Assembly: GCA_035623825.1 (NCBI GenBank) | Contig: DASPSR010000063.1 | Coordinates: forward strand, 13,982 to 77,981 | From: Nitrospirota bacterium | GTDB lineage: Bacteria; Nitrospirota; UBA9217 | DNA: 64,000 bases | Reading direction: 5' to 3' | Shown: one piece after another, positions 1 to 64,000 of the stretch | Position numbering within the stretch: the stretch's first letter is position 1 | Layout: the number at the start of each line of letters is the position of its first letter | Notes under the pieces: model-generated | Databases searched by the model: none | Told to the model about the DNA's origin: nothing | The model's input: the letters and a program-made list of their open reading frames with translations, nothing else | Translations under genes and position numbers: made by a program

Positions 1-122
1 CATTTGCAGCTCCGATGCCGTCCGGCCGGATTCTCGTAAGATGCTGAACCCCTTGAGTTTTTCTTATAGATGAGTAAAAAAAATTAATACAGAACCAATC
101 TTGTCCTGTTATAATGTTTTGC

Positions 123-151
123 TTGACAAAATATTTATCGTGGCTTATTAT
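123..151 (+). promoter_or_regulatory. sigma70-type promoter of the nuo operon
   Basis: TTGACA (123-128), 17-nt spacer, TATTAT (146-151), about 57 nt upstream of nuoA. Confidence 0.7.
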
Positions 152-208
152 GCAAAAGTTTTAGACTTTCTGCTAATCCAAAATATGATAATTTACAGGG
201 AGTAGTGT

Positions 209-583
209 ATGACGCCAAGTACCTATCTTCCGGAACAGTACCTGCCGGTAGTGGTTTTTCTGCTGCTCGGCTTGGCGGTCGGCTTTGGCATGCTGATCGC
301 AGGATGGTTCATCCGGCCCCGGAGACCTTATCCTGAAAAGCTGATTACGTACGAGTCCGGTATCACCCCCTTCATGGATGCCCATCAGAAGTTTTCTATC
401 CGCTATTATATTGTAGCCATGCTATTCCTCATTTTCGATATTGAAGCCGTTTTCCTCTATCCGTGGGCCGTTGCCTATGGGCAGATCGGCCTTTACGGAT
501 TTGTGGAGATGGTGATCTTCGTAGTAATCTTGCTCGTAGGATATTTCTACGCATGGAAGAAGGGGGCTCTCGAATGGGAGTAG
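209..583 (+). CDS. nuoA: NADH-quinone oxidoreductase subunit A
   Basis: 3 TM helices; [19 protein letters not shown] and WKKGALEWE motifs. Confidence 0.97.
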
Positions 584-1053
584 TGCAGAATCTCTTTGAC
601 GAAGGATATATTTCCACGACCATCGATGGGTTCCTCAATTACTGCAGGGCCTGCTCCATCTGGCCGATGACGTTCGGGCTTGCATGCTGCGCCATCGAGA
701 TGATCCAGTACTATTCCGCGCCCCAGCATGATTTCGACCGTTTCGGCACGGTCCCGCGCCCTTCACCGCGGCAGTCGGACCTCTTGCTCGTTGCCGGCAC
801 TCTGTCGAAAAAGATGGCGCCGATCGTGCGCCGCGTGTATGACCAAATGCCTGAGCCCCGGTATGTGATCGCCATGGGGAGCTGCGCCGGATCAGGCGGC
901 ATCTTCAACACCTACGCCGTGGTACAGGGCGTTGACAACATCGTCCCGGTGGATGTGTATATCCCCGGCTGTCCGCCGCGGCCTGAAGCGCTGATGTACG
1001 GCATAATGAAGTTGCAGGAGAAGATCAAGAAGGAAAAATATATCAGAAAGTAG
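574..1053 (+). CDS. nuoB: NADH-quinone oxidoreductase subunit B
   Basis: [21 protein letters not shown] and PGCPPRPE (N2 ligands); start at ATG 574 overlapping the end of nuoA. Confidence 0.96.
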
Positions 1054-1078
1054 CCCCGGAGGACTCGATAGAGGTTGT

Positions 1079-1549
1079 ATGGACCCTTTACAAATAGCCA
1101 AGATGATTGAAGAGAAGTTTGCCGGACAAGTGCTCGGCACGATGTTTTATGCTGGCCAGGTCGGTGTCTCGCTCAAGAAAGACATGATTAAAGATGTTTG
1201 TCTTTATCTTCGTGATGAACCCTCGCTCAAGATGGACCACCTCTCTGATCTCACCGCGGTCGATTTTTCCAGGTATCCCGGGGACCCCGGACCCCGGTTC
1301 GAGGTCGTGTATAACATGATATCCACCGTATACCGCCACCGCATTCGCCTAAAGGTCAGAGTACCGGAGGAGGACCCGCGGGTAGACTCGGTTGCCTCGA
1401 TCTGGCAAACGGCTAACTGGCATGAACGCGAGACCTATGACCTTATGGGAGTCAGGTTCGACGGCCACCCTGACCTCCGCAGGATCCTCCTGCCCGAGGA
1501 CTGGGAGGGTCATCCGCTCAGGAAAGAATATCCACTGAAGGGATATTGA
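1079..1549 (+). CDS. nuoC: NADH-quinone oxidoreductase subunit C
   Basis: [37 protein letters not shown]. Confidence 0.96.
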
Positions 1550-1694
1550 AACGACAAGCGCCAGTGAGCAGGAACTGAATCCTTCATGATTTCCTAGCAC
1601 CAATCACAAATAAAACCGTTTCGGAGATTGGGATTTTGATGCTGGATATAGGCTGAAATCTGAATTTTGGAATCTGATAATTAATGGTGAATAT

Positions 1695-2888
1695 ATGTCC
1701 GTTACCGTGCCGAAAGAGATCGTCCAAAAAGAAATCACCCTGAACATGGGGCCTCAGCACCCGGCCACCCACGGCGTGCTTCGCCTGGTGCTCGACCTGC
1801 AGGGCGAGACCGTGGTGGGCGTCGATCCGCGGCCAGGCTACCTTCACCGCGGGATCGAGAAGTGGATGGAGAGCAGGACCTACCATCAGATCATCCCCAT
1901 GACCGACCGGTTGGAGTATATCACCTGCATGAACAACAACCTGGGCTGGGTGGTTGCCGTGGAGAAGCTTGCCGGAATTACGGTGCCGGAGCGGGCGCAG
2001 TTCATCAGGACGCTGATGGCCGAGCTTACGCGGCTCTCCGGGCATCTTGTGTGGCTGGGGACCCACGCCCTTGACATCGGCGCCATGACGGTCTGTATGT
2101 ACACCCTCCGGGAACGGGAACTTGTCCTCGATCTGACGGAGATGGTGACGGGAGCGCGTCAGACTGTGAGCTATGTCCGCATCGGCGGTGTGCGGAACGA
2201 TATCCCCCGGGATTTTATCGACAAATGCCGGGAGTTCACCGAGCTCTTTCCCAAGCGGCTCGAAGAGTATGATACGTTGATTCGGGAAAACCGCATCTGG
2301 CTCAAGCGCACCGTGGGGATCGGCGTGATGACGCCGGAGGACGCGGTCAACTACGGCCTCACCGGCGGCACGCTGCGTGGGTCGGGCGTGAACTACGACC
2401 TCCGCAAGGTCGAACCCTATGCCGCGTACGACAAGGTGGATTTCGAAGTGCCGCTTGGAAAGAACGGCGACGTCTACGACCGGTACGTTGTGCGAATCAA
2501 TGAGATGCGCCAGAGCAACCGGATCATCAGGCAGTGCCTTGACATGATGCAGCCGGGCCCGATCAAGACCGATGACCCGCGCTATGCAGTACCCGAAAAG
2601 ATCGATGTCATGAAGAGCATGGCATCGCTGGCCCACCAGTTCGTGCTCATGAGCAAGTGGGTGCCAATGCCGAAAGGCGAGGTATATGTGGCGACCGAGG
2701 CGCCGAAGGGCGAGCTCGGCTTCTATATCGTCAGTGATGGCAGCGGAAGACCATACCGCGTTAAGATCCGCGCCCCATCGTATGTTCACATAAGCGCTCT
2801 TCCGAAAATGGTGATTGGCCATATGGTGGCAGATGTTATCGCATGCATCGGGACCATTGACATCGTGCTCGGCGAGTGCGACCGGTAG
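1695..2888 (+). CDS. nuoD: NADH-quinone oxidoreductase subunit D
   Basis: NMGPQHPATHGVLR, GYLHRGIEK, EAPKGELG, DIVLGECDR; no [NiFe] CxxC pairs. Confidence 0.97.
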   Translation: MSVTVPKEIVQKEITLNMGPQHPATHGVLRLVLDLQGETVVGVDPRPGYLHRGIEKWMESRTYHQIIPMTDRLEYITCMNNNLGWVVAVEKLAGITVPERAQFIRTLMAELTRLSGHLVWLGTHALDIGAMTVCMYTLRERELVLDLTEMVTGARQTVSYVRIGGVRNDIPRDFIDKCREFTELFPKRLEEYDTLIRENRIWLKRTVGIGVMTPEDAVNYGLTGGTLRGSGVNYDLRKVEPYAAYDKVDFEVPLGKNGDVYDRYVVRINEMRQSNRIIRQCLDMMQPGPIKTDDPRYAVPEKIDVMKSMASLAHQFVLMSKWVPMPKGEVYVATEAPKGELGFYIVSDGSGRPYRVKIRAPSYVHISALPKMVIGHMVADVIACIGTIDIVLGECDR

Positions 2889-2902
2889 TGGAGAACCACC
2901 GG

Positions 2903-3259
2903 ATGAAATTGAGAGAGATAATCAAACTCCTTCGTGCCGATGTTCTTGCGGGCGACGGCCTCGTCGATGAGATCGAGGTGGACTGCTGCTTCAGCGCAGA
3001 CCTCATGAGCGATGTGCTGGGCCGCACTCATGCGAACGGGATCCTTATCACGGGCATCACAAATCCGCAGGCAGTCCGGACTGCCGATATCGCCGACATC
3101 CGGGCGGTCTGCGTTGTGCGCGGAAAGCAGCCGGAGGCCGACGCCGTGTCCCTGGCAAAACAGAAGGATATCCCACTATTCGTCACGAAGCTGACAATGT
3201 TTGAGGCATGCGGCATACTGTACATGAACGGCCTTAAGGCAGTAGGCGAGCGGCAATAG
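2903..3259 (+). CDS. DRTGG domain protein
   Basis: SADLMSDVL...LITG...VRTA...VRGK pattern of small DRTGG proteins found in bifurcating hydrogenase operons. Confidence 0.85.
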   Translation: MKLREIIKLLRADVLAGDGLVDEIEVDCCFSADLMSDVLGRTHANGILITGITNPQAVRTADIADIRAVCVVRGKQPEADAVSLAKQKDIPLFVTKLTMFEACGILYMNGLKAVGERQ

Positions 3260-3263
3260 ACTG

Positions 3264-4217
3264 ATGGCACAGATGGGCAAAGAGCAGGGGACGCTGGACC
3301 GGGTGACCAAGACCCAGGAGATGGTCTATGAGGTCTCCGTGGGCGAGGTCATGGCTCCCAAGATGGTCACCGTGGGGCCGGAGCAGACCATGTCGGAGTT
3401 CAGAATCCTCTTGCGGGACAACCGCATCTCCGGCACGCCGGTGGTCGAGAACGGCAAGCTCGTGGGCATGGTCAGCATAGAAGACCTGATCAACGCCCTG
3501 TATGACAACGCTATAAATGCTCCCATACGGGAGAGGATGAAGACGAAGATAGAGTGTCTGTACAGCGACGAACTGCTCGTTCACTGTATCGCCAAGTTTT
3601 CCAAGTACGGGTATAGACGGTACCCCGTATTGAACCGGAATGGGGAGCTGGTCGGCATCATCACCAAAGGGAGCATCGTCGAAGGGCTGCTCAGGAAGCT
3701 TGAGATCGAATACGAGCAGCATGAGGCCAATGCTTCCCTGGCGCGGCAGCGGCCTGCGATGCGAAAGTTCTTTGAGGACGTATCTGCAGACGAGATCAGC
3801 TTCACCTTCAAGTATAATGTTACCGGTCAGACCCTGAAGGACGCGGGAAAGGCCGCAAGCGAGCTCAAGAACGCGCTCAAGAAACTGGGAGTCTGCCCGC
3901 CGCTTCTCAGGCGGATCGGGGTCGCCACCTATGAGGCGGAGATCAACCTCGCCTCGTATACAAAAGGCGGTGAGATCAGGGCACAGGTTGAGAAGTGGGG
4001 GATCATCGTAGAGGTGATCGATCATGGCCCCGGCATCCCGGATATAGAGCTGGCGATGAAGCCCGGATACTCCACGGCCCCCGATTGGGTCCGGGAACTG
4101 GGGTTCGGCGCGGGCATGGGGCTCGTGAACATAAAGAAATGCTCCGATGAAATGGATCTCAAATCATCGGTGCCCGAGGGAACACATCTGACCATGCAGT
4201 TCTACTATACGAGCTGA
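3264..4217 (+). CDS. CBS-pair plus RsbT/anti-sigma-like GHKL Ser/Thr kinase
   Basis: Two CBS motifs at the N-terminus; C-terminal YEAEIN, DHGPGIPDIELAMKPGYST and GFGAGMGL ATP-lid motifs. Confidence 0.85.
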   Translation: MAQMGKEQGTLDRVTKTQEMVYEVSVGEVMAPKMVTVGPEQTMSEFRILLRDNRISGTPVVENGKLVGMVSIEDLINALYDNAINAPIRERMKTKIECLYSDELLVHCIAKFSKYGYRRYPVLNRNGELVGIITKGSIVEGLLRKLEIEYEQHEANASLARQRPAMRKFFEDVSADEISFTFKYNVTGQTLKDAGKAASELKNALKKLGVCPPLLRRIGVATYEAEINLASYTKGGEIRAQVEKWGIIVEVIDHGPGIPDIELAMKPGYSTAPDWVRELGFGAGMGLVNIKKCSDEMDLKSSVPEGTHLTMQFYYTS

Positions 4218-4230
4218 CGGGAACAAGCCG

Positions 4231-4572
4231 ATGAATCTGAACAACATAGTAAAGGAATTCGGTCTGGAAGTGAAAACCGGTTCTGACCGCCTTGATCGCG
4301 AGGTGACGGGGGGCTACGTGAGCGATCTCCTATCAGACGTGCTGGCACATGCGGATGAAGGGATGCTCTGGGTCACGCTCCACATTCATCAGAATATCGT
4401 GGCCGTCGCGGCGCACAAGGATTTGGCGGGGATCATCCTGGTCCAGGGCAGGGATCCGGAAAAAGAAACGGTGATCAAGGCCGAAGAAGAGGGGATCCCG
4501 ATCATGGTGAGCAGCCTCTCGGCCTTCGAACTCGTTGGCAGACTGTACAAGGCAGGGATCCGTGGCGCTTAG
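4231..4572 (+). CDS. DRTGG domain protein (HPr-kinase N-domain-like)
   Basis: GGYVSDLLSDVL...WVTLHIHQNIVAVA; paralogous in pattern to 2903-3259. Confidence 0.85.
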   Translation: MNLNNIVKEFGLEVKTGSDRLDREVTGGYVSDLLSDVLAHADEGMLWVTLHIHQNIVAVAAHKDLAGIILVQGRDPEKETVIKAEEEGIPIMVSSLSAFELVGRLYKAGIRGA

Positions 4573-5308
4573 GCGCATTAAAGCTGACCTGCATGTTCAT
4601 ACATGTCTGTCACCCTGTTCAGGTCTGGACATGTCGCCTCGTGAAGTTGTAAACGCGGCTCTCAAGAAGGGTCTCGACCTGATCGGCGTGTGCGATCATA
4701 ACTCCGCAGAAAACGTTCTGGCTGTCAAGAAGGCGGGAGAACGGAACGGATTGATGGTGATCGGCGGGATGGAGGTCGCCTCTTCCGAAGAAGCGCACAT
4801 CCTGGTGTTCTTTGACGATGACGACGACCTTCTTGGATTCCAGAAGCACATCTACAGGCATCTGGACGGAAGGAATGACGAACATGCCTTCGGCCTCCAG
4901 GTGATCGCAGACGACGAAGACGGGGTGACCGGTTTCTGCGACCGTCTTCTGATCGCGGCAACGTCGCTCCCGGCCGAAGCAATCGTGGCGGAAGCACGCA
5001 TGGCAAAAGGAGAGAGCCTGGTGATCGCCGCACATGTTGACCGTGAGGCGTTCAGCATGATTGGCCAGCTGGGATTTATTCCTCCCGGTCTTTCCCTGGA
5101 CGCTGTGGAGATATCTCCCCACATCGCCGTAGCAGACGCCCGGAGACGGTTCCCTGAATGCACGAAATACCCCGTTATCACCGGCTCCGACGCGCACCAT
5201 CCCGAGGACGTCGGGAAGCGGTACACCTGCTTCACCGTTGCAGACGGGACAATAGCGGAGATCAGGATGGCCTTGGCGGGCAGGGACGGCAGAAAGACGG
5301 AGTGCTGA
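4562..5308 (+). CDS. PHP-domain metal-dependent phosphoesterase
   Basis: DLHVHT, CDHNS, E...EAH, AAHVDR, GSDAH; GTG start overlapping the upstream gene. Confidence 0.9.
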   Translation: MALRRIKADLHVHTCLSPCSGLDMSPREVVNAALKKGLDLIGVCDHNSAENVLAVKKAGERNGLMVIGGMEVASSEEAHILVFFDDDDDLLGFQKHIYRHLDGRNDEHAFGLQVIADDEDGVTGFCDRLLIAATSLPAEAIVAEARMAKGESLVIAAHVDREAFSMIGQLGFIPPGLSLDAVEISPHIAVADARRRFPECTKYPVITGSDAHHPEDVGKRYTCFTVADGTIAEIRMALAGRDGRKTEC

Positions 5309-5312
5309 GGCC

Positions 5313-5849
5313 GTGGAAGATATCTCGCTCCACATCCTCGATATCGTCGAAAACTCGATCCGTGCTGAAGCAAAGAGCGTAGAGATCATGCTGGCGAAGG
5401 ATGACGAGCACGATCTCCTCCGGATAGAGATCAGCGATGACGGCAAGGGAATGGGGCCCGAGACGCTCGAAAAGGTCAGGGATCCCTTCTTCACGACCAA
5501 GAGGAAGAAGACCGGCCTGGGGATACCCCTTCTTGCGCAGGCGGCAGAACAAACAGGCGGCAAGCTCACCGTTGATTCCGCTCCAGAAAAAGGGACACGG
5601 GTGTCGGTCACATTCCGATGGAGCCATATAGACCGGCCGGCGATCGGCAGCATGGCCGATACGCTGCTGACACTGATTGCAGGCCACCCGGACAGGGATT
5701 TTGTGTATGAGGAACGGGATGGCGAGCGGGTATTCCGATTCGACACGCGTGAGATCAAGGACGATCTAGGCGATGTGCCGATCGCGTCCCCGGCGGTAAT
5801 TGATGCAATCAGGGACTTGCTGGTGAATAACATACGACGCTTTGAATAG
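5313..5849 (+). CDS. stand-alone HATPase_c (GHKL) ATP-binding protein
   Basis: LHILDIVENS, DDGKGM, PFFTTK, GLGIPL; no HisKA domain. Confidence 0.88.
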   Translation: MEDISLHILDIVENSIRAEAKSVEIMLAKDDEHDLLRIEISDDGKGMGPETLEKVRDPFFTTKRKKTGLGIPLLAQAAEQTGGKLTVDSAPEKGTRVSVTFRWSHIDRPAIGSMADTLLTLIAGHPDRDFVYEERDGERVFRFDTREIKDDLGDVPIASPAVIDAIRDLLVNNIRRFE

Positions 5850-5883
5850 CATTATTCCAAAGCAGCAGACGATGGAGATGATA

Positions 5884-6423
5884 ATGAGTAACGATACGGT
5901 GGCACCGAAGGAAACAGCGGTTGCCGGAAAACAGCCCGCCTTGGACACGGGAGCGGACACCATAACGCCGGAGATGTATGAGAAGATCGACGGGATCATC
6001 GAGCGGTACAAGGACAAGCCCGGTTCGCTCATCCCGGTGCTCCAGCAGACGCAGGAGGTGTGCGGGTACCTGCCGCACCTCGTGCAGCGCTATATCGCGA
6101 AAGGCATGAAGATGTCGCCGAGCGTGGTGTTCGGCGTTGCCACCTTCTATTCGTTCTTCACGCTCGTGCCGCGCGGCAAACACGTCATCAGGGTCTGTCT
6201 CGGGACAGCGTGCTACGTGAAGAGGAGTGAAGAGATCCTCGAGAAGATCAAGGATGAGCTGGACCTTGAGGTGGGGGAAATCACAAGAGACAAAAAATAT
6301 TCTCTTGAAGCAGTGAGATGTCTCGGCGCCTGTGGTCTCGCGCCGGTCGTCGTGATAGGAGCGGACACGTATGGCGACGTTGCCGCCACGAAGGTGATGG
6401 ACATCATAAAGAAATATGAGTAA
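5884..6423 (+). CDS. nuoE: NuoE/HndA [2Fe-2S] subunit
   Basis: VATFYSFF, CLGTAC...CLGACG; start chosen at ATG 5884 after GGAG. Confidence 0.92.
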   Translation: MSNDTVAPKETAVAGKQPALDTGADTITPEMYEKIDGIIERYKDKPGSLIPVLQQTQEVCGYLPHLVQRYIAKGMKMSPSVVFGVATFYSFFTLVPRGKHVIRVCLGTACYVKRSEEILEKIKDELDLEVGEITRDKKYSLEAVRCLGACGLAPVVVIGADTYGDVAATKVMDIIKKYE

Positions 6424-6524
6424 ATCCTGAACGCGAAATACGAAATTCTAAACAATATCGGGAAACCGCAACAGCAGGGATCTTGATATGAAGATTTAGA
6501 ATTTCCCCTGTGAGGGGGGTAACC

Positions 6525-6902
6525 ATGGCAAAGCTGACGATTGCAGATTTGAAAAAGATCAAAGAAGATTACCATCAGGGACTGCGCGAGGGCGGGTTTC
6601 GGGCCAAGATCACGGTGCATATGGGGACCTGTGGCATCGCAGCAGGTGCCAGAGGCATCATGAACACCATCATGGAAGAGCTCGCCAAATCCAACCTGAA
6701 GGACGTGGCGATCACCACATCGGGCTGCGCCGGGCTCTGCAGCCAGGAGCCGATGGCCACAGTCGAACTTTCTGGAGAACCTCCCGTGAAATATATCTCG
6801 CTGACCGAGGAGAAGATGCGCAAGATCTTCGCGGAACATGTAGTAGGCGGGAAACCAGTCAAGGAATACGCCCTGGTCGTCGGGCATGAAACGACGTACT
6901 GA
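6525..6902 (+). CDS. HndB-like thioredoxin-fold [2Fe-2S] ferredoxin subunit
   Basis: HMGTCGIAAGA...SGCAGLCSQEP; RBS GAGGGGG. Confidence 0.88.
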   Translation: MAKLTIADLKKIKEDYHQGLREGGFRAKITVHMGTCGIAAGARGIMNTIMEELAKSNLKDVAITTSGCAGLCSQEPMATVELSGEPPVKYISLTEEKMRKIFAEHVVGGKPVKEYALVVGHETTY

Positions 6903-6939
6903 TGAATCCGGTTTAAACCGTTAAATGGGGTAAGGTAAC

Positions 6940-8730
6940 GTGGAGACAACATACCGCTCAAATATAATGATCTGCGCAGGGACGGGATGTGTGGCAAACG
7001 GCTCGCTCAAGGTGAAGGAGGCGCTCGAGACCGAACTGATCAGGCGAAACCTTCAGAACGAGGTCAAGATCGTCTTGACGGGGTGCAACGGGTTCTGCGC
7101 CAAAGGCCCGGTCATAGTGGTCTATCCCGAAGACATATTCTATCAGCTCGTGAAGCCTGAAGACGTGCCGCACCTTGTTGAAGAGCACTTTGTCAAGGGG
7201 AGGCCGGTCCAGAAATTCCTCTACACGCCTCCGGCGCAGAAAGACGCCATCCCCGTCATGAACGAGATCCCGTTCTTCAAACACCAGGTGCTGCGTGCGC
7301 TTCGGAACAGGAGCCTCATCGACGCCGAGAAGATAGAGGAATACATCGCCCGTGACGGCTATATGGCCGCAGCCAAGGCGCTGACCGAGATGACGCCCGA
7401 GCAGATCGTCAGCGAGGTGAAGAAGTCCGGGCTGCGCGGAAGGGGCGGGGCCGGGTTCCTCACCGGCCTCAAGTGGGAGCTCTGCGCCCGCGTCTCAGGC
7501 GAGATCAAATATATACTGTGCAACGGAGACGAGGGCGACCCGGGCGCGTTCATGGACCGCAGCGTCATGGAAGCCGATCCTCATTCCGTTCTCGAGGGCA
7601 TGATCATCGCGGCCAAGGCGATCAATGCCCACTACGGCTATATCTATGTACGTGCCGAGTACCCCCTTGCGGTGCACCGTCTTCAGCTTGCCATCGAGCA
7701 GGCCAAGGAGCGGGGCCTTTTGGGCCCGGATATCCTGGGCTCAGGATTCGCTCTGGAGATCGAGATCTACCAGGGTGCGGGTGCGTTCGTGTGCGGCGAG
7801 GAAACGGCGCTCATGGCATCCATCGAGGGCAAACGGGGCATGCCGAGGCCAAAACCGCCGTTCCCCGCGGTCAAGGGCTTGTGGCAGCGGCCGTCGGTGC
7901 TGAACAACGTCGAGACCTTTGCGAATGTGCCCCCCATCATCCTGCACGGTGCGGACTGGTTCGCGAGCCTCGGGACCGAGAAGAGCAAGGGCACCAAGGT
8001 ATTCGCCCTTTCGGGAGCGCTGAATAACATTGGCCTCGTAGAAGTGCCCATGGGCATTCCTCTCAAGACGGTGATCTACGACATCGGCGGCGGCATCAAA
8101 AACAACCGGAAGTTCAAGGCAGTGCAGATGGGCGGTCCGTCGGGAGGCTGCATTCCCCATTCGCTCATTGATACGCCCGTCGACTACGAGAACATCAACA
8201 AGACAGGAGCGATCATGGGATCCGGCGGCATGGTGGTGATGGACGAGACCACCTGCATGCCGGCCATGGCCAAATTTTTCCTTGAGTTCACTGAAGACGA
8301 GTCCTGCGGCAAGTGCGTGCCCTGCCGGATCGGGAACAAGACGCTCCTGAGCATCCTGCAACGCATCACAAACGGCGAAGGCCGCGAGGGAGACATCGAA
8401 CTTCTCTTGAACCTCTCTCAGCAGATCAAGGACACGTCGCTCTGCGGACTGGGTCAGACCTCGCCGAACCCGGTCCTCACGACGATCAAGTATTTCCGCG
8501 ACGAGTATGAGGCCCATATCAAGGAGAAGAAATGCCCGGCCAGGGTCTGCACGCCGCTGATCGAGTTCAAAGTGAACGAGGAAAAATGCAAAAAGTGCGG
8601 CCAGTGCTTCAAGAATTGCCCGGTGGGCGCCATAACCTGGGAGAAGGGCAAAGTGGCCTACATCGATCAGGAGAAGTGCACCAAGTGCAAGACGTGCATC
8701 AAGAACTGCAGGTTCTGGGCTATTGATTAA
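6940..8730 (+). CDS. nuoF: NuoF, HydB/HndC (bifurcating-type) flavoprotein subunit
   Basis: N-terminal CAGTGC...CNGFC; GRGGAGF, DEGDPGAFMDR, CGEETAL, GGPSGGC, ESCGKCVPCR; C-terminal 2x[4Fe-4S]. Confidence 0.95.
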   Translation: METTYRSNIMICAGTGCVANGSLKVKEALETELIRRNLQNEVKIVLTGCNGFCAKGPVIVVYPEDIFYQLVKPEDVPHLVEEHFVKGRPVQKFLYTPPAQKDAIPVMNEIPFFKHQVLRALRNRSLIDAEKIEEYIARDGYMAAAKALTEMTPEQIVSEVKKSGLRGRGGAGFLTGLKWELCARVSGEIKYILCNGDEGDPGAFMDRSVMEADPHSVLEGMIIAAKAINAHYGYIYVRAEYPLAVHRLQLAIEQAKERGLLGPDILGSGFALEIEIYQGAGAFVCGEETALMASIEGKRGMPRPKPPFPAVKGLWQRPSVLNNVETFANVPPIILHGADWFASLGTEKSKGTKVFALSGALNNIGLVEVPMGIPLKTVIYDIGGGIKNNRKFKAVQMGGPSGGCIPHSLIDTPVDYENINKTGAIMGSGGMVVMDETTCMPAMAKFFLEFTEDESCGKCVPCRIGNKTLLSILQRITNGEGREGDIELLLNLSQQIKDTSLCGLGQTSPNPVLTTIKYFRDEYEAHIKEKKCPARVCTPLIEFKVNEEKCKKCGQCFKNCPVGAITWEKGKVAYIDQEKCTKCKTCIKNCRFWAID

Positions 8731-8796
8731 AACGAGCTCATAGTCGAATGCTGATTGCGATTGCCAGGAGCTCTTAGGTAAGAAGGTAAAGAACTT

Positions 8797-10920
8797 ATGC
8801 AAAAAATGACAGTTACAGTAGACGGGAAAAAAGTTGAGGTCCCTGTCGGCTCGACCATCCTGGAGGCTGCGAACGCGGCCGGATCGCGGGTGCCGACCCT
8901 GTGCCACGACAACAAGCTCCATCCCTTCGGCGCGTGCAGGGTCTGTCTCGTCGAAGTGGAAGGCACGCCGCGCAAGTTCACTCCGTCGTGCACCACGCCG
9001 GCCACGGACAACATGGTCGTGAAGACATCGACACCGGCGCTCATCGAGGCGCGACGGATGGTGCTCGAGCTCCTCTTGATCAAACACCCCCTCGACTGCC
9101 CGGTCTGCGACAAGGCGGGAGAGTGCCAGCTCCAGGATCTCGTGCACGAGTACGGGCTTGGACAGAGCAGGTTCGACGCGGAGAAGGGATACCTTCCGCC
9201 GGATTACGAGAGCGCGATCATCGAGCGCAACATCAGCCGCTGCATTCTCTGCGGCAAGTGCGTCAGGATCTGCGACGAACAGAACGGCGTGGGCGAGTGG
9301 GCCTTCACCAGGCGGGGAACGCGGGCGCGCATCAGCACCGATTTCGACCGGCCGCTCGACTGCGAATTCTGCGGCGAATGCACAGAGATCTGCCCGGTCG
9401 GCGCCCTCACCACGCGCCAGTTCAAGTACAGGGCTCGGTCGTGGAACCTCGAGGCGACCGCGTCGGTCTGCAATTATTGCGGCTGCGGCTGCGGCGTCAG
9501 CTATGAGACGCGTGACGGCAAGATCATGCGGGTCGGACCCGCACGGAACAACTATCTCTGCACAAAGGGCCGATTCGGCTGGGATGCCGTCCATCACCAG
9601 GACCGGCTTACCACGCCGATGATGCGTGTTGGCGGACAGCTTGTGGATTGCACCTGGGAAGAGGCCCTTTCGATCGTCGCGACCAACTTGAAGGTGATCA
9701 GGGACAAGCACGGCGCCGGGAAGATCGGAGGATTCGGTTCGGTCCGGACCACCAACGAGGACAGCTATCTATTCCAGAAGTTCCTGCGGTCGGTTGTCGG
9801 GACGAACAATGTGGACATGCTTGCCCGGATCAAGGTCCCGAAGGGTCTGAACACGACATTCTTTTCAGGCGAATTGAGCAGGATTTCGGACCACGAGGTG
9901 ATCCTCGTGCTCGACAAGGACGTGGGCGAGATCAATCCGCTCACCGGCATCGAGATCGTGCGTGCCGTTAACAGGAAGAACCGGAAGGTAATCCTCGTGA
10001 ATGACGAGTTCAACAAGTTCAATAAAATTGCCTCGGTGGTGCTGCCCGCCTCCACCGACCGGGCGCTTGAAGAACTGCGCGGCGCGTTGTCATCCTCATC
10101 AGGAAGCGAGGAGGCAAAACGGGCAGCGGAGTTGCTGAAGAACGCCGGGAATGTCGCAGTCATCGTCCCTGCCCGGCTTTCGGACAAGGAACTTGCCAAT
10201 ATCAGGGAGCTGTGCGGGCAACTCAAGAACGTAACCTATTATCCGCTTGTCCGGCGGAGCAACTTCCAGGGCGCTCTCGATATGGGGACGGTTCCAGATT
10301 ACCTCCCCGGCTACCGGAAGGCAGAGACACCGGGCATGAATGCCGTTGAAATGATAAGTGCGATGAATACCGGTAAGCTGGCTTCGCTCTATATCATGGG
10401 CGACGATCCGGCGGGAAGCGATCAGAACCTCAAGGCAGCGTTGGGGAAGCTCGAGTTCCTTGTGGTTCAGGACATTTTCATGACCGAGACGGCCAAACTC
10501 GCCCATGTGGTGCTGCCGGCAGCCGCCAGCGCCGAGAAGTCCGGCACGTTCACCAACGTTGAGCGCAGACTTCAGCAGCTGAACAAGGCTGAGGAGCCCG
10601 TGGGGGAATCAAGGCCCGACTGGGAAATCCTCCAGGAGATCGCGAAAAGAATGGGCGGTGACATGCACTATGCGTCAGAGCGGGACATTTTGAGGGAAAT
10701 AAGATCTGTCGTTCCTCAGTATGCGGACCTCGCTTTCGGTTCCTGCTGGGCCAGCGACAAGTCCCCCTTGGCGGGGGTTCTTGCCGACCTGTCCCTTGCA
10801 ACGGATTCGATCATGAATCGGGAAGTTATCACTGCGGAGCGCCTTCTGTTCTCGTCAGGCATGACCATTACACGGTCGAAGGAAATAGGGACCATACAAC
10901 ACGTCAAGATCGAAGGGTAG
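8797..10920 (+). CDS. nuoG: NuoG (Fe-S relay plus degenerate molybdopterin-oxidoreductase fold)
   Basis: GACRVC, HPLDCPVCDKAGEC, CILCGKCVRIC, CEFCGECTEICP, CNYCGCGC; EKSGTFTNVERRLQ. Confidence 0.88.
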   Translation: MQKMTVTVDGKKVEVPVGSTILEAANAAGSRVPTLCHDNKLHPFGACRVCLVEVEGTPRKFTPSCTTPATDNMVVKTSTPALIEARRMVLELLLIKHPLDCPVCDKAGECQLQDLVHEYGLGQSRFDAEKGYLPPDYESAIIERNISRCILCGKCVRICDEQNGVGEWAFTRRGTRARISTDFDRPLDCEFCGECTEICPVGALTTRQFKYRARSWNLEATASVCNYCGCGCGVSYETRDGKIMRVGPARNNYLCTKGRFGWDAVHHQDRLTTPMMRVGGQLVDCTWEEALSIVATNLKVIRDKHGAGKIGGFGSVRTTNEDSYLFQKFLRSVVGTNNVDMLARIKVPKGLNTTFFSGELSRISDHEVILVLDKDVGEINPLTGIEIVRAVNRKNRKVILVNDEFNKFNKIASVVLPASTDRALEELRGALSSSSGSEEAKRAAELLKNAGNVAVIVPARLSDKELANIRELCGQLKNVTYYPLVRRSNFQGALDMGTVPDYLPGYRKAETPGMNAVEMISAMNTGKLASLYIMGDDPAGSDQNLKAALGKLEFLVVQDIFMTETAKLAHVVLPAAASAEKSGTFTNVERRLQQLNKAEEPVGESRPDWEILQEIAKRMGGDMHYASERDILREIRSVVPQYADLAFGSCWASDKSPLAGVLADLSLATDSIMNREVITAERLLFSSGMTITRSKEIGTIQHVKIEG

Positions 10921-10928
10921 GAGCGAAC

Positions 10929-12017
10929 ATGCCAGATATGCATCAGATATTGAGTATCGTTTATACGCTTGTTATTCCCGTCGCAGCGCTTTTGGCCTTC
11001 ATTCTGGCAAACGCCATGTACCTGCAGTTGATGGAGCGCAAGGTACTCGCGCACATGCAGGGGCGGCTCGGTCCCATGCGGACCGGCTGGCACGGGATCC
11101 TTCAGCCCGTTGCCGACGCCGTCAAGTTCATCATGAAGGAAGACATCATCCCCGCCAAGGCTGACAAATGGGTATTCAGCATAGCGCCGGTCATCATGCT
11201 CGTCATGGCCTTCGGAGCCTTCGTTGCGTTGCCCTTCGGACCGTCAACGAATTTTTACGGCCTCCTCTCAAAGAAAATCCCCCTTTGGGTGGCGAACCTG
11301 AACATAGGCGTGCTTTACATCCTCGCGCTGTCGAGCGTCGGCACATATGGCGTGATCATGGCGGGCTGGGCATCGAACAACAAGTACTCGCTGATGGGAG
11401 GTTTTCGTTCAGCGGCGCAGATGATCAGCTATGAAATCCCCATGGCCTTCGCCATTGTCACCGTCGTGCTCATGGCCGGGTCCCTGAACCTGTCCGATAT
11501 CGTAAACGCCCAGACGCATCGGTGGTTCCTTGTGGCACTGCCGGTAGGGCCGGTCGCCTTCTTCCTCTATCTCTTCTCCGGCATCGCGGAGACGAACCGC
11601 GTGCCCTTTGATTTGCCCGAGGCAGAGAGCGAACTTGTAGCCGGCTACTTTACCGAGTACACCGGCATCCGCTTCGGCCTGTTCTACATGTCGGAGTACC
11701 TGAACATGATGATCGTGTCGCTCCTCGCGAGCATCATGTTCTTGGGCGGCTGGTTGCCGGTCCAGATACTTCCCAACACGGCCATCGGCCATTTTGCCCC
11801 CATATCCCTGCTCAACAAGGCGCTGGCGGCCTTGCCGTCGACGCTCTGGCTTCTCGTGAAGCTGTATTTCTTTATCTTTTTCTACATGTGGCTGCGGGCA
11901 ACTCTGCCCAGATACCGCTATGATCAGCTCATGGCGATTTCATGGAAGATACTTCTTCCGCTCTCGCTTGCGACGCTGCTTGTTGCGGCATTCATGAGGC
12001 AGGCGGGCTGGCTGTAA
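10929..12017 (+). CDS. nuoH: NADH-quinone oxidoreductase subunit H
   Basis: ERKVLAHMQGRLGP, AETNRVPFDLPEAESELVAG, PRYRYDQLM. Confidence 0.97.
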   Translation: MPDMHQILSIVYTLVIPVAALLAFILANAMYLQLMERKVLAHMQGRLGPMRTGWHGILQPVADAVKFIMKEDIIPAKADKWVFSIAPVIMLVMAFGAFVALPFGPSTNFYGLLSKKIPLWVANLNIGVLYILALSSVGTYGVIMAGWASNNKYSLMGGFRSAAQMISYEIPMAFAIVTVVLMAGSLNLSDIVNAQTHRWFLVALPVGPVAFFLYLFSGIAETNRVPFDLPEAESELVAGYFTEYTGIRFGLFYMSEYLNMMIVSLLASIMFLGGWLPVQILPNTAIGHFAPISLLNKALAALPSTLWLLVKLYFFIFFYMWLRATLPRYRYDQLMAISWKILLPLSLATLLVAAFMRQAGWL

Positions 12018-12033
12018 AAGAGAGGTTGGCACG

Positions 12034-12510
12034 ATGAAGAAGCTAAAAAAACTGCTCAGGACCATTTTCCTTATCGAAATAGCCGAAGGGATGGCGTTGA
12101 CGCTCAAAACCATGCTGACTCCCGCGGTGACGCGGCAGTACCCGACATATAAGCGCAAACCGATCCTCGGGTCCCGCGGGCTCCATGCGATGCGGCGGGA
12201 CGAAACAGGAAAGGGGGCCTGCATCGGATGCGGCCTCTGCGAGGCCGTATGCCCTTCGAAGGCGATAACCGTGGTGACCTCCGAGGGATCCGAACATGAC
12301 AAGCTCGTGAATTCATACGAGCTAGACCTGCTCCGCTGCGTGTTTTGCGGTTTCTGCATCGATGCCTGTCCCGTTTCTGCGATATATCAGACGCCGGAGT
12401 TCGAGCTTTCCTGCTATTCACGGAAAGATGCCTTCTATACCAAGGAGCGGCTGATCGAAGTGGGCGACCGATTTATGGGCGGAAAGGCGGTAAAGAAGCA
12501 TGATCAATAA
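12034..12510 (+). CDS. nuoI: NADH-quinone oxidoreductase subunit I
   Basis: CIGCGLCEAVCP and CVFCGFCIDACP. Confidence 0.96.
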   Translation: MKKLKKLLRTIFLIEIAEGMALTLKTMLTPAVTRQYPTYKRKPILGSRGLHAMRRDETGKGACIGCGLCEAVCPSKAITVVTSEGSEHDKLVNSYELDLLRCVFCGFCIDACPVSAIYQTPEFELSCYSRKDAFYTKERLIEVGDRFMGGKAVKKHDQ

Positions 12511-13009
12511 GGTGATCTTCCTCTATTTTGCGGCAGTGATACTGGCGTCGGCCATCATGATGGTAACGCGGAGAAATCCCATCCATAGCGTATTGTTCAT
12601 GCTGCTGCTGTTTTTCCACATTGCGGGGCTGTTCGTGTTGCTCAATGCCGAGTTCCTGGCCGCGGTCCAGCTCATTGTATACGCCGGCGCCATCCTCATC
12701 CTCTATCTCTTCGTGGTGATGCTCCTGAACGTGGACAAGGAGAGCATAGCGGCCAGGGCGAACCGGTACTGGCCCTGGATAGCCGCATTCGGGATCCTCA
12801 TTGCTGGAGAGGTAGTGCTCCTTGTTTCACGAGGGATCTTCCCCGCCGACGAGGGCCAAGAGCCGATGAGGCTCGCCTCCGACGGGGTCCTTTCTCTGGG
12901 GACGGAACTTTACACAAAATATCTGGTGCCGTTCGAGATCGCATCGGTCGTGCTCTTGGTAGGGCTGGTCGGGGCTGTGATGCTGGCAAAGATAAAGACG
13001 AAGGAGTAA
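12500..13009 (+). CDS. nuoJ: NADH-quinone oxidoreductase subunit J
   Basis: AEFLAAVQLIVYAGAI, PFEIASVVLLVG. Confidence 0.96.
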   Translation: MINKVIFLYFAAVILASAIMMVTRRNPIHSVLFMLLLFFHIAGLFVLLNAEFLAAVQLIVYAGAILILYLFVVMLLNVDKESIAARANRYWPWIAAFGILIAGEVVLLVSRGIFPADEGQEPMRLASDGVLSLGTELYTKYLVPFEIASVVLLVGLVGAVMLAKIKTKE

Positions 13010-13014
13010 ATCGT

Positions 13015-13317
13015 ATGATCCCCTTATCATGGTATGTGATCCTGAGCGCTGCTCTGTTCACCATCGGCGTGGTCGGCGTGTTCTCGAGACGTAATATCTT
13101 CATCCTTCTGATGTCCATAGAACTCATGCTGAACGCGGCCAACATCAATTTCATAGCATTCTCTCATTACCTGCAGTCCCTGACTGGGCAGATATTCGTG
13201 ATCTTCGTCATCACCGTGGCCGCGGCAGAGGCCGCCGTGGCGCTTGCGATCATCATCCTGCTTGCAAGGAACCGCGGAAGTGTCTACGTCGACGAGTTCA
13301 ACATCATGAAAGGGTAG
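13015..13317 (+). CDS. nuoK: NADH-quinone oxidoreductase subunit K
   Basis: LMSIELMLNA, VAAAEAAVALA. Confidence 0.97.
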   Translation: MIPLSWYVILSAALFTIGVVGVFSRRNIFILLMSIELMLNAANINFIAFSHYLQSLTGQIFVIFVITVAAAEAAVALAIIILLARNRGSVYVDEFNIMKG

Positions 13318-13453
13318 GGATAGAGTCCCAGATCCCGGAAGCAAGTGCCATAGGCCCTTATCACCGAAGGAGAAGCGCGTTTTTTGATTTAGAGGTCGGC
13401 CGATGTCTGGGGTTGGGGATTTGATTGGCAGATATTAAACCGAGGTGCACGAC

Positions 13454-15382
13454 ATGCTTACATACGCATTGATTCCGATCCTGCCGTTCGCCGGCTTCCT
13501 GATCGCGGGACTGTTCGGCAAGTATCTCAAGGAGAGGGCGGCATACGCCGCTATAGCCGGAGTCGTCGGCGCGTTTCTTCTTTCGTTCAGCACATTCCTC
13601 GACGTGCTCGACGGGACGATCATAAATGAGAACCTCTATTCCTGGATTTCCATCGGCACCCTCAGCGTGAATGTAGGTTTCCAGATCGACCAGCTCACAG
13701 CGGTGATGCTCCTCGTGGTGACCACGCTCAGCTCCCTCATCCACATATACTCGGTGGGATACATGCACGGCGACAAGGGATATGCGCGCTTCTTCTCCTA
13801 CCTGGCGCTTTTCACGTTCTTCATGCTTGTGCTGGTGATGGCCAACAACTTCCTCCTCATGTTCGTGGGCTGGGAAGGGGTGGGCCTCTGCTCCTATCTC
13901 CTCATCGGTTTCTGGTATGAGAAAAAATCCGCTTCGGATGCGGGCGTCAAGGCGTTTGTCGTGAACCGCGTCGGCGACTTCGGATTCGTGCTTGGAATGC
14001 TGCTTATCTTCAGCACGTTCGGCACCCTTGATTTCGCCGGCGTCTTTGCCGCCCTCTCCGGACCCGCGGCGAAGCAGAGCATTGCCCTGCTCGGCGGCAA
14101 TATCAGCGTGGTCACCCTGATCGCGCTTCTCCTGTTCCTCGGAGCGACGGGCAAATCCGCACAGCTCCCGCTCTATGTCTGGCTGCCGGATGCCATGGAG
14201 GGCCCGACGCCGGTCAGCGCCTTGATCCACGCCGCGACCATGGTAACCGCAGGGGTGTTTATGGTGTCGCGCTGCGCGCCGATCTTCTCGCTTTCGGAGA
14301 CGGCGATGACAACGGTGGCCGTGGTCGGCGGCCTGACCGCGGTCTTTGCGGCGACCATCGGCCTCGTGCAGAATGACATCAAGAGGGTTATCGCATACTC
14401 CACTATCAGTCAGCTCGGATACATGTTCCTGGGCCTTGGTGTTGGGGCGTTCTCCGCCGGCATTTTCCACCTCACGACGCATGCCTTCTTCAAGGGGCTC
14501 CTGTTCCTGGCGTCGGGCAGCGTCATCCATGCCCTGTCCGGCGAACAGGACATGCGCAAGATGGGTGCGCTCAAGTCCAAGATCAGCATCACCCATGTGG
14601 TCTTTATCATCGGATCTCTTGCGCTGGCGGGCATCTTCCCGTTCGCGGGGTTCTTCAGCAAGGATGAGATCCTCTGGAGCGCGTACAGCTCACCCGGGAT
14701 GGGGAGGGTGCTGTGGCTCCTCGGCGTGGCAGGGGCGTTCATGACGGCGTTCTACTCGTTCCGTCTGATCTACCTGACGTTCTATGGGGAATCGCGCATA
14801 GACCATGAGGTCGAACACCACGTGCATGAGTCGCCGAAGGTGATGACCGTACCGCTCATGATCCTGGCGTTCTTCTCCCTGACCATAGGATGGATCGGCA
14901 TGCCGGGGGCGATCCTTCCCAACGTCAACCTGTTCGGAAACTTCCTCGCGCCAATCTTCCCGCATGCGGAGCATGCGGCCGCGGAGAGCCATGGCATCGA
15001 GAGATGGTTGATGCTCTTCTCGGTCCTGGTCGCGCTCTCGGGCATCAGGATGGCCTATTCCCTCTACGTGAAGAACACGTCGCTCCCGGACCGTATCGCT
15101 GACCGCTACAAAGGTGCCTACAACCTGCTCCTTTCCAAGTATAAGATTGACGAGATATACAACTATCTTTTCGTCGATGGCCTGGTCCACAAGGTCGCCA
15201 CGTTCCTGTACAAAGTCGGCGACGTCAAGATCGTTGACGGCGCGGTGAACGGCATCGCCAGACTCATCGGGACGACAAGCGAGCGGGGCCGGAGGATTCA
15301 AACCGGCTATGTGCAGCAGTACGCGTTCACCATGGGGCTCGGTCTCGTGGTGCTCGTTGGGCTTTATTATGTCTTGAAGTGA
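13454..15382 (+). CDS. nuoL: NADH-quinone oxidoreductase subunit L
   Basis: GWEGVGLCSYLLIGFW, WLPDAMEGPTPVSALIHAATMV; alternative GTG start at 13445. Confidence 0.97.
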   Translation: MLTYALIPILPFAGFLIAGLFGKYLKERAAYAAIAGVVGAFLLSFSTFLDVLDGTIINENLYSWISIGTLSVNVGFQIDQLTAVMLLVVTTLSSLIHIYSVGYMHGDKGYARFFSYLALFTFFMLVLVMANNFLLMFVGWEGVGLCSYLLIGFWYEKKSASDAGVKAFVVNRVGDFGFVLGMLLIFSTFGTLDFAGVFAALSGPAAKQSIALLGGNISVVTLIALLLFLGATGKSAQLPLYVWLPDAMEGPTPVSALIHAATMVTAGVFMVSRCAPIFSLSETAMTTVAVVGGLTAVFAATIGLVQNDIKRVIAYSTISQLGYMFLGLGVGAFSAGIFHLTTHAFFKGLLFLASGSVIHALSGEQDMRKMGALKSKISITHVVFIIGSLALAGIFPFAGFFSKDEILWSAYSSPGMGRVLWLLGVAGAFMTAFYSFRLIYLTFYGESRIDHEVEHHVHESPKVMTVPLMILAFFSLTIGWIGMPGAILPNVNLFGNFLAPIFPHAEHAAAESHGIERWLMLFSVLVALSGIRMAYSLYVKNTSLPDRIADRYKGAYNLLLSKYKIDEIYNYLFVDGLVHKVATFLYKVGDVKIVDGAVNGIARLIGTTSERGRRIQTGYVQQYAFTMGLGLVVLVGLYYVLK

Positions 15383-15464
15383 CGTGCGGAGAGCATAGGG
15401 AGGAGCGCAAAGGGCAGATGCCTTTCGCTCCACGTCCCATGCTCTGTGTCAAAAGGAGTCATAC

Positions 15465-17009
15465 ATGCTCGAACTAAGATTGCATCAGCTCGATTATCCT
15501 CTGCTGAGCCTCATGATATTCATCCCGGTGCTCGGCTCGTTCCTCCTGCTGTTCATACGGAACGCCGCTACGGTGCGCTGGGTCGCGCTTGGCTTCTCTT
15601 TCGTCGAGCTGGCCCTGTGTGTACCCCTGCTCCTTAATTTCGACAGCTCGATTCCCCACATGCAGTTCGGCGAGAGCCACACATGGATCGCCGCGTGGGA
15701 TATCAACTACCGGCTCGGCGTTGACGGGATCAGCATCCTGTTCGTTGCGCTGACGGCGCTCCTCACGAGCATATCCATCATGGTCTCGTGGACGGCCATC
15801 CAGGACCGGGTGCGGGAATTCATGATTGCCATGCTGTTCCTCGAGGCCGGTATGATCGGGGTGTTCACCGCGCTCGACCTCTTCCTGTTCTACATCTTCT
15901 GGGAGGCGATGCTCATCCCCATGTACCTGTTGATCGGCATCTGGGGCGGCCCCAACCGGCTTTACGCCGCGATCAAGTTCTTCCTGTATACTTTGGTCGG
16001 GAGCGTGCTGATGCTCGTCGGGATCATCGCGGTGTATGTCGCCGCGGGCAACACCTTCGACGTGCTCACGCTCATGAATCACAAATTCAGCTACACATTC
16101 CAGATGTGGGTGTTCGCCGCGTTCTTCCTTGCATTCGCGGTCAAGGTTCCCATGTTCCCGGTCCATACCTGGCTGCCTGATGCGCACGTAGAAGCGCCGA
16201 CCGCCGGGAGCATCATACTCGCTGGCATCCTGATCAAGATGGGGGCCTACGGCTTCCTGCGGTTCTCGCTGCCGTTCTTCCCGGATGCGGCCATGAAGTG
16301 GACGCCGGCAATCATGGTCCTGTCCGTGATTGCCATCATCTACGGCGCATACATGGCCTTCGCCCAGACAGATTTCAAGAAGCTGATAGCCTATTCGAGC
16401 GTCAGCCATATGGGTTTCGTCACCCTCGGGATCTTCGCCCTGAACCTTCAGGGGCTTGAAGGCGGCATCCTCCAGATGCTGAACCACGGTGTTTCAACCG
16501 GGGCATTGTTCCTCGCCGTCGGCGTCATCTACGAACGGACCCATACGCGGCAGATTGCAGACTATGGCGGCATTGCGGCGAAGGTTCCGGTCTATGCGGC
16601 GTTCCTGCTGATCATAACGCTTTCGTCCATCGGCCTTCCGGGGACGAACGGCTTCATCGGCGAATTCACGATCTTGCTCGGCGCGTTCCTGCACTCGAAG
16701 CCGTACGCGGTGATCGCATCGATCGGGATCATCCTCGGCGCGGGTTACATGCTCTGGCTGTATCAGCGTGTCGCATTCGGCACGATTACCAACCCACACA
16801 ACGAGCACCTCGCGGATATGAACCTGCGCGAGGTGGCGGCCGCGCTCCCGCTCGTTGTGCTCGTATTCATTATCGGCTTTTATCCCAACGCCGCGTTCGG
16901 CGTGATGCACGCTTCTGTATCGAACCTGATGCAGCATATAAATGAAAAGGTCCAGACCGCTCCTGCTGTCACGCAGATGGTGAGCGACGTTCTTCGGATG
17001 TCGAATTGA
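15465..17009 (+). CDS. nuoM: NADH-quinone oxidoreductase subunit M
   Basis: FWEAMLIP, PVHTWLPDAHVEAP, AYSSVSHMG. Confidence 0.97.
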   Translation: MLELRLHQLDYPLLSLMIFIPVLGSFLLLFIRNAATVRWVALGFSFVELALCVPLLLNFDSSIPHMQFGESHTWIAAWDINYRLGVDGISILFVALTALLTSISIMVSWTAIQDRVREFMIAMLFLEAGMIGVFTALDLFLFYIFWEAMLIPMYLLIGIWGGPNRLYAAIKFFLYTLVGSVLMLVGIIAVYVAAGNTFDVLTLMNHKFSYTFQMWVFAAFFLAFAVKVPMFPVHTWLPDAHVEAPTAGSIILAGILIKMGAYGFLRFSLPFFPDAAMKWTPAIMVLSVIAIIYGAYMAFAQTDFKKLIAYSSVSHMGFVTLGIFALNLQGLEGGILQMLNHGVSTGALFLAVGVIYERTHTRQIADYGGIAAKVPVYAAFLLIITLSSIGLPGTNGFIGEFTILLGAFLHSKPYAVIASIGIILGAGYMLWLYQRVAFGTITNPHNEHLADMNLREVAAALPLVVLVFIIGFYPNAAFGVMHASVSNLMQHINEKVQTAPAVTQMVSDVLRMSN

Positions 17010-17109
17010 AAATTGAAGGCTGGAGAACGCGGTAGTGAAGGCACGTAATGGGCGATTACCAATTTCCCATTTGCACTTTACACTAGAACGAGGTCTTTAA
17101 GGAGTTACC

Positions 17110-18564
17110 ATGTCCATCATGTACCAGGATTTCTTGCGGTCCATAATGCCCATCAACGCCGAAGTGATCGTCGTCACCGTGGCGCTGATCGTGCTCATTC
17201 TCGATTTCTTTGTTGAGGAAGAGAGCAAATACTATCTTGGCTGGCTCAGTCTGGGCGGGATCATCTGGGCGGCGGCCGCCACGTATAACGTGATGGGCGC
17301 TAACGGCGCATTCTTCAGCGGGACGTTCCTGCTCGACCCCTTTTCGACCTTCTTCAAGTTTGTTTTCTACCTTGCCTGCGGACTCGGCATCCTGGTATCC
17401 ATCAACTACTTGAAGATCGAAGACATTCGCCGCGGCGAATACTATGCGCTGATGCTGTTTGCCACGAGCGGCATGATGCTGATGGCCTCGGCTGGCGACC
17501 TCATCACCCTCTATCTTGGTCTGGAGCTTATGGCGCTCTCCATCTATATCCTTGCGGGGTTCATGCGGAGCGACAACCGGTCGAATGAATCAGCGATCAA
17601 GTACCTGCTCCTCGGCGCGTTCTCGTCCGGCATCATGCTCTACGGCATGTCGCTCCTCTACGGGCTTTCCGGCACTACGAACCTCGCGGGAATCCTGACG
17701 TTCCTGCGCGAAGCTGACCTCACGAATCCGGTGCTGTTCCTGGCCATGATCATGCTGGTCGTGAGCTTCGGGTTCAAGGTCGCGGCGGCGCCGTTCCACA
17801 TGTGGGTCCCGGATGTGTACGAAGGCGCCCCTACATCGGTAACGGCCTTCATGTCCGCAGGGCCCAAGGTGGCCGGTTTCGCCGTACTCCTCAGGGTCTT
17901 TACGTACGCGCTCGAACCTCTGCACGCGCACTCGACGGCGATCATCGCCGGCCTGGCCGTGCTCACCATGGCTGTCGGCAACATCATGGCCCTGTCCCAG
18001 ACGAACATCAAGCGCATGCTTGCATACTCGTCTATCGCGCATGCCGGATACGCCCTGGTGGGGCTTGCCGCCGGCGGCCCGGATGGCGCAGCGAGCGTGA
18101 TGCTCTACGTGTGCATCTATGCCCTGATGAACATGGGCGCGTTCGGCGTGGTGATCATGCTTCGGAAAACCGGTGAGCGTGGCGAGGAGATAACCGACTT
18201 CGCAGGGCTCGGCAAGAGCAACAAGACGGCGGCGTTCCTCATGCTCATCTTCATGTTCTCCCTCACGGGAATACCCCCCTTGGCCGGTTTTGTGGGCAAA
18301 TTCTATATCTTCAAGGCGGCGGTGGAGGCAGGGCTTGTATGGCTTGCGGTGGTGGGAGTGCTGTTCTCCGCCATAAGCGCGTACTTCTACCTCCGGATCA
18401 TCATGATCATGTATATGAACGAGCCCAAAGGGAGCTTCGAACTGACCACATCGCCCTCCCTTGCGCTTGCTCTGGCGATCTCGGTTACGGCCGTCATTGT
18501 CATCGGAGTATATCCGACGAACCTTCTGAACTTCGCACGCGCATCCATCATCGGGATCATGTAG
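17110..18564 (+). CDS. nuoN: NADH-quinone oxidoreductase subunit N
   Basis: FKVAAAPFHMWVPDVYEGAP, KRMLAYSSIAHAGY. Confidence 0.97.
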   Translation: MSIMYQDFLRSIMPINAEVIVVTVALIVLILDFFVEEESKYYLGWLSLGGIIWAAAATYNVMGANGAFFSGTFLLDPFSTFFKFVFYLACGLGILVSINYLKIEDIRRGEYYALMLFATSGMMLMASAGDLITLYLGLELMALSIYILAGFMRSDNRSNESAIKYLLLGAFSSGIMLYGMSLLYGLSGTTNLAGILTFLREADLTNPVLFLAMIMLVVSFGFKVAAAPFHMWVPDVYEGAPTSVTAFMSAGPKVAGFAVLLRVFTYALEPLHAHSTAIIAGLAVLTMAVGNIMALSQTNIKRMLAYSSIAHAGYALVGLAAGGPDGAASVMLYVCIYALMNMGAFGVVIMLRKTGERGEEITDFAGLGKSNKTAAFLMLIFMFSLTGIPPLAGFVGKFYIFKAAVEAGLVWLAVVGVLFSAISAYFYLRIIMIMYMNEPKGSFELTTSPSLALALAISVTAVIVIGVYPTNLLNFARASIIGIM

Positions 18565-18889
18565 TGGAACGATCGCCTGCCTGTTTTCGCCTCGGGAGGC
18601 GGCAGCTGGAGCAAGGCACACCAGGGCACTCTTTCTGGCAGGATGCGGAACGATGAACGCATGGTTTGGTCGGCTTGTTCGTAAGAAATCTGCAGCAGGT
18701 GACGGTATTCGGCACTCCCTGACGTAGAACGGCGCCCTCTCCTGTCGGACGGCTCAAGCCAGGCTCTTTAACACGCCGGATTTGGCTGGCGGACGATGTC
18801 CCGCCGACCACCTCCCTCTCCCCCCTGTGACAAACTCGCATATGTTTTATCTCATACCGGTTCGACGTAATCCATGGTATATTTTGTTC

Positions 18890-19591
18890 ATGAGAAACGA
18901 AGCCAAAGGATATTTCCTGAAGGAATACGGATCATGGAGCGTCTTGATCATCGCGTATCTCATCGGCCTCGGCGTGAGCAGGGAATTCACGTGGACAGCG
19001 ATCCCGCTCTTCCTTGCCCTCGCCCTGTTGATCAATTCGAAGCAGGCATACACGAAATGGAACCGGCGGCCGGAAGACCGGAAAGCGCTCATCATTTTTC
19101 TTGCTCACATTGTCGTGGCGGCGGTGATCCTGGTCGCCGTCTTCGGCAGGGACATCCCCATGCTCCTGCCGCTTATCATATTCCCGCTTGTCTATCTCCT
19201 CATGAGCAGGTTTGCAGGGGAGCATTTTGTCCTTACTGAACTGTTGGGCTTCACGCTCATCAGTCTTTCGGCGGTCCTGGCAAAATTCCTGTTGACGGGA
19301 GGCCTGGATGTCAGGCTTTTCCTCGGGACGACGCTGTATTTTACGGCGGGGGTGTTCAAGATCAAAGCGGTGCTCTTGAAAAGGACGAAATACAGGGTTC
19401 TGACGGCAGTCTACGTCTTGTTCGCGGCCCTCGTCTACCAGCTCATGCACATCCCGGTCATCATACTTCTGCCGCTGGTGGATAACCTTATTGTTGCTGC
19501 CACGCTTTACAAGGTCAAGCTCCAGACTACGGGCTGGATCGAAGTGGCCAAGAGCCTCGCGGTCCTTGCCCTCTTTATTTCCTTCTACTAG
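18890..19591 (+). CDS. YwiC-like integral membrane protein
   Basis: N-terminal KEYGSW resembling the YwiC P(R/K)EHGAW motif; multiple TM helices; C-terminal GWIE. Confidence 0.65.
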   Translation: MRNEAKGYFLKEYGSWSVLIIAYLIGLGVSREFTWTAIPLFLALALLINSKQAYTKWNRRPEDRKALIIFLAHIVVAAVILVAVFGRDIPMLLPLIIFPLVYLLMSRFAGEHFVLTELLGFTLISLSAVLAKFLLTGGLDVRLFLGTTLYFTAGVFKIKAVLLKRTKYRVLTAVYVLFAALVYQLMHIPVIILLPLVDNLIVAATLYKVKLQTTGWIEVAKSLAVLALFISFY

Positions 19592-19679
19592 GGCGCTTCG
19601 CGCCTGCCTGGCGGGCCTTCTCCGGCATGTACCTGTTCCCCCTCGAAGGTGGTAGAATATAATAAAAGGGGGAAAGGGG

Positions 19680-21425
19680 ATGGCAGTCAAACCTCCGGAG
19701 ATAAATCTTGCTACCAATGCTTTGGCCGTGCTTGACCGGCGGTACCTGAAAAAGGACGAGCAGGGCAGGGTGGTGGAATCGCCTGGACAGATGTTCAGGA
19801 GGGTGGCTAACAACATCGCCCAGGCCGACCTCATGTACGATGGCCATGCCGATATCCGCAGGAGCGAAGAGGAATTTTACCGTATCCTCTCGACGCTCGA
19901 ATTTCTGCCGAACTCACCGACCTTGATGAACGCAGGCCGCCCTCTCCAGCAGCTTGCGGCGTGCTTCGTCCTGCCCGTCGAGGACTCGCTCGAATCCATC
20001 TTTGAGGAGGTTAAAAACACCGCATTGATCCACCAGAGCGGCGGCGGCACCGGCTTCTCGTTCAGCAGGCTGCGTCCCAAGGACGACCTGGTGCATACTA
20101 CGAGCGGCGCGGCGAGCGGCCCGGTCTCTTTCATGCGGGTCTTCAATATGGCCACGGAGGTGATCAAGCAGGGAGGCACGCGGCGAGGCGCGAATATGGG
20201 TATCCTGCGGGTGGACCATCCAGACATCCTCGATTTCATATCATGCAAGGTCGATAATAAAGAGTTCTCCAATTTCAACATTTCCGTGGCAGTGACCGAA
20301 GAATTCATGCGCGCTGTCGAAGCCGACGCTGATCTGCCGCTTATCAATCCCTCCACACACCAGGTGGTAAAAAAACTGAAAGCCCGGGAGATCTTCGACC
20401 GGATCGTGGAGATGGCATGGAAGACCGGTGACCCCGGAGTGGTGTTCCTCGACCGGATCAACCGCGATAACCCTACGCCGCGGCTGGGAGAGATGGAGAG
20501 CACGAACCCCTGCGGCGAGCAACCGCTCCTGCCGTACGAGCCGTGCAACCTGGGGTCGCTTAACCTGTCGCGCATGCTCTGGGAAGACGGAGGCCGCCCT
20601 GTGATAGACTGGGAAAAGCTGGAACGGGCTGTCAGGGCCGGTGTGCACTTCCTCGATAACGTCATCGACATGAGCCGCTATCCGCTGGACCAGATCGACC
20701 GCATGGCCAAGGGGAACCGCAAGATCGGCCTCGGCGTCATGGGCTTTGCCGATTTACTGATAAGGCTCGGGATCCCCTACGATTCGGAAGAGGCGGTCAA
20801 GACCGGGGAGAGGATCATGCAGTTCGTCAAGGAAAAGGGTTGGCAGTCCTCCGAAGAGCTTGCCCGGGAGCGGGGCGTGTTCCCGAATTTCAAGGGGAGC
20901 AAATACGATACGCCGGGCGGGCCGAAACTCCGGAACGCGACGGTGACCACGGTAGCGCCCACCGGCACGCTCTCTATCATCGGGGGGTGCTCGAGCGGGA
21001 TCGAGCCGCTCTTCGCTCTCTCTTACACGCGGCACGTGCTCGGGGACGTGGACCTTCCCGAGGTGTATGATTACTTCCTCGAGACGGCAAAGAGACGCGC
21101 CTTCTACAGCGATCATCTGCTGATGCGCATCACGGCAGGGGAGTCCATCCAGCGGATGAGCGACGTCCCGGAGGACATGAAGCGCGTGTTCGTGACGGCC
21201 TTCGACATCGCACCCGAGTGGCATGTGCGCATGCAGGCCGCATTCCAGCGCCATACGGACAATGCGGTGTCCAAGACTATCAACTTTCCGCCACAGGCGA
21301 CGAAGGATGACGTGCAGCAGGCCTTCCTCCTGGCCTACCGGGAAGGGGTGAAAGGGATCACCATCTTCCGGAGCGGGAGTAAAAGCGAGCAGGTGCTCAC
21401 CTGCGCCGACCCGCTGTACTGCTGA
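19680..21425 (+). CDS. nrdJ: adenosylcobalamin-dependent (class II) ribonucleotide reductase
   Basis: PNSPTLMNAG, QLAACFVL, TNPCGEQ, CNLGS, APTGT, VSKTIN. Confidence 0.92.
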   Translation: MAVKPPEINLATNALAVLDRRYLKKDEQGRVVESPGQMFRRVANNIAQADLMYDGHADIRRSEEEFYRILSTLEFLPNSPTLMNAGRPLQQLAACFVLPVEDSLESIFEEVKNTALIHQSGGGTGFSFSRLRPKDDLVHTTSGAASGPVSFMRVFNMATEVIKQGGTRRGANMGILRVDHPDILDFISCKVDNKEFSNFNISVAVTEEFMRAVEADADLPLINPSTHQVVKKLKAREIFDRIVEMAWKTGDPGVVFLDRINRDNPTPRLGEMESTNPCGEQPLLPYEPCNLGSLNLSRMLWEDGGRPVIDWEKLERAVRAGVHFLDNVIDMSRYPLDQIDRMAKGNRKIGLGVMGFADLLIRLGIPYDSEEAVKTGERIMQFVKEKGWQSSEELARERGVFPNFKGSKYDTPGGPKLRNATVTTVAPTGTLSIIGGCSSGIEPLFALSYTRHVLGDVDLPEVYDYFLETAKRRAFYSDHLLMRITAGESIQRMSDVPEDMKRVFVTAFDIAPEWHVRMQAAFQRHTDNAVSKTINFPPQATKDDVQQAFLLAYREGVKGITIFRSGSKSEQVLTCADPLYC

Positions 21426-21663
21426 AACACCGTCCTCTCATTTTTTATCGTTCGTCCATCCGTTCATCGCGCACCGTTGTGCCTTCTCACCCTCCGTTTC
21501 CCCGCGTCATCTGAACCTTGTCAGTATGCCCTTATCTTTCAACAGGTTCTTGACTTTCTTCCGGTTTTTCGTAATTGAACGCGATGCGGGGAAGGTATGG
21601 CTTCCTCATGAGAAGGGGCGCGGCGTATGCCGCTTGACAGCAGTGTTATTATGAAGCAGGAGG

Positions 21664-22719
21664 ATGAATATGATGAAAAGCGTCATGGAATGGATATCGA
21701 ACGACACTGTAAAACCCGAAAACAGGCAGGCCGAGCAGACCTCATCGCCCTCTGATGACGGACTTCTGGATGCGTACTCCCGTGCGGTAATCACAGCGGC
21801 GGAAAAGGTCAGCCCTTCAGTTGTCAATATAGAGGTCCGGCAGCAGATGCGGGGCAGGAATGCCGAGCCGCGCGTTTCCCGGGAGTTCCAAGCAAGCGGC
21901 TCAGGCTTCATATTCACGCCCGACGGGTTCATCCTTACGAACAGCCACGTGGTGCACGGAGCGGAGGAGATCGGAGTCATGCTTCCGGACGGCCGGCAGT
22001 TTCAGGCCCAGAATGTGGGGGATGATCCTAATACGGATCTCGCGGTGATCAGGATTGATGCGCCTAAGCTCACGGCCGTCAGTCTCGGCGATTCGCAGAC
22101 AATCCGAGTGGGCCAGCTTGTCATCGCCATCGGCAATCCGTATGGTTTCCAGTATACGGTGACCGCTGGCGTGGTGAGCGCGCTCGGCCGTTCACTCCGG
22201 TCCATCTCCGGCAGGCTCATCGACAGCGTGATCCAGACCGATGCGGCGCTCAACCCGGGCAATTCTGGCGGACCGCTTGTCACGTCCCGCGGCGACGTGA
22301 TCGGCGTGAATACAGCGGTGATCATGCCGGCTCAGGGGATCTGCTTCGCCATCGGCATCAACACCGCAAAGTTCGTTGTGGCGAGCCTGATCAAGGACGG
22401 CAAGGTACGGCGCAGTTACATCGGGGTAGGAGGACAGAACGTCCCGCTCCTTCGGCGCATTGTGCGTTTTCACGACCTCCCGGCAGAAAGCGGTGTCTTG
22501 GTCGTCTCAATCGAAGCAGACAGCCCGGCCATGCGGGCCGGCCTGCGAGGGGGAGACATCATCGTGGGATTCGGCGGTTCGGCCGTCGCTGGCATTGATG
22601 AGCTGCACAGGCTCCTGACACAGGAGAAGGTCGGCGTGAGCTTACCAATCGTGATCATCCGGGGAACGGAAAAGCTGAGCCTTCCTATCGTCCCCGGTGA
22701 ATTCAAGACGAGATCATAA
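21664..22719 (+). CDS. HtrA/DegQ-family serine protease with one PDZ domain
   Basis: GSGF, TNSHV, DLAV, GNSGGPL; C-terminal PDZ; no evident signal peptide. Confidence 0.92.
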   Translation: MNMMKSVMEWISNDTVKPENRQAEQTSSPSDDGLLDAYSRAVITAAEKVSPSVVNIEVRQQMRGRNAEPRVSREFQASGSGFIFTPDGFILTNSHVVHGAEEIGVMLPDGRQFQAQNVGDDPNTDLAVIRIDAPKLTAVSLGDSQTIRVGQLVIAIGNPYGFQYTVTAGVVSALGRSLRSISGRLIDSVIQTDAALNPGNSGGPLVTSRGDVIGVNTAVIMPAQGICFAIGINTAKFVVASLIKDGKVRRSYIGVGGQNVPLLRRIVRFHDLPAESGVLVVSIEADSPAMRAGLRGGDIIVGFGGSAVAGIDELHRLLTQEKVGVSLPIVIIRGTEKLSLPIVPGEFKTRS

Positions 22720-22740
22720 CCGCAGAAGGGCGAGCATGGA

Positions 22741-23994
22741 TTACCGGTGCCGATCCGCGGTATTGCTGAAAGGAGGTAGTGCCCAGGGGACAAGATATCG
22801 ATGCGGGCCAATGGCCGGCGTGCGCTTGGCACAGGCCGTCATTGGATTTTTCGCATTCAAGTGCCCATCCTTGTCATCGATTGCGGGCTCGGTTTCTTGA
22901 GCAGCATTCCTGCGTGCTGCCTGTTGTTGGGAAGGACGCTGCGCGAGGGTTGTCTCCTTTTCGAACACGGGGCAAATATCAGGGCCATTTCCAGGCTCTC
23001 TTGAAGATTCGCCCTGATTGAGAAGAGATATATAGACTTCTTCGTCCCACGAAATCCGGATCTCAGCTTTCCGGATTGCATCAATTCTAGCCAGGAAGAT
23101 CTTCTTTTTCCCCTTAGGGATCTTCAGGAGGTAGCGGTTATCATCGGGAGGCGTTGATTTTCCGTTGATTTCGGGGTTCAGGGACTTGATCCTCTCGTAG
23201 GTGCTGTCGGTACAGTACGCGACGGTGCGTAGATCCATCACCTCCCTGATCACAACCTCGTCATAACGGAGCGGTTCGACATCGGGAACCCGGAAGCCGT
23301 ATGCAGCGGGATCTCTGGCGATGAGGGACGCCGCCATGAATTTCGACACATAAACCTTTGTTTCCCTCCGGAGATATGCGGACTCCTTCAAATCCCAGAA
23401 GTCCTCAGAACCGGTCTTCTGCATCGCGCGCAGCACTTTGCTGGCGCCGGCATTGTATGCCGCCAGGACGAGCGGCCAGGATCCGAATCGGCTGTGGAGA
23501 TCCCTGAAATGCTGCGCCGCGGCATGGGTCGACTTGATGTAGTCCTTTCGCTCGTCAATCCACCAGTCGCTTCTAAGCCCGTATTGCCGTGCCGTGTCAG
23601 GCATGAACTGCCAGTGGCCTGCCGCTTTTGACCGAGACACCGCGCCGGAATCAAACCCGCTTTCGATCATGGCTACATATACGAGTTCCTCCGGCAGGTT
23701 CTCATCCTTGAAGATCTTTTTCATCGGATCGAGGTAGTGCGCAGAATTGTTCAGCCACCGCTGAAACGTGCGTTTCTCCCGGGTTCTGAAATATTCAATA
23801 TATGTTTCCACGCTGTTATTCAGGACGACCGGAATGTGATATTTATTCTCTTCAATCGCTTCGTCTGCCGGGGTTGTCGCTTCGAATGGGGAAGAAGGCT
23901 GGTTTATCGCCGCCGTTACGGTCTCGGAAGGTTCTGCTCCGACCGGTAGCGCGTGGAGCGTGATAAATAGTATGCCGATGAGCACTGTCAACAT
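22741..23994 (-). CDS. MltD-like lytic transglycosylase
   Basis: Signal peptide; AMIESGF, GHWQFM, AAYNAG, RETKVYV; start after AGGAGG. Confidence 0.88.
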   Translation of the reverse strand: MLTVLIGILFITLHALPVGAEPSETVTAAINQPSSPFEATTPADEAIEENKYHIPVVLNNSVETYIEYFRTREKRTFQRWLNNSAHYLDPMKKIFKDENLPEELVYVAMIESGFDSGAVSRSKAAGHWQFMPDTARQYGLRSDWWIDERKDYIKSTHAAAQHFRDLHSRFGSWPLVLAAYNAGASKVLRAMQKTGSEDFWDLKESAYLRRETKVYVSKFMAASLIARDPAAYGFRVPDVEPLRYDEVVIREVMDLRTVAYCTDSTYERIKSLNPEINGKSTPPDDNRYLLKIPKGKKKIFLARIDAIRKAEIRISWDEEVYISLLNQGESSREPGNGPDICPVFEKETTLAQRPSQQQAARRNAAQETEPAIDDKDGHLNAKNPMTACAKRTPAIGPHRYLVPWALPPFSNTADRHR

Positions 23995-24339
23995 ATTGCC
24001 TCCTGTGCCGCCACGATAATACGCAAACACAGGTTTCGGCAAGCATCCAGATACCTTTTCCCCCCCGGGCCGTTTATCACGGCGCCAAGGAATAAATAAG
24101 ACACGAAGGCATCAAGGGGCCTTGCTGGATTCGGCATAGATTGGATTTTATAAGGTTATTCTCCTGGCCACCTCACTTGATTCCTCCGATTCCTCAAGAA
24201 CAAGAATGTATGTGTATTAATCCTCTATCCCTATAGTAGTATTTAAGCGCAAGTGTAACCATGCTGTCAAGTAAACTTTAGTACTACTGTTGATGGATTC
24301 TGCAGTTATGACCTAAATATCAGCACATTCCCCACCTGC

Positions 24340-24525
24340 TTGGCGTTGATAGCCTGGAGGAGGTCGAGGGGATTGGTTGGATTTTTTCTGGGTCTGTCTG
24401 GTGATTCTTGCCGGTCGACGTTCTCCTTGGGCCTACCTTAAGATCATTCCGCCTGCCGCGGGTCTCATCGGTTGGTGTCCTCATACGCCCTCTTCGGCTT
24501 TTCCACCTGCAAAGAGAGCAAATAA
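24340..24525 (+). pseudogene. degenerate DUF2892/YgaP-like small membrane protein
   Basis: LVILAGRRSPWAYLKIIPPAAGLIGWCP, then a frameshift to YALFGFSTCKESK-stop; no intact start. Confidence 0.55.
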
Positions 24526-24812
24526 AAGAGCGAATATGTCAGACAGTGCCTAAAGGATTCGTTTTTAATGAAGACGTAAAGTCTCATGAAGCGGTGCGGA
24601 TAGTATTTCACCCGTTCATGGCTTTGTAATACCTAAGTGCACGGGACATCGTGCAACTCATGCCTCTTAATTTCAACCTTCCTGTCTTCCGCCCCCTTTC
24701 TTGACAATCCAGCAAGATCGGCGGTAATTTTTAATTAGAGGGATATAGCCACCCTTTGATTCGGAGGGACTGGAACTGGTTACAACCGTGGTGGGGCGAA
24801 CACAAGGCGGCG

Positions 24813-25472
24813 ATGAAAATGTTTATCAATAGGACCGATGCGGGCATCCGGCTCGCGGACAAGCTGAAGGATTATAGTAACCGGGAGGGAGTACTCGTCC
24901 TAGCCTTGCCGCGCGGCGGGGTCGCAGTGGGATTCGAACTGGCCAGGCGTCTGAACGTCGGCCTGGACGTTCTGATCGTCCGTAAGATCGGTGTACCGTC
25001 TCAGCCCGAGCTCGCCGCAGGCGCTATCTCCGAAACGGGGACCGTGCACCTGAACCGTGACGTCATATCGGCCGTCGGCAATTTGAGTTCGTATATCGAA
25101 AAAGAGATAGCCCGGCAGAAGGAGGAGATCTCTCGCAGGATCATGCTCTATCGGAACGGCGAGCCGATCAGGGAATTGACCGGCAAGACCATCATCCTCG
25201 TCGATGACGGCGTGGCCACCGGCGCCACGTTGAAGGCGGCTATTGAGACAATGAAGAAAGAGCGGATCTCAAAGCTCGTCGTTGCGGTGCCGGTGGCCCC
25301 TCCCAGTACCGCAGAGGAGCTTAAGCACATGGCAGACGAGTTCGTGTGCATCGAAACTCCCTATTATTTTATGGCAGTGGGAAGCCATTATAGCGATTTT
25401 ACTCAGGTAACGGATGAAGAAGTCGTGAAACTGCTCAGGCAATCAGAAAGCTTCGGGAAAAGGGCCGCGTGA
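24813..25472 (+). CDS. phosphoribosyltransferase family protein
   Basis: FxNRTDAG, LALPRGGV, ILVDDGVATGAT (PRPP-binding motif). Confidence 0.9.
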   Translation: MKMFINRTDAGIRLADKLKDYSNREGVLVLALPRGGVAVGFELARRLNVGLDVLIVRKIGVPSQPELAAGAISETGTVHLNRDVISAVGNLSSYIEKEIARQKEEISRRIMLYRNGEPIRELTGKTIILVDDGVATGATLKAAIETMKKERISKLVVAVPVAPPSTAEELKHMADEFVCIETPYYFMAVGSHYSDFTQVTDEEVVKLLRQSESFGKRAA

Positions 25473-25636
25473 TCGCCCCTGTTTTGGGCAGGAGGCAAAG
25501 GTCAAGGCGCAAAGAGAAACGATCACGGCTTGCGAGCGCTCACACTTGTTCCTGCATGCGGATATGGCATGCGAGGCTCGCAGAGAGAGTTATAATGGCA
25601 GTGAGAGAAAATGAGCGCAGGGGAAGGAGGTTCACC

Positions 25637-26305
25637 ATGGCAGTTGCTAATGTCGGACAATTGGTCCATATCCCCGCTGATACGGTTACTCTCGACGGCT
25701 GGCTTGCACTGCCCGGAGGCGCCGATGCGATCGTTGTTTTTGCCCACGGAAGCGGCAGCAGCCGGCACAGCCCGAGGAACAGGTTTGTGGCCGAGGCCCT
25801 GCAAGAGGAGGGTTTAGGCACGCTTCTCTTTGATCTGCTGACAAGTGATGAAGATGCCCTCTACGCAAACCGATTTAACGTTTCGCTTTTGACCGACCGG
25901 CTGAAGATTGCGACCCGCTGGCTCGCGCAGCAGCCGGAAGCGAAAGGGCTTGCCATAGGTTATTTCGGTGCCAGTACGGGGGCGGCCGCCGCGCTCTGGG
26001 CTGCAGCCGACCTCGGCGTAGACGTTCGAGCGGTCGTTTCTCGGGGCGGCAGGCCCGATCTGGCCGGGCCGGTCCTTGATCGTGTCGAGGCGCCCACCCT
26101 CCTCATCGTCGGCGGGCGTGATTACGCGGTCATTGATCTCAACTGGGACGCGTACAAGCGAATAACCGCGGTAAAGGACATGAAGATCATAGCAGGCGCA
26201 ACTCATCTTTTTGAAGAGCACGGCGCCCTCGAACAGGTGGCCCATGCCGCGGCAGAATGGTTTGTCCGCTACCTCCCAAGCACAGATCGCAAGACGGCTG
26301 CATGA
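25637..26305 (+). CDS. dienelactone-hydrolase-like alpha/beta hydrolase
   Basis: FAHGSGSSRHSPRN, GYFGASTGA, ATHLFEE; RBS AAGGAGG. Confidence 0.9.
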   Translation: MAVANVGQLVHIPADTVTLDGWLALPGGADAIVVFAHGSGSSRHSPRNRFVAEALQEEGLGTLLFDLLTSDEDALYANRFNVSLLTDRLKIATRWLAQQPEAKGLAIGYFGASTGAAAALWAAADLGVDVRAVVSRGGRPDLAGPVLDRVEAPTLLIVGGRDYAVIDLNWDAYKRITAVKDMKIIAGATHLFEEHGALEQVAHAAAEWFVRYLPSTDRKTAA

Positions 26306-26519
26306 ATCGTTCACCGGACCCTGAAGCATGAACCGAAGGTATATCCTGGGTCAACACCAGGCCAATCGGTCGGAAAAGGGATCGTGGTGCCTCAATCTGA
26401 CAAGCGTCAATTTTGACCGGGGAATTCGCCGGGCGGCGACATCGACGCCAGGAAGCATGATCATCGGACCCCTCGCAGATGGTAAATCCTTTTCGAGCAC
26501 TGTCGGATTAACTTTCGGC

Positions 26520-26549
26520 TTGACAGAACGGCGTGGGTGGGTGTATTTT
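26520..26549 (+). promoter_or_regulatory. sigma70-type promoter upstream of the glutamate synthase genes
   Basis: TTGACA (26520-26525), 18-nt spacer, TATTTT (26544-26549). Confidence 0.5.
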
Positions 26550-26581
26550 ACCTAATCATTGACATGGTTTTGCCGTGCCAA

Positions 26582-26609
26582 GAGCCCCTTGTAAAAGGGG
26601 CTTTTTTTC
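26582..26609 (+). terminator. intrinsic terminator-like hairpin in the glt leader
   Basis: AGCCCCTT-GTAA-AAGGGGCT followed by a T-run. Confidence 0.7.
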
Positions 26610-26777
26610 ACGCTGGCAGGCAAAGCTCTGAAGATGCAATTTTAGCAAAACCTGAACACCAGATCCCAGGTAACTTCCAGGCATCAAATTCCAAATACGG
26701 TGGAAATGAAGATTTAAGGTTTGGTTATTGTTCCGTATTTGGGATTTGACGGGCAGGATTTCATTCAGGAGTCGATT

Positions 26778-27887
26778 ATGTGCCGTTTGAGTGCAATCAC
26801 ATCGAGCGATTATTTCTCTCCCATGGAAAACATCCACGCGCTCGAAACCATGAAGGAAGGCCACGATGGGTCCGGCCTGGGGCTGATGCTCAAGGACATG
26901 GGCGGTCCTTTCGCTGACTTTAAAAAGTATCCGACGCTTTCCGCAATCTGTTCCGACAACGGCCTCGCCATGCTTGATGAGTATATGAAGGCCCACGGCT
27001 TCGCGGAAAAGTTCGTCTGGGAGCCGCCGATCAAGAATTCAACGGGCATCGATCGCAGGGACCATTATGTGGCGAAGGTCTATGATTATCCGGCGGAGTA
27101 TGCGGACAGGACGCAGCGTGACAAGGAAGACCTGCTCATGCGGACACGGCTTGCTCTTCGGGAGATGGGCGAACCCCGCGAGCAGCTTTTCGTGTTCTCG
27201 TTCTTTCCCGACGTGCTCACGCTCAAGGAAGTGGGAGACCCTCTGCAGCTTGGCGAGTTCTTCGGCTTGGAAAAGGCCGGGCTCAAAGCGAAGATCATCC
27301 TGGCCCAGGGCAGGCAGAACACGAATTACGCCATCTACCTCTACGCCTGCCACCCGTTCTTCATACAGGGCTTCGCCACCATGACGAACGGCGAGAACAC
27401 CGCTTTCGTGCCGATCCGCGAGTTCCTCATGGGCAGGGGCAATCCCGGATACATGGGCTACAATTCGGATTCCGAGGTCTTTACCCACATTGTGCATTAT
27501 ACGAACAGGACCCTCGGATATCCGCTGCACTACTATAAAGACGTGATCACGCCTATGAAGGACGCCGAGATCGTCAAGAGGTCCGATGCCGCGGCGCTCC
27601 GGCTGCTCAAAAAATCGCTGCGGCCCCTCTGCATCGACGGCCCGAACTGCGTGATCGGATTCACGCCCGACGGAACCTGTTTCATGGTGCAGGACTCGAA
27701 GAAGCTCCGGCCGGGCGTTGTCGGCGGAAAGCCCGGCAAGTACGCGCTCATGTCAGAGGTCTGCGGTGTCGACCGGGCGATCCCGAACCGGGAAAAAAGC
27801 AAGGATATTTTCCCCATGAAGTACGACATGGTGATCATCGCGCCCGGCGCGCGGGAGGTTACGGTATGGAACCAGCTGCACGGTTAG
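26778..27887 (+). CDS. glutamate synthase, stand-alone class II glutamine amidotransferase subunit
   Basis: MCRL start (Cys2 nucleophile), GHDGSG, ACHPF, NGEN, SDSE, LRP. Confidence 0.88.
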   Translation: MCRLSAITSSDYFSPMENIHALETMKEGHDGSGLGLMLKDMGGPFADFKKYPTLSAICSDNGLAMLDEYMKAHGFAEKFVWEPPIKNSTGIDRRDHYVAKVYDYPAEYADRTQRDKEDLLMRTRLALREMGEPREQLFVFSFFPDVLTLKEVGDPLQLGEFFGLEKAGLKAKIILAQGRQNTNYAIYLYACHPFFIQGFATMTNGENTAFVPIREFLMGRGNPGYMGYNSDSEVFTHIVHYTNRTLGYPLHYYKDVITPMKDAEIVKRSDAAALRLLKKSLRPLCIDGPNCVIGFTPDGTCFMVQDSKKLRPGVVGGKPGKYALMSEVCGVDRAIPNREKSKDIFPMKYDMVIIAPGAREVTVWNQLHG

Positions 27888-29521
27888 ATCAGAATCACCA
27901 GCTCTCATTGAAAGAGCTTCCCTATATTATCCAGTGGCGGGAAGACCGTTGCACCCGCTGCGGCCGGTGCACGGCTGTCTGCCCTATGAAGGCCATCGAA
28001 GCAACGGTCTACACCCAGCGGGTGGTGACGTCCGAGGGCGCGAGCCCGGAACCGAAGGTCTCGCGGCGGCTGACCCACGTGGTGCGTCAGGTCACGGAAA
28101 TCGAGCGTTACTGCATCGGCTGCGGCGGCTGCGCGCTCGTCTGCCCCACGGATGCGATATTCCCGGAGCATAATTTCCAGCATAAGTTCTACCACTTCAA
28201 GAACAAGGGCGGCATCCCGTATATGCGGGGCGGCAGACGGAACGATCCGTCAACGTCGACGCTCGACAAGCTCAAGTTCACTCGCATCTCGATGCTCACG
28301 GACCCGGCCCTCGATGCAGGCAGGCATGAGTTCCGCATCAGGACGCTACTCGGCAGGAACCTGCCGGCGGAGAGGCTCCCGCTTAAAGTTGAAGGCGACA
28401 AGCTCTCGATCAGCGACCACACCTTTATCCCGCCGGTACGCGAGATCTTCCCGATCCGCATCGGCAGCATGTCCATCGGCGCGCTCTCTCCGCACATGTG
28501 GGAAGGCCTTGCCATGGGCATCACGTACTTGAACGAGGTAGAAGGCCTTCCGGTGGTGATGTGCTCGGGCGAAGGCGGCATGCCCCCGAGCATCCTGAAG
28601 TCGCGCTACATCAAATACTTCATCCTCCAGATCGCTTCCGGTTATTTCGGCTGGGACGAGATCATCCATGCCATTCCCGACATGATCGAGGATCCCTGCG
28701 CAATCGAGATCAAATACGGCCAGGGCGCAAAGCCCGGCGACGGCGGTCTGCTCCAGGCTTATAAAGTTCTTGGCCTCATCGCCAAGATCCGCGGCGTACC
28801 GCAGTTCGTCGACCTTGCATCACCGCCCACGCACCAGACCAAGTACTCGATCGAAGAGGCCGTGGCGAAGATGATCCAGTCCATGTCCATGGCCTGGGGA
28901 TTCCGCGTGCCGGTTTATCCCAAGATCTCCGGGACCAAGACAGCGCGCGCCGTTCTCAATAACCTCGCGAGGAACCCATACGCTGCAGCGCTCTGCATCG
29001 ACGGAGAGGACGGCGGCACGGGCGCGGCGTACAACGTTTCGATGGACAAGATGGGCCATCCCATCGCATCCAACATCCGCGACTGCTACCTGGACCTCGT
29101 CAGGCAGGGCAAGCAGAACGAGCTTCCTATCATCGCTGCAGGCGGCGTAGGCAAGGGCGGCAATCTCGCGGCGAACGCGGCAGCGCTCATTATGCTTGGG
29201 GCGTCGGCCGTTGACATCGGCAAGTACATCATGCAGGCTGCCGCGGGCTGCTTCGGCGACGAACACAACCGCTGCAACGTGTGCAACCTGGGCAGATGCC
29301 CGCGCGGCATCACGACCCAGGACCCGAAACTCTACCGCAGGCTCGACCCGGACAAGGTTGCCGAGCGTGTGGTCGAGGTCTTTAAAGCCGCGGACGTGGA
29401 GCTCAAGAAGATATTCGCGCCCATGGGCAGGAGCACCGAGCTGCCCATCGGCATGTCTGACGGCCTCGGCGTTGGTGATAAAGAGATCGCGGACCGGCTG
29501 CAGATCAGCTACGTGTGCTGA
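27866..29521 (+). CDS. glutamate synthase FMN-binding subunit with N-terminal 2x[4Fe-4S]
   Basis: CTRCGRCTAVCP, CIGCGGCALVCP, MSIGALS, SGEGG, EIKYGQGAKPGDGG, GGTGA, CNVCNLGRCPRGITTQ. Confidence 0.9.
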   Translation: MEPAARLDQNHQLSLKELPYIIQWREDRCTRCGRCTAVCPMKAIEATVYTQRVVTSEGASPEPKVSRRLTHVVRQVTEIERYCIGCGGCALVCPTDAIFPEHNFQHKFYHFKNKGGIPYMRGGRRNDPSTSTLDKLKFTRISMLTDPALDAGRHEFRIRTLLGRNLPAERLPLKVEGDKLSISDHTFIPPVREIFPIRIGSMSIGALSPHMWEGLAMGITYLNEVEGLPVVMCSGEGGMPPSILKSRYIKYFILQIASGYFGWDEIIHAIPDMIEDPCAIEIKYGQGAKPGDGGLLQAYKVLGLIAKIRGVPQFVDLASPPTHQTKYSIEEAVAKMIQSMSMAWGFRVPVYPKISGTKTARAVLNNLARNPYAAALCIDGEDGGTGAAYNVSMDKMGHPIASNIRDCYLDLVRQGKQNELPIIAAGGVGKGGNLAANAAALIMLGASAVDIGKYIMQAAAGCFGDEHNRCNVCNLGRCPRGITTQDPKLYRRLDPDKVAERVVEVFKAADVELKKIFAPMGRSTELPIGMSDGLGVGDKEIADRLQISYVC

Positions 29522-29612
29522 TACAGAGTCCCCATGCTTTACCGCGAAGACGCCAGGTCGCCACATTATTGCTTAAACGTATTTGAGACTAGGTGGCAGA
29601 TAGGGTTAAAAG

Positions 29613-31943
29613 ATGATAATCAGAGGCAATATCGACGGGAAAAGGGTCTCATCAAAAGACCTCGAAGAGCAGGTGCAGAAAGCCATCAGGGATGGCGTTA
29701 AAGAGATCACCGTTCATGCCGACGGCCAGCACGGCATCGGCGGCCGGATCTGGCCAAGAGCGGAGAAGGTCAAGGTGACCATCGAAGGCACGGCCGGCCA
29801 GCGCGTAGGCAGCATGGGCATGGACAACACCGAGATCGTAATCAAGGGTTCGTCGTCCGATGACACAGGCTGGCTCAACTGCGGCGCCACCATCACGGTG
29901 CTCGGGGACGTTGCGAATGGCGCCCATAACGCAGGCGCCCAGGGCATTCTCTATGTGCAGGGCGGCGGCGGGGCGCGCTGCGACACGATGACCAAGAAAA
30001 ACCCCCGGTTCCCTGACCTGCAGTCGTGGTACTTCGGTGGAGTTGGCGATTCCTTTGCGGAGTTCAAGGCAGGCGGCATTGCCGTGGTCTGCGGCGTGAA
30101 CCCCCGCGATCCGGAGAACATCCTCGGTTACCGCCCTTGCGTAGGCATGGTCGGCGGCACGATTTACTTCCGCGGCAAGATCAAGGACGAGTACAGCAAG
30201 ACCGATGTAAGGCTTGTCGAGCTTACGTCCCAAGACTGGGAGTGGCTGACTGAGAACATGAAGCCCTACCTCAAGGCCATTGATCGCATGTCCTACTACG
30301 AGGAACTGACGAAGGACATGAGCGCTTGGAAGAAGATCATCGCTTACACGCCTGCCGAGAAAGCGAAGCTGAAGGGCAGACTCAAGATGAGTTTGACCGA
30401 GTTCCGCCTGAACGTCTGGGAGAAGGAAGTCGGTAGAGGTGGCATGTTCGGCGCGTATCTCACGCACGACCGCACGGTGCTTCCTTATATAACCACTGGC
30501 GAAGACCGCCGCTGGAAGCCGGTCTGGAAGAACGATTCGTACCTTCCGCCCTGCGCCTATGCCTGCCCATCGCGCATCCCGTCGCACAAAAGGGCTTCGC
30601 TCATCCGGCAGGGGAGGGCGGACGAAGCGCTGGCCCTGGTGCTTCAGTACAGCCCGCTCCCGGCAACGGTCTGCGGCACGGTCTGCCCCAACCTGTGCAT
30701 GACCGATTGTACCCGCGGCAGGGTCGACAAACCTCTCGATATCAAGAAGTACGGTCAGCTTGCGCTGAATCTCAAGGCCCCGAAGAAGGCAAAATCGTCC
30801 GGCTACTCGATCGCCGTCATCGGCGGTGGACCGGGCGGCCTCTCGGCCGCGTGGCAGCTCGGACTCAAGGGGCACGCCGTTGACCTCTATGAGGCGTCAG
30901 GCAAGATCGGCGGAAAGCTGGAGATGTGCATCCCGCGAGAGCGTTTGCCCAAGAGGATCTTGGATAAAGAGCTCTCGCGCTTTGCCGAGATAGGCGTTAA
31001 CGTCCACACCGGGGTTTCGGTGGACAAAAAGAAATTCGACAGCATCTACAAGGACCACGATGTGGTGATTGTCGCCGTGGGAGCGCATGAGGCGCGGGTA
31101 ATCCCTTTCCCGGGCTCCGATGACGTGGTGGCGGGCATCGACTACCTCAAGGAAGTGAACTTCGGCAGGCCGAAGAATCTGAAAGGGAAGAAGGTCGTCG
31201 TGATCGGCGCGGGCAACGTCGGTATGGATATCGCCTGCCAGGCGTACGACCATGGCGCAGAGTCTGTGATCGCCGTTGACATCCAGAAGCCATTATCATT
31301 CAGCAAGGAGCAGGAACTTGCCAGATCCAAGGGCACTGAAATCCAGTATCCGAAGATAACAGAGCGGTACGACGCGAAAGGAAAGAAGATCTTTTTCAAG
31401 GACGGCACGTCGCTCCACGCCGATATGGTCGTCATTTCCATCGGCGAAAAGCCGATGCTCGACTTCCTGCCTGCCGAGATCCACACCGAGCGTGGATATA
31501 TAACGGTTAACGATCTTGGCCAGACGTCGGATGTGAAGGTCTTTGCCATAGGAGATGCGACCAAACCCGGCCTCGTGACCCATGCAATTGGCCAGGGGAA
31601 GGTGGCTGCCGATGTAATCAATGCCCAGCTGATGAACTACCGCTATGTACCGGAAGAGCGTAAGGTCATCCCCTACGAGAAGGTGAAGACCCAGTACTAC
31701 GAAGTATGCAGGCTCAACGACGTAAAGTTCTCGCCGAAAAAGGAAGCGGACCGCTGCATGAGCTGCGGTTCCTGCCGGGATTGCGGCATGTGCGAACAGT
31801 CGTGCTACTACGGTGCTATCACACGCAGGAAGCTCCCGAACAGGTCCTACGAGTACGTCGTTGACGAGTCCAGGTGTATCGGCTGCGGTTTCTGCTCCGG
31901 CATTTGCCCTTGCGGGGTCTGGGAAATGGTCGAAAATGTTTAA
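29613..31943 (+). CDS. glutamate synthase GXGXG domain fused to a GltD-like FAD/NAD(P) oxidoreductase and C-terminal 2x[4Fe-4S]
   Basis: N-terminal GXGXG repeats; PPCAYACP, CGTVCPNLC, IGGGPGG, IGAGNVGMD; CMSCGSCRDC, CIGCGFCSGICP. Confidence 0.88.
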   Translation: MIIRGNIDGKRVSSKDLEEQVQKAIRDGVKEITVHADGQHGIGGRIWPRAEKVKVTIEGTAGQRVGSMGMDNTEIVIKGSSSDDTGWLNCGATITVLGDVANGAHNAGAQGILYVQGGGGARCDTMTKKNPRFPDLQSWYFGGVGDSFAEFKAGGIAVVCGVNPRDPENILGYRPCVGMVGGTIYFRGKIKDEYSKTDVRLVELTSQDWEWLTENMKPYLKAIDRMSYYEELTKDMSAWKKIIAYTPAEKAKLKGRLKMSLTEFRLNVWEKEVGRGGMFGAYLTHDRTVLPYITTGEDRRWKPVWKNDSYLPPCAYACPSRIPSHKRASLIRQGRADEALALVLQYSPLPATVCGTVCPNLCMTDCTRGRVDKPLDIKKYGQLALNLKAPKKAKSSGYSIAVIGGGPGGLSAAWQLGLKGHAVDLYEASGKIGGKLEMCIPRERLPKRILDKELSRFAEIGVNVHTGVSVDKKKFDSIYKDHDVVIVAVGAHEARVIPFPGSDDVVAGIDYLKEVNFGRPKNLKGKKVVVIGAGNVGMDIACQAYDHGAESVIAVDIQKPLSFSKEQELARSKGTEIQYPKITERYDAKGKKIFFKDGTSLHADMVVISIGEKPMLDFLPAEIHTERGYITVNDLGQTSDVKVFAIGDATKPGLVTHAIGQGKVAADVINAQLMNYRYVPEERKVIPYEKVKTQYYEVCRLNDVKFSPKKEADRCMSCGSCRDCGMCEQSCYYGAITRRKLPNRSYEYVVDESRCIGCGFCSGICPCGVWEMVENV

Positions 31944-32032
31944 ATCACGAGCTATGTTCTATGACCCTGTCCTTATGGCATCTTGGGGCATTGATGAAAG
32001 ACGGAAATGTGCAACGAATGGTGCAAATAGCG

Positions 32033-32067
32033 AAGCCTGCCAGGGACGCCCGGCCGGCTTTTTTTAT
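32033..32067 (+). terminator. intrinsic terminator after the glt operon
   Basis: AAGCCTGCC...GGCCGGCTT stem followed by a T-run. Confidence 0.65.
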
Positions 32068-32202
32068 TGTAACGGCGTGCCTTCCTGGTGTCGCCCCCCA
32101 TATTGACATCCTGTCATCAGTGTGACAGGAAGGCGTTCACCCTGTGTTGTATCAGTGCTCAGGTTTGAGCTTACCGCGTTCTGCGGGACGAAGGAGTATT
32201 TC

Positions 32203-32679
32203 GTGCATAAGACCTCACTCCGGGGGGTGCGGACGGTCGCGGTCTTCGAGGCGGCAAAGGGCGCCCTTGTTCTGCTGACGGGGTTCGGCATTGTGTCTCT
32301 CATCCACCACGGCGCGCAGGAGGTGGCCGAGGAGCTGGTTGGCCATCTCCACCTCGATCCGGCAAATGGTTCCCCGCGCATCTTCCTTGACCTCGCTGGA
32401 AGGCTTACAGATCAGAGGCTGTGGCTGCTTGCCGTACTGGCATTCGGCTATGCAAGTATGCGGTTCGCCGAGGCATGGGGGCTGTGGTGGGGACGGCGCT
32501 GGGCTTTATGGTTCGCTGTGGCGAGCGGATCTATTTATGTACCGGTAGAGGTATATGAACTGTTCCACGGAGTGTCGCGGGTAAAGGTCATTGCATTGGT
32601 CGTGAACGGAATCATCGTGGCCTCCATGAGCTATGCATTGTGGCAGCGCAAAAAGGGCCATGGTGACGGTGGGATATGA
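32203..32679 (+). CDS. DUF2127-family membrane protein
   Basis: VAVFEAAKG, HLHLDPA, EAWGLW, YVPVEVYE. Confidence 0.8.
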   Translation: MHKTSLRGVRTVAVFEAAKGALVLLTGFGIVSLIHHGAQEVAEELVGHLHLDPANGSPRIFLDLAGRLTDQRLWLLAVLAFGYASMRFAEAWGLWWGRRWALWFAVASGSIYVPVEVYELFHGVSRVKVIALVVNGIIVASMSYALWQRKKGHGDGGI

Positions 32680-33047
32680 TTGGCCGGAAAATCCCATGAG
32701 CCGCCGATCCACCCGTGCCTGACGGTCTGATTCTGCGCGGTCATGCCCGCGAAGCTCCCGAACAAGTCTTGCGAGCTCGCGGCTGATGAACCTAAAATGG
32801 GCGCGGAATGATAGCCGTCAGAATCATCATCTGGCCGGCCCCTCGATCATTTGATGGCTTGTTGACACAATGCAATCTTTCAGATAGACTCTGAAGAAGG
32901 CTGACGCGCGGTTGACACAGCGGCGGATGAAAGAACCATGGGGGAAACCTGTAACTTCTTTTGCTTCTCATTGAAGTGAAGAAATAGAAACAGTCCGGGT
33001 GCATGGCACAGGGTGAAGGCGGAGTCGTCAAGAGCGAAGGAGACAGC

Positions 33048-33386
33048 ATGGGGGACTTTTTCAAGAAGATGAAGACCAAGGCAATCCTCGGGGGAATAGT
33101 CTTTTGTATTCTGACGATACTGTACAGTTACTTCGTTGCGGACACTGTCCAGACAAGGATCACCGACGCCGAGATGACGAAGGTGGACGGGAGGTTCATG
33201 ATCGCGACCGAATACCGCCCCTTTGTGAATGAGGACGCCCGGTACCGGTTCAAGTTCGATTCGGGTACAATCCAGAACGAAGCAATCCGGCTAAAGGGAA
33301 AGCTGGTAAGGATCAAGAAGTACGGGTGGAGAATGCCGCTCTTTTCCATGTATGAAAATGTAGTGAATATTGAAGAGGTGAAGTAG
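33048..33386 (+). CDS. DUF1523-like membrane-anchored protein
   Basis: One TM; NEDARYRFKFDSG...YGWRMPLFSMYEN; RBS AAGGAG. Confidence 0.65.
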   Translation: MGDFFKKMKTKAILGGIVFCILTILYSYFVADTVQTRITDAEMTKVDGRFMIATEYRPFVNEDARYRFKFDSGTIQNEAIRLKGKLVRIKKYGWRMPLFSMYENVVNIEEVK

Positions 33387-33516
33387 GGCGGTTCAATGCC
33401 TGTTGCAAGATGCGGAGTCAGGATGCAAACCCGATCCGCAATGCGCGCCATCTGGAGCGAGCAAGAAGAAATCACTATGAATGGCTGAACCTCAAAGGTT
33501 CGCCGTGGGTGTGAAT

Positions 33517-34281
33517 ATGTCTGGACCGACTGGTTACAAACGATCAATACGCAAGACGCGGCTCACGGTCGTCGCCGTAATTGCCGCGGCGCTTGTCGTT
33601 GCAGCGGCCATCTTGACTGTCGAGTCATTGCCGGCGGGGGCTCAAAATGGTCTGTTGCCCGTCCGAAAACCCGATGCGCCCGCGTGGCCTGAACCGGATC
33701 CTCTAAACGATTCGCTGCCGGCCAAAGGGAAATTCCTCGTCGCCAGCAATACACTCGGTGATCCCCGGTTTCAGGAGACCGTTGTCCTGCTTATCAGCTA
33801 CAATGACGATGGCGCAGCGGGCCTCATCATCAACCGGCCCACAAAGGTGCCTATTGCCGACATGCTCCCCGACGTGCGGGACCTGAAGAGAAGAGCCGAT
33901 ATCGTCTACTATGGCGGGCCCGTCGAGAACAATCGGATATTGATGCTCATCCGGTCCGGCGAAAAGCCGGAAGATTCGGGCCGCGTGTTTGGAAATGTGT
34001 ACGTGAGTATGAGCGAGAATACTCTGGAACGGATGATCGGCGCGAAAAAACCTGAAAAAGAGCTTCGGTTCTATGCGGGATATGCGGGGTGGTTGCCGGG
34101 GCAGCTTGACGGCGAGGTGTCGAGAGGCGACTGGCACATCATCCAAGCCGATGTAGGTTCTATCTTTGATAAGAAATCGTCCGATATCTGGAAGGAACTC
34201 TTTCGACGAGCCTCTGCGATACAGGTATTAAACCAGAGCGAGCCTGATTTTGCGCTTGTTCCAGAAACGCCGACCTCCTGA
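33517..34281 (+). CDS. YqgE/AlgH-family protein with N-terminal TM or signal extension
   Basis: DPRFQETVVLL, GLIINRP, GGPV, GYAGWLPGQLDGE; start uncertain (33481 or 33517). Confidence 0.85.
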   Translation: MSGPTGYKRSIRKTRLTVVAVIAAALVVAAAILTVESLPAGAQNGLLPVRKPDAPAWPEPDPLNDSLPAKGKFLVASNTLGDPRFQETVVLLISYNDDGAAGLIINRPTKVPIADMLPDVRDLKRRADIVYYGGPVENNRILMLIRSGEKPEDSGRVFGNVYVSMSENTLERMIGAKKPEKELRFYAGYAGWLPGQLDGEVSRGDWHIIQADVGSIFDKKSSDIWKELFRRASAIQVLNQSEPDFALVPETPTS

Positions 34282-34398
34282 CGATGTCGCAGTTGTTCCG
34301 CTCTTCTTCCCCTCCTGCGACGCACGCCGACGGATCGCGTATAATCCAAAGCGTCGGGGAGCAAAATCGTTTAGGAGTACACCACCTGTCCTTTGATT

Positions 34399-34434
34399 AA
34401 AAAAGCCTGACAGCGTATCAGCTGGCAGGCTTTT
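34399..34434. terminator. bidirectional terminator between convergent genes
   Basis: AAAAGCCTGACAGC-GTATCA-GCTGGCAGGCTTTT. Confidence 0.7.
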
Positions 34435-34469
34435 GTCTTCCTTATTCTTATCGCCATCGGGACTCTCTA

Positions 34470-35053
34470 TCACCGTTGAGGCGGCGGGGCAGGTACTGAA
34501 GCCGGTATCTGATTCTTGACCGGCTTGATGCTCTTTAGATAGGCAAAGATCGCCTTGAGATCAGAGTCCGTCATTTTGCCAATGTCCTGCCAGGGCATGG
34601 GGGGCAAAATGTCGCGCCCTGCTTCCATGAACTTGCCGGTGCGCAGTGTCCTGATAAACAGCTCCTCATGCCAAACCCCTATGCCGGGTTCCGCGTCAGG
34701 CGTAAGATTGGAAGAATAGCTGATGCCCAGGGGCCGGCCCACCCTGTCAAATTGTTGTTGGTTAAAGCGCCCCATTTGTCCGGGCCGATTACACTCGGCG
34801 GAATCGGTGGCAGTTTCTCATCGGCAGGGTGCCCTGAAAGAAGCCGCGCCTCATCAGGCGCGGGGCCGTTCGGGGTCATTTTTTTTGGTGAGTGGCAGTC
34901 ATTGCATCCCCCCACGGTGGCAAGATATTGACCCCTCTCGATCATTGCCTTTTCGCCGGCCCCTTTCTGCTCTGAGCTGAACGAAACTCCTGTTATCAAA
35001 AAAAGGCTGGATAGACCAATAATCGCACCTCCTGCAATGGCTGTCCCTCTCAT
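34470..35053 (-). pseudogene. periplasmic c-type cytochrome, frameshifted (or sequencing error)
   Basis: Signal peptide plus CNDCH in one frame; ISYSSNLTPD...ILPPMPW...DLKAIFAYLKS in another; shift at a short G-run near 34727 (WAGPW/GISY). Confidence 0.75.
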
Positions 35054-35447
35054 GGCATACCTCCTTGATGAAGAAATTAGAAGCAGTGTGCTTGCCCAAC
35101 AAAAGTTGACTTGCCCGTCAGAGTATTGAGGATGGGCTCCGTCGTCCTCATGGTGTGGCACTTTTCTCGTGAACTGCAGATGTCCTATCAAAATCTTGTT
35201 TAAAAAGTAACATATGGTCTAGCGACAATCAATGAGACAAAGGTATGATTTTCATGTACTGTGCATAATGGTCTCGAAAGGGTTGATTTTATTAAATACG
35301 AAAATATTTAAAACATCGGTCTCATTTTGCCGCTGTTCCGTTGACTGTGCCTGAAGACAGAGATATAATTAAAAAAAGGACAAACAAAGTTCTCAATTGC
35401 AGGTGATTGCTCCCTATTTTTATGGAAGGGGGGCAAGGAGGTAAAGT

Positions 35448-35714
35448 ATGTGGTACATGATTGAGTCGCGCCACACTCCTGAAGAGTGCCTGAGGGCGCT
35501 GGATGAACAGCTTGCCAAGGGCCCGGACGTTTTGAAGAAGTTCTACTATGGCTGCAAGGCCGGGGACCACACCGGATATGCCATCGTAGAATCGAAGAGT
35601 GATATAGAAGCCCGCAAACTGGTTCCAAGCTTCCTGATCGACAAGACACGCATTTTGGAGGTGGGCGTATTCACCCCCGAGGTGATCAGGTCCTTCCATA
35701 CTAAAGCGGCATAG
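35448..35714 (+). CDS. small hypothetical protein with His/Cys motifs
   Basis: Strong RBS AAGGAGG; HTPEEC...GCKAGDHTG; own terminator. Confidence 0.8.
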   Translation: MWYMIESRHTPEECLRALDEQLAKGPDVLKKFYYGCKAGDHTGYAIVESKSDIEARKLVPSFLIDKTRILEVGVFTPEVIRSFHTKAA

Positions 35715-35746
35715 CAGGCAGAAGAACCAAAATCACTATCGTTTCC

Positions 35747-35783
35747 TGTCCGGATGGGGGCAAACTCATCCGGACATTTTTTT
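35747..35783 (+). terminator. intrinsic terminator
   Basis: TGTCCGGATG-loop-CATCCGGACA followed by a T-run. Confidence 0.8.
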
Positions 35784-36081
35784 GAGGTCGCAAAGAGACA
35801 GGGGTGTTAAACAACCCTGATCGGATCGTTTGGATGAAAAAAACCCAGAAATATACTTATAAATGGGTGATACGTGATAAAAGCTACCCAATACCGGATC
35901 CCGTAGTCAGGTCATTTTTTGGCCCACCCCTGATCAAATTTGACATCGCCTCGTTCCAGAAATAAAATAAATAAAGTACCGACTCGCTCGCGACATTACA
36001 TGAAGCGGGCGGTTTTCATACGCCTTAAGGCTTATGATAAGGAATGATTGTCCGGCTCGCTCATGAAGCGGAGGTGATACC

Positions 36082-37221
36082 GTGTTTGGAAGGCGCATAA
36101 CTCTGTTCAAGCTCCTCGGATTCGAAGTGCATATCGACCTGAGTTGGTTCCTTATAGCGCTGCTCATCACCTGGTCGCTCGCCAAGGGGCTATTCCCCGC
36201 CTCTTATCAGGGCCTTGCTCAGGCAACCTACTTGTGGATGGGCCTCTGCGGCGCGGCAGGGCTTTTTCTTTCGATCGTGTTTCATGAACTCTGTCATTCC
36301 CTTGTTGCCCGGCGGTTCGGTCTGCCCATGAAGGGGATAACGCTTTTTGTCTTTGGCGGTGTCGCTGAAATGTCCGAAGAGCCATCAAGCGCGAAGGCCG
36401 AATTCCTGATGGCCATTGCAGGGCCTCTTTCGAGCATCCTTCTCGGGCTGATACTCTATGTCGTGACCGCCCTCGCCGGCGAGATACTGTCCACCCCTGT
36501 GACCGGCGTAATCGATTATCTGGCGTCCATAAACTTCATCCTTGCCGCGTTTAATTTACTTCCCGCCTTTCCCCTGGACGGGGGCCGCGTCTTGCGTGCT
36601 GCCTTGTGGCAATGGAAGAAGAACCTGAGATGGGCTACGCGCGTCGCGTCCCGTTTCGGCACAGGGTTCGGCATGCTTCTTATCCTGCTTGGCATTTTCA
36701 ACGTCATCAGAGGCAACCTTATCGGCGGGATCTGGCAGTTCATGATCGGCATGTTTCTGCGGAACGCGGCCCAGATGTCGTACCAGCAGGTGCTCATACG
36801 CAAGGCGCTTGAGGGAGAGACGGTTCAGCATTTTATGAAAAAAGACCCTGTCACGGTGCCGTCCTCTCTTTCTATCAAACGTCTCGTTGAGGATTACATT
36901 TACAACTATCATTTCAAGATGTATCCGGTTGTAGAGGGCGGGACGCTCGTCGGCTGCATCACGACACGCCAGGTGAAAGAGACCTCGCGTGATCAGTGGG
37001 ACATCCGCACCGTGGGGGACGTGGCGAACAGGTGCTCCCCGGAAAACACCATCGGGCCGGCAGCAGATGCCCTTAAGGCCATGTCGGTCATGAGCAAGAC
37101 GGGCAATAGCCGGCTGATGGTTGTCGACGACGGACGTTTGGTCGGCATTATCACGCTCAAAGACATCATGGGATTCCTTTCGGTAAAACTGGAACTCGAT
37201 GAATTTGAAAAAAAGGCCTGA
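36082..37221 (+). CDS. site-2 protease (M50) with CBS pair
   Basis: HELCH, FNLLPAFPLDGG; two C-terminal CBS motifs; RBS GGAGGTG. Confidence 0.92.
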   Translation: MFGRRITLFKLLGFEVHIDLSWFLIALLITWSLAKGLFPASYQGLAQATYLWMGLCGAAGLFLSIVFHELCHSLVARRFGLPMKGITLFVFGGVAEMSEEPSSAKAEFLMAIAGPLSSILLGLILYVVTALAGEILSTPVTGVIDYLASINFILAAFNLLPAFPLDGGRVLRAALWQWKKNLRWATRVASRFGTGFGMLLILLGIFNVIRGNLIGGIWQFMIGMFLRNAAQMSYQQVLIRKALEGETVQHFMKKDPVTVPSSLSIKRLVEDYIYNYHFKMYPVVEGGTLVGCITTRQVKETSRDQWDIRTVGDVANRCSPENTIGPAADALKAMSVMSKTGNSRLMVVDDGRLVGIITLKDIMGFLSVKLELDEFEKKA

Positions 37222-37383
37222 TATGCGGAAAACATCCGGAGCTGTCAGGCAAAGAGATTAGATCGCGCTTTTCGGGAAGGGATGCCCTCTTTCTTCAGTG
37301 CCGAAAAGTGCTCAGCAATGGGCATTGTTCATGCGGTGCGGGATGTAATTCCGCATGGCCGATCCCGCGGGAGGAAAGACGCG

Positions 37384-37803
37384 ATGATGAGAACGCCTGC
37401 CTGGTTCGTGCCTGCAGTGGCCGCCTTGATACTCTGGGGAGTGTGGGGGTTGTTTCAAAAGCTGGCCACGAACCAGATGACGCCGCGGAATGTATATCTC
37501 GCCGCAGTCCTGGGCATGATCGTGGTCGCGCTTGCAGTTTTTGCAATGAGTGATGTCCCGCTCCAGATGAACGCCCGAGGGGTGTTCCTCGCCCTTCTGG
37601 CCGGGATCTGCAGTTCATTGGGAGGCTTTCTGTTTCTCCATGCAATCAGCAGAGGAAAGGCGTCGGTCGTAATACCTTTCACTGCGCTCTATCCGCTCGT
37701 CACCATAATCCTGTCAGTCACTGTCCTCAATGAGACCATAACGGCAAGGCATGGCTTGGGGATCGTGATGGCGCTCATCTCTATGGTGCTGCTTGCGGGC
37801 TAG
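37384..37803 (+). CDS. EamA/DMT-family small transporter
   Basis: About 5 TM helices; WGVWGLFQK, GKASVVIPFTALYP. Confidence 0.85.
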   Translation: MMRTPAWFVPAVAALILWGVWGLFQKLATNQMTPRNVYLAAVLGMIVVALAVFAMSDVPLQMNARGVFLALLAGICSSLGGFLFLHAISRGKASVVIPFTALYPLVTIILSVTVLNETITARHGLGIVMALISMVLLAG

Positions 37804-38065
37804 CCGAAACCGGATGGCGGGATCGGGTTCATCATGGGTGACGACCCGGTTGATGATATGCTCAAAGTCATTGAAGCAGAAGGCAAGAGAGGAAAAGATG
37901 AGCGATGCAGGGAGCGGTTGACATGCCGTCCGGAGCGGTTTTCGTCGTGGCCCATTTGTCGGGCGGGGATCATTCGATGGAGCTATGCAAAGAAATAGCG
38001 GGCGCTCCTTAGCAAAAAGCATCGTCAGCCATGATATAATCTTCAAAAAAGGGAGGAGTGAGCTT

Positions 38066-39577
38066 ATGAATGCTGCTCGAGTTTATTCCATGAAGGTATT
38101 TTGTCTCGTCACTGCTATGTTCCTTGCGGCAGGGTGCGCTCCTACCAAGATGCACGAGCAGGCGCCAGATATCCCTGTATTCCGCTATGAGCAGTATGTG
38201 CACAATGAAGGCTTCCGAGGAAAGTTCGCTTTCGAATCACACGATATTATCATGCTGACTCCTGACCGCAAAAAGACGGATAGTACCTTCAAATTCACCG
38301 GAGCGGTCCTCGGGAAACTGACCGGAGAACAGCGGAGCGCCGAGATCGTGCGACTCGACAAAGACCTTATCTGGAGGATCAATATCAATAAAAAGAGCTA
38401 TATGGAGTATCCCATCAAACGAGCCGCGTTCCAGGCAGGGGTCATGATCAACGACACGTCCGGGGAAACGGTGTATGTCGAGGATTGCTGCTCTGTCAAG
38501 ACCAGCATCAAACACCCCCGGGTAAAAAAGGTCGTGAATGGGTATAATGCCGAAGAAGTGGTCCTCACCATGTCATCGACCTGTCAGGCGGATGCAGGGC
38601 AACCGCCGAACAAGGTGACCTTTATCCTCGACGTCTGGATCGCGCCCGACGTCCAGGTTGACGATCTAGAAGCTTTTGATGAGGCATATGCCAAGAAGGT
38701 GGGCATGGATATCGAGATGTTCCAGGCGATGGGCGAGCAGTTCATGAAGATGTACCCGGGTGTCAGAGACCTGGGCCTGATGATGAACGGTTTGAAGGGG
38801 TATCCGATCTTGAGCACCCTGACGGTGGAGGATGCAAACTACCTGAAGAAGCAGCAGGAAGAGAGGATGAGGGAAAGCAAGAAAGGAGATGGCAAACAGG
38901 GCGGTTCGCCTACCGAAATGGCGACCGGATTTTTTTCGAAAAAAGTGACAGAGCATGAAGAAAACAAACAAAAAGAGGAAGACCTCAAGTGGGGCAATGC
39001 GATATGGCGCGTTTCGTGGGAGTCCAGAAACTTCGAGACGACACGGATTACCGCGGATGAGTTCGAACTTCCCGATGACCTGAAAAAAGTTGAGCAGAAG
39101 GAAAATCTAGAAGGTGAACAGGGGAAGGCTGCTCATGAAGAAAAGCCGGCGCATTTTGTCAAAACCGCCTGTCTCTCCAAGTTGACGAAAGCGCAGCTGG
39201 GAACCTCGGTCTATCCGGGAGCGAAAGTCGCCCATGCGCGGCCGTATAACGAGGGCGATCATAATACCCAGTGGTACTACGCGGGCAAGAACAACTACCG
39301 TGTCCTTTTTTCCACGACGGATCCCATGGAAAAAGTGATGGCCTTCTATGAAAAGGAATTCAAGGGCAAATGCACGGTGACGACTCAGCAGGAGGGGGGG
39401 AATTCATTCAAAGAGGCGGTATGCGCCAGGCCCGTCGGCCTCAAGCTTGTGCGCACATTCAAAATGAGCGAAAAACCGCTTGAGCTCAAGATGGATGTCG
39501 GAACCATGCCCGCTCCTTCCGATAAATCACCGCAGAAGTTTTTAGGATTTGAGCTGAGCGTCGGCAAACCACAATGA
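38066..39577 (+). CDS. hypothetical lipoprotein
   Basis: Lipobox LAAGC; long ORF with coding-like composition; RBS GGAGGAG. Confidence 0.75.
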   Translation: MNAARVYSMKVFCLVTAMFLAAGCAPTKMHEQAPDIPVFRYEQYVHNEGFRGKFAFESHDIIMLTPDRKKTDSTFKFTGAVLGKLTGEQRSAEIVRLDKDLIWRININKKSYMEYPIKRAAFQAGVMINDTSGETVYVEDCCSVKTSIKHPRVKKVVNGYNAEEVVLTMSSTCQADAGQPPNKVTFILDVWIAPDVQVDDLEAFDEAYAKKVGMDIEMFQAMGEQFMKMYPGVRDLGLMMNGLKGYPILSTLTVEDANYLKKQQEERMRESKKGDGKQGGSPTEMATGFFSKKVTEHEENKQKEEDLKWGNAIWRVSWESRNFETTRITADEFELPDDLKKVEQKENLEGEQGKAAHEEKPAHFVKTACLSKLTKAQLGTSVYPGAKVAHARPYNEGDHNTQWYYAGKNNYRVLFSTTDPMEKVMAFYEKEFKGKCTVTTQQEGGNSFKEAVCARPVGLKLVRTFKMSEKPLELKMDVGTMPAPSDKSPQKFLGFELSVGKPQ

Positions 39578-39730
39578 ATATGCCGGCAAGGTCTCGCAGC
39601 AGGCGGGAGAACTCTTCTGAAAAATCCGCCGAGTCTTGAAACTAGCCTGGCGAAATCGCTGGAGCCCTTTCCGAAGGCATGACCGCGAGGAAATATTACG
39701 CAGAGGCACCCCGCAGTTTGCTGCAGGGGG

Positions 39731-40201
39731 TCATTTTGCTTTCTCTGCGGTCATGTGTTCAAGCTCTACCAGCAAACCCACCTGCCCCTGATTGATCTTC
39801 TGCTTCGCCTCCTCGATACCGAACCATGCGGCGCGGTCTGCTTCCGGGAAATCCTGCCGTTTGCCGGAGCGGGGAGGCCATTCCATAGAGAACGTATTGC
39901 TTTTTATGGCCGCAGGGTCACACTCTCCTTCGATCGCCCAAGCGTGGATAGCTTTGCCGCTTTTGAGTTTCACGGGAGAAAGAGGAATAAATCGACCGGA
40001 GACAGTAAACCCTGTTTCTTCCCGAAATTCGCGTTTCGCTGCCTCGAGCCGGTCCTCCCCCTGTTCCACCAATCCCTTCGGGATGGACCATGCCCCGGCG
40101 TCTTTTTTGGACCACAGCGGACCACCCGGGTGGATGAGGAGGACCTGGAGGATCCCGTCCCGCTTGCGGTAGAGCAGAAGACCCGCGCTGACGATCGGCA
40201 T
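39731..40201 (-). CDS. NUDIX hydrolase
   Basis: HPGGP, WSIPKG...AAKREFREETG, FPEADRAAWF. Confidence 0.9.
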   Translation of the reverse strand: MPIVSAGLLLYRKRDGILQVLLIHPGGPLWSKKDAGAWSIPKGLVEQGEDRLEAAKREFREETGFTVSGRFIPLSPVKLKSGKAIHAWAIEGECDPAAIKSNTFSMEWPPRSGKRQDFPEADRAAWFGIEEAKQKINQGQVGLLVELEHMTAEKAK

Positions 40202-40404
40202 GATTTTATTGTAGCAGAAGCTCTTGTCCTTTGCGAAATCCAACGTGCGGTATGCGAGATCAAGGAGCTGTTTGCCCCGAATCAGGAAAGGGTTCGAGCG
40301 GTATTATCACGCCCGCGCTCTCCTTGACGCATGAACGTCTTTCGTTTACAATGCATTATGATGATTGCCGAGAACTAATATACCATCGGAAGGACTCTTT
40401 AAGA

Positions 40405-40785
40405 GTGAGGAAATTTACGGACAAGAAGATATTAGTTGCCGATGACTCCCAGACGATGCGGATGTTTATCATATTCCATTTGATCAAGATGCTGCCGGGC
40501 GTGCAGATCATCGAAGCTGAGAACGGCGCCGCTGCAGTCGAGAAATTCACGAGGCAGGATGTCGACCTCGTTCTCACCGACATGAACATGCCGATACTGG
40601 ACGGGGCCGGATTCATCAGGGCCGTCCGCCTGGGCCTGAAGAAAGAAACACCCATCATCGTCATCACCACCAAAGGCGAGGAACACGACCGGGAGAAGGG
40701 GATAGCCCTGGGTGCGAACGGTTATATTACGAAGCCGATCAATATCCGGGAGTTTAGGGAGACGGTCCTGAGATTTCTTTCGTGA
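40405..40785 (+). CDS. single-domain CheY-like response regulator
   Basis: ILVADDS, LTDMNMP, ITT, YITKP. Confidence 0.88.
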   Translation: MRKFTDKKILVADDSQTMRMFIIFHLIKMLPGVQIIEAENGAAAVEKFTRQDVDLVLTDMNMPILDGAGFIRAVRLGLKKETPIIVITTKGEEHDREKGIALGANGYITKPINIREFRETVLRFLS

Positions 40786-41260
40786 TCCGGCCGAGCGAGA
40801 AGCGCGTCAGTATCCACGGTACATGTACTGGATATTAGATCTTCGTCATTCAAAAAGGAAGCAAGAACAGGCAACTGGACCAATGATATGCTGTTTCGCG
40901 TTGACGCAGCAAAAACAGAAGCGTACTCTGTGAATTATTCTCTTCCCGGCGCCTCTCTCCTCTTAACGTTCATGACGGGATAGAGATCGGATAGGCGCGA
41001 TCCGGCCCGGCCTGCCCGGGGGTGGATCCGGATCTCCTCACCTTTCCCCTTCATGCCCTTCCTGCTTATAAGCCATTACAAGAATGTATGGGTCTTGACC
41101 CTTGACTTTCGACGCGTATTTGCCTATCTTGGGAGAAAGCCTTTCTGCATTACCAGTTTTGACATGTACAAGCATACTGAGTGCCCCGCATCTGCACTCA
41201 TGCCCAGGAGCAGTGCCTCGTTTGTATAAACCGGCCCCAACATATGCCAGAGCCGCTGTC

Positions 41261-42640
41261 ATGGCTGCAGTCCTGTACCCGCTTATCCTTGCATTGATTC
41301 CCCTTTCGGTATGCAAGTATGCCTCTCTCTTTGGCATTCCTCTGATATCATGTGCATGGGCACAGCCTGCAGGTCCTGACCAACCCGCAGCGCCTGCCCA
41401 ACCTCAGGAAAGCCAGGGTGCGCCGCAACAGCCTCAGGGGCAACAAGAGGCACCAAAGCAGCCGGAAGCGGCTCCTGCTCCCGCCGCACCCGCGGCGCCT
41501 GCCCAACCTCAGGAAGGCCAGGGTGCGCCGCAACAGCCTCAGGGGCAACAGGAGGCACCAAAGCAGCCGGAAGCGGCTCCTGCTCCCGCCGCACCCGCGG
41601 CGCCTGCCCAATCTCAGGAAGGCCAGGGCGCGCCGCAACAGCCTCAGGGGCAGCAGCCGGCACCGAAGCAGCCGGAAGCGCCGCCAGCCGGGCCGCCGCA
41701 GCCGCTTCCTTCTGAACAAAAAAAGAAAGAAACGGAGGCACCGAAGAAACCGCCAGAGTTACAGCTTGAGGAAACCATCATTGATATCGTGCATAGAATG
41801 ATATCCAAGGATATTCTTTCGACCGCTACCTATCTCGACTCATTTTTCGGGAACGAACGCTATCTTGCCGAGGCCAATCAGTCGTACATACGGCTGCGGT
41901 ACAATATGTTCCTTGAACATGAATCCCCCTTTCTGCACAGACCCGAGATTGACGTGAGGGTAGTCCTTCCCCAGTTGCAGCAAAAAACGCACCTGGAATT
42001 TTCCGGGACGCCGAAGAATGCCGCTGACCTGTCCGCCACCCAGGCACCATCCACGATCGACCAGTTCGAGAATCCATCGCAAAAAAATTTCACCACATCG
42101 ATATCTCAATTCTTTAAGCAAAGCGATAAGGTGAACTTCGTCATGCGCGGAGGCCTCCAGTGGCACGGTGGGGGGCCTGAAGTGATACTGGGTCCCCGGT
42201 TCCGGCTGCTGGTTCCGCTCTACGATCAGTGGAGTTTTCGGTTCATTGAGGATGTAGTCGTAAGAACAAACAACAACGGCTATCAGATAAAGTCCACGTT
42301 TGACCTCGAACGACCGCTTCCGCACAATCTCTTCTTTCGCGCCACCAACGATTGGATCCGGACCGACCACATGGACGGTTTTACTTATACGGCCATTTTT
42401 ACCGTGGATCATCCTCTGGATGCCCACCACATACTGGCGTACGAATATGACAACTTATTCCAGACCCGACCAGTGAACGAACTTACGGAGATCGATCTCC
42501 GCGTCCGGTACCGCCAGAGGTTCTGGCGGGACTGGTTCTTTTTTGAAGTGGCGCCACAGTACCGGTTCCCTCGTGACCGGGATTTTGTGCCCACGCCGGG
42601 GATTCTCTTCAGACTTGAGGCGATATTTGGACATTATTAG
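41261..42640 (+). CDS. exported protein with Pro/Gln/Ala repeat linker and probable outer-membrane beta-barrel C-terminus
   Basis: Hydrophobic N-terminus, PQA repeats, alternating beta-strand pattern ending ILFRLEAIFGHY; start uncertain. Confidence 0.65.
   Translation: MAAVLYPLILALIPLSVCKYASLFGIPLISCAWAQPAGPDQPAAPAQPQESQGAPQQPQGQQEAPKQPEAAPAPAAPAAPAQPQEGQGAPQQPQGQQEAPKQPEAAPAPAAPAAPAQSQEGQGAPQQPQGQQPAPKQPEAPPAGPPQPLPSEQKKKETEAPKKPPELQLEETIIDIVHRMISKDILSTATYLDSFFGNERYLAEANQSYIRLRYNMFLEHESPFLHRPEIDVRVVLPQLQQKTHLEFSGTPKNAADLSATQAPSTIDQFENPSQKNFTTSISQFFKQSDKVNFVMRGGLQWHGGGPEVILGPRFRLLVPLYDQWSFRFIEDVVVRTNNNGYQIKSTFDLERPLPHNLFFRATNDWIRTDHMDGFTYTAIFTVDHPLDAHHILAYEYDNLFQTRPVNELTEIDLRVRYRQRFWRDWFFFEVAPQYRFPRDRDFVPTPGILFRLEAIFGHY
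41390..41680 (+). repeat. 105-bp in-frame tandem repeat, about 2.8 copies
   Basis: Units begin at 41390, 41495 and 41600; encode APAQPQESQGAPQQPQGQQEAPKQPEAAPAPAAPA. Confidence 0.95.
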
Positions 42641-42712
42641 GCGCGGGAAAGGGCACGAGATTCTATGCCGGGCTGCCGCGTTGACGAAGGTCATTTCTAT
42701 AGGTAGGTTTTA

Positions 42713-43039
42713 TCACCGCGAGAAATAATCGAGATATCTGCTGCCGACAGGATCAGGCCTGGTCAGCTTGCTCTTTTCCAACTTTGATTCATACAACTTG
42801 ACTGCATCGTCAAGGTCTCTCATCCCTTCCACGAGGAGGAACCTCATGTAACCCTCTCCCCCTGTGGGGCTGATCTTCCGGAATCGTTCCCTGAGCGTCA
42901 GGAAGTAGCAATAGTAAAAGAGGTCCTCGCCGGCCAGGTATCCCCGGTCAATAACGCATTCCCGCGTTTTTTTGAGGAAAAAGACCTTTTCGGAAGGGTC
43001 CAGCTCGCGCAAGAATTTTTCTTTAAGTGCTTTTAACAC
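42713..43039 (-). CDS. hypothetical protein
   Basis: 108-aa helical ORF directly downstream of the FmdB-type gene. Confidence 0.65.
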   Translation of the reverse strand: MLKALKEKFLRELDPSEKVFFLKKTRECVIDRGYLAGEDLFYYCYFLTLRERFRKISPTGGEGYMRFLLVEGMRDLDDAVKLYESKLEKSKLTRPDPVGSRYLDYFSR

Positions 43040-43054
43040 GATGAAACGCCGGTA

Positions 43055-43222
43055 TTACGATTTTTTGTCAGTTTTGGCGAAGAATCCGGTGAGCATCTTC
43101 TCTACGTTGTCACTCTCGCAGTGCGGGCACGTGATCTTCGGCTTTGCTTCGAGTTCCTTAAGTGAGAGGAAGATCGTGAATTCCTTTTTGCAATCCCTGC
43201 ACACATATTCGTAGGACGGCAT
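43055..43222 (-). CDS. FmdB-family zinc ribbon protein
   Basis: MPSYEYVCRDC...CPHCES; RBS GGAGGTG. Confidence 0.9.
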   Translation of the reverse strand: MPSYEYVCRDCKKEFTIFLSLKELEAKPKITCPHCESDNVEKMLTGFFAKTDKKS

Positions 43223-43480
43223 GAGATTCACCTCCGGAGCGCTCTTCACGTCTGCCTGATAGATATATTATAGCCTAGAAAAAAATCCCCGCAGAACAAC
43301 AACCTGGGGAATGAAACCTCATACTTAAGGTGGCAGTAAAATTCTGCTAAAATTAACAAAAAGGGAAAATCCTTGGTCCTGGAAATCAGGAAGTTCCTGT
43401 TAGATAACGGAGCGTTTTCACCGTATTGATGGGGACCCTCGCACTATGCCGTTGACGGGAAAGAGCAGGAGCGGTACACC

Positions 43481-44215
43481 ATGCGTACCGCAGTCATAGC
43501 GGACATCCATGCGAATCTAGAGGCTCTGCAGGCCGTGCTGACACGGATCGATGTTCTGGGCGCGGACGAGATCGTATGCCTCGGCGACATCGTCGGATAC
43601 AATGCGGATCCCAATGAATGCGTGGACATTATCAGGACCAGGAACATCAAATGCGTCCTGGGGAATCATGACGTCTGCGCGGCCGGTCTGGAAGAGCCTG
43701 ACGACTTCAATCCCGTCGCGAAGAGGGCTGTGCTCTGGACCCGAGCCGAGCTCACCGATGAGAACAAGATGTTTCTCAGCAGCTTGCCGCGAGGGCTGCG
43801 GGTGAAGGACCTGTTTTTCTTTCACGGATCGATCGACGACACCAACCGGTACATCATCTTCATGGGCGATGCTGCTGATAATTTCTCATTGCTGGCCGGC
43901 TTGGGGAAATCCCTGCGGATCGGCTTTTTTGGCCATACGCACGTGAAAGCGGTGCTCTGTTCATCCCGGGGAGAAGTGTCCGTTGGACTTTCTTCCGACC
44001 AGCGGCTGGCAGAGGAGAATCGGTACCTTATAAACCCTGGCAGCGTGGGGCAGCCAAGAGACGGCGACCCGAGGGCATCGTTCTTGGTGTATGACGCCGG
44101 CAGACAACGGGTGAACTTCAGCCGCGTGGAATACGATCTACGAGCATGCCAGGACAAGATCATCCGCGCAGGCTTGCCGTCATGGCTCGCGGAACGACTC
44201 GATTCCGGGATTTGA
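43481..44215 (+). CDS. calcineurin-like metallophosphoesterase
   Basis: ADIHAN, GDIVGY, GNHD, HGS, GHTH, NPGSVGQPRD. Confidence 0.92.
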   Translation: MRTAVIADIHANLEALQAVLTRIDVLGADEIVCLGDIVGYNADPNECVDIIRTRNIKCVLGNHDVCAAGLEEPDDFNPVAKRAVLWTRAELTDENKMFLSSLPRGLRVKDLFFFHGSIDDTNRYIIFMGDAADNFSLLAGLGKSLRIGFFGHTHVKAVLCSSRGEVSVGLSSDQRLAEENRYLINPGSVGQPRDGDPRASFLVYDAGRQRVNFSRVEYDLRACQDKIIRAGLPSWLAERLDSGI

Positions 44216-44241
44216 TCAAATGCCTGCACCGGGGAGGCGCT

Positions 44242-45291
44242 ATGGCTGCGATGCGTTTTGAAAGCGTTTCGTCGACATTCACGATGCGGAACCCGCAGAA
44301 AGACTTTGTTGAGGACGTCTTTCAGGTCGAGGTACGGAGGGACCCCTTGCTCGGAGATACGAGCGTCTACAACCCGATCCTCAGGGACAAAGTCAAAGCA
44401 TTTTTCGGAGACGGCGATCCGGCGCTGATCCAGCGGCTGGCAGAAGAGAGTGCCAAGACCTGCATCTTCTGCCCTGATCGGGTCGAGAAAATCACGCCTC
44501 AGTACCCAGAGGAACTCGTCTCCGGAGGAAGGATCCGTGCGGGCGAGGCGCTTCTATTCCCGAATCTCTTCGCCATCGGAAAGTACCATGCAGTGGTATC
44601 GCTCTGCAATGCGCATTTTTTGAAGCTCTCGGAGTTCTCCCCCGATCTGCTCGAAAACGGCTTTCGAGCGGCCAGGGAATTCCTTAAAGCGGTGTTTCGC
44701 AACGATCAATCGGTGCACTGCGTATCGGTCAATGCCAATTACCTTTTTCCCGCGGGTGCCAGCCTGGTCCATCCCCACCTCCAGATGCTGGTCACGCCCG
44801 TGGCCTATTCCTACCACGCGCGCCTCCTCGATGCATGCGGCGCGTACAACCGGAGAACGGGTTCCGCATACCATGCGGACCTCATCGAGGCAGAAAGAAA
44901 GGCAGGTTCGCGTTATATTGCGAAGACCGGATGGTGGCACTGGATGTCCTCATTCTCCCCTCTCGGGAGCAACGAAGTGATGGCCGTGCACGAGAGGGAG
45001 GGTGATTTCGCTTTTCTCGCCGATGCCGATCTCAGGGGTCTTTCCGATGGTCTCTCAAGGGTCCTCGCTTTCTACGAGAGCCTTGGCCATTTGAGCTTCA
45101 ATTTCACCCTGTATGCTGCCCGGCAGCCTCAAGCGGGAGAAGGACTCCGGTGCCTTCTGAAGATCATCAACAGGCAGAACCTCTATCCAAACTACCGGAA
45201 CGATGATTATTTTCTGCAGAAGATGCTCCAGTCGGAATTAATCATCAACCTTCCCGAGGAGCTTGCACCGAGATTGCGGGCAAATTTTTAA
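44242..45291 (+). CDS. GalT-like (HIT superfamily) nucleotidyltransferase
   Basis: RRDPLLG, CIFCP, GASLVHPHLQ (HxHxQ). Confidence 0.8.
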   Translation: MAAMRFESVSSTFTMRNPQKDFVEDVFQVEVRRDPLLGDTSVYNPILRDKVKAFFGDGDPALIQRLAEESAKTCIFCPDRVEKITPQYPEELVSGGRIRAGEALLFPNLFAIGKYHAVVSLCNAHFLKLSEFSPDLLENGFRAAREFLKAVFRNDQSVHCVSVNANYLFPAGASLVHPHLQMLVTPVAYSYHARLLDACGAYNRRTGSAYHADLIEAERKAGSRYIAKTGWWHWMSSFSPLGSNEVMAVHEREGDFAFLADADLRGLSDGLSRVLAFYESLGHLSFNFTLYAARQPQAGEGLRCLLKIINRQNLYPNYRNDDYFLQKMLQSELIINLPEELAPRLRANF

Positions 45292-45399
45292 GGCGATCGG
45301 TGTTTATCCGATGCCGGAAATACGCGGACCAGCATGGAATTGAAATAGCCGGTGCGCCGGTCCTTTCGCCGGACTGACGGCAGGCGTTCATTTACTCTC

Positions 45400-45741
45400 A
45401 TGAAGATTGATTCATACTCATTCGGCAGTCTGGTCGTTAATGGCAAAAAGTATACTTCTGATGTCATCATCTATCCCGACCGCGTGGACCCTTCCTGGTG
45501 GAGGAAGGAGGGGCACCGTCTCCAGATCGCCGATCTGACCGATGCACTCAAGGCGCAACCCCAGATCCTGATCATCGGGACGGGATATTCCGCAATGATG
45601 GCGGTGCCGGAGGAAACGAAAGACCACATAAGGTCATTAGGTATCGATATCTCCATCGCAGCCACGGGAAAGGCTGTTGAGATGTTCAACACAATGCAGG
45701 GCGAAAAGACCATCGTCGCCGTTCTTCATCTCACCTGCTGA
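45400..45741 (+). CDS. Mth938-like domain protein
   Basis: IDSYSFG, WWRKEGH, IGTG, HLTC. Confidence 0.88.
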   Translation: MKIDSYSFGSLVVNGKKYTSDVIIYPDRVDPSWWRKEGHRLQIADLTDALKAQPQILIIGTGYSAMMAVPEETKDHIRSLGIDISIAATGKAVEMFNTMQGEKTIVAVLHLTC

Positions 45742-45937
45742 GGGGAGATCCTGTGAAGAAGCTCTGCGCCTTCCATCGGGATACATGACAAATTATTTAA
45801 GTGCAAGATGGTCCTCCAGCGTGATATAATGCGCCTGCATTCCTCTATTCGTCGAGTTACTCAAACGAACAGACCATTATAATTTGACAAAGAGCGTCCT
45901 TAAGTTACGATAAGAGTATGCTTGAAAAGGAGAAAGC

Positions 45938-47155
45938 ATGTCATTGCAGGTAGTCATCGTAGGTGGAGGTCTAGGAGGGCTTGAGGCAGCATTTTCGCTC
46001 AGGAACCTTCTGAGATCTTCCGTCGAGATCACCCTGATCGATCGGCACGCATATCACTCATTCACCCCTTCGATCCATGAGATCGTTTCCGGTAAAGTCC
46101 GGCCGGAGGCGATTCGGATACCCTTGACGGTAGTGCTGAAACCCGCGGGCATCAATTTTGTTCAAGATGAGGTCCTGTCGGTCAATCCGGAAATGCGCGA
46201 GGTCATCTCCCGTGAAGGCACACTCCACTATGATTATTTGGTGCTGAGCAGCGGAGCGGAAAATAATTTCTACGGAGTGACAGGAGTCGATAAACATTCG
46301 TACCGCTTCCGCACCCCTGGTGATGCCGAGCGCATCCGGGCCGATCTGGAATCCCTTCTCGCCGATCCGATCAGCCGTTTTACGGTCGTCCTGGCAGGAG
46401 GCGGCACTGAAGGCGTGGAGGTCGCCGGAGAATTGCTCGACGCGGTCACGGGTCACGGAAGGGAGGAGGACCTCGGGTCCGGCAGGATCTCCGTCGAGTT
46501 GATCGAGGGACGTGAGCATCTTCTCCCCGGGTTTCCCCTCAAAGCGCAGGAGTTCGTGGAAAATTACCTGTCACACAGGGGAGTGAAGCTCTTTACCAGC
46601 AGCCGCATCGAAAAGGTCAGGAATGACAGGGTGATCCTCGAATCGGGATCGGAACGGGTGATGGCCATGTTGCTGTGGACGGGAGGAATTCAGCCGATGA
46701 AGCTGATCAGGGAACTGCCGCTTCCCAAGGACCCGTCCGGCTGGCTCAAGGTCACCGACCGGCTCCACTCGCCCGATGACGAGCGTATCTACGGGATCGG
46801 GGACGCAATCACCATCCAAGCGTTCGGCAGCTCTGTGCCGCTGCCGCGCCTGGCATATCATGCGCAGGACCAGGCCCGTGTCGCCGGGTTGAACATCTTT
46901 TCGAGCATCAACGGCCGCGCCCTGGTGCCTTATGTGCCCAAGCTCAAGCCTCAATTGATCTCACTGGGCGGGGACATGGGGATCATGGTGGACGGCGAGC
47001 GGTTCTTTTCCGGGTCCTGGATTGTCACTCTGAAAAAAGCGATCGAGCGGAAGCACATGATGACCTACCTCACCAAACCCGTCACATCCGCGATTGCCGC
47101 CAGGATCCCGGGGATGAATTTCCTGAGCGGGATATGGCGACGCCTCCCGATATGA
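45938..47155 (+). CDS. NDH-2-like FAD-dependent pyridine nucleotide oxidoreductase
   Basis: GGGLGG, GGGTEGVEVAGEL, YGIGD. Confidence 0.8.
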   Translation: MSLQVVIVGGGLGGLEAAFSLRNLLRSSVEITLIDRHAYHSFTPSIHEIVSGKVRPEAIRIPLTVVLKPAGINFVQDEVLSVNPEMREVISREGTLHYDYLVLSSGAENNFYGVTGVDKHSYRFRTPGDAERIRADLESLLADPISRFTVVLAGGGTEGVEVAGELLDAVTGHGREEDLGSGRISVELIEGREHLLPGFPLKAQEFVENYLSHRGVKLFTSSRIEKVRNDRVILESGSERVMAMLLWTGGIQPMKLIRELPLPKDPSGWLKVTDRLHSPDDERIYGIGDAITIQAFGSSVPLPRLAYHAQDQARVAGLNIFSSINGRALVPYVPKLKPQLISLGGDMGIMVDGERFFSGSWIVTLKKAIERKHMMTYLTKPVTSAIAARIPGMNFLSGIWRRLPI

Positions 47156-47173
47156 GGCCCGACATCAACGGTC

Positions 47174-50100
47174 TTATTTCCCTTTCACCACCGCCTCCGT
47201 TGCTCTCTCCGTGCCATCTCGCAGGAACGTGATCGAAATCCTGTCGCCGGGGCTCAGCGATTTGAGTATATCCGAAAGGCCTTTCAGGCCCTCGACCTCG
47301 CGGCCGTTGATCGCGAGGATGACATCTCCCTCCCTCATCCCCGCAGCTTCAGCCGGAGAGCCGGGCGCAACGCCCGAGAGCCTGAATCCTTTTCCCTGGT
47401 ATGCGAAATCGGGGATTGTGCCGAGGCTCACCGTGCGTTCTGTCTTTGGTGCTGTTTTTACGGCTTCCCCGTGCTTGAGCAGTGATGACAGGGGTTCTTC
47501 ACGGCCTGCAAGATACTCAACGACCTCTTTTGCCACTGACGCGACCTTGACAAGTCCGGCAGGGTCGATCTTATCCGCGGTGTCCCCTGGACGATGGTAA
47601 TCAAGGTTTGGCCCGGAAAAAAGCTGCACCGCCGGAACGCCTGCTCCCTGAAAGCTTTCCTGGTCGCTTGAATCAAGCTCCTCGGATACTAGTTCAATAT
47701 CGACACCCGTCACAAATCCTGCGCCCCGGAAGATATGTACCCACTCTGCTGCAGAGCCGCCGCCAAGGACGAGCAGTTTCTTTTTCCCGAGCCTGCCCAC
47801 GGTATCAAGATTCACCATGGCCATGCACTTCGAGACCGGGAAACTCTTTTCGTGCATCACATAATGATGAGACCCGAGCTTTCCTTCCTCCTCCCCGGTG
47901 AAAGCGACGAAGACGATACTCCGATCCGGAAGCAGACTTTCCTTGAGGACCCTTGCCAGCTCCAGAAGCACTGCCACACCACTGGCATTGTCGTCTGCGC
48001 CGGGATGAATCGCTCCTCTGTCTTCTGATCTTCCGATGGACATGCCGAATCCCAGATGGTCATAGTGCGCTCCAATGACAACGCTCTCATGTGCAGAAGC
48101 GGGTTTCTTCCCCGGGATGACGGCGATGACGTTCTTCATGATTGCTTTGCCGTCCGGATCATGCCATTGCTGATAATAACTTCCATGATCACCGCCGGGG
48201 ACGAGCCCAGCCTGCTTGAACTTTTCAGCGAGGTAATCGGCTGCCTTGTCGATCTCAGGAGTGCCGATCTCTCTGCCTTTGAGTTCATTGCTGGAGAGAA
48301 ACCTCACCGCCTCCATCATTCGCTCCGATGAGAAGTCGGAAGGGAGGGTCGCAAGCGGCTCTCGCGCTATGAGTCTGCCCATCTCAACGTGTTCGACACC
48401 TCCTCCCGTTCCCGGGAGGAATGCCGTCATGGGGGAATTGACGACCTGCCATCTTCCCTTGGCAATGTTCACAGGCTCATCCCCCTCGAAAGCAAGATAA
48501 CTGTACTTGTGATAATGCGGGAGCTTCCTTCCCAGCCCGGGGAGGGGATCTCGTCGATCAGCAGCGATGAACATCAATGCCGTGTCCCTGTTCTCGGGGC
48601 TACGAGCCGTTAGCACAAGGGCATGATTCCCTTTTTCGATCACGGTTTTGCCGATCCTGGTGCGCGTTCCCGTGAACTTTACGTCATATCCGTTCCAGGC
48701 GGCTATTGTCTTTTCGAAAAACCGGTTCTCCCATCCAAGGACCGTCACGGTTCGGTCCGCGGGAAGTTCCTTGACCTCGCTGTCGAGCTTCACGGTCACT
48801 TCGTCAGGACCCGATTCGGCGAGCGTCTTCGCAAATGTTTCGTACGCCTTGAGCATCTCTTTTCCTGCCGATGACGGAAGGAGAACGAGCATTTTTTTCG
48901 AGCCTAGGGCCAGAGAGATCGCAGGCGGTATTTCCTCGCGATCAAGCCTGCGGAAGACATCGAACTCAGGATCGATATCGAGCCGCAAGGGCCGGTATGG
49001 CACGGCGAGCGAAAGGTCGAGTTTTTTCCCATTCATGTCCACAACGGTCTGGTAGGCGCGCTCTTGCCCTTCCATGGTCACGGCAACGGGGATGCGGAGC
49101 AGGTAGGCGTCCTCGGGCTGGACCTGTTCAAGATGAGCGGTGACGGTATAGCCGTTGCCGCGCTTTGCCGTCCTCGAGTCGCTCAGCTGGAGCTTCGGTG
49201 CGCCGGTTTTCGTTATCCACTGGTCAAATTCGGCTTTGAGGTCCTTCCTGGAGACGGCCTCAAAGCTTTTTTCAAGATCAAGGAAGGAGGCGAAGCGGAA
49301 TTTATTTTTCTGATAAAAATCGCGAATCGCATGGATGAAGGTTTTGTCGCCAAGATCGAGCCGGATCATGTGGAAGAACATGAGCGCTTTGCCGTAACCC
49401 ACCGCCTCCGTCGCCGGACTATGCCGCGAGGTGAACCGGGTGAGGGGAAAGTCCCTGCCGCCGAGGACATAATCGGCATATTTCTGGAGCGTGGTCAACC
49501 GATACTCCGCTCCCTCGCCCTGCTGCTCCTTCATCATGTGGTCGGCGAGATAGGCAGTGATCCCTTCGGACCAGTTACCTTTCTCGTAGACCGGGAACAC
49601 GCTGTTGCCCCACCAGTTGTGCAGGATCTCGTGAGGGTAGGACGTATTGATGATGAAGGGCAGCCGGATAATCGTGGGGCCGAGGAGCGTGAACGAAGGC
49701 ATGCCCAGGCCCGTTTCCCAGAAGTTTTCGACGAGGGCGAATTTCTTGTACGGGTAGGGGCCGATGAGCGCGTCGTACATGGTGATGTACCGCACCGTGG
49801 CGTCGAGATACTTATTCGCCAGACCTTCATCCGGCGTGCGGAGGAAGGCCATGGCTGTGAGATTGCCCGAGACCTTCGCGTATTCAGTAAAGCGGTATGC
49901 GATAAGGTGGATCTCTTCCACGGGCTCTGGAGAATCCCACCGGACGATAGCCGGCTCCTTTTTCTTTTCATGGGCCATCCGGCTGCCTTCGCTCACTGCG
50001 TCCCAGCCGGCTGGGAGCTCTATGTCGAGCATGAAGGTCACGAGTTTTGTTTCGATTAGGGGATACCAGGCAGAGCTGCCCGAGAGATACACCCCCTCTT

Positions 50101-50539
50101 TGGATATCAGGCCAGGCGTATCCTGGAACCCGCGGGCCTGCTCCTTCATGGTCGATTCAAAGGGATGGTTAATTTTCCCCGCATAACGGATCGTGAATGA
50201 CTTCAGACCTGCTGGAAGCGTCACGATGAATGATTCCAGGGGTACCAGGCCCCGTTCATCTCCTTCTTTCGCTATCCGTACGTGCGGATCGGGCGAAGTA
50301 GGGTTCAGTCCCGCGTGAAGCACGAACCGCAGGTCACGCTGGTCGCCAGCAAGGGTGATGGTGTCCTCGGCGGCTATACGGCGGTCTTCAGGGTAGAGGG
50401 TGACCTTGAGGGCATGATGGGTGAGCTCGGACGCGTAAAGGGCGGAAGAGCTCGCGGCTATGAAGGCACAGCATAGGATCATGAGTAAAAGCACCGACCG
50501 ACCGATAAAAATCTTTTTATTGAGGGCACAAGATTTCAT
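47174..50539 (-). CDS. exported M1 plus M28 metallopeptidase with C-terminal PDZ
   Basis: HEILHNWWGN...WSEG; GAHYDH, GADDNASG, GEEEG, DYH; LGTIPD PDZ. Confidence 0.88.
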   Translation of the reverse strand: MKSCALNKKIFIGRSVLLLMILCCAFIAASSSALYASELTHHALKVTLYPEDRRIAAEDTITLAGDQRDLRFVLHAGLNPTSPDPHVRIAKEGDERGLVPLESFIVTLPAGLKSFTIRYAGKINHPFESTMKEQARGFQDTPGLISKEGVYLSGSSAWYPLIETKLVTFMLDIELPAGWDAVSEGSRMAHEKKKEPAIVRWDSPEPVEEIHLIAYRFTEYAKVSGNLTAMAFLRTPDEGLANKYLDATVRYITMYDALIGPYPYKKFALVENFWETGLGMPSFTLLGPTIIRLPFIINTSYPHEILHNWWGNSVFPVYEKGNWSEGITAYLADHMMKEQQGEGAEYRLTTLQKYADYVLGGRDFPLTRFTSRHSPATEAVGYGKALMFFHMIRLDLGDKTFIHAIRDFYQKNKFRFASFLDLEKSFEAVSRKDLKAEFDQWITKTGAPKLQLSDSRTAKRGNGYTVTAHLEQVQPEDAYLLRIPVAVTMEGQERAYQTVVDMNGKKLDLSLAVPYRPLRLDIDPEFDVFRRLDREEIPPAISLALGSKKMLVLLPSSAGKEMLKAYETFAKTLAESGPDEVTVKLDSEVKELPADRTVTVLGWENRFFEKTIAAWNGYDVKFTGTRTRIGKTVIEKGNHALVLTARSPENRDTALMFIAADRRDPLPGLGRKLPHYHKYSYLAFEGDEPVNIAKGRWQVVNSPMTAFLPGTGGGVEHVEMGRLIAREPLATLPSDFSSERMMEAVRFLSSNELKGREIGTPEIDKAADYLAEKFKQAGLVPGGDHGSYYQQWHDPDGKAIMKNVIAVIPGKKPASAHESVVIGAHYDHLGFGMSIGRSEDRGAIHPGADDNASGVAVLLELARVLKESLLPDRSIVFVAFTGEEEGKLGSHHYVMHEKSFPVSKCMAMVNLDTVGRLGKKKLLVLGGGSAAEWVHIFRGAGFVTGVDIELVSEELDSSDQESFQGAGVPAVQLFSGPNLDYHRPGDTADKIDPAGLVKVASVAKEVVEYLAGREEPLSSLLKHGEAVKTAPKTERTVSLGTIPDFAYQGKGFRLSGVAPGSPAEAAGMREGDVILAINGREVEGLKGLSDILKSLSPGDRISITFLRDGTERATEAVVKGK

Positions 50540-50586
50540 CAAAACACCTCCGAGGGAGCCCCCCGCCCTTTAAGGCCGGAGAGACG

Positions 50587-51654
50587 TCAATCCACCCATT
50601 CGGCGATGAAAATATCGGTCTCATGCGGCTTTTTGGGATTTCTGTTCGAGGACCAGACCAGTTTCCTCCCGTCAGGCGAGAACATCGGAAAACTGTCGAA
50701 CACGTCATTGTACGTAATGCGTTCCAGACCCGTGCCGTCGATATTGATGAGGTATAGTTCGAAATTATGGCCGTACTGCTTTATGTCGTCGTGCCAGTCG
50801 TCCATGTTGCTCGCAAAGATAAGCCGTTTCCCGTCCGGATGCCAGGAAGGCGCGAAGTTGGTTGCCCCATTATGCAGGATCATGCTCTTGTTCGATCCAT
50901 CAGCGTCCATGACCCAGAGGTCCAGGGGCACAGCCACGATATAGTTCTTCTCCATGCAGTCACGCCACATGGCCTTTTCCGCGTCCGTCTCGGGATACCA
51001 AGCACGCCAAGCGATCTTCTTCCCGTCAGGAGAGAACCATGGCCCTCCGTTGTACCCTATACGGTCCGTGAGCCGCCGCACATGCGTGCCGTCGGCGTCC
51101 ATGATGTAGACATCGAAGTTGCCTTCGCGCTGGGAGCCGAATACGATCTGTTTCCCGTCCGGGGAGACGATCGGTTCAGCATCATACTTTGGATTATCGG
51201 TCAGCCTTTTTTGGTGCGCGCCATCTGCGTCAGCCGCGTAGATGTTATAAGGATACAGGGGCCAGACATAACGCGCTCCTTTCGGCGTTTCGGGTCTCGG
51301 CGGACAGGCTCCTGGAATTCGGCTGGTCGAGGCAAAAACGATATGACCGTCGGGGAAGAAAAATGAGCAGGTGTGGGCTCCATGGTCCGGGCTGACCAAG
51401 CGCACGTCCTTCCCGTCGATGCTCATGGTCCATATCTTGTCGCAGGCGTATCCGCCGCGGCTCGACTGGAAGATGATTCTTTTCCCGTCCCAGGAGAAAT
51501 ATGCTTCTCCGTTATCTGCCTCGAAGGTGAGCTGAGTCACGTTCCTCAGGTGCCGCTCGATTGTGCTGCCGGTCACCGATTTATCATGCGGCTTTATCGC
51601 CTGACATGATGAGAGAACAAGCAGTGCAAAAAAGAAAGAAACGGTTTTTTTCAT
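50587..51654 (-). CDS. TolB-like PD40 beta-propeller lipoprotein
   Basis: Lipobox VLSSC; repeated FSPDGK/WHPDGK motifs. Confidence 0.88.
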   Translation of the reverse strand: MKKTVSFFFALLVLSSCQAIKPHDKSVTGSTIERHLRNVTQLTFEADNGEAYFSWDGKRIIFQSSRGGYACDKIWTMSIDGKDVRLVSPDHGAHTCSFFFPDGHIVFASTSRIPGACPPRPETPKGARYVWPLYPYNIYAADADGAHQKRLTDNPKYDAEPIVSPDGKQIVFGSQREGNFDVYIMDADGTHVRRLTDRIGYNGGPWFSPDGKKIAWRAWYPETDAEKAMWRDCMEKNYIVAVPLDLWVMDADGSNKSMILHNGATNFAPSWHPDGKRLIFASNMDDWHDDIKQYGHNFELYLINIDGTGLERITYNDVFDSFPMFSPDGRKLVWSSNRNPKKPHETDIFIAEWVD

Positions 51655-51830
51655 TGCGGTGAAGTCTCCTCGAGCAGAGGTGCACACAGTGGCAAAGCAG
51701 GACGCCGCGTGACAAGGCAAGAAATGGCAATGATCGCCGCGATCAACCAGTGATAACTGGTCGAATCGATTTGATGGCGCCCGTATTGCCGATACCAGGG
51801 GATCTGATCATGCCAGGATCACCGTCCGAT

Positions 51831-52010
51831 CTATTCGATGGCAATGGCGCGGAACGGACAGCATCCGATAATCCCTTTGCTTAGTTTCATGTCGAACTGC
51901 TCATGGTTAATGAACCATGCCTTGTCATCCCGGATCTCGAAGAACTGAGGGTAGAGTTGTGCGCAGGCCCCGCAGCCCACACACAAGCTGTAATCGATCG
52001 TTGGCAGCAT
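51831..52010 (-). CDS. 59-aa single-cluster ferredoxin (missing from the ORF track)
   Basis: MLPTIDYSLCVGCGACAQLYP...GCCPFRAIAIE; RBS AAGGAG. Confidence 0.8.
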   Translation of the reverse strand: MLPTIDYSLCVGCGACAQLYPQFFEIRDDKAWFINHEQFDMKLSKGIIGCCPFRAIAIE

Positions 52011-52280
52011 AGTCGGCTTATTTTCTCCTTTGTGCGTGATTTATTATAACAAAGTATGGTCCGGCCGGCAACAGGAAGAGGTCGGTGATTTCAGGCTCCC
52101 GGGGAAGTGATCAACAGGGAGAAGGAACGACGCTCCGGATGCCAATTCATGGTCAACAGTAAGGAGCGAACAGAACTGCTGAAGGTTTTTTCATTTAAAC
52201 AATCTGCCGTCGGCGGCAAAGTCTGCATAGCGACTTTTATCGGAGCTCCGTGCGGGTCGACGGGAATCATTCGTACCGTT

Positions 52281-52502
52281 TCATTTCTTCGAGATCTTAA
52301 CCTTCCAGAATGCCGGACCCTGCTCGAGATATTCCCATTCGAAAAGACCTTCACGCTCATGCAAAAACTGATAGTAAAGCGGTTTCGGATCGTGGTCGTT
52401 GATCAGAACGAAGGCCTCTCCGCTCCGCAGATCTTCAAAGGTCTTGAATATGAGCGAGTGCCGCTCCCTGGGGATGATCGTTGTGACATTCAGCTCTTTC
52501 AT
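52281..52502 (-). CDS. DUF2249 protein
   Basis: PRERHSLIF, LINDHDPKPL, EQGP; RBS GGAGG. Confidence 0.88.
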   Translation of the reverse strand: MKELNVTTIIPRERHSLIFKTFEDLRSGEAFVLINDHDPKPLYYQFLHEREGLFEWEYLEQGPAFWKVKISKK

Positions 52503-52586
52503 CGTGGCCTCCCTAACATGGTTTTTGTTCGCTCGGGGAATATTATGATCTTATCGCAAATATTATTATGGTAGGGTAATGACTGC

Positions 52587-52602
52587 TATGATCTGCATCA
52601 TA
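52587..52602. promoter_or_regulatory. Crp/Fnr-family-like palindrome
   Basis: TATGAT-CTGC-ATCATA about 85-100 nt upstream of the DUF2249 start. Confidence 0.55.
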
Positions 52603-52980
52603 ACCTGATTACTGTTTTTTAAAAATATAAAACTATTGTTCTATTATTTTTCTGGCATATACATTGCTTATACTTAAGTAGTGGGTTAACATATGAATAT
52701 GCACGAAGAATATATAAAGGCCATCATTGCTGCTGGAATCCCGGTTCCGTATGACTTTGCCAGCCCAGACGATGATTACTTTTTTACTTATATTATCAGT
52801 ATGTTATACGACTCTGTTACATAATAAAGGACATTATGCGTTTAAGCGCATAGGGTGTGGATAAAAAGTAAGCTGGACATGAGTTCATTTAAGCGGGTGG
52901 TATTTCGGGGGGGAACACTTAAGAAATTTTAACGGCATCTGGTTATTTCACCAGATATCAGGCTAAAGAAAAGGTAGGTG

Positions 52981-53325
52981 ACCCTGGGCTTTGGGGCAGA
53001 GGCAATATTAATAAAGATGTCCGGTATGCGAGATGCGGTGTGCAAGCCCCCACAGTATCAGAGGGGGAAGCCTGAAGCGTCTGCCAAGGGCACAAGATTA
53101 ATTCCGGCCTTGTGTAACTCAAGACCCAGGGTACATCTTATGAAGCAGGTTTTCGTCTGACCGTGGTAATGCCCACGATCTGCCGCTCGACTGATACGCG
53201 GCTCATCGAAGAAGCTTGAAGGAGACCGCAGGCCACCTTCATTCACAGAGGCCCTTATAAAAGGGCCCACACAGCTTGATACGCTGTGCTTAAGACCCCC
53301 CGCCCTTCAGGGCGGGGGTGAGTCT
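52981..53325. ncRNA. candidate structured RNA or non-autonomous IS200/IS605-like element
   Basis: Multi-branched stem plus six consecutive hairpins ending in CCCCCGCCC-TTCA-GGGCGGGGG; no credible ORF. Confidence 0.45.
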
Positions 53326-53510
53326 CCCTTCGGAAGCAGTCATCCCCGCACGCTCCGTGGTTATAACATCCCCTCCAAACATTTCGTCACATTAGCAGAA
53401 GAGAAACCCATTTCGAGCGGGACAACCCGATTCCCTTCGTGTTTTGGACCGGTCCGTCGGTGAACATAAAATAATACGAATGCTTCTGCTAGTGGAGCAG
53501 CAGCATTACT

Positions 53511-55526
53511 CTATTTCAGTATCTGAAACAGATTATTATAGTCATCGGTCCATACGCGGAGTTCCTTCCTGAAGGGAAGTCGCGCGCCTACTCGCTCTAT
53601 TGTCGAAGAAGCGATCGGTTTTGTCGAGACAAGCGCCCATACGGCCCTGTAGATCTTGTGTTCATCGTCACTGTCATTCGTGATCAGAACCGCATACTTT
53701 CCCATTGCGCGGCGCAAGGTTTCTAAGACCGGCGCGAGGTCCAGGTGCTTGTTGGTAATGTGGAGCGCAAGGATGCCGTCGGGCTTGAGATGGCGTAAGT
53801 AGAGCTCCAGCGCCTGCAGTGTGAACAGATGCACGGGAATGGAGTCTCCTGAGAAGGCGTCAACCACGAACAGATCGAAATGCTGTTTTGGTTCCTGCTC
53901 AAGCGAAAGCCGGCCATCACCCAGTACGATCTGCGCGACCCCGCGACAATTCGCGAGATAGGTGAATTCACTGTACGCCAGCCTTTCCACAAGCGGATTG
54001 ATCTCATAAAAGCGGAAGACATCGCCGGGCTGTGCGTAGGCGGCCAATGAGCCTGCGCCGAGGCCGATTATCCCCACGCGAAGAGAAGAGTGCCTCAGGG
54101 ACTTAAAGGCAAGGCCAACGCCTGACTTACGGCCATAATAGGTGATGGGCAATCCCTGGCGCTTTGGCTCCGTGAACTGCACCCCATGGTCGACTGTCCC
54201 GTGGACGAGCATCCTGGTCTCGTCCTCTGTGCCTGCATCATATTCATTGACCCGCAGGCCTCCGTAAAAGTTCCGCAGCATCACCCGGGCCGATTGCGCA
54301 TAAGAAGAAATGTAATGCCCGGCCGACCAGACGACGTATATGGCCACGGCAAGACTGACGGCGACCCGCCATGTCCGGTAGTCGATCACAGAGAGCATCA
54401 GGATCGCGCAGGCCATGATCGCGATGGGGAGATCGAAGTATCCCGGCAGAGCGTTCGGTGCAACCAGACCCACAAGCACGCCTCCGATTGCGCCTCCGAT
54501 GGCGAGCATGAGGTAGAACGAAGTCAGGTGCCTGGGTGCGGGTTTACGCATCATGAGCTCGCCGTGGCAGAACATGCAGCAGATGAACAAACCGGCTGAG
54601 AAGGCGGGGATGACGAGCCTGAGATTTGTTTGGGAGTTCCAGTGATTGAGTCCGTAGGCCATGCCGCCGAGGGCCAGAACCATGAGCCAGGTGAATGCCT
54701 TTCGATGATAGAGCCGCTCATAATCAAAGCAGAGGACGAACGTCAGCAGATACAGGCTCAGCGGCACCACCCAGAGAAAGGGGATCGACGCCACGTTCTG
54801 GGTCAGGTGATTGGTCACCGAAAGAAGAAGTGTGGAACTGCAGGCAGCGAGGACCAGCCAGAGGATCTGCTCGCGCACCCGGGGAGGCCGGCAGCTTGCA
54901 GCATCCTGCGATGTTTCTTCGTTCTTTATGCAGGAGTCGATCACAGGACCTCGACAGCTCATGAACGCTGCGACAGCAGCGAGAACGACAAAGGCCGCAT
55001 AGGATGCGGACCAGCACAGCGATTGCTGGCGGAGCGTGGCGTTCGGCTCCACGAGAACGGGATAAGCCAGTAGCCCGAGGAGCGAGGCGAGGTTCGACAG
55101 CCCGAAGAGGCGGTACGGCAGCGACGATCTATGAATTCGAGCGTGCCATGTCTGGATGAGAGGACTCGTGGTCGAGAGCAGGAAGAACGGAAGGCCCACG
55201 GAAACAGTCAGGAGGCCGAGGATGCGCAGGATCGGATCATCTCCTCCGGAGGGTTTCCACGAAAGTGCGGGCGTTATCGGCAGCAGCAGGAGGCTCGTTC
55301 CGAGCAGGAGCGTATGCACCACGGCCTGCGTTTTTGGCTTAAGGGAGCGAATGGACCAGTGGGCATACAGGTACCCGCCGAGCAGTGCCGTCTGGAAAAA
55401 GAGCATCGCTGTGATCCAGACTGCGGCCGATCCTCCGAACCACGGAAGTATCATCTTTGCGATCATCGGCTGGACCTGGAAGAGCAGAAAGGCGCTTAGA
55501 CATATGATCGATGAGTGGAGGACCAT
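53511..55526 (-). CDS. membrane-fused spermidine-synthase-like methyltransferase
   Basis: About 12 TM N-terminal region; IGLGAG, YEINP, GDGR, DAFSGDSIPVHL, WTDD. Confidence 0.88.
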   Translation of the reverse strand: MVLHSSIICLSAFLLFQVQPMIAKMILPWFGGSAAVWITAMLFFQTALLGGYLYAHWSIRSLKPKTQAVVHTLLLGTSLLLLPITPALSWKPSGGDDPILRILGLLTVSVGLPFFLLSTTSPLIQTWHARIHRSSLPYRLFGLSNLASLLGLLAYPVLVEPNATLRQQSLCWSASYAAFVVLAAVAAFMSCRGPVIDSCIKNEETSQDAASCRPPRVREQILWLVLAACSSTLLLSVTNHLTQNVASIPFLWVVPLSLYLLTFVLCFDYERLYHRKAFTWLMVLALGGMAYGLNHWNSQTNLRLVIPAFSAGLFICCMFCHGELMMRKPAPRHLTSFYLMLAIGGAIGGVLVGLVAPNALPGYFDLPIAIMACAILMLSVIDYRTWRVAVSLAVAIYVVWSAGHYISSYAQSARVMLRNFYGGLRVNEYDAGTEDETRMLVHGTVDHGVQFTEPKRQGLPITYYGRKSGVGLAFKSLRHSSLRVGIIGLGAGSLAAYAQPGDVFRFYEINPLVERLAYSEFTYLANCRGVAQIVLGDGRLSLEQEPKQHFDLFVVDAFSGDSIPVHLFTLQALELYLRHLKPDGILALHITNKHLDLAPVLETLRRAMGKYAVLITNDSDDEHKIYRAVWALVSTKPIASSTIERVGARLPFRKELRVWTDDYNNLFQILK

Positions 55527-55639
55527 AACGAGGCGGGATTATAGCATACTGCGAAGGAAGAGTCTCAAAAAAAGAATGGTTCCCGGTGCGCCGAATTTCA
55601 TGATGAGGAGACTTCAACGCATGCACGATGTGCGGGCAA

Positions 55640-56215
55640 TCATTCGGTTGCGCCGATGATCTGCTTTGCGCTAAGATATTCCCTGCTCTGCGAGTACTCA
55701 AGGAACATCCTCACAAGATCGAGCACATTCCTGTAAAGGAGGAAATTTTTCGAGAGCTCCCGGAAGAGCTCTTTCCCTGTAAATTCCGAAGCCAGGCCAT
55801 AAGACCGCTGCCCCTGGAGCATATAGTGATCGGAGAGGCTGGAGTCAGGGATGACGAGCCTGCCGAGAATGAACTCCTTGCCTTTTCTCCCGATAAGCGC
55901 GGAGGGGAACATGCCGAGCATGAAGAGCGTGTAGTCTCCGATATGCTTATGGACCTGAAATTCCCGTGGGAAGCTCTGCGCATTGAGCCGCACGTCGCCT
56001 TCAGAGAGCATATCGGCGATATCCTCGAGGCTCTTGCCTCCGGCGTCCCTGATCTTGTAAAGGCTGTCCGTATGGATGAATTCGCAGAGAATCTGTTCCT
56101 CAATATAATCGTTGATGTTGGGCTTTTCCGGCGGGTTCATCCGGAATCCGAAATCAAGAGCCCTGCGGAACAGCTTTCGCAGGGGATGGCTGGCATGAAT
56201 CTGCGTCCTTTTCAT
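55640..56215 (-). CDS. hypothetical protein
   Basis: Protein-like composition (HKHIGDYTLFMLGMFP); preferred over the antisense ORF. Confidence 0.7.
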   Translation of the reverse strand: MKRTQIHASHPLRKLFRRALDFGFRMNPPEKPNINDYIEEQILCEFIHTDSLYKIRDAGGKSLEDIADMLSEGDVRLNAQSFPREFQVHKHIGDYTLFMLGMFPSALIGRKGKEFILGRLVIPDSSLSDHYMLQGQRSYGLASEFTGKELFRELSKNFLLYRNVLDLVRMFLEYSQSREYLSAKQIIGATE

Positions 56216-56566
56216 TATGGTCGGGACCCCCGAAACGAAAACGTGTCACCACACTAAGACATCATAATACCCCGAAGGGGGCAGAGGAGTCAATCGCAGG
56301 CTGTGCAGTCAATATCTCGAGCGCGTTGTATGCGAACAAGCAGAGCGAGAATCGAGCATCGAAAATCCATGCGACTTTTCTCTCGGGGTAAGGGACAGGG
56401 TCATCTGCGATGATCTCTTAAAGAGGGGTTTTGTGCGGATGTGATGCTTTCGCTCCTGGCTTTTTGTGATGAGAAAGGGATCTACAGATCGGCTGCTCCG
56501 GGCAAAAAAAAGCGGAGGCCTACCTTTTCGGTAAATGCGCCCCCGCAACTGGCATCGTCCATACTG

Positions 56567-56869
56567 CTATGCTGCATGACGATGCCTATCCCGCTCCTTC
56601 AGAAATGCTTCCTTGCCTGCATCAATAGCGCCTATGACGGCATCCTTGCCTTCCTCGTACAATGTTTTGCCCTTGTCAAATGTTGTGGAAAGCGTATCTT
56701 TCGTCTGTGATGCGAAATCCTTGATATCCTTCCTCATCTCTTTGCCGGATTTCGGCGCCAACAGGAGGCCGATTACGGCCCCAACTACACCACCCACCAG
56801 GAACGGGAATAATATTGATCTTTCATGCTTTATAATCACTTCTTTTTCAACTCCTTCTTTCATCATCAT
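56567..56869 (-). CDS. YtxH-domain protein
   Basis: GGVVGAVIGLLLAPKSGKEMR. Confidence 0.88.
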   Translation of the reverse strand: MMMKEGVEKEVIIKHERSILFPFLVGGVVGAVIGLLLAPKSGKEMRKDIKDFASQTKDTLSTTFDKGKTLYEEGKDAVIGAIDAGKEAFLKERDRHRHAA

Positions 56870-57257
56870 CACCCCTCCTTTCCTGCAGACTACGAACCAA
56901 GGTGGCTACCCCCGTCGTTATCCCGGCCTTCAGACCGGCGATATTTGCCCCGGCGACGGGAGCAACTTCATCCTTCACCTTCCCGTAAAGGGCCTGAACC
57001 CCTTTCTCCAGAATCATGACCGTATCGGTGATGGTTCGTACGTCTTGCGTTATTCCTCCGACATTCGCGGTAATTTTTTTCATGTTTTCAAGCGTCCCCT
57101 TGAGTTCCGTCAAAGTTGCGTTCAGGTTGCCTTCCGTGTTCTTTAAGAATGCGCGGAGCGTATAGTTTGTTCGCAATAGCCCTATGATATAGAATATGTG
57201 AAATGCCGCATAAATAATAAAGGTAACCACACCGATGAGCACAATGGTTTGGTTCAT
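56847..57257 (-). CDS. DUF948-like membrane-anchored coiled-coil protein
   Basis: N-terminal TM plus heptad region; adjacent to YtxH; RBS AAGGAG. Confidence 0.7.
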   Translation of the reverse strand: MNQTIVLIGVVTFIIYAAFHIFYIIGLLRTNYTLRAFLKNTEGNLNATLTELKGTLENMKKITANVGGITQDVRTITDTVMILEKGVQALYGKVKDEVAPVAGANIAGLKAGITTGVATLVRSLQERRGDDDERRS

Positions 57258-57553
57258 CCTGATCTCCTTTTAGTTATAGTATATCACAGGCATATTTGGG
57301 CTGTTCGTGAGCGACAGAACTGCTCATAAGCGATAACCTATGGACGCGCCCGGCGTGCCTTGCCAAGGCAATGATACCTCTAAGGTACTAATAAATTTAT
57401 TGAAAATAGACAAAGTTGGCAAGAAATCACATATGCGGATGTGGAGAAATACTGCATCGATCATGGGGTTGTTGTCTTTGCCGGGCAGCTATGCTATTGT
57501 GGGTTGCGATGCGCTTAATCCATGGGTGACGTCGTCCTGATGAAAGGGTTGCC

Positions 57554-58201
57554 GTGAATAAATCCGTGAAGAAAAAGAGCCGTGGTCTTTCCGCGCGCGT
57601 GCATTTCCCCGACGATGAAAAACGCCTGCCGTGGCTTCCGATGCTGCTGGATGCCTATGCAATCGTGGACACCGGCGTCGCCGTTGCAGTCAGGCAGGCA
57701 GAGAAAAGGCAGAAGGTAAAACTGGCGTGCAGCAACGGGTGTGATGTCTGCTGCCGTCAGAAGGACATTCCGCTATATCCCCATGAACTGGTGGGGCTCT
57801 ACTGGTTCGTTTCTGAAAAAACGGACCGCGCTCTGCGTGAGATCCTGAAAGTACAGCTTGCAGTTCATGCGCCGGGTTCCCCGTGCCCGTTCCTTATAGA
57901 CAGCTCGTGTTCTATCCATGCCGTTCGCCCGGCTTCGTGCAGGTGGTTTAACGTGTTCCGTGCGCCTTGTTTGCCGGGTGAAGACCCGTACTACACGAGG
58001 CGGCATGACGTGCTAGATCCGATCCCGGAATATAGTGACAGGGCCTTTGCCGCTCTGCTGCCGTTCTACAACATCAAGGACCAGGCCGGCGGGGAAGCGG
58101 CTGCGATAAAACTGATCCGCGCACAGGTCATGAACCTTCAGACCTACGACTGGAAAAAGCTGATCGCCGTCATGGAGAAAATCGATACCCGGAACCCTTG
58201 A
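57554..58201 (+). CDS. YkgJ-family cysteine cluster protein
   Basis: CSNGCDVCC, CPFL, CSIHAVRPASCR. Confidence 0.88.
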   Translation: MNKSVKKKSRGLSARVHFPDDEKRLPWLPMLLDAYAIVDTGVAVAVRQAEKRQKVKLACSNGCDVCCRQKDIPLYPHELVGLYWFVSEKTDRALREILKVQLAVHAPGSPCPFLIDSSCSIHAVRPASCRWFNVFRAPCLPGEDPYYTRRHDVLDPIPEYSDRAFAALLPFYNIKDQAGGEAAAIKLIRAQVMNLQTYDWKKLIAVMEKIDTRNP

Positions 58202-58403
58202 AAAGACGTTCCCTCTCTTTTTCTAGAAGGCGACGGCGTGGTCTCACCTGTCATCTCGCGTCATACCATGACACCCTTTCCCGAGCCCCAAAGTCCCCGC
58301 TTCAAAGGTTTGATATGTGTCCATGAGAGCGTATCTGATGCCGGCTGGTCACTGTCATTGTGCTGCTGATGACAAGCGCGATCTATTCAGGTAGTATGAA
58401 TAT

Positions 58404-59579
58404 ATGAAGTTTTTCCAAAACATCATTTCTGCAGTTTTCAGGGCGAGGCCGAACCGCTTCATTGTGGAGTGCACCACAAGGGGCAGGCCAGTGAGGGCAT
58501 ACCTCCCGAATCCCGGCAAACTCCAGGAATTACTCCTCCCGGGGAAAAAAATTTACCTGGTCAAACAGCCTCTCCTCTCCCAGAGAAGAATCGAATACAT
58601 GGTTGTGGCTGTTGAGAGATATGGCTGCCCGATCCTGCTCCACACTCACATGAATAATGCCGTTGCCCGTTATTTGATCGAGCACAATCGGATCCCGGGT
58701 CTTGATGGCGCTGTTATCGTCAAGGCTGAGCATAAGATGGGGAACAGCAGGTTTGACTTCCTTCTCCTGAAAGGGGGCAGGGACATGGTGCTGGAGGTCA
58801 AGTCCTGTACCCTCTTCGGCAGGCGCATTGCAATGTTCCCGGACGCCATTACGGACCGGGGAAAGAAGCACCTCATTGAGCTTGCGTCCCTGTCACGGAG
58901 AGGGATGGACGCCGGCGTCCTCTTTCTTGTCCACGCGCCGTTCCCGGACCACTTCATGCCCGATTACCATACGGACCTGGAATTCGCCCGCACCCTTATG
59001 TCCGTGAGGGATGATATTTCCGTCAGGGCCGTCTCCGTCGTATGGAAGAAGGACCTGCTCCTCGGCAGCAGGGTGCGGGAACTCACGATCCCCTGGAAGC
59101 TCATCGAAAGGGAAGCGCGTGACAGCGGAAGTTACATCATCATCATGCGGTTGATGAGGGACAGGAAGCTTAAGATCGGAGGCCTCGGCGCGGTCAGGTT
59201 CGAAAAGGGATTCTATCTCTACGCGGGTTCAGCGAAGAAAAATCTTACGCAAAGGATAGCGCGGCATAGGAGAAGGAGAAAAAAACTTTTCTGGCACATC
59301 GATTATCTCCGGGAATACGCTGATTTTTGCGCGGCTCTTCCGGTGCGGACGAGTGCAAGCCTCGAATGCGATCTGGCTTTTGCGCTTGAAGGCATATCGC
59401 ACTGGACCATCCCGGGTTTCGGCTCATCGGACTGCTCCTGCGATAGCCATCTCTTCGGCATGGTCGATGACCCCCTCCACAGCCCGAGGTTCATCGAGAT
59501 GCTTCAGTATTTCAGGATAGATCGGCTGGAGAAGGAACTATTTAACGGGAGAAACGGCGTCTTAGCGGCGTCCGGCTAA
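58404..59579 (+). CDS. sfsA: SfsA nuclease fused to a DUF123/GIY-YIG domain
   Basis: RPNRF, SRFDF, EVKSC, FPDAITDRGKKH; then GSYII...YLYAGSA...WHIDY...EC...GFGSSDCSCDSHL. Confidence 0.85.
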   Translation: MKFFQNIISAVFRARPNRFIVECTTRGRPVRAYLPNPGKLQELLLPGKKIYLVKQPLLSQRRIEYMVVAVERYGCPILLHTHMNNAVARYLIEHNRIPGLDGAVIVKAEHKMGNSRFDFLLLKGGRDMVLEVKSCTLFGRRIAMFPDAITDRGKKHLIELASLSRRGMDAGVLFLVHAPFPDHFMPDYHTDLEFARTLMSVRDDISVRAVSVVWKKDLLLGSRVRELTIPWKLIEREARDSGSYIIIMRLMRDRKLKIGGLGAVRFEKGFYLYAGSAKKNLTQRIARHRRRRKKLFWHIDYLREYADFCAALPVRTSASLECDLAFALEGISHWTIPGFGSSDCSCDSHLFGMVDDPLHSPRFIEMLQYFRIDRLEKELFNGRNGVLAASG

Positions 59580-60613
59580 GCAGCTGCCTGTATAACATCC
59601 TTTAGCTTCAGCTTGAAATCCTCGATGTCACGGCTCGTTTTAAACAGATCGACGACTGCGTTCCTTTTAGAGAGAAACCGAGCATAGCCGCTTCGACGGG
59701 CCTCTTCTATCAGGCTCCAGTTCTCACTGCCGAGAAATTCTTCATGGGCGTTCTTCATCTCCGGATAGAGGACCCTCCGGAACCCTTCCGTGAGCGCGAT
59801 CGAGAGGCTGAGGGCTCCCCGGTCCTTTGTGTCGATGATCTGCTTGTACGGGCCGTGAGAGGACGTATCAGCGATCAGGTCTTTGACTGCCCTGATGTAA
59901 TGCTCCGCCCTCCGGTCCCCGGCGAGTGAAGAAAGGATATCCTTCCATTCCGGGATGTCCTCCATCGCTTCTGCCAGCTCATGGCTGAGAAGGACAGAGG
60001 CGTAGCGTTCCGCCATAAGTTCCAGTCTTTTTGAGAAGGCGCTGTCGATGATCTGCCGGTGATGAAAACCGTACTGCGCGAAAGCGTCCTCAAGAGCGGA
60101 AACGCGCCGGGTATGCAGCTCCGAGAACTTGTACATGAGAAGCATGGTGAGGGGTTCGAGCCGCAGGAAAATGCTTTTCCCCTGGAGCATCGCGGCTGAC
60201 GTGAAGAGGTCCCTCACGTATTCTTTTCCCGACGTGTGCACGGTGAGCCCGGAAATCTCGCGGGTCGCGCGGAGCTCCGCAAGGAAGAAGGAAGGCTTCA
60301 TGTACATGCCGTATCCTGCGCCATAAATGAGCCCCTCTTCCCTGAGTCTGTGATTTATTTCCGCGAGGTCGAAAGGATGGTATTTCTTCCCGTCGATGGT
60401 GAGGTCGCGCAAGTCTTTCTGTTCCAGTTCAGGCCACTGTGATTCCTTTTTCGTGATCCATTCCGCGATGTCTTCGCGCTTGATGTCCGCCCATGGCTGA
60501 AGGCCCATTTCCGAGCGGTACAGATCCCTGTATCGCATTAACAGGCCGCATACCGAGTAGAAGCCCCAGTACTTGGCATCCGATACGTCGCAGTTGAACT
60601 TTATGTCGTGCAT
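59576..60613 (-). CDS. Sfum_1244-like conserved protein
   Basis: NCDVSDA, YSVCGLLMRYR, YGAGYG, HELAE; start uncertain (60613, 60628 or 60658). Confidence 0.7.
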   Translation of the reverse strand: MHDIKFNCDVSDAKYWGFYSVCGLLMRYRDLYRSEMGLQPWADIKREDIAEWITKKESQWPELEQKDLRDLTIDGKKYHPFDLAEINHRLREEGLIYGAGYGMYMKPSFFLAELRATREISGLTVHTSGKEYVRDLFTSAAMLQGKSIFLRLEPLTMLLMYKFSELHTRRVSALEDAFAQYGFHHRQIIDSAFSKRLELMAERYASVLLSHELAEAMEDIPEWKDILSSLAGDRRAEHYIRAVKDLIADTSSHGPYKQIIDTKDRGALSLSIALTEGFRRVLYPEMKNAHEEFLGSENWSLIEEARRSGYARFLSKRNAVVDLFKTSRDIEDFKLKLKDVIQAAA

Positions 60614-60779
60614 GTACGATTGATCCACGGTCCCGTTCTCCCGTTCTTCATATCGCATTATTCACCAAGCTCCGGGAAAAGTAAATATATTAATCAGTGG
60701 CCGTTTACGGCTAAAAAGTCCTTGCAACTCCTTAAAAAATAAACTATAATTACAAATCCCTGCCGACAGGTTGTAATTT

Positions 60780-61853
60780 ATGTCCACGCCAAAAATTCAA
60801 GAACTGCGGAAGATGATAGATGAGCTCGATGACAAGATCGTGGACCTGCTGAACGAGCGCGCCCGGATCGTCATCGAAGTCGGCGATATCAAGAAATCGG
60901 AAAAAATCGATTTCCATGCACCAGCCAGGGAACGGCAGATCCTGGAGCGGCTGCAGTCACGCAACAAAGGGCCGTTCCCCCCGGATGCGCTGAAAGCGGT
61001 CTACCGCGAGATCCTCTCATCTTCCCTTTCGCTGGAACGGCCACTCCGGGTGTCCTACCTCGGGCCGCGCGCCACATTCACGCACATGGCGGGCATGCAG
61101 CAGTTCGGCCTCGCGGCGCAGTACCTTCCCGTGGAGACCATCAAGGACGTCTTTAGCGAGGTCGACCGCGGCAGGGCCGACTTCGGCGTCGTGCCGGTGG
61201 AGAACTCCACTGAGGGCGTCGTGAACTACACCCTCGATATGTTCATCGACTCGGACCTGAAGATCTACGCAGAGATCATGCTCGAGGTCTCCCAGAACCT
61301 CATGAACAAGTCAGGGAAGATAGGGGACATTGCGAGGATCTTTACCCACCCGCAGGTGCCGGGACAATGCCGTGAGTGGCTGGAAAAGAACATGGCCGGG
61401 ATGCCGGTCCTGAACGCCCCAAGCACGGCCAAGGCCGCGGAGATGGCCGCCGATGATCCTGCGGCCGGCGCCATCGCAAGCGAGATGGCCGCTGTGCTCT
61501 ATGGACTGCAGATCGTGGGGAAGAATATCCAGGACAACACGAACAACTATACCCGATTCCTTGTCATTGCCGCCAAATCCCCCCGCAAGACAGGAAGGGA
61601 CAAGACATCGATCATGTTCTCCATCAAGGACAAGGTGGGTGCGCTCTATGCCATGCTTGCGCCGTTTGCCGAAGGGGGGATCAACCTGACGAGACTGGAC
61701 GCCAGGCCTTCGGGCAGGAAGGTCTGGGACTATGTTTTTTTCCTCGACATGGTAGGTCACATCGAAGAAGAGAAGGTGGCGAATGCCATCGAAAAGCTGA
61801 AAAAGGACTGCCTGTTCCTCAAGGTGCTGGGATCCTATCCGAGGAGCGGGTAG
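60780..61853 (+). CDS. pheA: chorismate mutase/prephenate dehydratase
   Basis: N-terminal CM (LRKMIDELD), YLGP, PVENSTEG, NYTRF, ACT domain ending LGSYP. Confidence 0.95.
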   Translation: MSTPKIQELRKMIDELDDKIVDLLNERARIVIEVGDIKKSEKIDFHAPARERQILERLQSRNKGPFPPDALKAVYREILSSSLSLERPLRVSYLGPRATFTHMAGMQQFGLAAQYLPVETIKDVFSEVDRGRADFGVVPVENSTEGVVNYTLDMFIDSDLKIYAEIMLEVSQNLMNKSGKIGDIARIFTHPQVPGQCREWLEKNMAGMPVLNAPSTAKAAEMAADDPAAGAIASEMAAVLYGLQIVGKNIQDNTNNYTRFLVIAAKSPRKTGRDKTSIMFSIKDKVGALYAMLAPFAEGGINLTRLDARPSGRKVWDYVFFLDMVGHIEEEKVANAIEKLKKDCLFLKVLGSYPRSG

Positions 61854-61963
61854 CAGTTAAAGGGGATCGGGGACAGGAGAGGGAAAGTAAAGGGACGGAC
61901 GAATGCAGCCGCAGGCCTTGAGCCTGCGCTGAAAGAAGACAGCGGATAGTCACAGAGGGAGAG

Positions 61964-63040
61964 ATGATCACGGTCACGGAGAACATAAAAAACATCACAC
62001 CCTACACGCCGGGAAAGCCAATCGAGGAGCTCGAGCGGGAGTTGGGGATCAGCGGAAGCATCAAGCTTGCCTCCAATGAGAACCCGCTCGGCCCGTCGCC
62101 CAAGGCCGTCGTGGCGATCAAGAGGGCGCTTGCGGGACTGAACCGTTATCCCGACGGCAGCGGATTCTATCTTTCCCAGGCGCTCGCAAAGAAATACGAT
62201 GTGGACATTTCCCAGATCATTCTGGGCAACGGTTCGAACGAACTCATCGAACTGGCCGTTCGCACCTTTATCCAGCCCGGAGACGAGGTGATCTCGGCTG
62301 ATCCGTCGTTCGTCGTGTACAGGATGATCACCCAGGCCGCGGGCGGTTCCAACGTCGTCGTGCCGCTCAAAGACAACCGGCACGATCTCGATGCAATGGC
62401 TGACAGGATCACGGAGAAGACGAAGATCATATTCATCGCGAACCCGAACAATCCGACAGGCACGATGAACAGGTCGGCTGAGATGGATCGTCTCATGGAA
62501 CGTGTTCCTGACAACGTGATCGTGGCCGTGGATGAGGCATATTATGAGTATGTCACGCGGGCCGACTATCCCGATGCTCTGGACTATCTCAAGGCGGCCA
62601 AGAACGTCCTCGCGCTCAGGACGTTTTCGAAGATCTACGGGCTTGCCGGACTGCGCATCGGCTACGGCATCACGAGGCCGGAGATCGTGGAACTGATGAA
62701 TAAGGTGAGGCAGCCGTTCAATACCAATTCCCTGGGACAGATCGGCGCCCTGGCGGCCCTTGCAGACCGCAAGCATGTGGAGAGGTCGATCGCGATCAAC
62801 AGCGAAGGCAAGCAGTTCTTGTATCAGGCATTCGACCGGCTTGGCATCTCTTACCTCCCGACGGAAGCGAACTTCATCATGTTTGAGGCCCCATCGGACG
62901 GCAGGGAGCTGTACAACACCCTCCTCAAGACGGGCGTGATAATCCGACCCATGGGCGGGAAAAAACTCCGGGTAACGATCGGACTGCCCGAGGAGAACAA
63001 GCGCTTCGTCAGCGAGCTCGAGAAGATCATGCATCCTTGA
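61964..63040 (+). CDS. hisC: histidinol-phosphate aminotransferase
   Basis: KLASNENP, NPNNPTG, DEAY, RTFSKIYGLAGLRIG. Confidence 0.93.
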   Translation: MITVTENIKNITPYTPGKPIEELERELGISGSIKLASNENPLGPSPKAVVAIKRALAGLNRYPDGSGFYLSQALAKKYDVDISQIILGNGSNELIELAVRTFIQPGDEVISADPSFVVYRMITQAAGGSNVVVPLKDNRHDLDAMADRITEKTKIIFIANPNNPTGTMNRSAEMDRLMERVPDNVIVAVDEAYYEYVTRADYPDALDYLKAAKNVLALRTFSKIYGLAGLRIGYGITRPEIVELMNKVRQPFNTNSLGQIGALAALADRKHVERSIAINSEGKQFLYQAFDRLGISYLPTEANFIMFEAPSDGRELYNTLLKTGVIIRPMGGKKLRVTIGLPEENKRFVSELEKIMHP

Positions 63041-63205
63041 TTTTTCACCGCTGGTGGCGCGCAGAGGGAAAAGGGCACAGCGCGGAGGGCGGGGACCGCA
63101 GAGATCCCGCGCAGCGCTCAATAGGGAACGCTCCTTGCTGACCGTCTGCCCTGCGTACCGTGTTGAATCAATCCAGGGTAAATTGATTTATGAGAAAGGG
63201 AAACC

Positions 63206-64000
63206 ATGATCATCGTTGTAAGACCTGACGCGACGGCAGAACAAGTCGATCACATCATAAAAAAGATCAAGGATCTGGGGCTGCAGGCCCACGTATCGAA
63301 GGGCACCGAGAGGACGGTCATCGGCGCGATCGGAGACGAGACCATCCTCCAGAGCGTTCCGCTCGAGGCCATTCCCGGCGTTGAAAAAGTGCTCCCGATC
63401 CTGAAGCCCTACAAACTGGCGAGCCGTGAGTTCAGAAAAGAGGGAACGGTCATCAGCGTCGGCAAGGAGCAGATCGGCGACGTGAGAATCGCGGTCATGG
63501 CCGGGCCGTGCGCGGTGGAAAACAAGACGCTGCTCGTCGAAATAGCAAAAGAGGTCAAGAACGCCGGGGCCAATTTTATCCGTGGCGGAGCTTTCAAACC
63601 CCGGACGTCTCCCTATGCCTTCCAGGGGCTCGAGGAGGAAGGGCTCAAGTATCTGGCCGAAGCCCGGGATCGCACGGGGCTTCCCGTCGTGACCGAGGTC
63701 ATGGACCCCCGGGACATCGAGATGATCGCCAAATATGCCGATGTCCTCCAGATAGGCGCCCGAAACATGCAGAATTTCCGGCTGCTCAAAGAAGTGGGGC
63801 TCTGCAAAAAGCCGGTTCTGCTGAAACGCGGTATCTCGGCCACGATCAAGGAATGGCTCATGTCGGCGGAATACATCATGTCGGGCGGGAACCATGCGGT
63901 GATCCTGTGCGAGCGGGGCATCCGTACGTACGAGACCGCGACCAGGAACACGCTCGATCTCTCGGCGGTGCCGGTGCTCAAACAGATGACGCACCTGCCC
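63206..64000 (+). CDS. aroF: DAHP synthase type I-beta (partial, runs off the window)
   Basis: N-terminal regulatory domain; [36 protein letters not shown]. Confidence 0.93.

Follow-up and report, generated by a model that had tools for sequence, protein, structure and literature searches.

A conserved kinase-DRTGG-PHP-GHKL gene cassette, probably a control system for the Bfu-type input module, within a predicted Nuo-Bfu complex I operon of a Nitrospirota bacterium

Why does a complex I operon carry, between two of its structural genes, five small genes of signalling type? In a 64,000-nucleotide stretch of DNA from a Nitrospirota bacterium (hereafter, the window), the interval between nuoD (ending at 2888) and nuoE (starting at 5842) holds five plus-strand genes, namely DRTGG-1, a CBS pair joined to a SpoIIAB-type kinase, DRTGG-2, a PHP phosphoesterase, and a GHKL ATPase lacking HisKA, with gaps of 14, 4, 13, and 4 nt and two overlaps between nuoD and nuoE. 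A first-pass annotation of this DNA had described such a tight five-gene set, and the Pfam domains, the spacing, and the gene order bear this out. The features of the operon are as follows.

123 to 151, + strand: promoter-like site TTGACA-17-TATTAT upstream of nuoA (11/12 consensus matches; weak, as the region's site total is not above that of shuffles)
209 to 2888, + strand: nuoA, nuoB, nuoC, and nuoD, the Q-module and first membrane subunit (Pfam Oxidored_q4, Oxidored_q6, Complex1_30kDa, Complex1_49kDa)
2903 to 3259, + strand: DRTGG-1, 118 aa (Pfam DRTGG, 24.6 bits; PDB profile match 3l2b/3l31)
3264 to 4217, + strand: CBS pair and putative HATPase_c_2 Ser kinase, 317 aa (CBS at about 3339-3698; HATPase_c_2 at about 3837-4199)
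4231 to 4572, + strand: DRTGG-2, 113 aa (Pfam DRTGG, 24.2 bits; fold match 2ioj)
4535 to 5308 if a TTG start is used, + strand: PHP metallo-phosphoesterase with PHP_C, overlapping the end of DRTGG-2 (Pfam PHP and PHP_C)
5313 to 5849, + strand: HisKA-less GHKL ATPase, 178 aa (Pfam HATPase_c, no HisKA)
5842 to 8730, + strand: nuoE (BfuC-like), HndB-like 2Fe-2S protein (6510-6902), and HydB/BfuB-type nuoF (6940-8730) (Pfam)
8797 to 18564, + strand: nuoG (707 aa, without a Molydop_binding domain) and nuoH, I, J, K, L, M, and N (Pfam)

The nuoA-N set is complete in this operon (Pfam), and its enzyme is not a classical complex I: a HydB-type NuoF and an HndB-like subunit point to the predicted Nuo-Bfu type. 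NuoF contains Complex1_51K, NADH_4Fe-4S, and Fer4 (at 544-591) domains, an N-terminal thioredoxin-like 2Fe-2S domain (2Fe-2S_thioredx), and a C-terminal 2x[4Fe-4S] segment, with a weak SLBB domain (19.8 bits against a cut-off of 27); nuoE, the HndB-like gene, and nuoF all score under the NCBIfam NuoE/NuoF equivalog cut-offs. By its domains, the enzyme matches the BfuB definition within a nuoA-N cluster, that is, the Nuo-Bfu class, itself a prediction from the literature. Schut et al. (2022; PMC9304861) predict a complex I of 14 subunits whose input module is of the BfuABC (HydABC) type and which would reduce menaquinone by confurcating electrons from NADH and reduced ferredoxin; they place Nitrospirae in BfuB clade 39. 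As in their description, the operon here has NuoE/F/G genes in its middle and a NuoF with FMN, SLBB (here under the cut-off), NADH_4Fe-4S, and extra 4Fe-4S ferredoxin domains; it differs in adding the five cassette genes and the HndB-like subunit. In the portion of that paper available to us, a figure legend leaves "processing or regulatory" genes uncoloured, and kinase, PHP, and HATPase occur 0 times each.

The source genome (89.65% complete) has a single cassette, with none at its canonical complex I (contig C27) or at two other Bfu-type modules, NuoEF-Fdh (C22) and NuoEF-CODH (C13). No Fe_hyd_lg_C domain was found in the genome and, in agreement with the first-pass annotation, no hydrogenase domain was found in a Pfam scan of the window's called ORFs.

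A survey of gene neighbourhoods, of the kind that the first-pass annotation had proposed, found the order of the cassette genes to be identical in all 18 relatives' loci examined, each from a separate assembly, with the GHKL gene followed by nuoE in 17/17 loci reaching that far. The cassette also recurs in loci L032 and L033, and a split form, with DRTGG1-kinase before nuoA and DRTGG2-PHP-GHKL between nuoD and nuoE, occurs in two more complete nuoA-N operons whose MAGs bear the labels of other phyla. All five cassette genes are under purifying selection, their dN/dS against a same-genus relative being 0.06-0.16 (0.081 for DRTGG-1) at a dS of 0.35-0.77, with values of 0.03-0.07 for the nuo genes in the same comparison. 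With the order kept in 18/18 relatives and all five genes constrained in this way, neither chance nor misassembly accounts for the arrangement.

The cassette is tied to the electron-input module. The kinase and an orthologue of the HydB-type NuoF occur together in 19 of 25 family genomes and are jointly absent from the remaining 6. Of 80 CBS-kinase loci, which span about 15 phylum labels, 55 contain a NuoF-like gene (chance estimate about 2.5%, derived from 4 NuoF-like genes in 3.2 Mb), in the subset checked regardless of the annotated catalytic partner. Within the same 80 loci, GHKL and NuoF occur together in 50, NuoF only in 5, GHKL only in 1, and neither in 24; moreover, the GHKL gene keeps beside NuoE/HndB/NuoF even where those are on the opposite strand. 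Of the 38 loci with 8 kb or more of sequence on each side, 7 lack a nearby NuoF. The first-pass annotation had associated such genes with [FeFe]-hydrogenase operons of Firmicutes; FeFe partners do occur, but this is too narrow a description, since about 15 phylum-level labels are represented among the carriers of the cassette, whose partners also include NiFe/Hdr, Fdh, and Nuo. We found no description of the five-gene cassette in the literature.

The cassette is thus conserved, selected, and co-inherited with the Bfu input module and, because the same cassette accompanies such input modules in many bacterial phyla, it is probably their control system. In its specific form, we put the odds at about even (roughly 50%) that the cassette is an ATP-dependent signalling system dedicated to the Bfu-type input module, NuoE-HndB-NuoF, of a second, Nuo-Bfu-type complex I isoform.

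The kinase carries the CBS pair ascribed to it at first pass (PF00571, two stretches, E=5.7e-26), with Gh[h][ST]xx[DN]-like stretches in both CBS halves of alignment A1 that we take to be the CBS motif, as well as a HATPase_c_2 domain (PF13581, E=6.9e-9). An alignment of 30 sequences shows no variation in its N-box (E224/N228), G1 (D253xGxG257), or G2 (G280-G286), and these Bergerat motifs, together with the lack of HisKA, agree with a kinase of the SpoIIAB/RsbW/RsbT type. The closest solved relative is SpoIIAB (1til/1l0o, E=4.5e-12), which is a protein Ser kinase, and the best NCBIfam relative is spIIAB (TIGR01925), at 47.6 bits and short of the cut-off of 135. The sensor domain is exchangeable, being a CBS pair here and a HydS-like iron-sulfur sensor in other bacteria; the energy-charge sensing proposed at first pass is a possibility drawn from the presence of the CBS pair. 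No STAS protein lies beside the kinase, where the small neighbours are DRTGG proteins.

Both DRTGG proteins score under the PF07085 gathering score of 25.2, and a whole-genome search with the DRTGG model gave 24.4 and 23.6 bits. We nevertheless hold them to be DRTGG members, because the DRTGG-1 profile matches 3l2b/3l31 in the PDB (E=5e-5; 2ioj at 0.018) and the DRTGG-2 model (pLDDT 97) matches the fold of 2ioj, the DRTGG structure AF1212 (TM 0.82; 3l2b, 0.71), with no STAS structure among the fold matches listed for it. The conserved Ser that the first-pass annotation had noticed in DLMSDVL of DRTGG-1 (2999-3019; Ser36 codon 3008-3010) and DLLSDVL of DRTGG-2 (4324-4344, computed from the gene start; Ser35 codon 4333-4335) proved to be invariant, in 43/43 DRTGG-1 and 47/47 DRTGG-2 sequences; in the DRTGG-2 model, Ser35 resides in the first turn of helix 34-40.

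The PHP protein (PF02811, E=1.3e-8; PHP_C, E=4.3e-7) has H6, H8, D40, H41, E66, H74, H153, D205, and H207 invariant in 43 sequences (alignment A5), and these HxH, DH, E, H, H, and DxH residues are presumably metal ligands. The first-pass annotation had cast it as the eraser of the Ser phosphate, which its relatives do not support. The profile matches 12 PDB sequences at E<=0.01 (EndoQ, 3e0f, RNase AM, 9etk, TM0559, 2yb1, PolC, YcdX, and 3e38), of which 9etk is a PHP-family metal-dependent phosphoesterase; the nearest solved relatives, namely endonuclease Q, RNase AM, and pAp-phosphatase-type enzymes, act on nucleic acids or nucleotides, and none of the matches at this threshold is named as a protein phosphatase, as the PHP-type CpsB/YwqE enzymes are. 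Similarity to the NCBIfam 3',5'-nucleoside bisphosphate phosphatase is weak (31.5 bits, cut-off 400).

The small GHKL ATPase consists of an ATPase domain (residues 1-103) and a conserved C-terminal domain, with an SHIDRxPxG motif. As had been claimed, it is HisKA-less: Pfam finds HATPase_c only, without the HisKA/DHp part of a two-component histidine kinase, and the structure model shows a CA-like domain followed by a small C-terminal domain. The full-length model also resembles the N-terminal regions of the GHL clamp ATPases MutL, PMS2, and Topo VI-B (TM 0.5-0.6), a likeness more in keeping with a switch or chaperone driven by ATP than with a kinase. The first-pass annotation gave this second ATPase no role; the protein is very often fused to PHP.

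Natural fusions chain the cassette parts together, as DRTGG1-kinase, kinase-sensor, kinase-DRTGG2, DRTGG2-PHP, PHP-GHKL, and GHKL-NuoE. These comprise 7 DRTGG1-kinase fusions, 8 kinase-HydS fusions, a CBS-kinase-DRTGG2 fusion in P0358, HydS-DRTGG2 in most of 107 matches, 9 confirmed DRTGG2-PHP fusions, PHP-GHKL in 74 of 86 longer GHKL homologues by fusion length and score (69 annotated PHP or PHP_C; 4/4 checked were confirmed), and one GHKL-NuoE sequence on a 2.1 kb contig, although fusions of adjacent genes may in part be assembly or gene-calling errors. Because they join each neighbouring pair, up to NuoE, the fusions suggest that the cassette proteins work as one assembly.

A regulatory reading of the cassette is plausible on these sequence grounds. 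The CBS pair would bind an adenine nucleotide and set the activity of the attached SpoIIAB-type kinase, which would phosphorylate one DRTGG protein, or both, on the invariant Ser where the helix begins; PHP, together with the often-fused small GHKL ATPase, would reset the state. The output would be post-translational, on NuoE/HndB/NuoF, so that NADH/ferredoxin input to the quinone-reducing, proton-pumping body may be gated. The phosphorylation switch on the input module proposed at first pass is thereby partly supported: the tie to NuoF (19/25 genomes; GHKL in 50/55 NuoF loci), the invariant motifs, the position of the Ser in the helix, and the fusions stand in favour, whereas no protein phosphatase appears among the PHP profile's matches at E<=0.01.

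In the known partner-switching modules SpoIIAB/SpoIIAA/SpoIIE and RsbW/RsbV/RsbU, a small HATPase_c_2 Ser kinase acts with single-domain STAS substrates and a PP2C esterase. The cassette is alike in having a small kinase of this family, small single-domain proteins that each have an invariant Ser close to where a helix starts, and a metal-dependent phosphoesterase alongside; it differs in that the candidate substrate is DRTGG rather than STAS and the esterase PHP rather than PP2C, in its second GHKL ATPase, in the absence of a sigma factor from the window's ORFs, and in its genomic partner, a redox flavoprotein. A second comparison is with the CBS-DRTGG-CBS inserts of family II CBS-pyrophosphatases (3l2b/3l31), described as binding AMP/ADP/ATP and Ap4A: these share the DRTGG fold and profile and combine a CBS pair with DRTGG domains in one system, but are part of a single polypeptide, act allosterically on their own enzyme, and involve no kinase or phosphoesterase. 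A third is with TamHydS, a group D (M2e) putative sensory [FeFe] hydrogenase that is reported with a flanking "histidine kinase-like ATPase", a downstream bifurcating hydrogenase, and signalling partners stated in the available text to be unknown (PMC8163306, PMC13104023). HydS-like proteins (Fer4, Fe_hyd_lg_C, and PF04060) occur in fusions with homologues of the cassette kinase or of DRTGG-2; here, by contrast, the kinase has a CBS pair as its sensor, no Fe_hyd_lg_C was found in the genome, and the enzyme served would be complex I.

Several of these properties would also fit a maturation or assembly set, in which an ATP-driven GHKL chaperone or clamp, a phosphoesterase, and small adaptors load FMN or Fe-S clusters or dock the Bfu module onto the complex I body: the cassette genes are placed amid structural genes in operon order, the full-length small ATPase model matches MutL/PMS2/Topo VI-B, the PHP relatives work on nucleotides, and the GHKL ATPase strictly tracks NuoE/HndB/NuoF. 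We consider this unlikely, because this genome's canonical complex I and two of its Bfu-type modules have no cassette, swappable kinase sensors (CBS pair or HydS-like) are a typical trait of signalling and not of maturation, and the closest solved kinase relative phosphorylates proteins.

Quite unlikely is a small-molecule circuit, in which PHP would hydrolyse a nucleotide (pAp, Ap4A, or similar) read by the CBS pair and the GHKL proteins would be ATP sensors only, with no protein phosphorylation. Against it stand the invariance of the Ser in both DRTGG proteins and of the kinase N-box, G1, and G2, and the retention of PHP in cassettes whose kinase has a HydS-like sensor or none, and no CBS pair. 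The PHP matches of the 2yb1, 3e0f, and RNase AM types, the weak bisphosphate phosphatase similarity, and the co-occurrence of CBS and DRTGG in the nucleotide-regulated part of CBS-pyrophosphatases (3l2b) speak for it.

Since the anti-sigma F factor SpoIIAB comes out as the best relative of the kinase domain, both among solved structures and in NCBIfam, the output could instead be operon expression rather than enzyme activity, with the kinase as anti-sigma factor and the DRTGG proteins as antagonists; indeed, in relative L031 a sensor-less cassette adjoins a histidine kinase, receiver proteins, and a sigma-54 activator. This classical partner switching is very unlikely, as the window's called ORFs contain no sigma-factor or DNA-binding domain (Pfam scan), the small proteins have the DRTGG fold and no STAS protein is present, and the fusions connect the chain to NuoE and not to a regulator. 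An assembly chimera, which the first-pass annotation had named as fatal to its reading, or a recent neutral insertion unrelated to complex I, has a negligible chance, being contradicted by the order kept in 18/18 separately assembled relatives, the recurrence in L032 and L033, the split form in two distant nuo operons, and the dN/dS of 0.06-0.16.

As regards the signalling reading, the points that count against it are the DRTGG rather than STAS fold, the PHP relatives, the clamp-like ATPase, the two Bfu-type modules without a cassette, and the 7/38 loci without NuoF.

Anaerobes owe their NADH/ferredoxin balance to electron-bifurcating NuoEF/Bfu modules, and we found no literature addressing the post-translational control of these modules. 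On the signalling reading, a broader proposal is possible, though tentative: the cassette would be a phylum-spanning, undescribed post-translational switch for Bfu modules, in which DRTGG Ser acceptors replace STAS and a PHP/GHKL pair replaces PP2C; in this bacterium, it would give the first respiratory complex I in which an adenylate-sensing kinase of its own switches the input module on or off, or docks and undocks it, and group D "sensory" [FeFe] hydrogenases would have in these proteins their missing signalling partners. The cassette provides a parts list, namely a sensor-kinase, two candidate acceptors, an esterase, and a second ATPase, with invariant residues for mutation, and the HydS fusions name specific candidate partners for TamHydS. 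Furthermore, one and the same genome offers a natural contrast, its canonical complex I lacking the cassette and its Nuo-Bfu isoform carrying it. The cassette also raises the idea of a respiratory complex I that may be gated by cellular nucleotide status.

The nuo operon lies on the forward strand of the window, with five additional genes between nuoD and nuoE.

Features of the operon (window coordinates, strand, description)
209-2888, +, nuoA, nuoB, nuoC, and nuoD (Pfam)
2903-3259, +, DRTGG-1 (Pfam, below cut-off)
3264-4217, +, CBS pair fused to a HATPase_c_2 kinase (Pfam)
4231-4572, +, DRTGG-2 (Pfam, below cut-off)
4535-5308, +, PHP plus PHP_C phosphoesterase (Pfam)
5313-5849, +, HATPase_c protein without HisKA, the small ATPase (Pfam)
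5842-6423, +, nuoE
6510-6902, +, HndB-like thioredoxin-type 2Fe-2S protein
6940-8730, +, NuoF of 596 aa; 2Fe-2S thioredoxin-like domain at the N-terminus, two 4Fe-4S motifs at the C-terminus
8797-10920, +, NuoG
to 18564, +, nuoH-N, end of the operon

The first-pass annotation had described a tightly spaced five-gene cassette between nuoD and nuoE, and the gene calls and Pfam matches agree with it in every checkable point, the cassette genes being spaced by gaps of 14, 4, 13, and 4 nt or else overlapping. Its statements that hydrogenase is absent and that the kinase carries a CBS pair were likewise borne out, with no hydrogenase domain found by Pfam in the called ORFs scanned over the 64 kb. 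A promoter and terminator scan returned site counts not above those of shuffles, and no terminator-like sites inside the short cassette gaps. Downstream of the operon, 27866-31943 encodes what may be another iron-sulfur flavoprotein pair: a 551-aa protein with a glutamate-synthase domain and a Fer4 motif, and after it a Pyr_redox_2 protein of 776 aa.

The genome also carries a second, canonical nuoA-N operon on another contig (C27, ∼162.8-178.1 kb) and therefore has two complex I isoforms. The canonical operon encodes a fused NuoCD of 582 aa, a NuoE of 154 aa, a NuoF of 425 aa, and a NuoG of 934 aa, and contains neither genes between nuoD and nuoE nor any extra genes. A NuoEF-formate dehydrogenase within the Wood-Ljungdahl cluster and a NuoEF-NuoG-like-CODH cluster also lack the cassette, each gene of which is single-copy in this genome. 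In the Wood-Ljungdahl cluster, the NuoG-like formate dehydrogenase gene (contig C22, locus L122, 4200-6872) is split into frames of 346 and 539 aa, which would fit an in-frame stop serving as a candidate selenocysteine codon. The window's NuoE, NuoF, and NuoG all score just below the NCBIfam equivalog cut-offs, and the domain make-up of NuoF, with a weak SLBB match, fits the BfuB definition in the accessible text of Schut et al. 2022 (PMC9304861). For Nitrospirae and Planctomycetes (clade 39), the same text predicts a complex I of 14 subunits, Nuo-Bfu, in which NADH and reduced ferredoxin would reduce menaquinone; it makes no mention of a kinase, PHP, or HATPase, although its figures and supplements may show extra genes.

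The source labels of near-identical proteins indicate Nitrospirota. Among 41 Nitrospirota genomes, a full-length CBS-kinase orthologue occurs in 19 of the 25 from the window's family and in none of the 16 from other families. Exactly the same 19 genomes hold an orthologue of the HydB-type NuoF (≥81% identity), and the remaining six contain NuoF paralogues only (≤58% identity), a co-occurrence among kin that does not amount to 25 independent trials. Cassette order is identical in all 18 relatives' loci; nuoD directly precedes DRTGG-1 in 16 of them, and nuoE comes next after the small ATPase in all 17 loci long enough to show it. The other two of the 18, L027 (genome G006) and L028 (G022), come from a single genus of the family and have an additional NuoE/NuoF-like pair between nuoD and DRTGG-1, at 16887-18669 and 11285-13040, respectively, with 31-49% identity to the window's pair. 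In the comparison with the same-genus relative L014, the only unsaturated pair (dS 0.35-0.77, against ∼1 or above for four more distant relatives), dN/dS was 0.081 for DRTGG-1, 0.064 for the kinase, 0.132 for DRTGG-2, 0.116 for PHP, and 0.164 for the small ATPase, with values of 0.03-0.07 for nuoD, nuoE, HndB, nuoF, and nuoH. The identical order in 18 of 18 relatives and the low dN/dS rule out both a chimeric assembly and an insertion in decay. In another same-genus locus (L015, genome G001), nearly all operon genes are split into 2-6 tblastn pieces; since nuo and cassette genes are equally affected, this looks like assembly frameshift errors, not decay.

Another Nitrospirota family provides a variant (L031, genome G036, 7353-16440) in which the cassette kinase has no CBS pair and the cassette adjoins a HAMP-HisKA histidine kinase, three receiver proteins, and a sigma-54 activator. 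Downstream lie a NuoE with an N-terminal receiver domain and then an Fdh-like NuoG of 819 aa that contains Molydop_binding. A receiver domain as the extension of long NuoE forms near the cassette was considered and dropped: the extension was HdrA-like FAD/Fer4 in 13 of the 15 forms tested, a Fer2 domain in one, and without a match in the other.

Relatives of the CBS-kinase number 75 at E≤1e-30 among representatives of 50%-identity clusters, ∼55 of them full length. The locus survey took one genome per species and the best 80 loci of at least 600 matching stretches, and these 80 carry ∼15 phylum-level labels. Because ORF calling was incomplete in loci of high GC content, the counts come from tblastn maps with the window proteins as queries. 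All five cassette genes were present in 46 of the 80 loci and a NuoF-like gene in 55, of which 53 also had HndB; by chance, a NuoF-like gene would be expected in ∼2.5% of loci (estimated from 4 such genes in 3.2 Mb). The small ATPase and NuoF occurred together in 50 loci and were both missing from 24, with NuoF only in five (three cut by contig ends) and the ATPase only in one (also cut). Restricted to the 38 loci flanked by 8 kb or more in each direction, the corresponding counts were 29, 7, 2, and 0. In four loci, the small ATPase sits with NuoE/HndB/NuoF on the strand opposite kinase-DRTGG2-PHP.

In the Pfam-annotated subset of the best 80 loci, the catalytic partner varies: an HdrA-like protein, MvhD, and [NiFe] hydrogenase (e.g., L036 and L046); doubled NuoEF with [NiFe] hydrogenase (L070 and L081) or with formate dehydrogenase (L068 and L063); and a divergent [FeFe] HydA (L099, L106, and L111). 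Four of the 80 loci are complex I operons: L032 and L033 from Nitrospirota, and L061 and L062 from MAGs labelled Thermodesulfobacteriota and Actinomycetes. The cassette is split in L061 and L062, where DRTGG1-kinase precedes nuoA, DRTGG2-PHP-ATPase lies between nuoD and nuoE, and nuoH-N follow. Candidate cultured carriers are Breznakiella homolactica RmG30 (L092), whose cassette is reduced, and Thermoanaerobacter mathranii, which has the HydS variant. In a Fidelibacterota MAG (L040, 16986-19070), NuoE-HndB-NuoF is followed by a 694-aa gene product in which an amidohydrolase domain is fused to a NuoG-type 2Fe-2S N-terminus, an unusual partner for a NuoEF module. In an Atribacterota MAG (L109, 8720-9397), a Put_DNA-bind_N plus CoA_binding gene, an architecture that we take to be Rex-type, lies between a group-4 membrane-bound [NiFe]-hydrogenase-like cluster and the cassette, just upstream of the latter.

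None of the five cassette proteins scored above any curated NCBIfam cut-off. Both small proteins are DRTGG proteins despite Pfam scores (24.6 bits for DRTGG-1 and 24.2 for DRTGG-2) just below the 25.2 cut-off: the DRTGG-1 profile matches 3l2b/3l31 at E=5e-5, and the DRTGG-2 model (pLDDT 97) superposes on AF1212 (2ioj) with a TM of 0.82. Invariant positions comprise the N-box, G1, and G2 of the kinase (30 sequences); Asp33, Ser36, and Leu39 of DRTGG-1 (43 sequences); Tyr29, Asp32, Ser35, Thr49, Asn55, and Val59 of DRTGG-2 (47 sequences), whose Ser is modelled in the first turn of a helix after a strand; the His/Asp/Glu set of PHP (43 sequences); and His7, Asp10, Asn14, the G1/G2 glycines, and the SHIDRxPxG motif (Asp107 and Gly112) of the small ATPase (40 sequences).

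Natural fusions join every neighbouring pair of the chain, by linking (i) DRTGG-1 to the kinase in 7 of 11 cases checked, the DRTGG-1 profile giving each of the seven a better score than the DRTGG-2 profile did; (ii) the CBS-kinase to DRTGG-2 (P0358); (iii) DRTGG-2 to PHP in 10 proteins by precomputed domains, with 9 of 9 confirmed; (iv) PHP to the small ATPase, with matching length and score in 74 of 86 longer homologues (69 annotated with PHP or PHP_C; PHP N-terminal in 4 of 4 checked); and (v) the small ATPase to NuoE in one single-sequence case (P0452). These fusions make it probable that the five proteins work as a single assembly in contact with NuoE. The kinase is also fused to a HydS-like Fe-S/H-domain protein in 8 of 20 architectures checked, so this kinase takes at least two interchangeable sensors, the CBS pair among them; a HydS-like sensor is likewise joined to DRTGG-2 in most of 107 longer homologues. 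HydS is the group D putative sensory [FeFe] hydrogenase, and the accessible text of the TamHydS papers (PMC8163306 and PMC13104023) mentions only a flanking histidine kinase-like ATPase and states that the interaction partners are unknown. We found no description of the cassette in the literature, where DRTGG papers were judged by title and the start of the abstract.

Because the nearest solved relative of the kinase is the Ser kinase SpoIIAB, the most economical mechanism, as the first-pass annotation had proposed, would have the kinase phosphorylate the invariant DRTGG Ser and PHP erase the mark. We regard this switch as possible, though a tentative assignment. It is tempered by the predicted fold of the substrate, which would be DRTGG and not STAS; by the PHP profile, whose nearest matches are endonuclease Q, RNase AM, and pAp-phosphatase-type enzymes and not protein phosphatases; and by the modelled likeness of the full-length small ATPase to MutL/Topo VI-B-type clamps as well, at modest TM. 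A predicted complex of kinase residues 160-317 (alignment A1) with DRTGG-2 (alignment A2), run without controls, gave ipSAE values of 0.01 and 0.21 against a mark of 0.32, which make binding neither more nor less likely. The CBS pair is the one feature pointing to energy charge as a possible signal.

In summary, we consider it likely (probability about 0.6-0.7) that these five genes form a cassette dedicated to regulating the Bfu-type, HydABC-like input module, NuoE-HndB-NuoF.

Follow-up and report, generated by a model that had tools for sequence, protein, structure and literature searches.

A 6S-like RNA with a clade-specific 3' tail in Nitrospirota: a candidate divergent paralogue of 6S RNA

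Few global regulators act directly on RNA polymerase, and 6S RNA is one of them. To our knowledge, the question of why certain bacteria retain additional 6S RNAs has been studied almost only in Bacillus. A second RNA of this general kind, Ms1, is about 300 nt long and binds the RNA polymerase core. Ms1 is described in mycobacteria and Streptomyces as a 6S-like structured RNA that is not canonical 6S, according to two reports (PMC4191392, PMC9130861). The presence of two or more 6S RNAs has been reported for a minority of bacteria (PMC4793215), and the RNA described here likewise coexists with a canonical 6S. A third group, the omega/reRNAs of IS200/IS605 elements, is comparable in being non-coding, rich in hairpins and a few hundred nucleotides long.

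The locus described here has its closest likeness in 6S RNA (ssrS, Rfam RF00013, including 6S-1 and 6S-2 of Bacillus subtilis). Both share a rod-shaped layout, 165-185 nt or so in length, in which a large central bubble separates a closing stem from an apical arm, and the apical-arm motif GGUGUGCA.GCCC..GGGAAGCCU.AA is common to the RNA, given the working name class A, and to the canonical 6S of the same genomes. As a family, class A genes also have a housekeeping-type promoter and a terminator of their own and are linked to no other gene. The differences are that class A is about 15-20 nt shorter, has another closing stem and lacks the hairpin of the 3' bubble strand, that up to four copies occur beside the canonical gene, that class A is confined to one Nitrospirota family in the genomes sampled, and that the copy studied here has another upstream module and a tail of about 180 nt. 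The length of Ms1 is close to the roughly 345 nt of this 6S-like part plus tail, but Ms1 is actinobacterial and its hosts are said to lack 6S, whereas here canonical 6S is present and the core RNA has 165 nt in other genera; the two are likened by description.

Setting and composition of the element

The window, meaning the whole 64,000-nt stretch of DNA that was analysed, belongs to contig C24 of a genome of 3.24 Mb that is 89.65% complete. The features of the locus are as follows.

52107-52574, plus strand: upstream neighbour, a 155-aa frame with no Pfam match
52920-52929, plus strand: upstream box TAAGAAATTT, found only in the window's clade
52939-52954, plus strand: imperfect palindrome CTGGTTATTTCACCAG (CTGGTGAATTTACCA in relatives), 22 nt 5' of the RNA, clade-conserved
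52976-53139, plus strand: 6S-like RNA (class A), a rod-shaped hairpin of about 165 nt
52976-52995, plus strand: closing stem, 5' strand, pairing with 53118-53138
52999-53003, plus strand: helix P2, 5' strand GAGGC, pairing with GCCTT at 53107-53111 and closing the bubble on the closing-stem side
53004-53018, plus strand: central bubble, 5' strand, variable in sequence among homologues
53019-53024, plus strand: helix P3, 5' strand GTCCGG, pairing with AAGGGC at 53086-53091 and closing the bubble apically
53028-53084, plus strand: apical arm (helices P4-P6 and loop), with the 6S-like motif GGTGTGCAAGCCC..GGGAAGCCTGAA
53052-53062, plus strand: apical loop ACAGTATCAGA, including GTATCAG, free to vary in sequence across 35 homologues
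53092-53106, plus strand: central bubble, 3' strand, including CACAAG
53118-53138, plus strand: closing stem, 3' strand, followed in the window by CTTATG
53140-53295, plus strand: clade-specific structured tail with five of the six downstream hairpins listed in the preliminary description, non-coding
53296-53318, no strand assigned: G+C-rich hairpin CCCCCCGCCC-TTCA-GGGCGGGGG, with both-side changes that keep the stem
53511-55526, minus strand: convergent neighbour, the gene of a 671-aa membrane protein

The preliminary description had proposed a single structured element of about 350 nt at this site. The parts that it named are all present: the outer stem ACCCTGGG (52981-52988) with CCCAGGGT (53125-53132), the inner stems, six hairpins downstream and the loops GTATCAG (53055-53061), CTGATAC (53191-53197) and TGATAC (53277-53282). 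Its expectation of a fold better than chance was also borne out. The predicted energy of a 361-nt block is -144.6 kcal/mol, while dinucleotide shuffles average -124.1 +/- 6.3 (z -3.27, with none of 100 as good), and the minus strand of the same block gives a z of -3.79. Folded alone, 52976-53139 has a z of -3.50, with 1 of 200 shuffles equally good, and 53140-53325 a z of -4.02, with 0 of 200. Since the block and both of its halves fold below their shuffles, the structure is considered real. On the plus strand of 53161-53443 there is no frame of at least 40 aa with a usual start, which marks this part as non-coding.

The element is single-copy in its own genome by BLAST, covariance model and profile. 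When 52850-53510 was searched by BLAST in 41 related genomes, 11 gave matches, the source genome included; 10 of 24 family members matched, and none of 16 genomes from ten other families. The stretch 52976-53317 is kept at 76-77% identity in two congeneric genomes. In eight genomes of other genera, two of which hold two copies, only about 52976-53140 is kept, and conservation outside the genus is limited to 52976-53139 and does not extend to the whole block. The proposal of one element is not borne out: the whole is conserved together within the clade, but only the first half is kept beyond the genus. The element is composite, consisting of two units, a 6S-like 5' half and a clade-specific tail of hairpins.

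Fold of the 6S-like RNA and its relation to canonical 6S

Homologues were collected by scanning 185,579 species genomes with an apical-arm pattern, which yielded 81 stretches, 80 of them as loci. By eye, 35 loci were judged to hold the same RNA, nearly all of them in metagenome-assembled genomes of Nitrospirota/Nitrospirae, and the other 45 resemble canonical 6S (Bdellovibrionota, Geomonas, Acidobacteriota, Myxococcota and a few Nitrospirota). Alignment A3 comprises the window and 34 loci (35 rows, 175 columns); locus L022, in which the RNA is cut off at the edge of its locus, was left out. As the rows were picked by eye from a scan for the apical-arm pattern, the invariance of helices P5 and P6 is there by construction. 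A covariance model built from A3 is referred to as R1, and a match of at least 85 bits to it as strong.

A rod of 44 pairs, drawn by hand and patterned on 6S, is paired in 88.3% of the cells of A3; sliding the partners by 1-3 columns lowers this to 29-50%. Changes on both sides occur in 22 rod pairs against 12.2 +/- 1.9 in shuffles, 0 of 500 being as high; the homologues with covariation that the preliminary description had recommended seeking do exist, for the 5' half. The closing stem (helix 1) has 18 pairs, 11 with both-side changes, and is paired in 88.4% of cells. For P2 the figure is 96.0%, and for P3, in which 5 of 6 pairs show both-side changes, 74.3%; P4 has such changes in 4 of its 8 pairs. 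The rod fold is borne out by covariation in helices that lie outside the retrieval pattern, namely the closing stem, P3 and P4. Applied to A3, RNAalifold finds the outer and apical stems again and places no pairs between columns 31-47 and 123-139. The gap between P2 and P3, about 15 unpaired bases on each strand, corresponds to the layout of 6S.

The openness of this bubble is less clear in the window itself, where the minimum-energy fold pairs part of it (AUUAAU with AUUAAU), which counts against an open bubble. CACAAG of the 3' bubble strand can also pair with CTTGTG (53109-53114) in an alternative hairpin. P2 and P3 are near-identical (GAGG/CCTC), and a fold with swapped partners is possible in 80.9% of cells, compared with 87.4% for the rod. 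This swapped fold, a cruciform in which the bubble-flanking helices pair locally, is less supported than the rod and no better than shuffles, with 53 of 500 shuffles as high for the cruciform and 0 of 500 for the rod.

An Rfam scan of the entire 64-kb window found no family at the gathering threshold. In a permissive scan, 6S (RF00013) appeared at 53031-53082 on the plus strand with 26.2 bits (E 0.004). The match is local, covering positions 73-119 of the 187 in the model, which correspond to the apical arm, and its score lies below the gathering cut-off of 46.4. This arm is the sole match to an Rfam family in the window, and the element falls below the score for 6S membership. Otherwise, permissive E-value-based Rfam scans, run on the region and on six homologues from the clade, yielded only terminator-like sub-threshold matches, and no Rfam 6S match at E <= 0.1 was found in the loci of 12 relatives. 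The preliminary description was thus right to report a structured RNA that matches no Rfam family at threshold, but it missed that the 5' half has a recognisable relative in 6S.

The relationship can be followed in the other direction from the canonical 6S of the same genome, which lies on contig C51 (54985-55166; 97.5 bits with Rfam) and shares the apical-arm motif GGTGTGCA.GCCC..GGGA.GCCT.AA. In the family genomes, model R1 also gives about 20 weak matches of 31-41 bits, each of about 137 nt. Ten weak matches were fetched, and 8 of the 10 are canonical 6S RNAs, scoring 85-105 bits with Rfam; R1 aligns to canonical 6S chiefly through the apical half. At the level of sequence, the similarity between 6S and R1 is reciprocal but partial. 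The closing-stem half and the bubble have no sequence similarity to canonical 6S, which counts against a 6S origin, and the hairpin usual in the 3' bubble strand of 6S is absent from class A, which counts against reading it as 6S. Because the Rfam score falls short and length, closing half, bubble hairpin and copy number all differ, class A is treated as a variant and not as a plain member of the 6S family. If class A does derive from 6S, the current Rfam 6S model misses 6S-derived genes.

Distribution, promoters and strand

R1 has one match in the source genome, at 148.9 bits. Among 64 genomes of the Nitrospirota family it finds 54 matches of 85-175 bits in 37 genomes, of which 24 have one copy, 10 have two, 2 have three and 1 has four; one further, divergent match among the family genomes scores 48 bits. 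Canonical 6S is found exactly once in 60 of the 64 family genomes, and a normal 6S accompanies class A in every copy-bearing genome checked. Of 151 Nitrospirota genomes sampled evenly, 123 lie outside the family, and none of them has a match of at least 85 bits. Twenty of these 123 have one weak R1 match each (36-46 bits), which is presumably the 6S RNA of those genomes. Taken with the reciprocal similarity described above, this distribution suggests that the class A copy is most likely an extra, divergent 6S paralogue beside canonical 6S, present in one to four copies per genome in the family. Counting against this reading, genome G002, of the same genus and 99% complete, has canonical 6S only and no class A. 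Full-text literature searches, with the papers judged by title and abstract, turned up no account of such RNAs in Nitrospirota.

Signals for transcription are well represented in the wider family. A CTATA[CGT][TC] box, usually in the form TGCTATACT, lies 28-57 nt 5' of the closing stem in 24 of the 35 copies, and on the antisense side in 1 of 35. Full promoters of the type TTGNNN-16..18-TAYANT occur in 19 of the 35 copies and never on the antisense strand (0 of 35); in the multi-copy genomes the promoter reads TTGACG-17-TGCTATAGT. Downstream, a run of at least 4 T within 12 nt of the stem is found in 28 of 35 copies; the window lacks this run and has CTTATG. No protein neighbour is common to more than five of the 35 loci, and those five are close orthologues. 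On these sequence signals class A copies are predicted to be free-standing small-RNA genes on the plus strand, and the strand of the element is taken as plus because the promoter boxes and T-runs of the wider family lie on it.

Promoter and terminator signals of this kind belong to the wider family and are missing from the copy in the window. Neither the search of the 90 nt upstream nor a scan with the consensus turned up a sigma-70-type site there, and the family promoter is missing in the window's copy and its two genus mates, in which the box and the palindrome are in place. The box TAAGAAATTT is kept in 12 of the 13 other rows of the clade alignment, with TAGAAATTTA in L114 and TAGGAAATTT in L116, and is not found upstream of class A copies in other genera. 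Words similar to the palindrome, TGGTGAAATGACCA and GTCATTTCACCGG, occur upstream of L092 and L066. The palindrome may be an operator or an element of a non-sigma-70 promoter.

The tail and the candidate functions

The tail is confined to the window's clade, where it occurs in genomes G001 and G003 and in contigs from metagenomes. Eleven loci were retrieved from metagenome contigs with a 21-mer of the tail, and together with the window and two genus mates they gave 11 distinct sequences; in eight of the tail rows the hairpin holding the 21-mer is invariant by construction, as a result of this retrieval. In all 11 distinct sequences the tail follows immediately on the 6S-like RNA. Searching with a tail profile revealed no second copy in the genome and none beside the class A copies of other genera (32 rows). 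Coding was rejected as an explanation for the tail, as the stop-free frames on the plus strand have no start codon and are broken by indels of 1, 2 and 8 nt, and the changes are mostly non-synonymous or track the hairpins.

The hairpin at 53296-53318 is preceded by an A-run and followed by TTTC(C/T).. on the plus strand in 9 of 11 homologues, and is probably a bidirectional terminator, serving the plus-strand RNA and the convergent 671-aa gene. In the window and L110 this U-rich tail is replaced by GTGAGTC, and a consensus scan did not flag the window's hairpin.

It is possible, if doubtful, that 53140-53318 has no functional RNA of its own and is a conserved spacer, terminator included, that separates the 6S-like gene from the 671-aa gene. 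RNAalifold predicts five hairpins in the tail, but only 4 of 35 pairs covary; the GCCGC/GCGGC hairpin and the window's form of the CGTGG/CCACG hairpin are missing or rebuilt in most relatives, and the last hairpin could terminate transcription on both strands, all of which would suit a spacer. Mean pairwise identity, at 76.7% in the tail (about 73% without the 21-mer, by our own arithmetic) compared with 60-66% in the flanks and 87.7% in the 6S-like part, argues against it, as do the folding z of the tail given above, the block AATGCCCAC, which shows almost no variation among clade sequences, and the CGCAGC hairpin, a stem in which pairing is kept through a both-side change. The most plausible reading of the tail is a 3' extension of the 6S-like RNA produced by read-through, or else a putative second small RNA encoded on the same strand.

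For the 5' unit, 52976-53139 on the plus strand, we favour, with moderate confidence, a lineage-specific, 6S-derived RNA polymerase decoy that carries a clade-specific 3' tail. The rod would comprise a long closing stem, two short G+C helices that enclose an open bubble of about 15 x 15 nt, and an apical arm that descends from 6S. By analogy with 6S, such an RNA would mimic an open promoter, occupying the active-site cleft of the holoenzyme form of RNA polymerase and so sequestering the enzyme. The polymerase would then copy the 5' strand of the bubble into a short product RNA, leading to release; by the same analogy we infer that 53004-53018 would be the template strand for this product. The near-identical helices that flank the bubble (GAGG/CCTC) would permit the partner swap needed for release. 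Docking and product-RNA release are steps of established 6S biology, described in part in PMC4793215. The window's clade departs from the rest of the family in three respects: the usual sigma-70 promoter is missing and another conserved upstream module is present, the T-run is weak, and the RNA is followed by a clade-specific string of hairpins of about 180 nt (53140-53318) that ends in a probable terminator.

An alternative for the 5' half, considered unlikely, is a structured small RNA that shares only an ancestral or convergent apical arm with 6S and works in another mode, for example as a protein sponge or as an Ms1-like core binder. The confinement of the 6S likeness to the apical arm, the score below the Rfam cut-off, the unusual number of copies for 6S (up to four per genome) and the normal 6S in every copy-bearing genome checked all point that way. 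The architecture, on the other hand, is that of 6S, with its closing stem, bubble of similar size and apical arm, most copies have strong housekeeping-type promoters, and 6S paralogues that bind holoenzyme are known (PMC4793215).

Under the decoy reading, a wider proposal can be put forward speculatively, although its full form is improbable as it stands. The Nitrospirota family would have expanded its 6S complement to a canonical RNA plus up to four shorter paralogues with differing promoters, serving as decoys for different conditions or sigma factors, and in the window's clade the sigma-70 promoter would have been exchanged and a 3' domain of about 180 nt fused, giving a chimeric 6S-plus-regulatory RNA. 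If true, a 6S fused to a structured 3' regulatory domain would be of a kind not described for 6S. A clade with canonical 6S and up to four separately promoted, divergent paralogues would also offer a natural series for studying the specificity and timing of the decoy. The organisms are uncultured (peat, soil, groundwater), so that any regulatory handle on their physiology would be new information.

The loops named in the preliminary description had suggested kissing interactions, possibly alternative ones, between the two halves. It is very unlikely that the whole of 52976-53325 is one RNA of about 350 nt with its domains joined in this way. The conservation of the entire block in the 11 distinct clade sequences would fit such an RNA, as would read-through, which is plausible with only CTTATG past the closing stem, and the core of the first pair of loops (AUCAG/UUGAU) persists in most clade members, these loops pairing in 73.9% of cells against 14-57% when slid. 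The same 73.9% is matched by 73.5% in shuffles, 330 of 500 being as high, so that no covariation maintains this loop-loop pairing, and the alternative pairing with the third loop occurs in only 39.4% of cells. The energy of the duplex between the halves in the window (-90.3) is that of shuffled tails (-89.7 +/- 5.2; 30 mononucleotide shuffles). In two of ten clade members, L006 and L116, none of 30 shuffles was as low in between-half pairing, which is not taken as support. The tail is missing in 32 of 32 class A rows of other genera, and a promoter and a T-run of their own accompany most of the 35 copies, which also argues against a single RNA.

The preliminary description had further compared the element with the end of an IS200/IS605 transposon. 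Its statement that the window has no transposase or nuclease gene was correct, the genome having four TnpB-type and three Y1-transposase (TnpA) matches on other contigs (C67, C42, C19 and C44). BLAST comparison of the element, and of each half, with the complete genome at word size 7 returned only chance words of 13-19 nt, none near the four TnpB or three TnpA loci. The guide-like variable flank expected at 53325 is not seen either: beyond 53318 the homologues can be aligned at 60% mean identity and occupy orthologous sites. Upstream of the homologues, the 155-aa frame, a PD40-repeat protein and an M28 peptidase recur, marking them as syntenic orthologues. Despite the TnpB-type and Y1-transposase matches in the genome and the abundance of hairpins in the element, it is extremely improbable that the element is a non-autonomous IS200/IS605 end encoding a trans-acting TnpB/IscB guide RNA, since it is single-copy, is not beside tnpB, is unlike the IS copies of its genome, matches no Rfam family for TnpB/IscB guide-type RNAs, has a 6S relative as its 5' half, and has homologues that are orthologous and syntenic with partly conserved flanks and are not transposed copies with variable guides. 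A suspected mobile-element or guide-RNA locus is thereby struck from the list of candidates.

A similar hairpin had also been pointed out at 34410-34424. The likeness is limited to a CAGC-GTATCA-GCTG word of 14-15 nt, on the opposite strand, and the hairpin is the central part of a terminator of the ordinary kind that spans 34403-34433 (AAAAAAGCCTG..CAGGCTTTTG).

Helices flanking the bubble of the 6S-like RNA

The open centre (bubble) of the 6S-like rod lies between helices P2 and P3, and the strands of the two helices that flank it were located in the alignment of the window copy with 34 homologous loci (35 rows, 175 columns).

52999-53003, first strand, alignment columns 26-30
53020-53024, second strand, columns 49-53
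53086-53090, third strand, columns 117-121
53107-53111, fourth strand, columns 140-144

In most class-A copies, the window RNA and its homologues, both helices have the near-identical sequence GAGG/CCTC, so that in 80.9% of cells of the alignment the strands could also exchange partners and form two local hairpins. This exchangeability may be coincidental, or it may serve as an intrinsic conformational switch.

Class-A genes elsewhere and the canonical 6S RNA

One genome (G012) carries two class-A genes 4 kb apart, with a TGCTATACT promoter at one and a degenerate TGCTGTACG box at the other.

G012, contig C11:807121-807289 and 811083-811250, class-A RNA genes L136 and L137, same strand
Own genome, C51:54985-55166 (locus L002:1501-1682), minus strand, canonical 6S RNA, Rfam 97.5 bits

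Class-A copies of one genus (G062, G057 and G058; L126-L135) have in common a conserved leader of ~55 nt (..TTCACTAACGCTTAGTTCGACATTGAGA..) between the promoter and the closing stem (the outer helix), which suggests a processed precursor. Upstream of the canonical 6S RNA lies a TTGCCA..TATAAAGT-like region, and a T-run follows it on the 3' side.

Surroundings in the window and IS200/IS605-type loci

52575-52900, A+T-rich stretch, G+C content 33-39% (surroundings about 55%)
52618-52647, sigma-70-like sites within this stretch
52693-52824, plus strand, 43-aa frame, also within it
53511-55526, minus strand, 671-aa predicted membrane protein
34403-34433, hairpin AAAAAAGCCTGACAGC-GTATCA-GCTGGCAGGCTTTTG, resembling a bidirectional terminator

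The A+T-rich stretch could not be aligned with the two genus mates (G001, G003) and may therefore be an insertion. The 671-aa protein had no Pfam match at E <= 0.001; its C-terminal part we take, by eye, to resemble spermidine-synthase-type methyltransferases.

In the own genome, PF07282 (TnpB-type) gave four matches and PF01797 (Y1 transposase) three (C67:91304-91504, C42:12296-13823, C19:1893-3553 and C44:50676-52336), none within the window; three of the four TnpB matches are paired with a transposase match in IS200/IS605-like units.

The terminator-like hairpin at 34403-34433 lies 3' of a 101-aa frame (34470-34775, minus strand) and has a 14-15-nt word in common, on opposite strands, with the hairpin at 53272-53286 in the clade-specific tail 3' of the class-A RNA.
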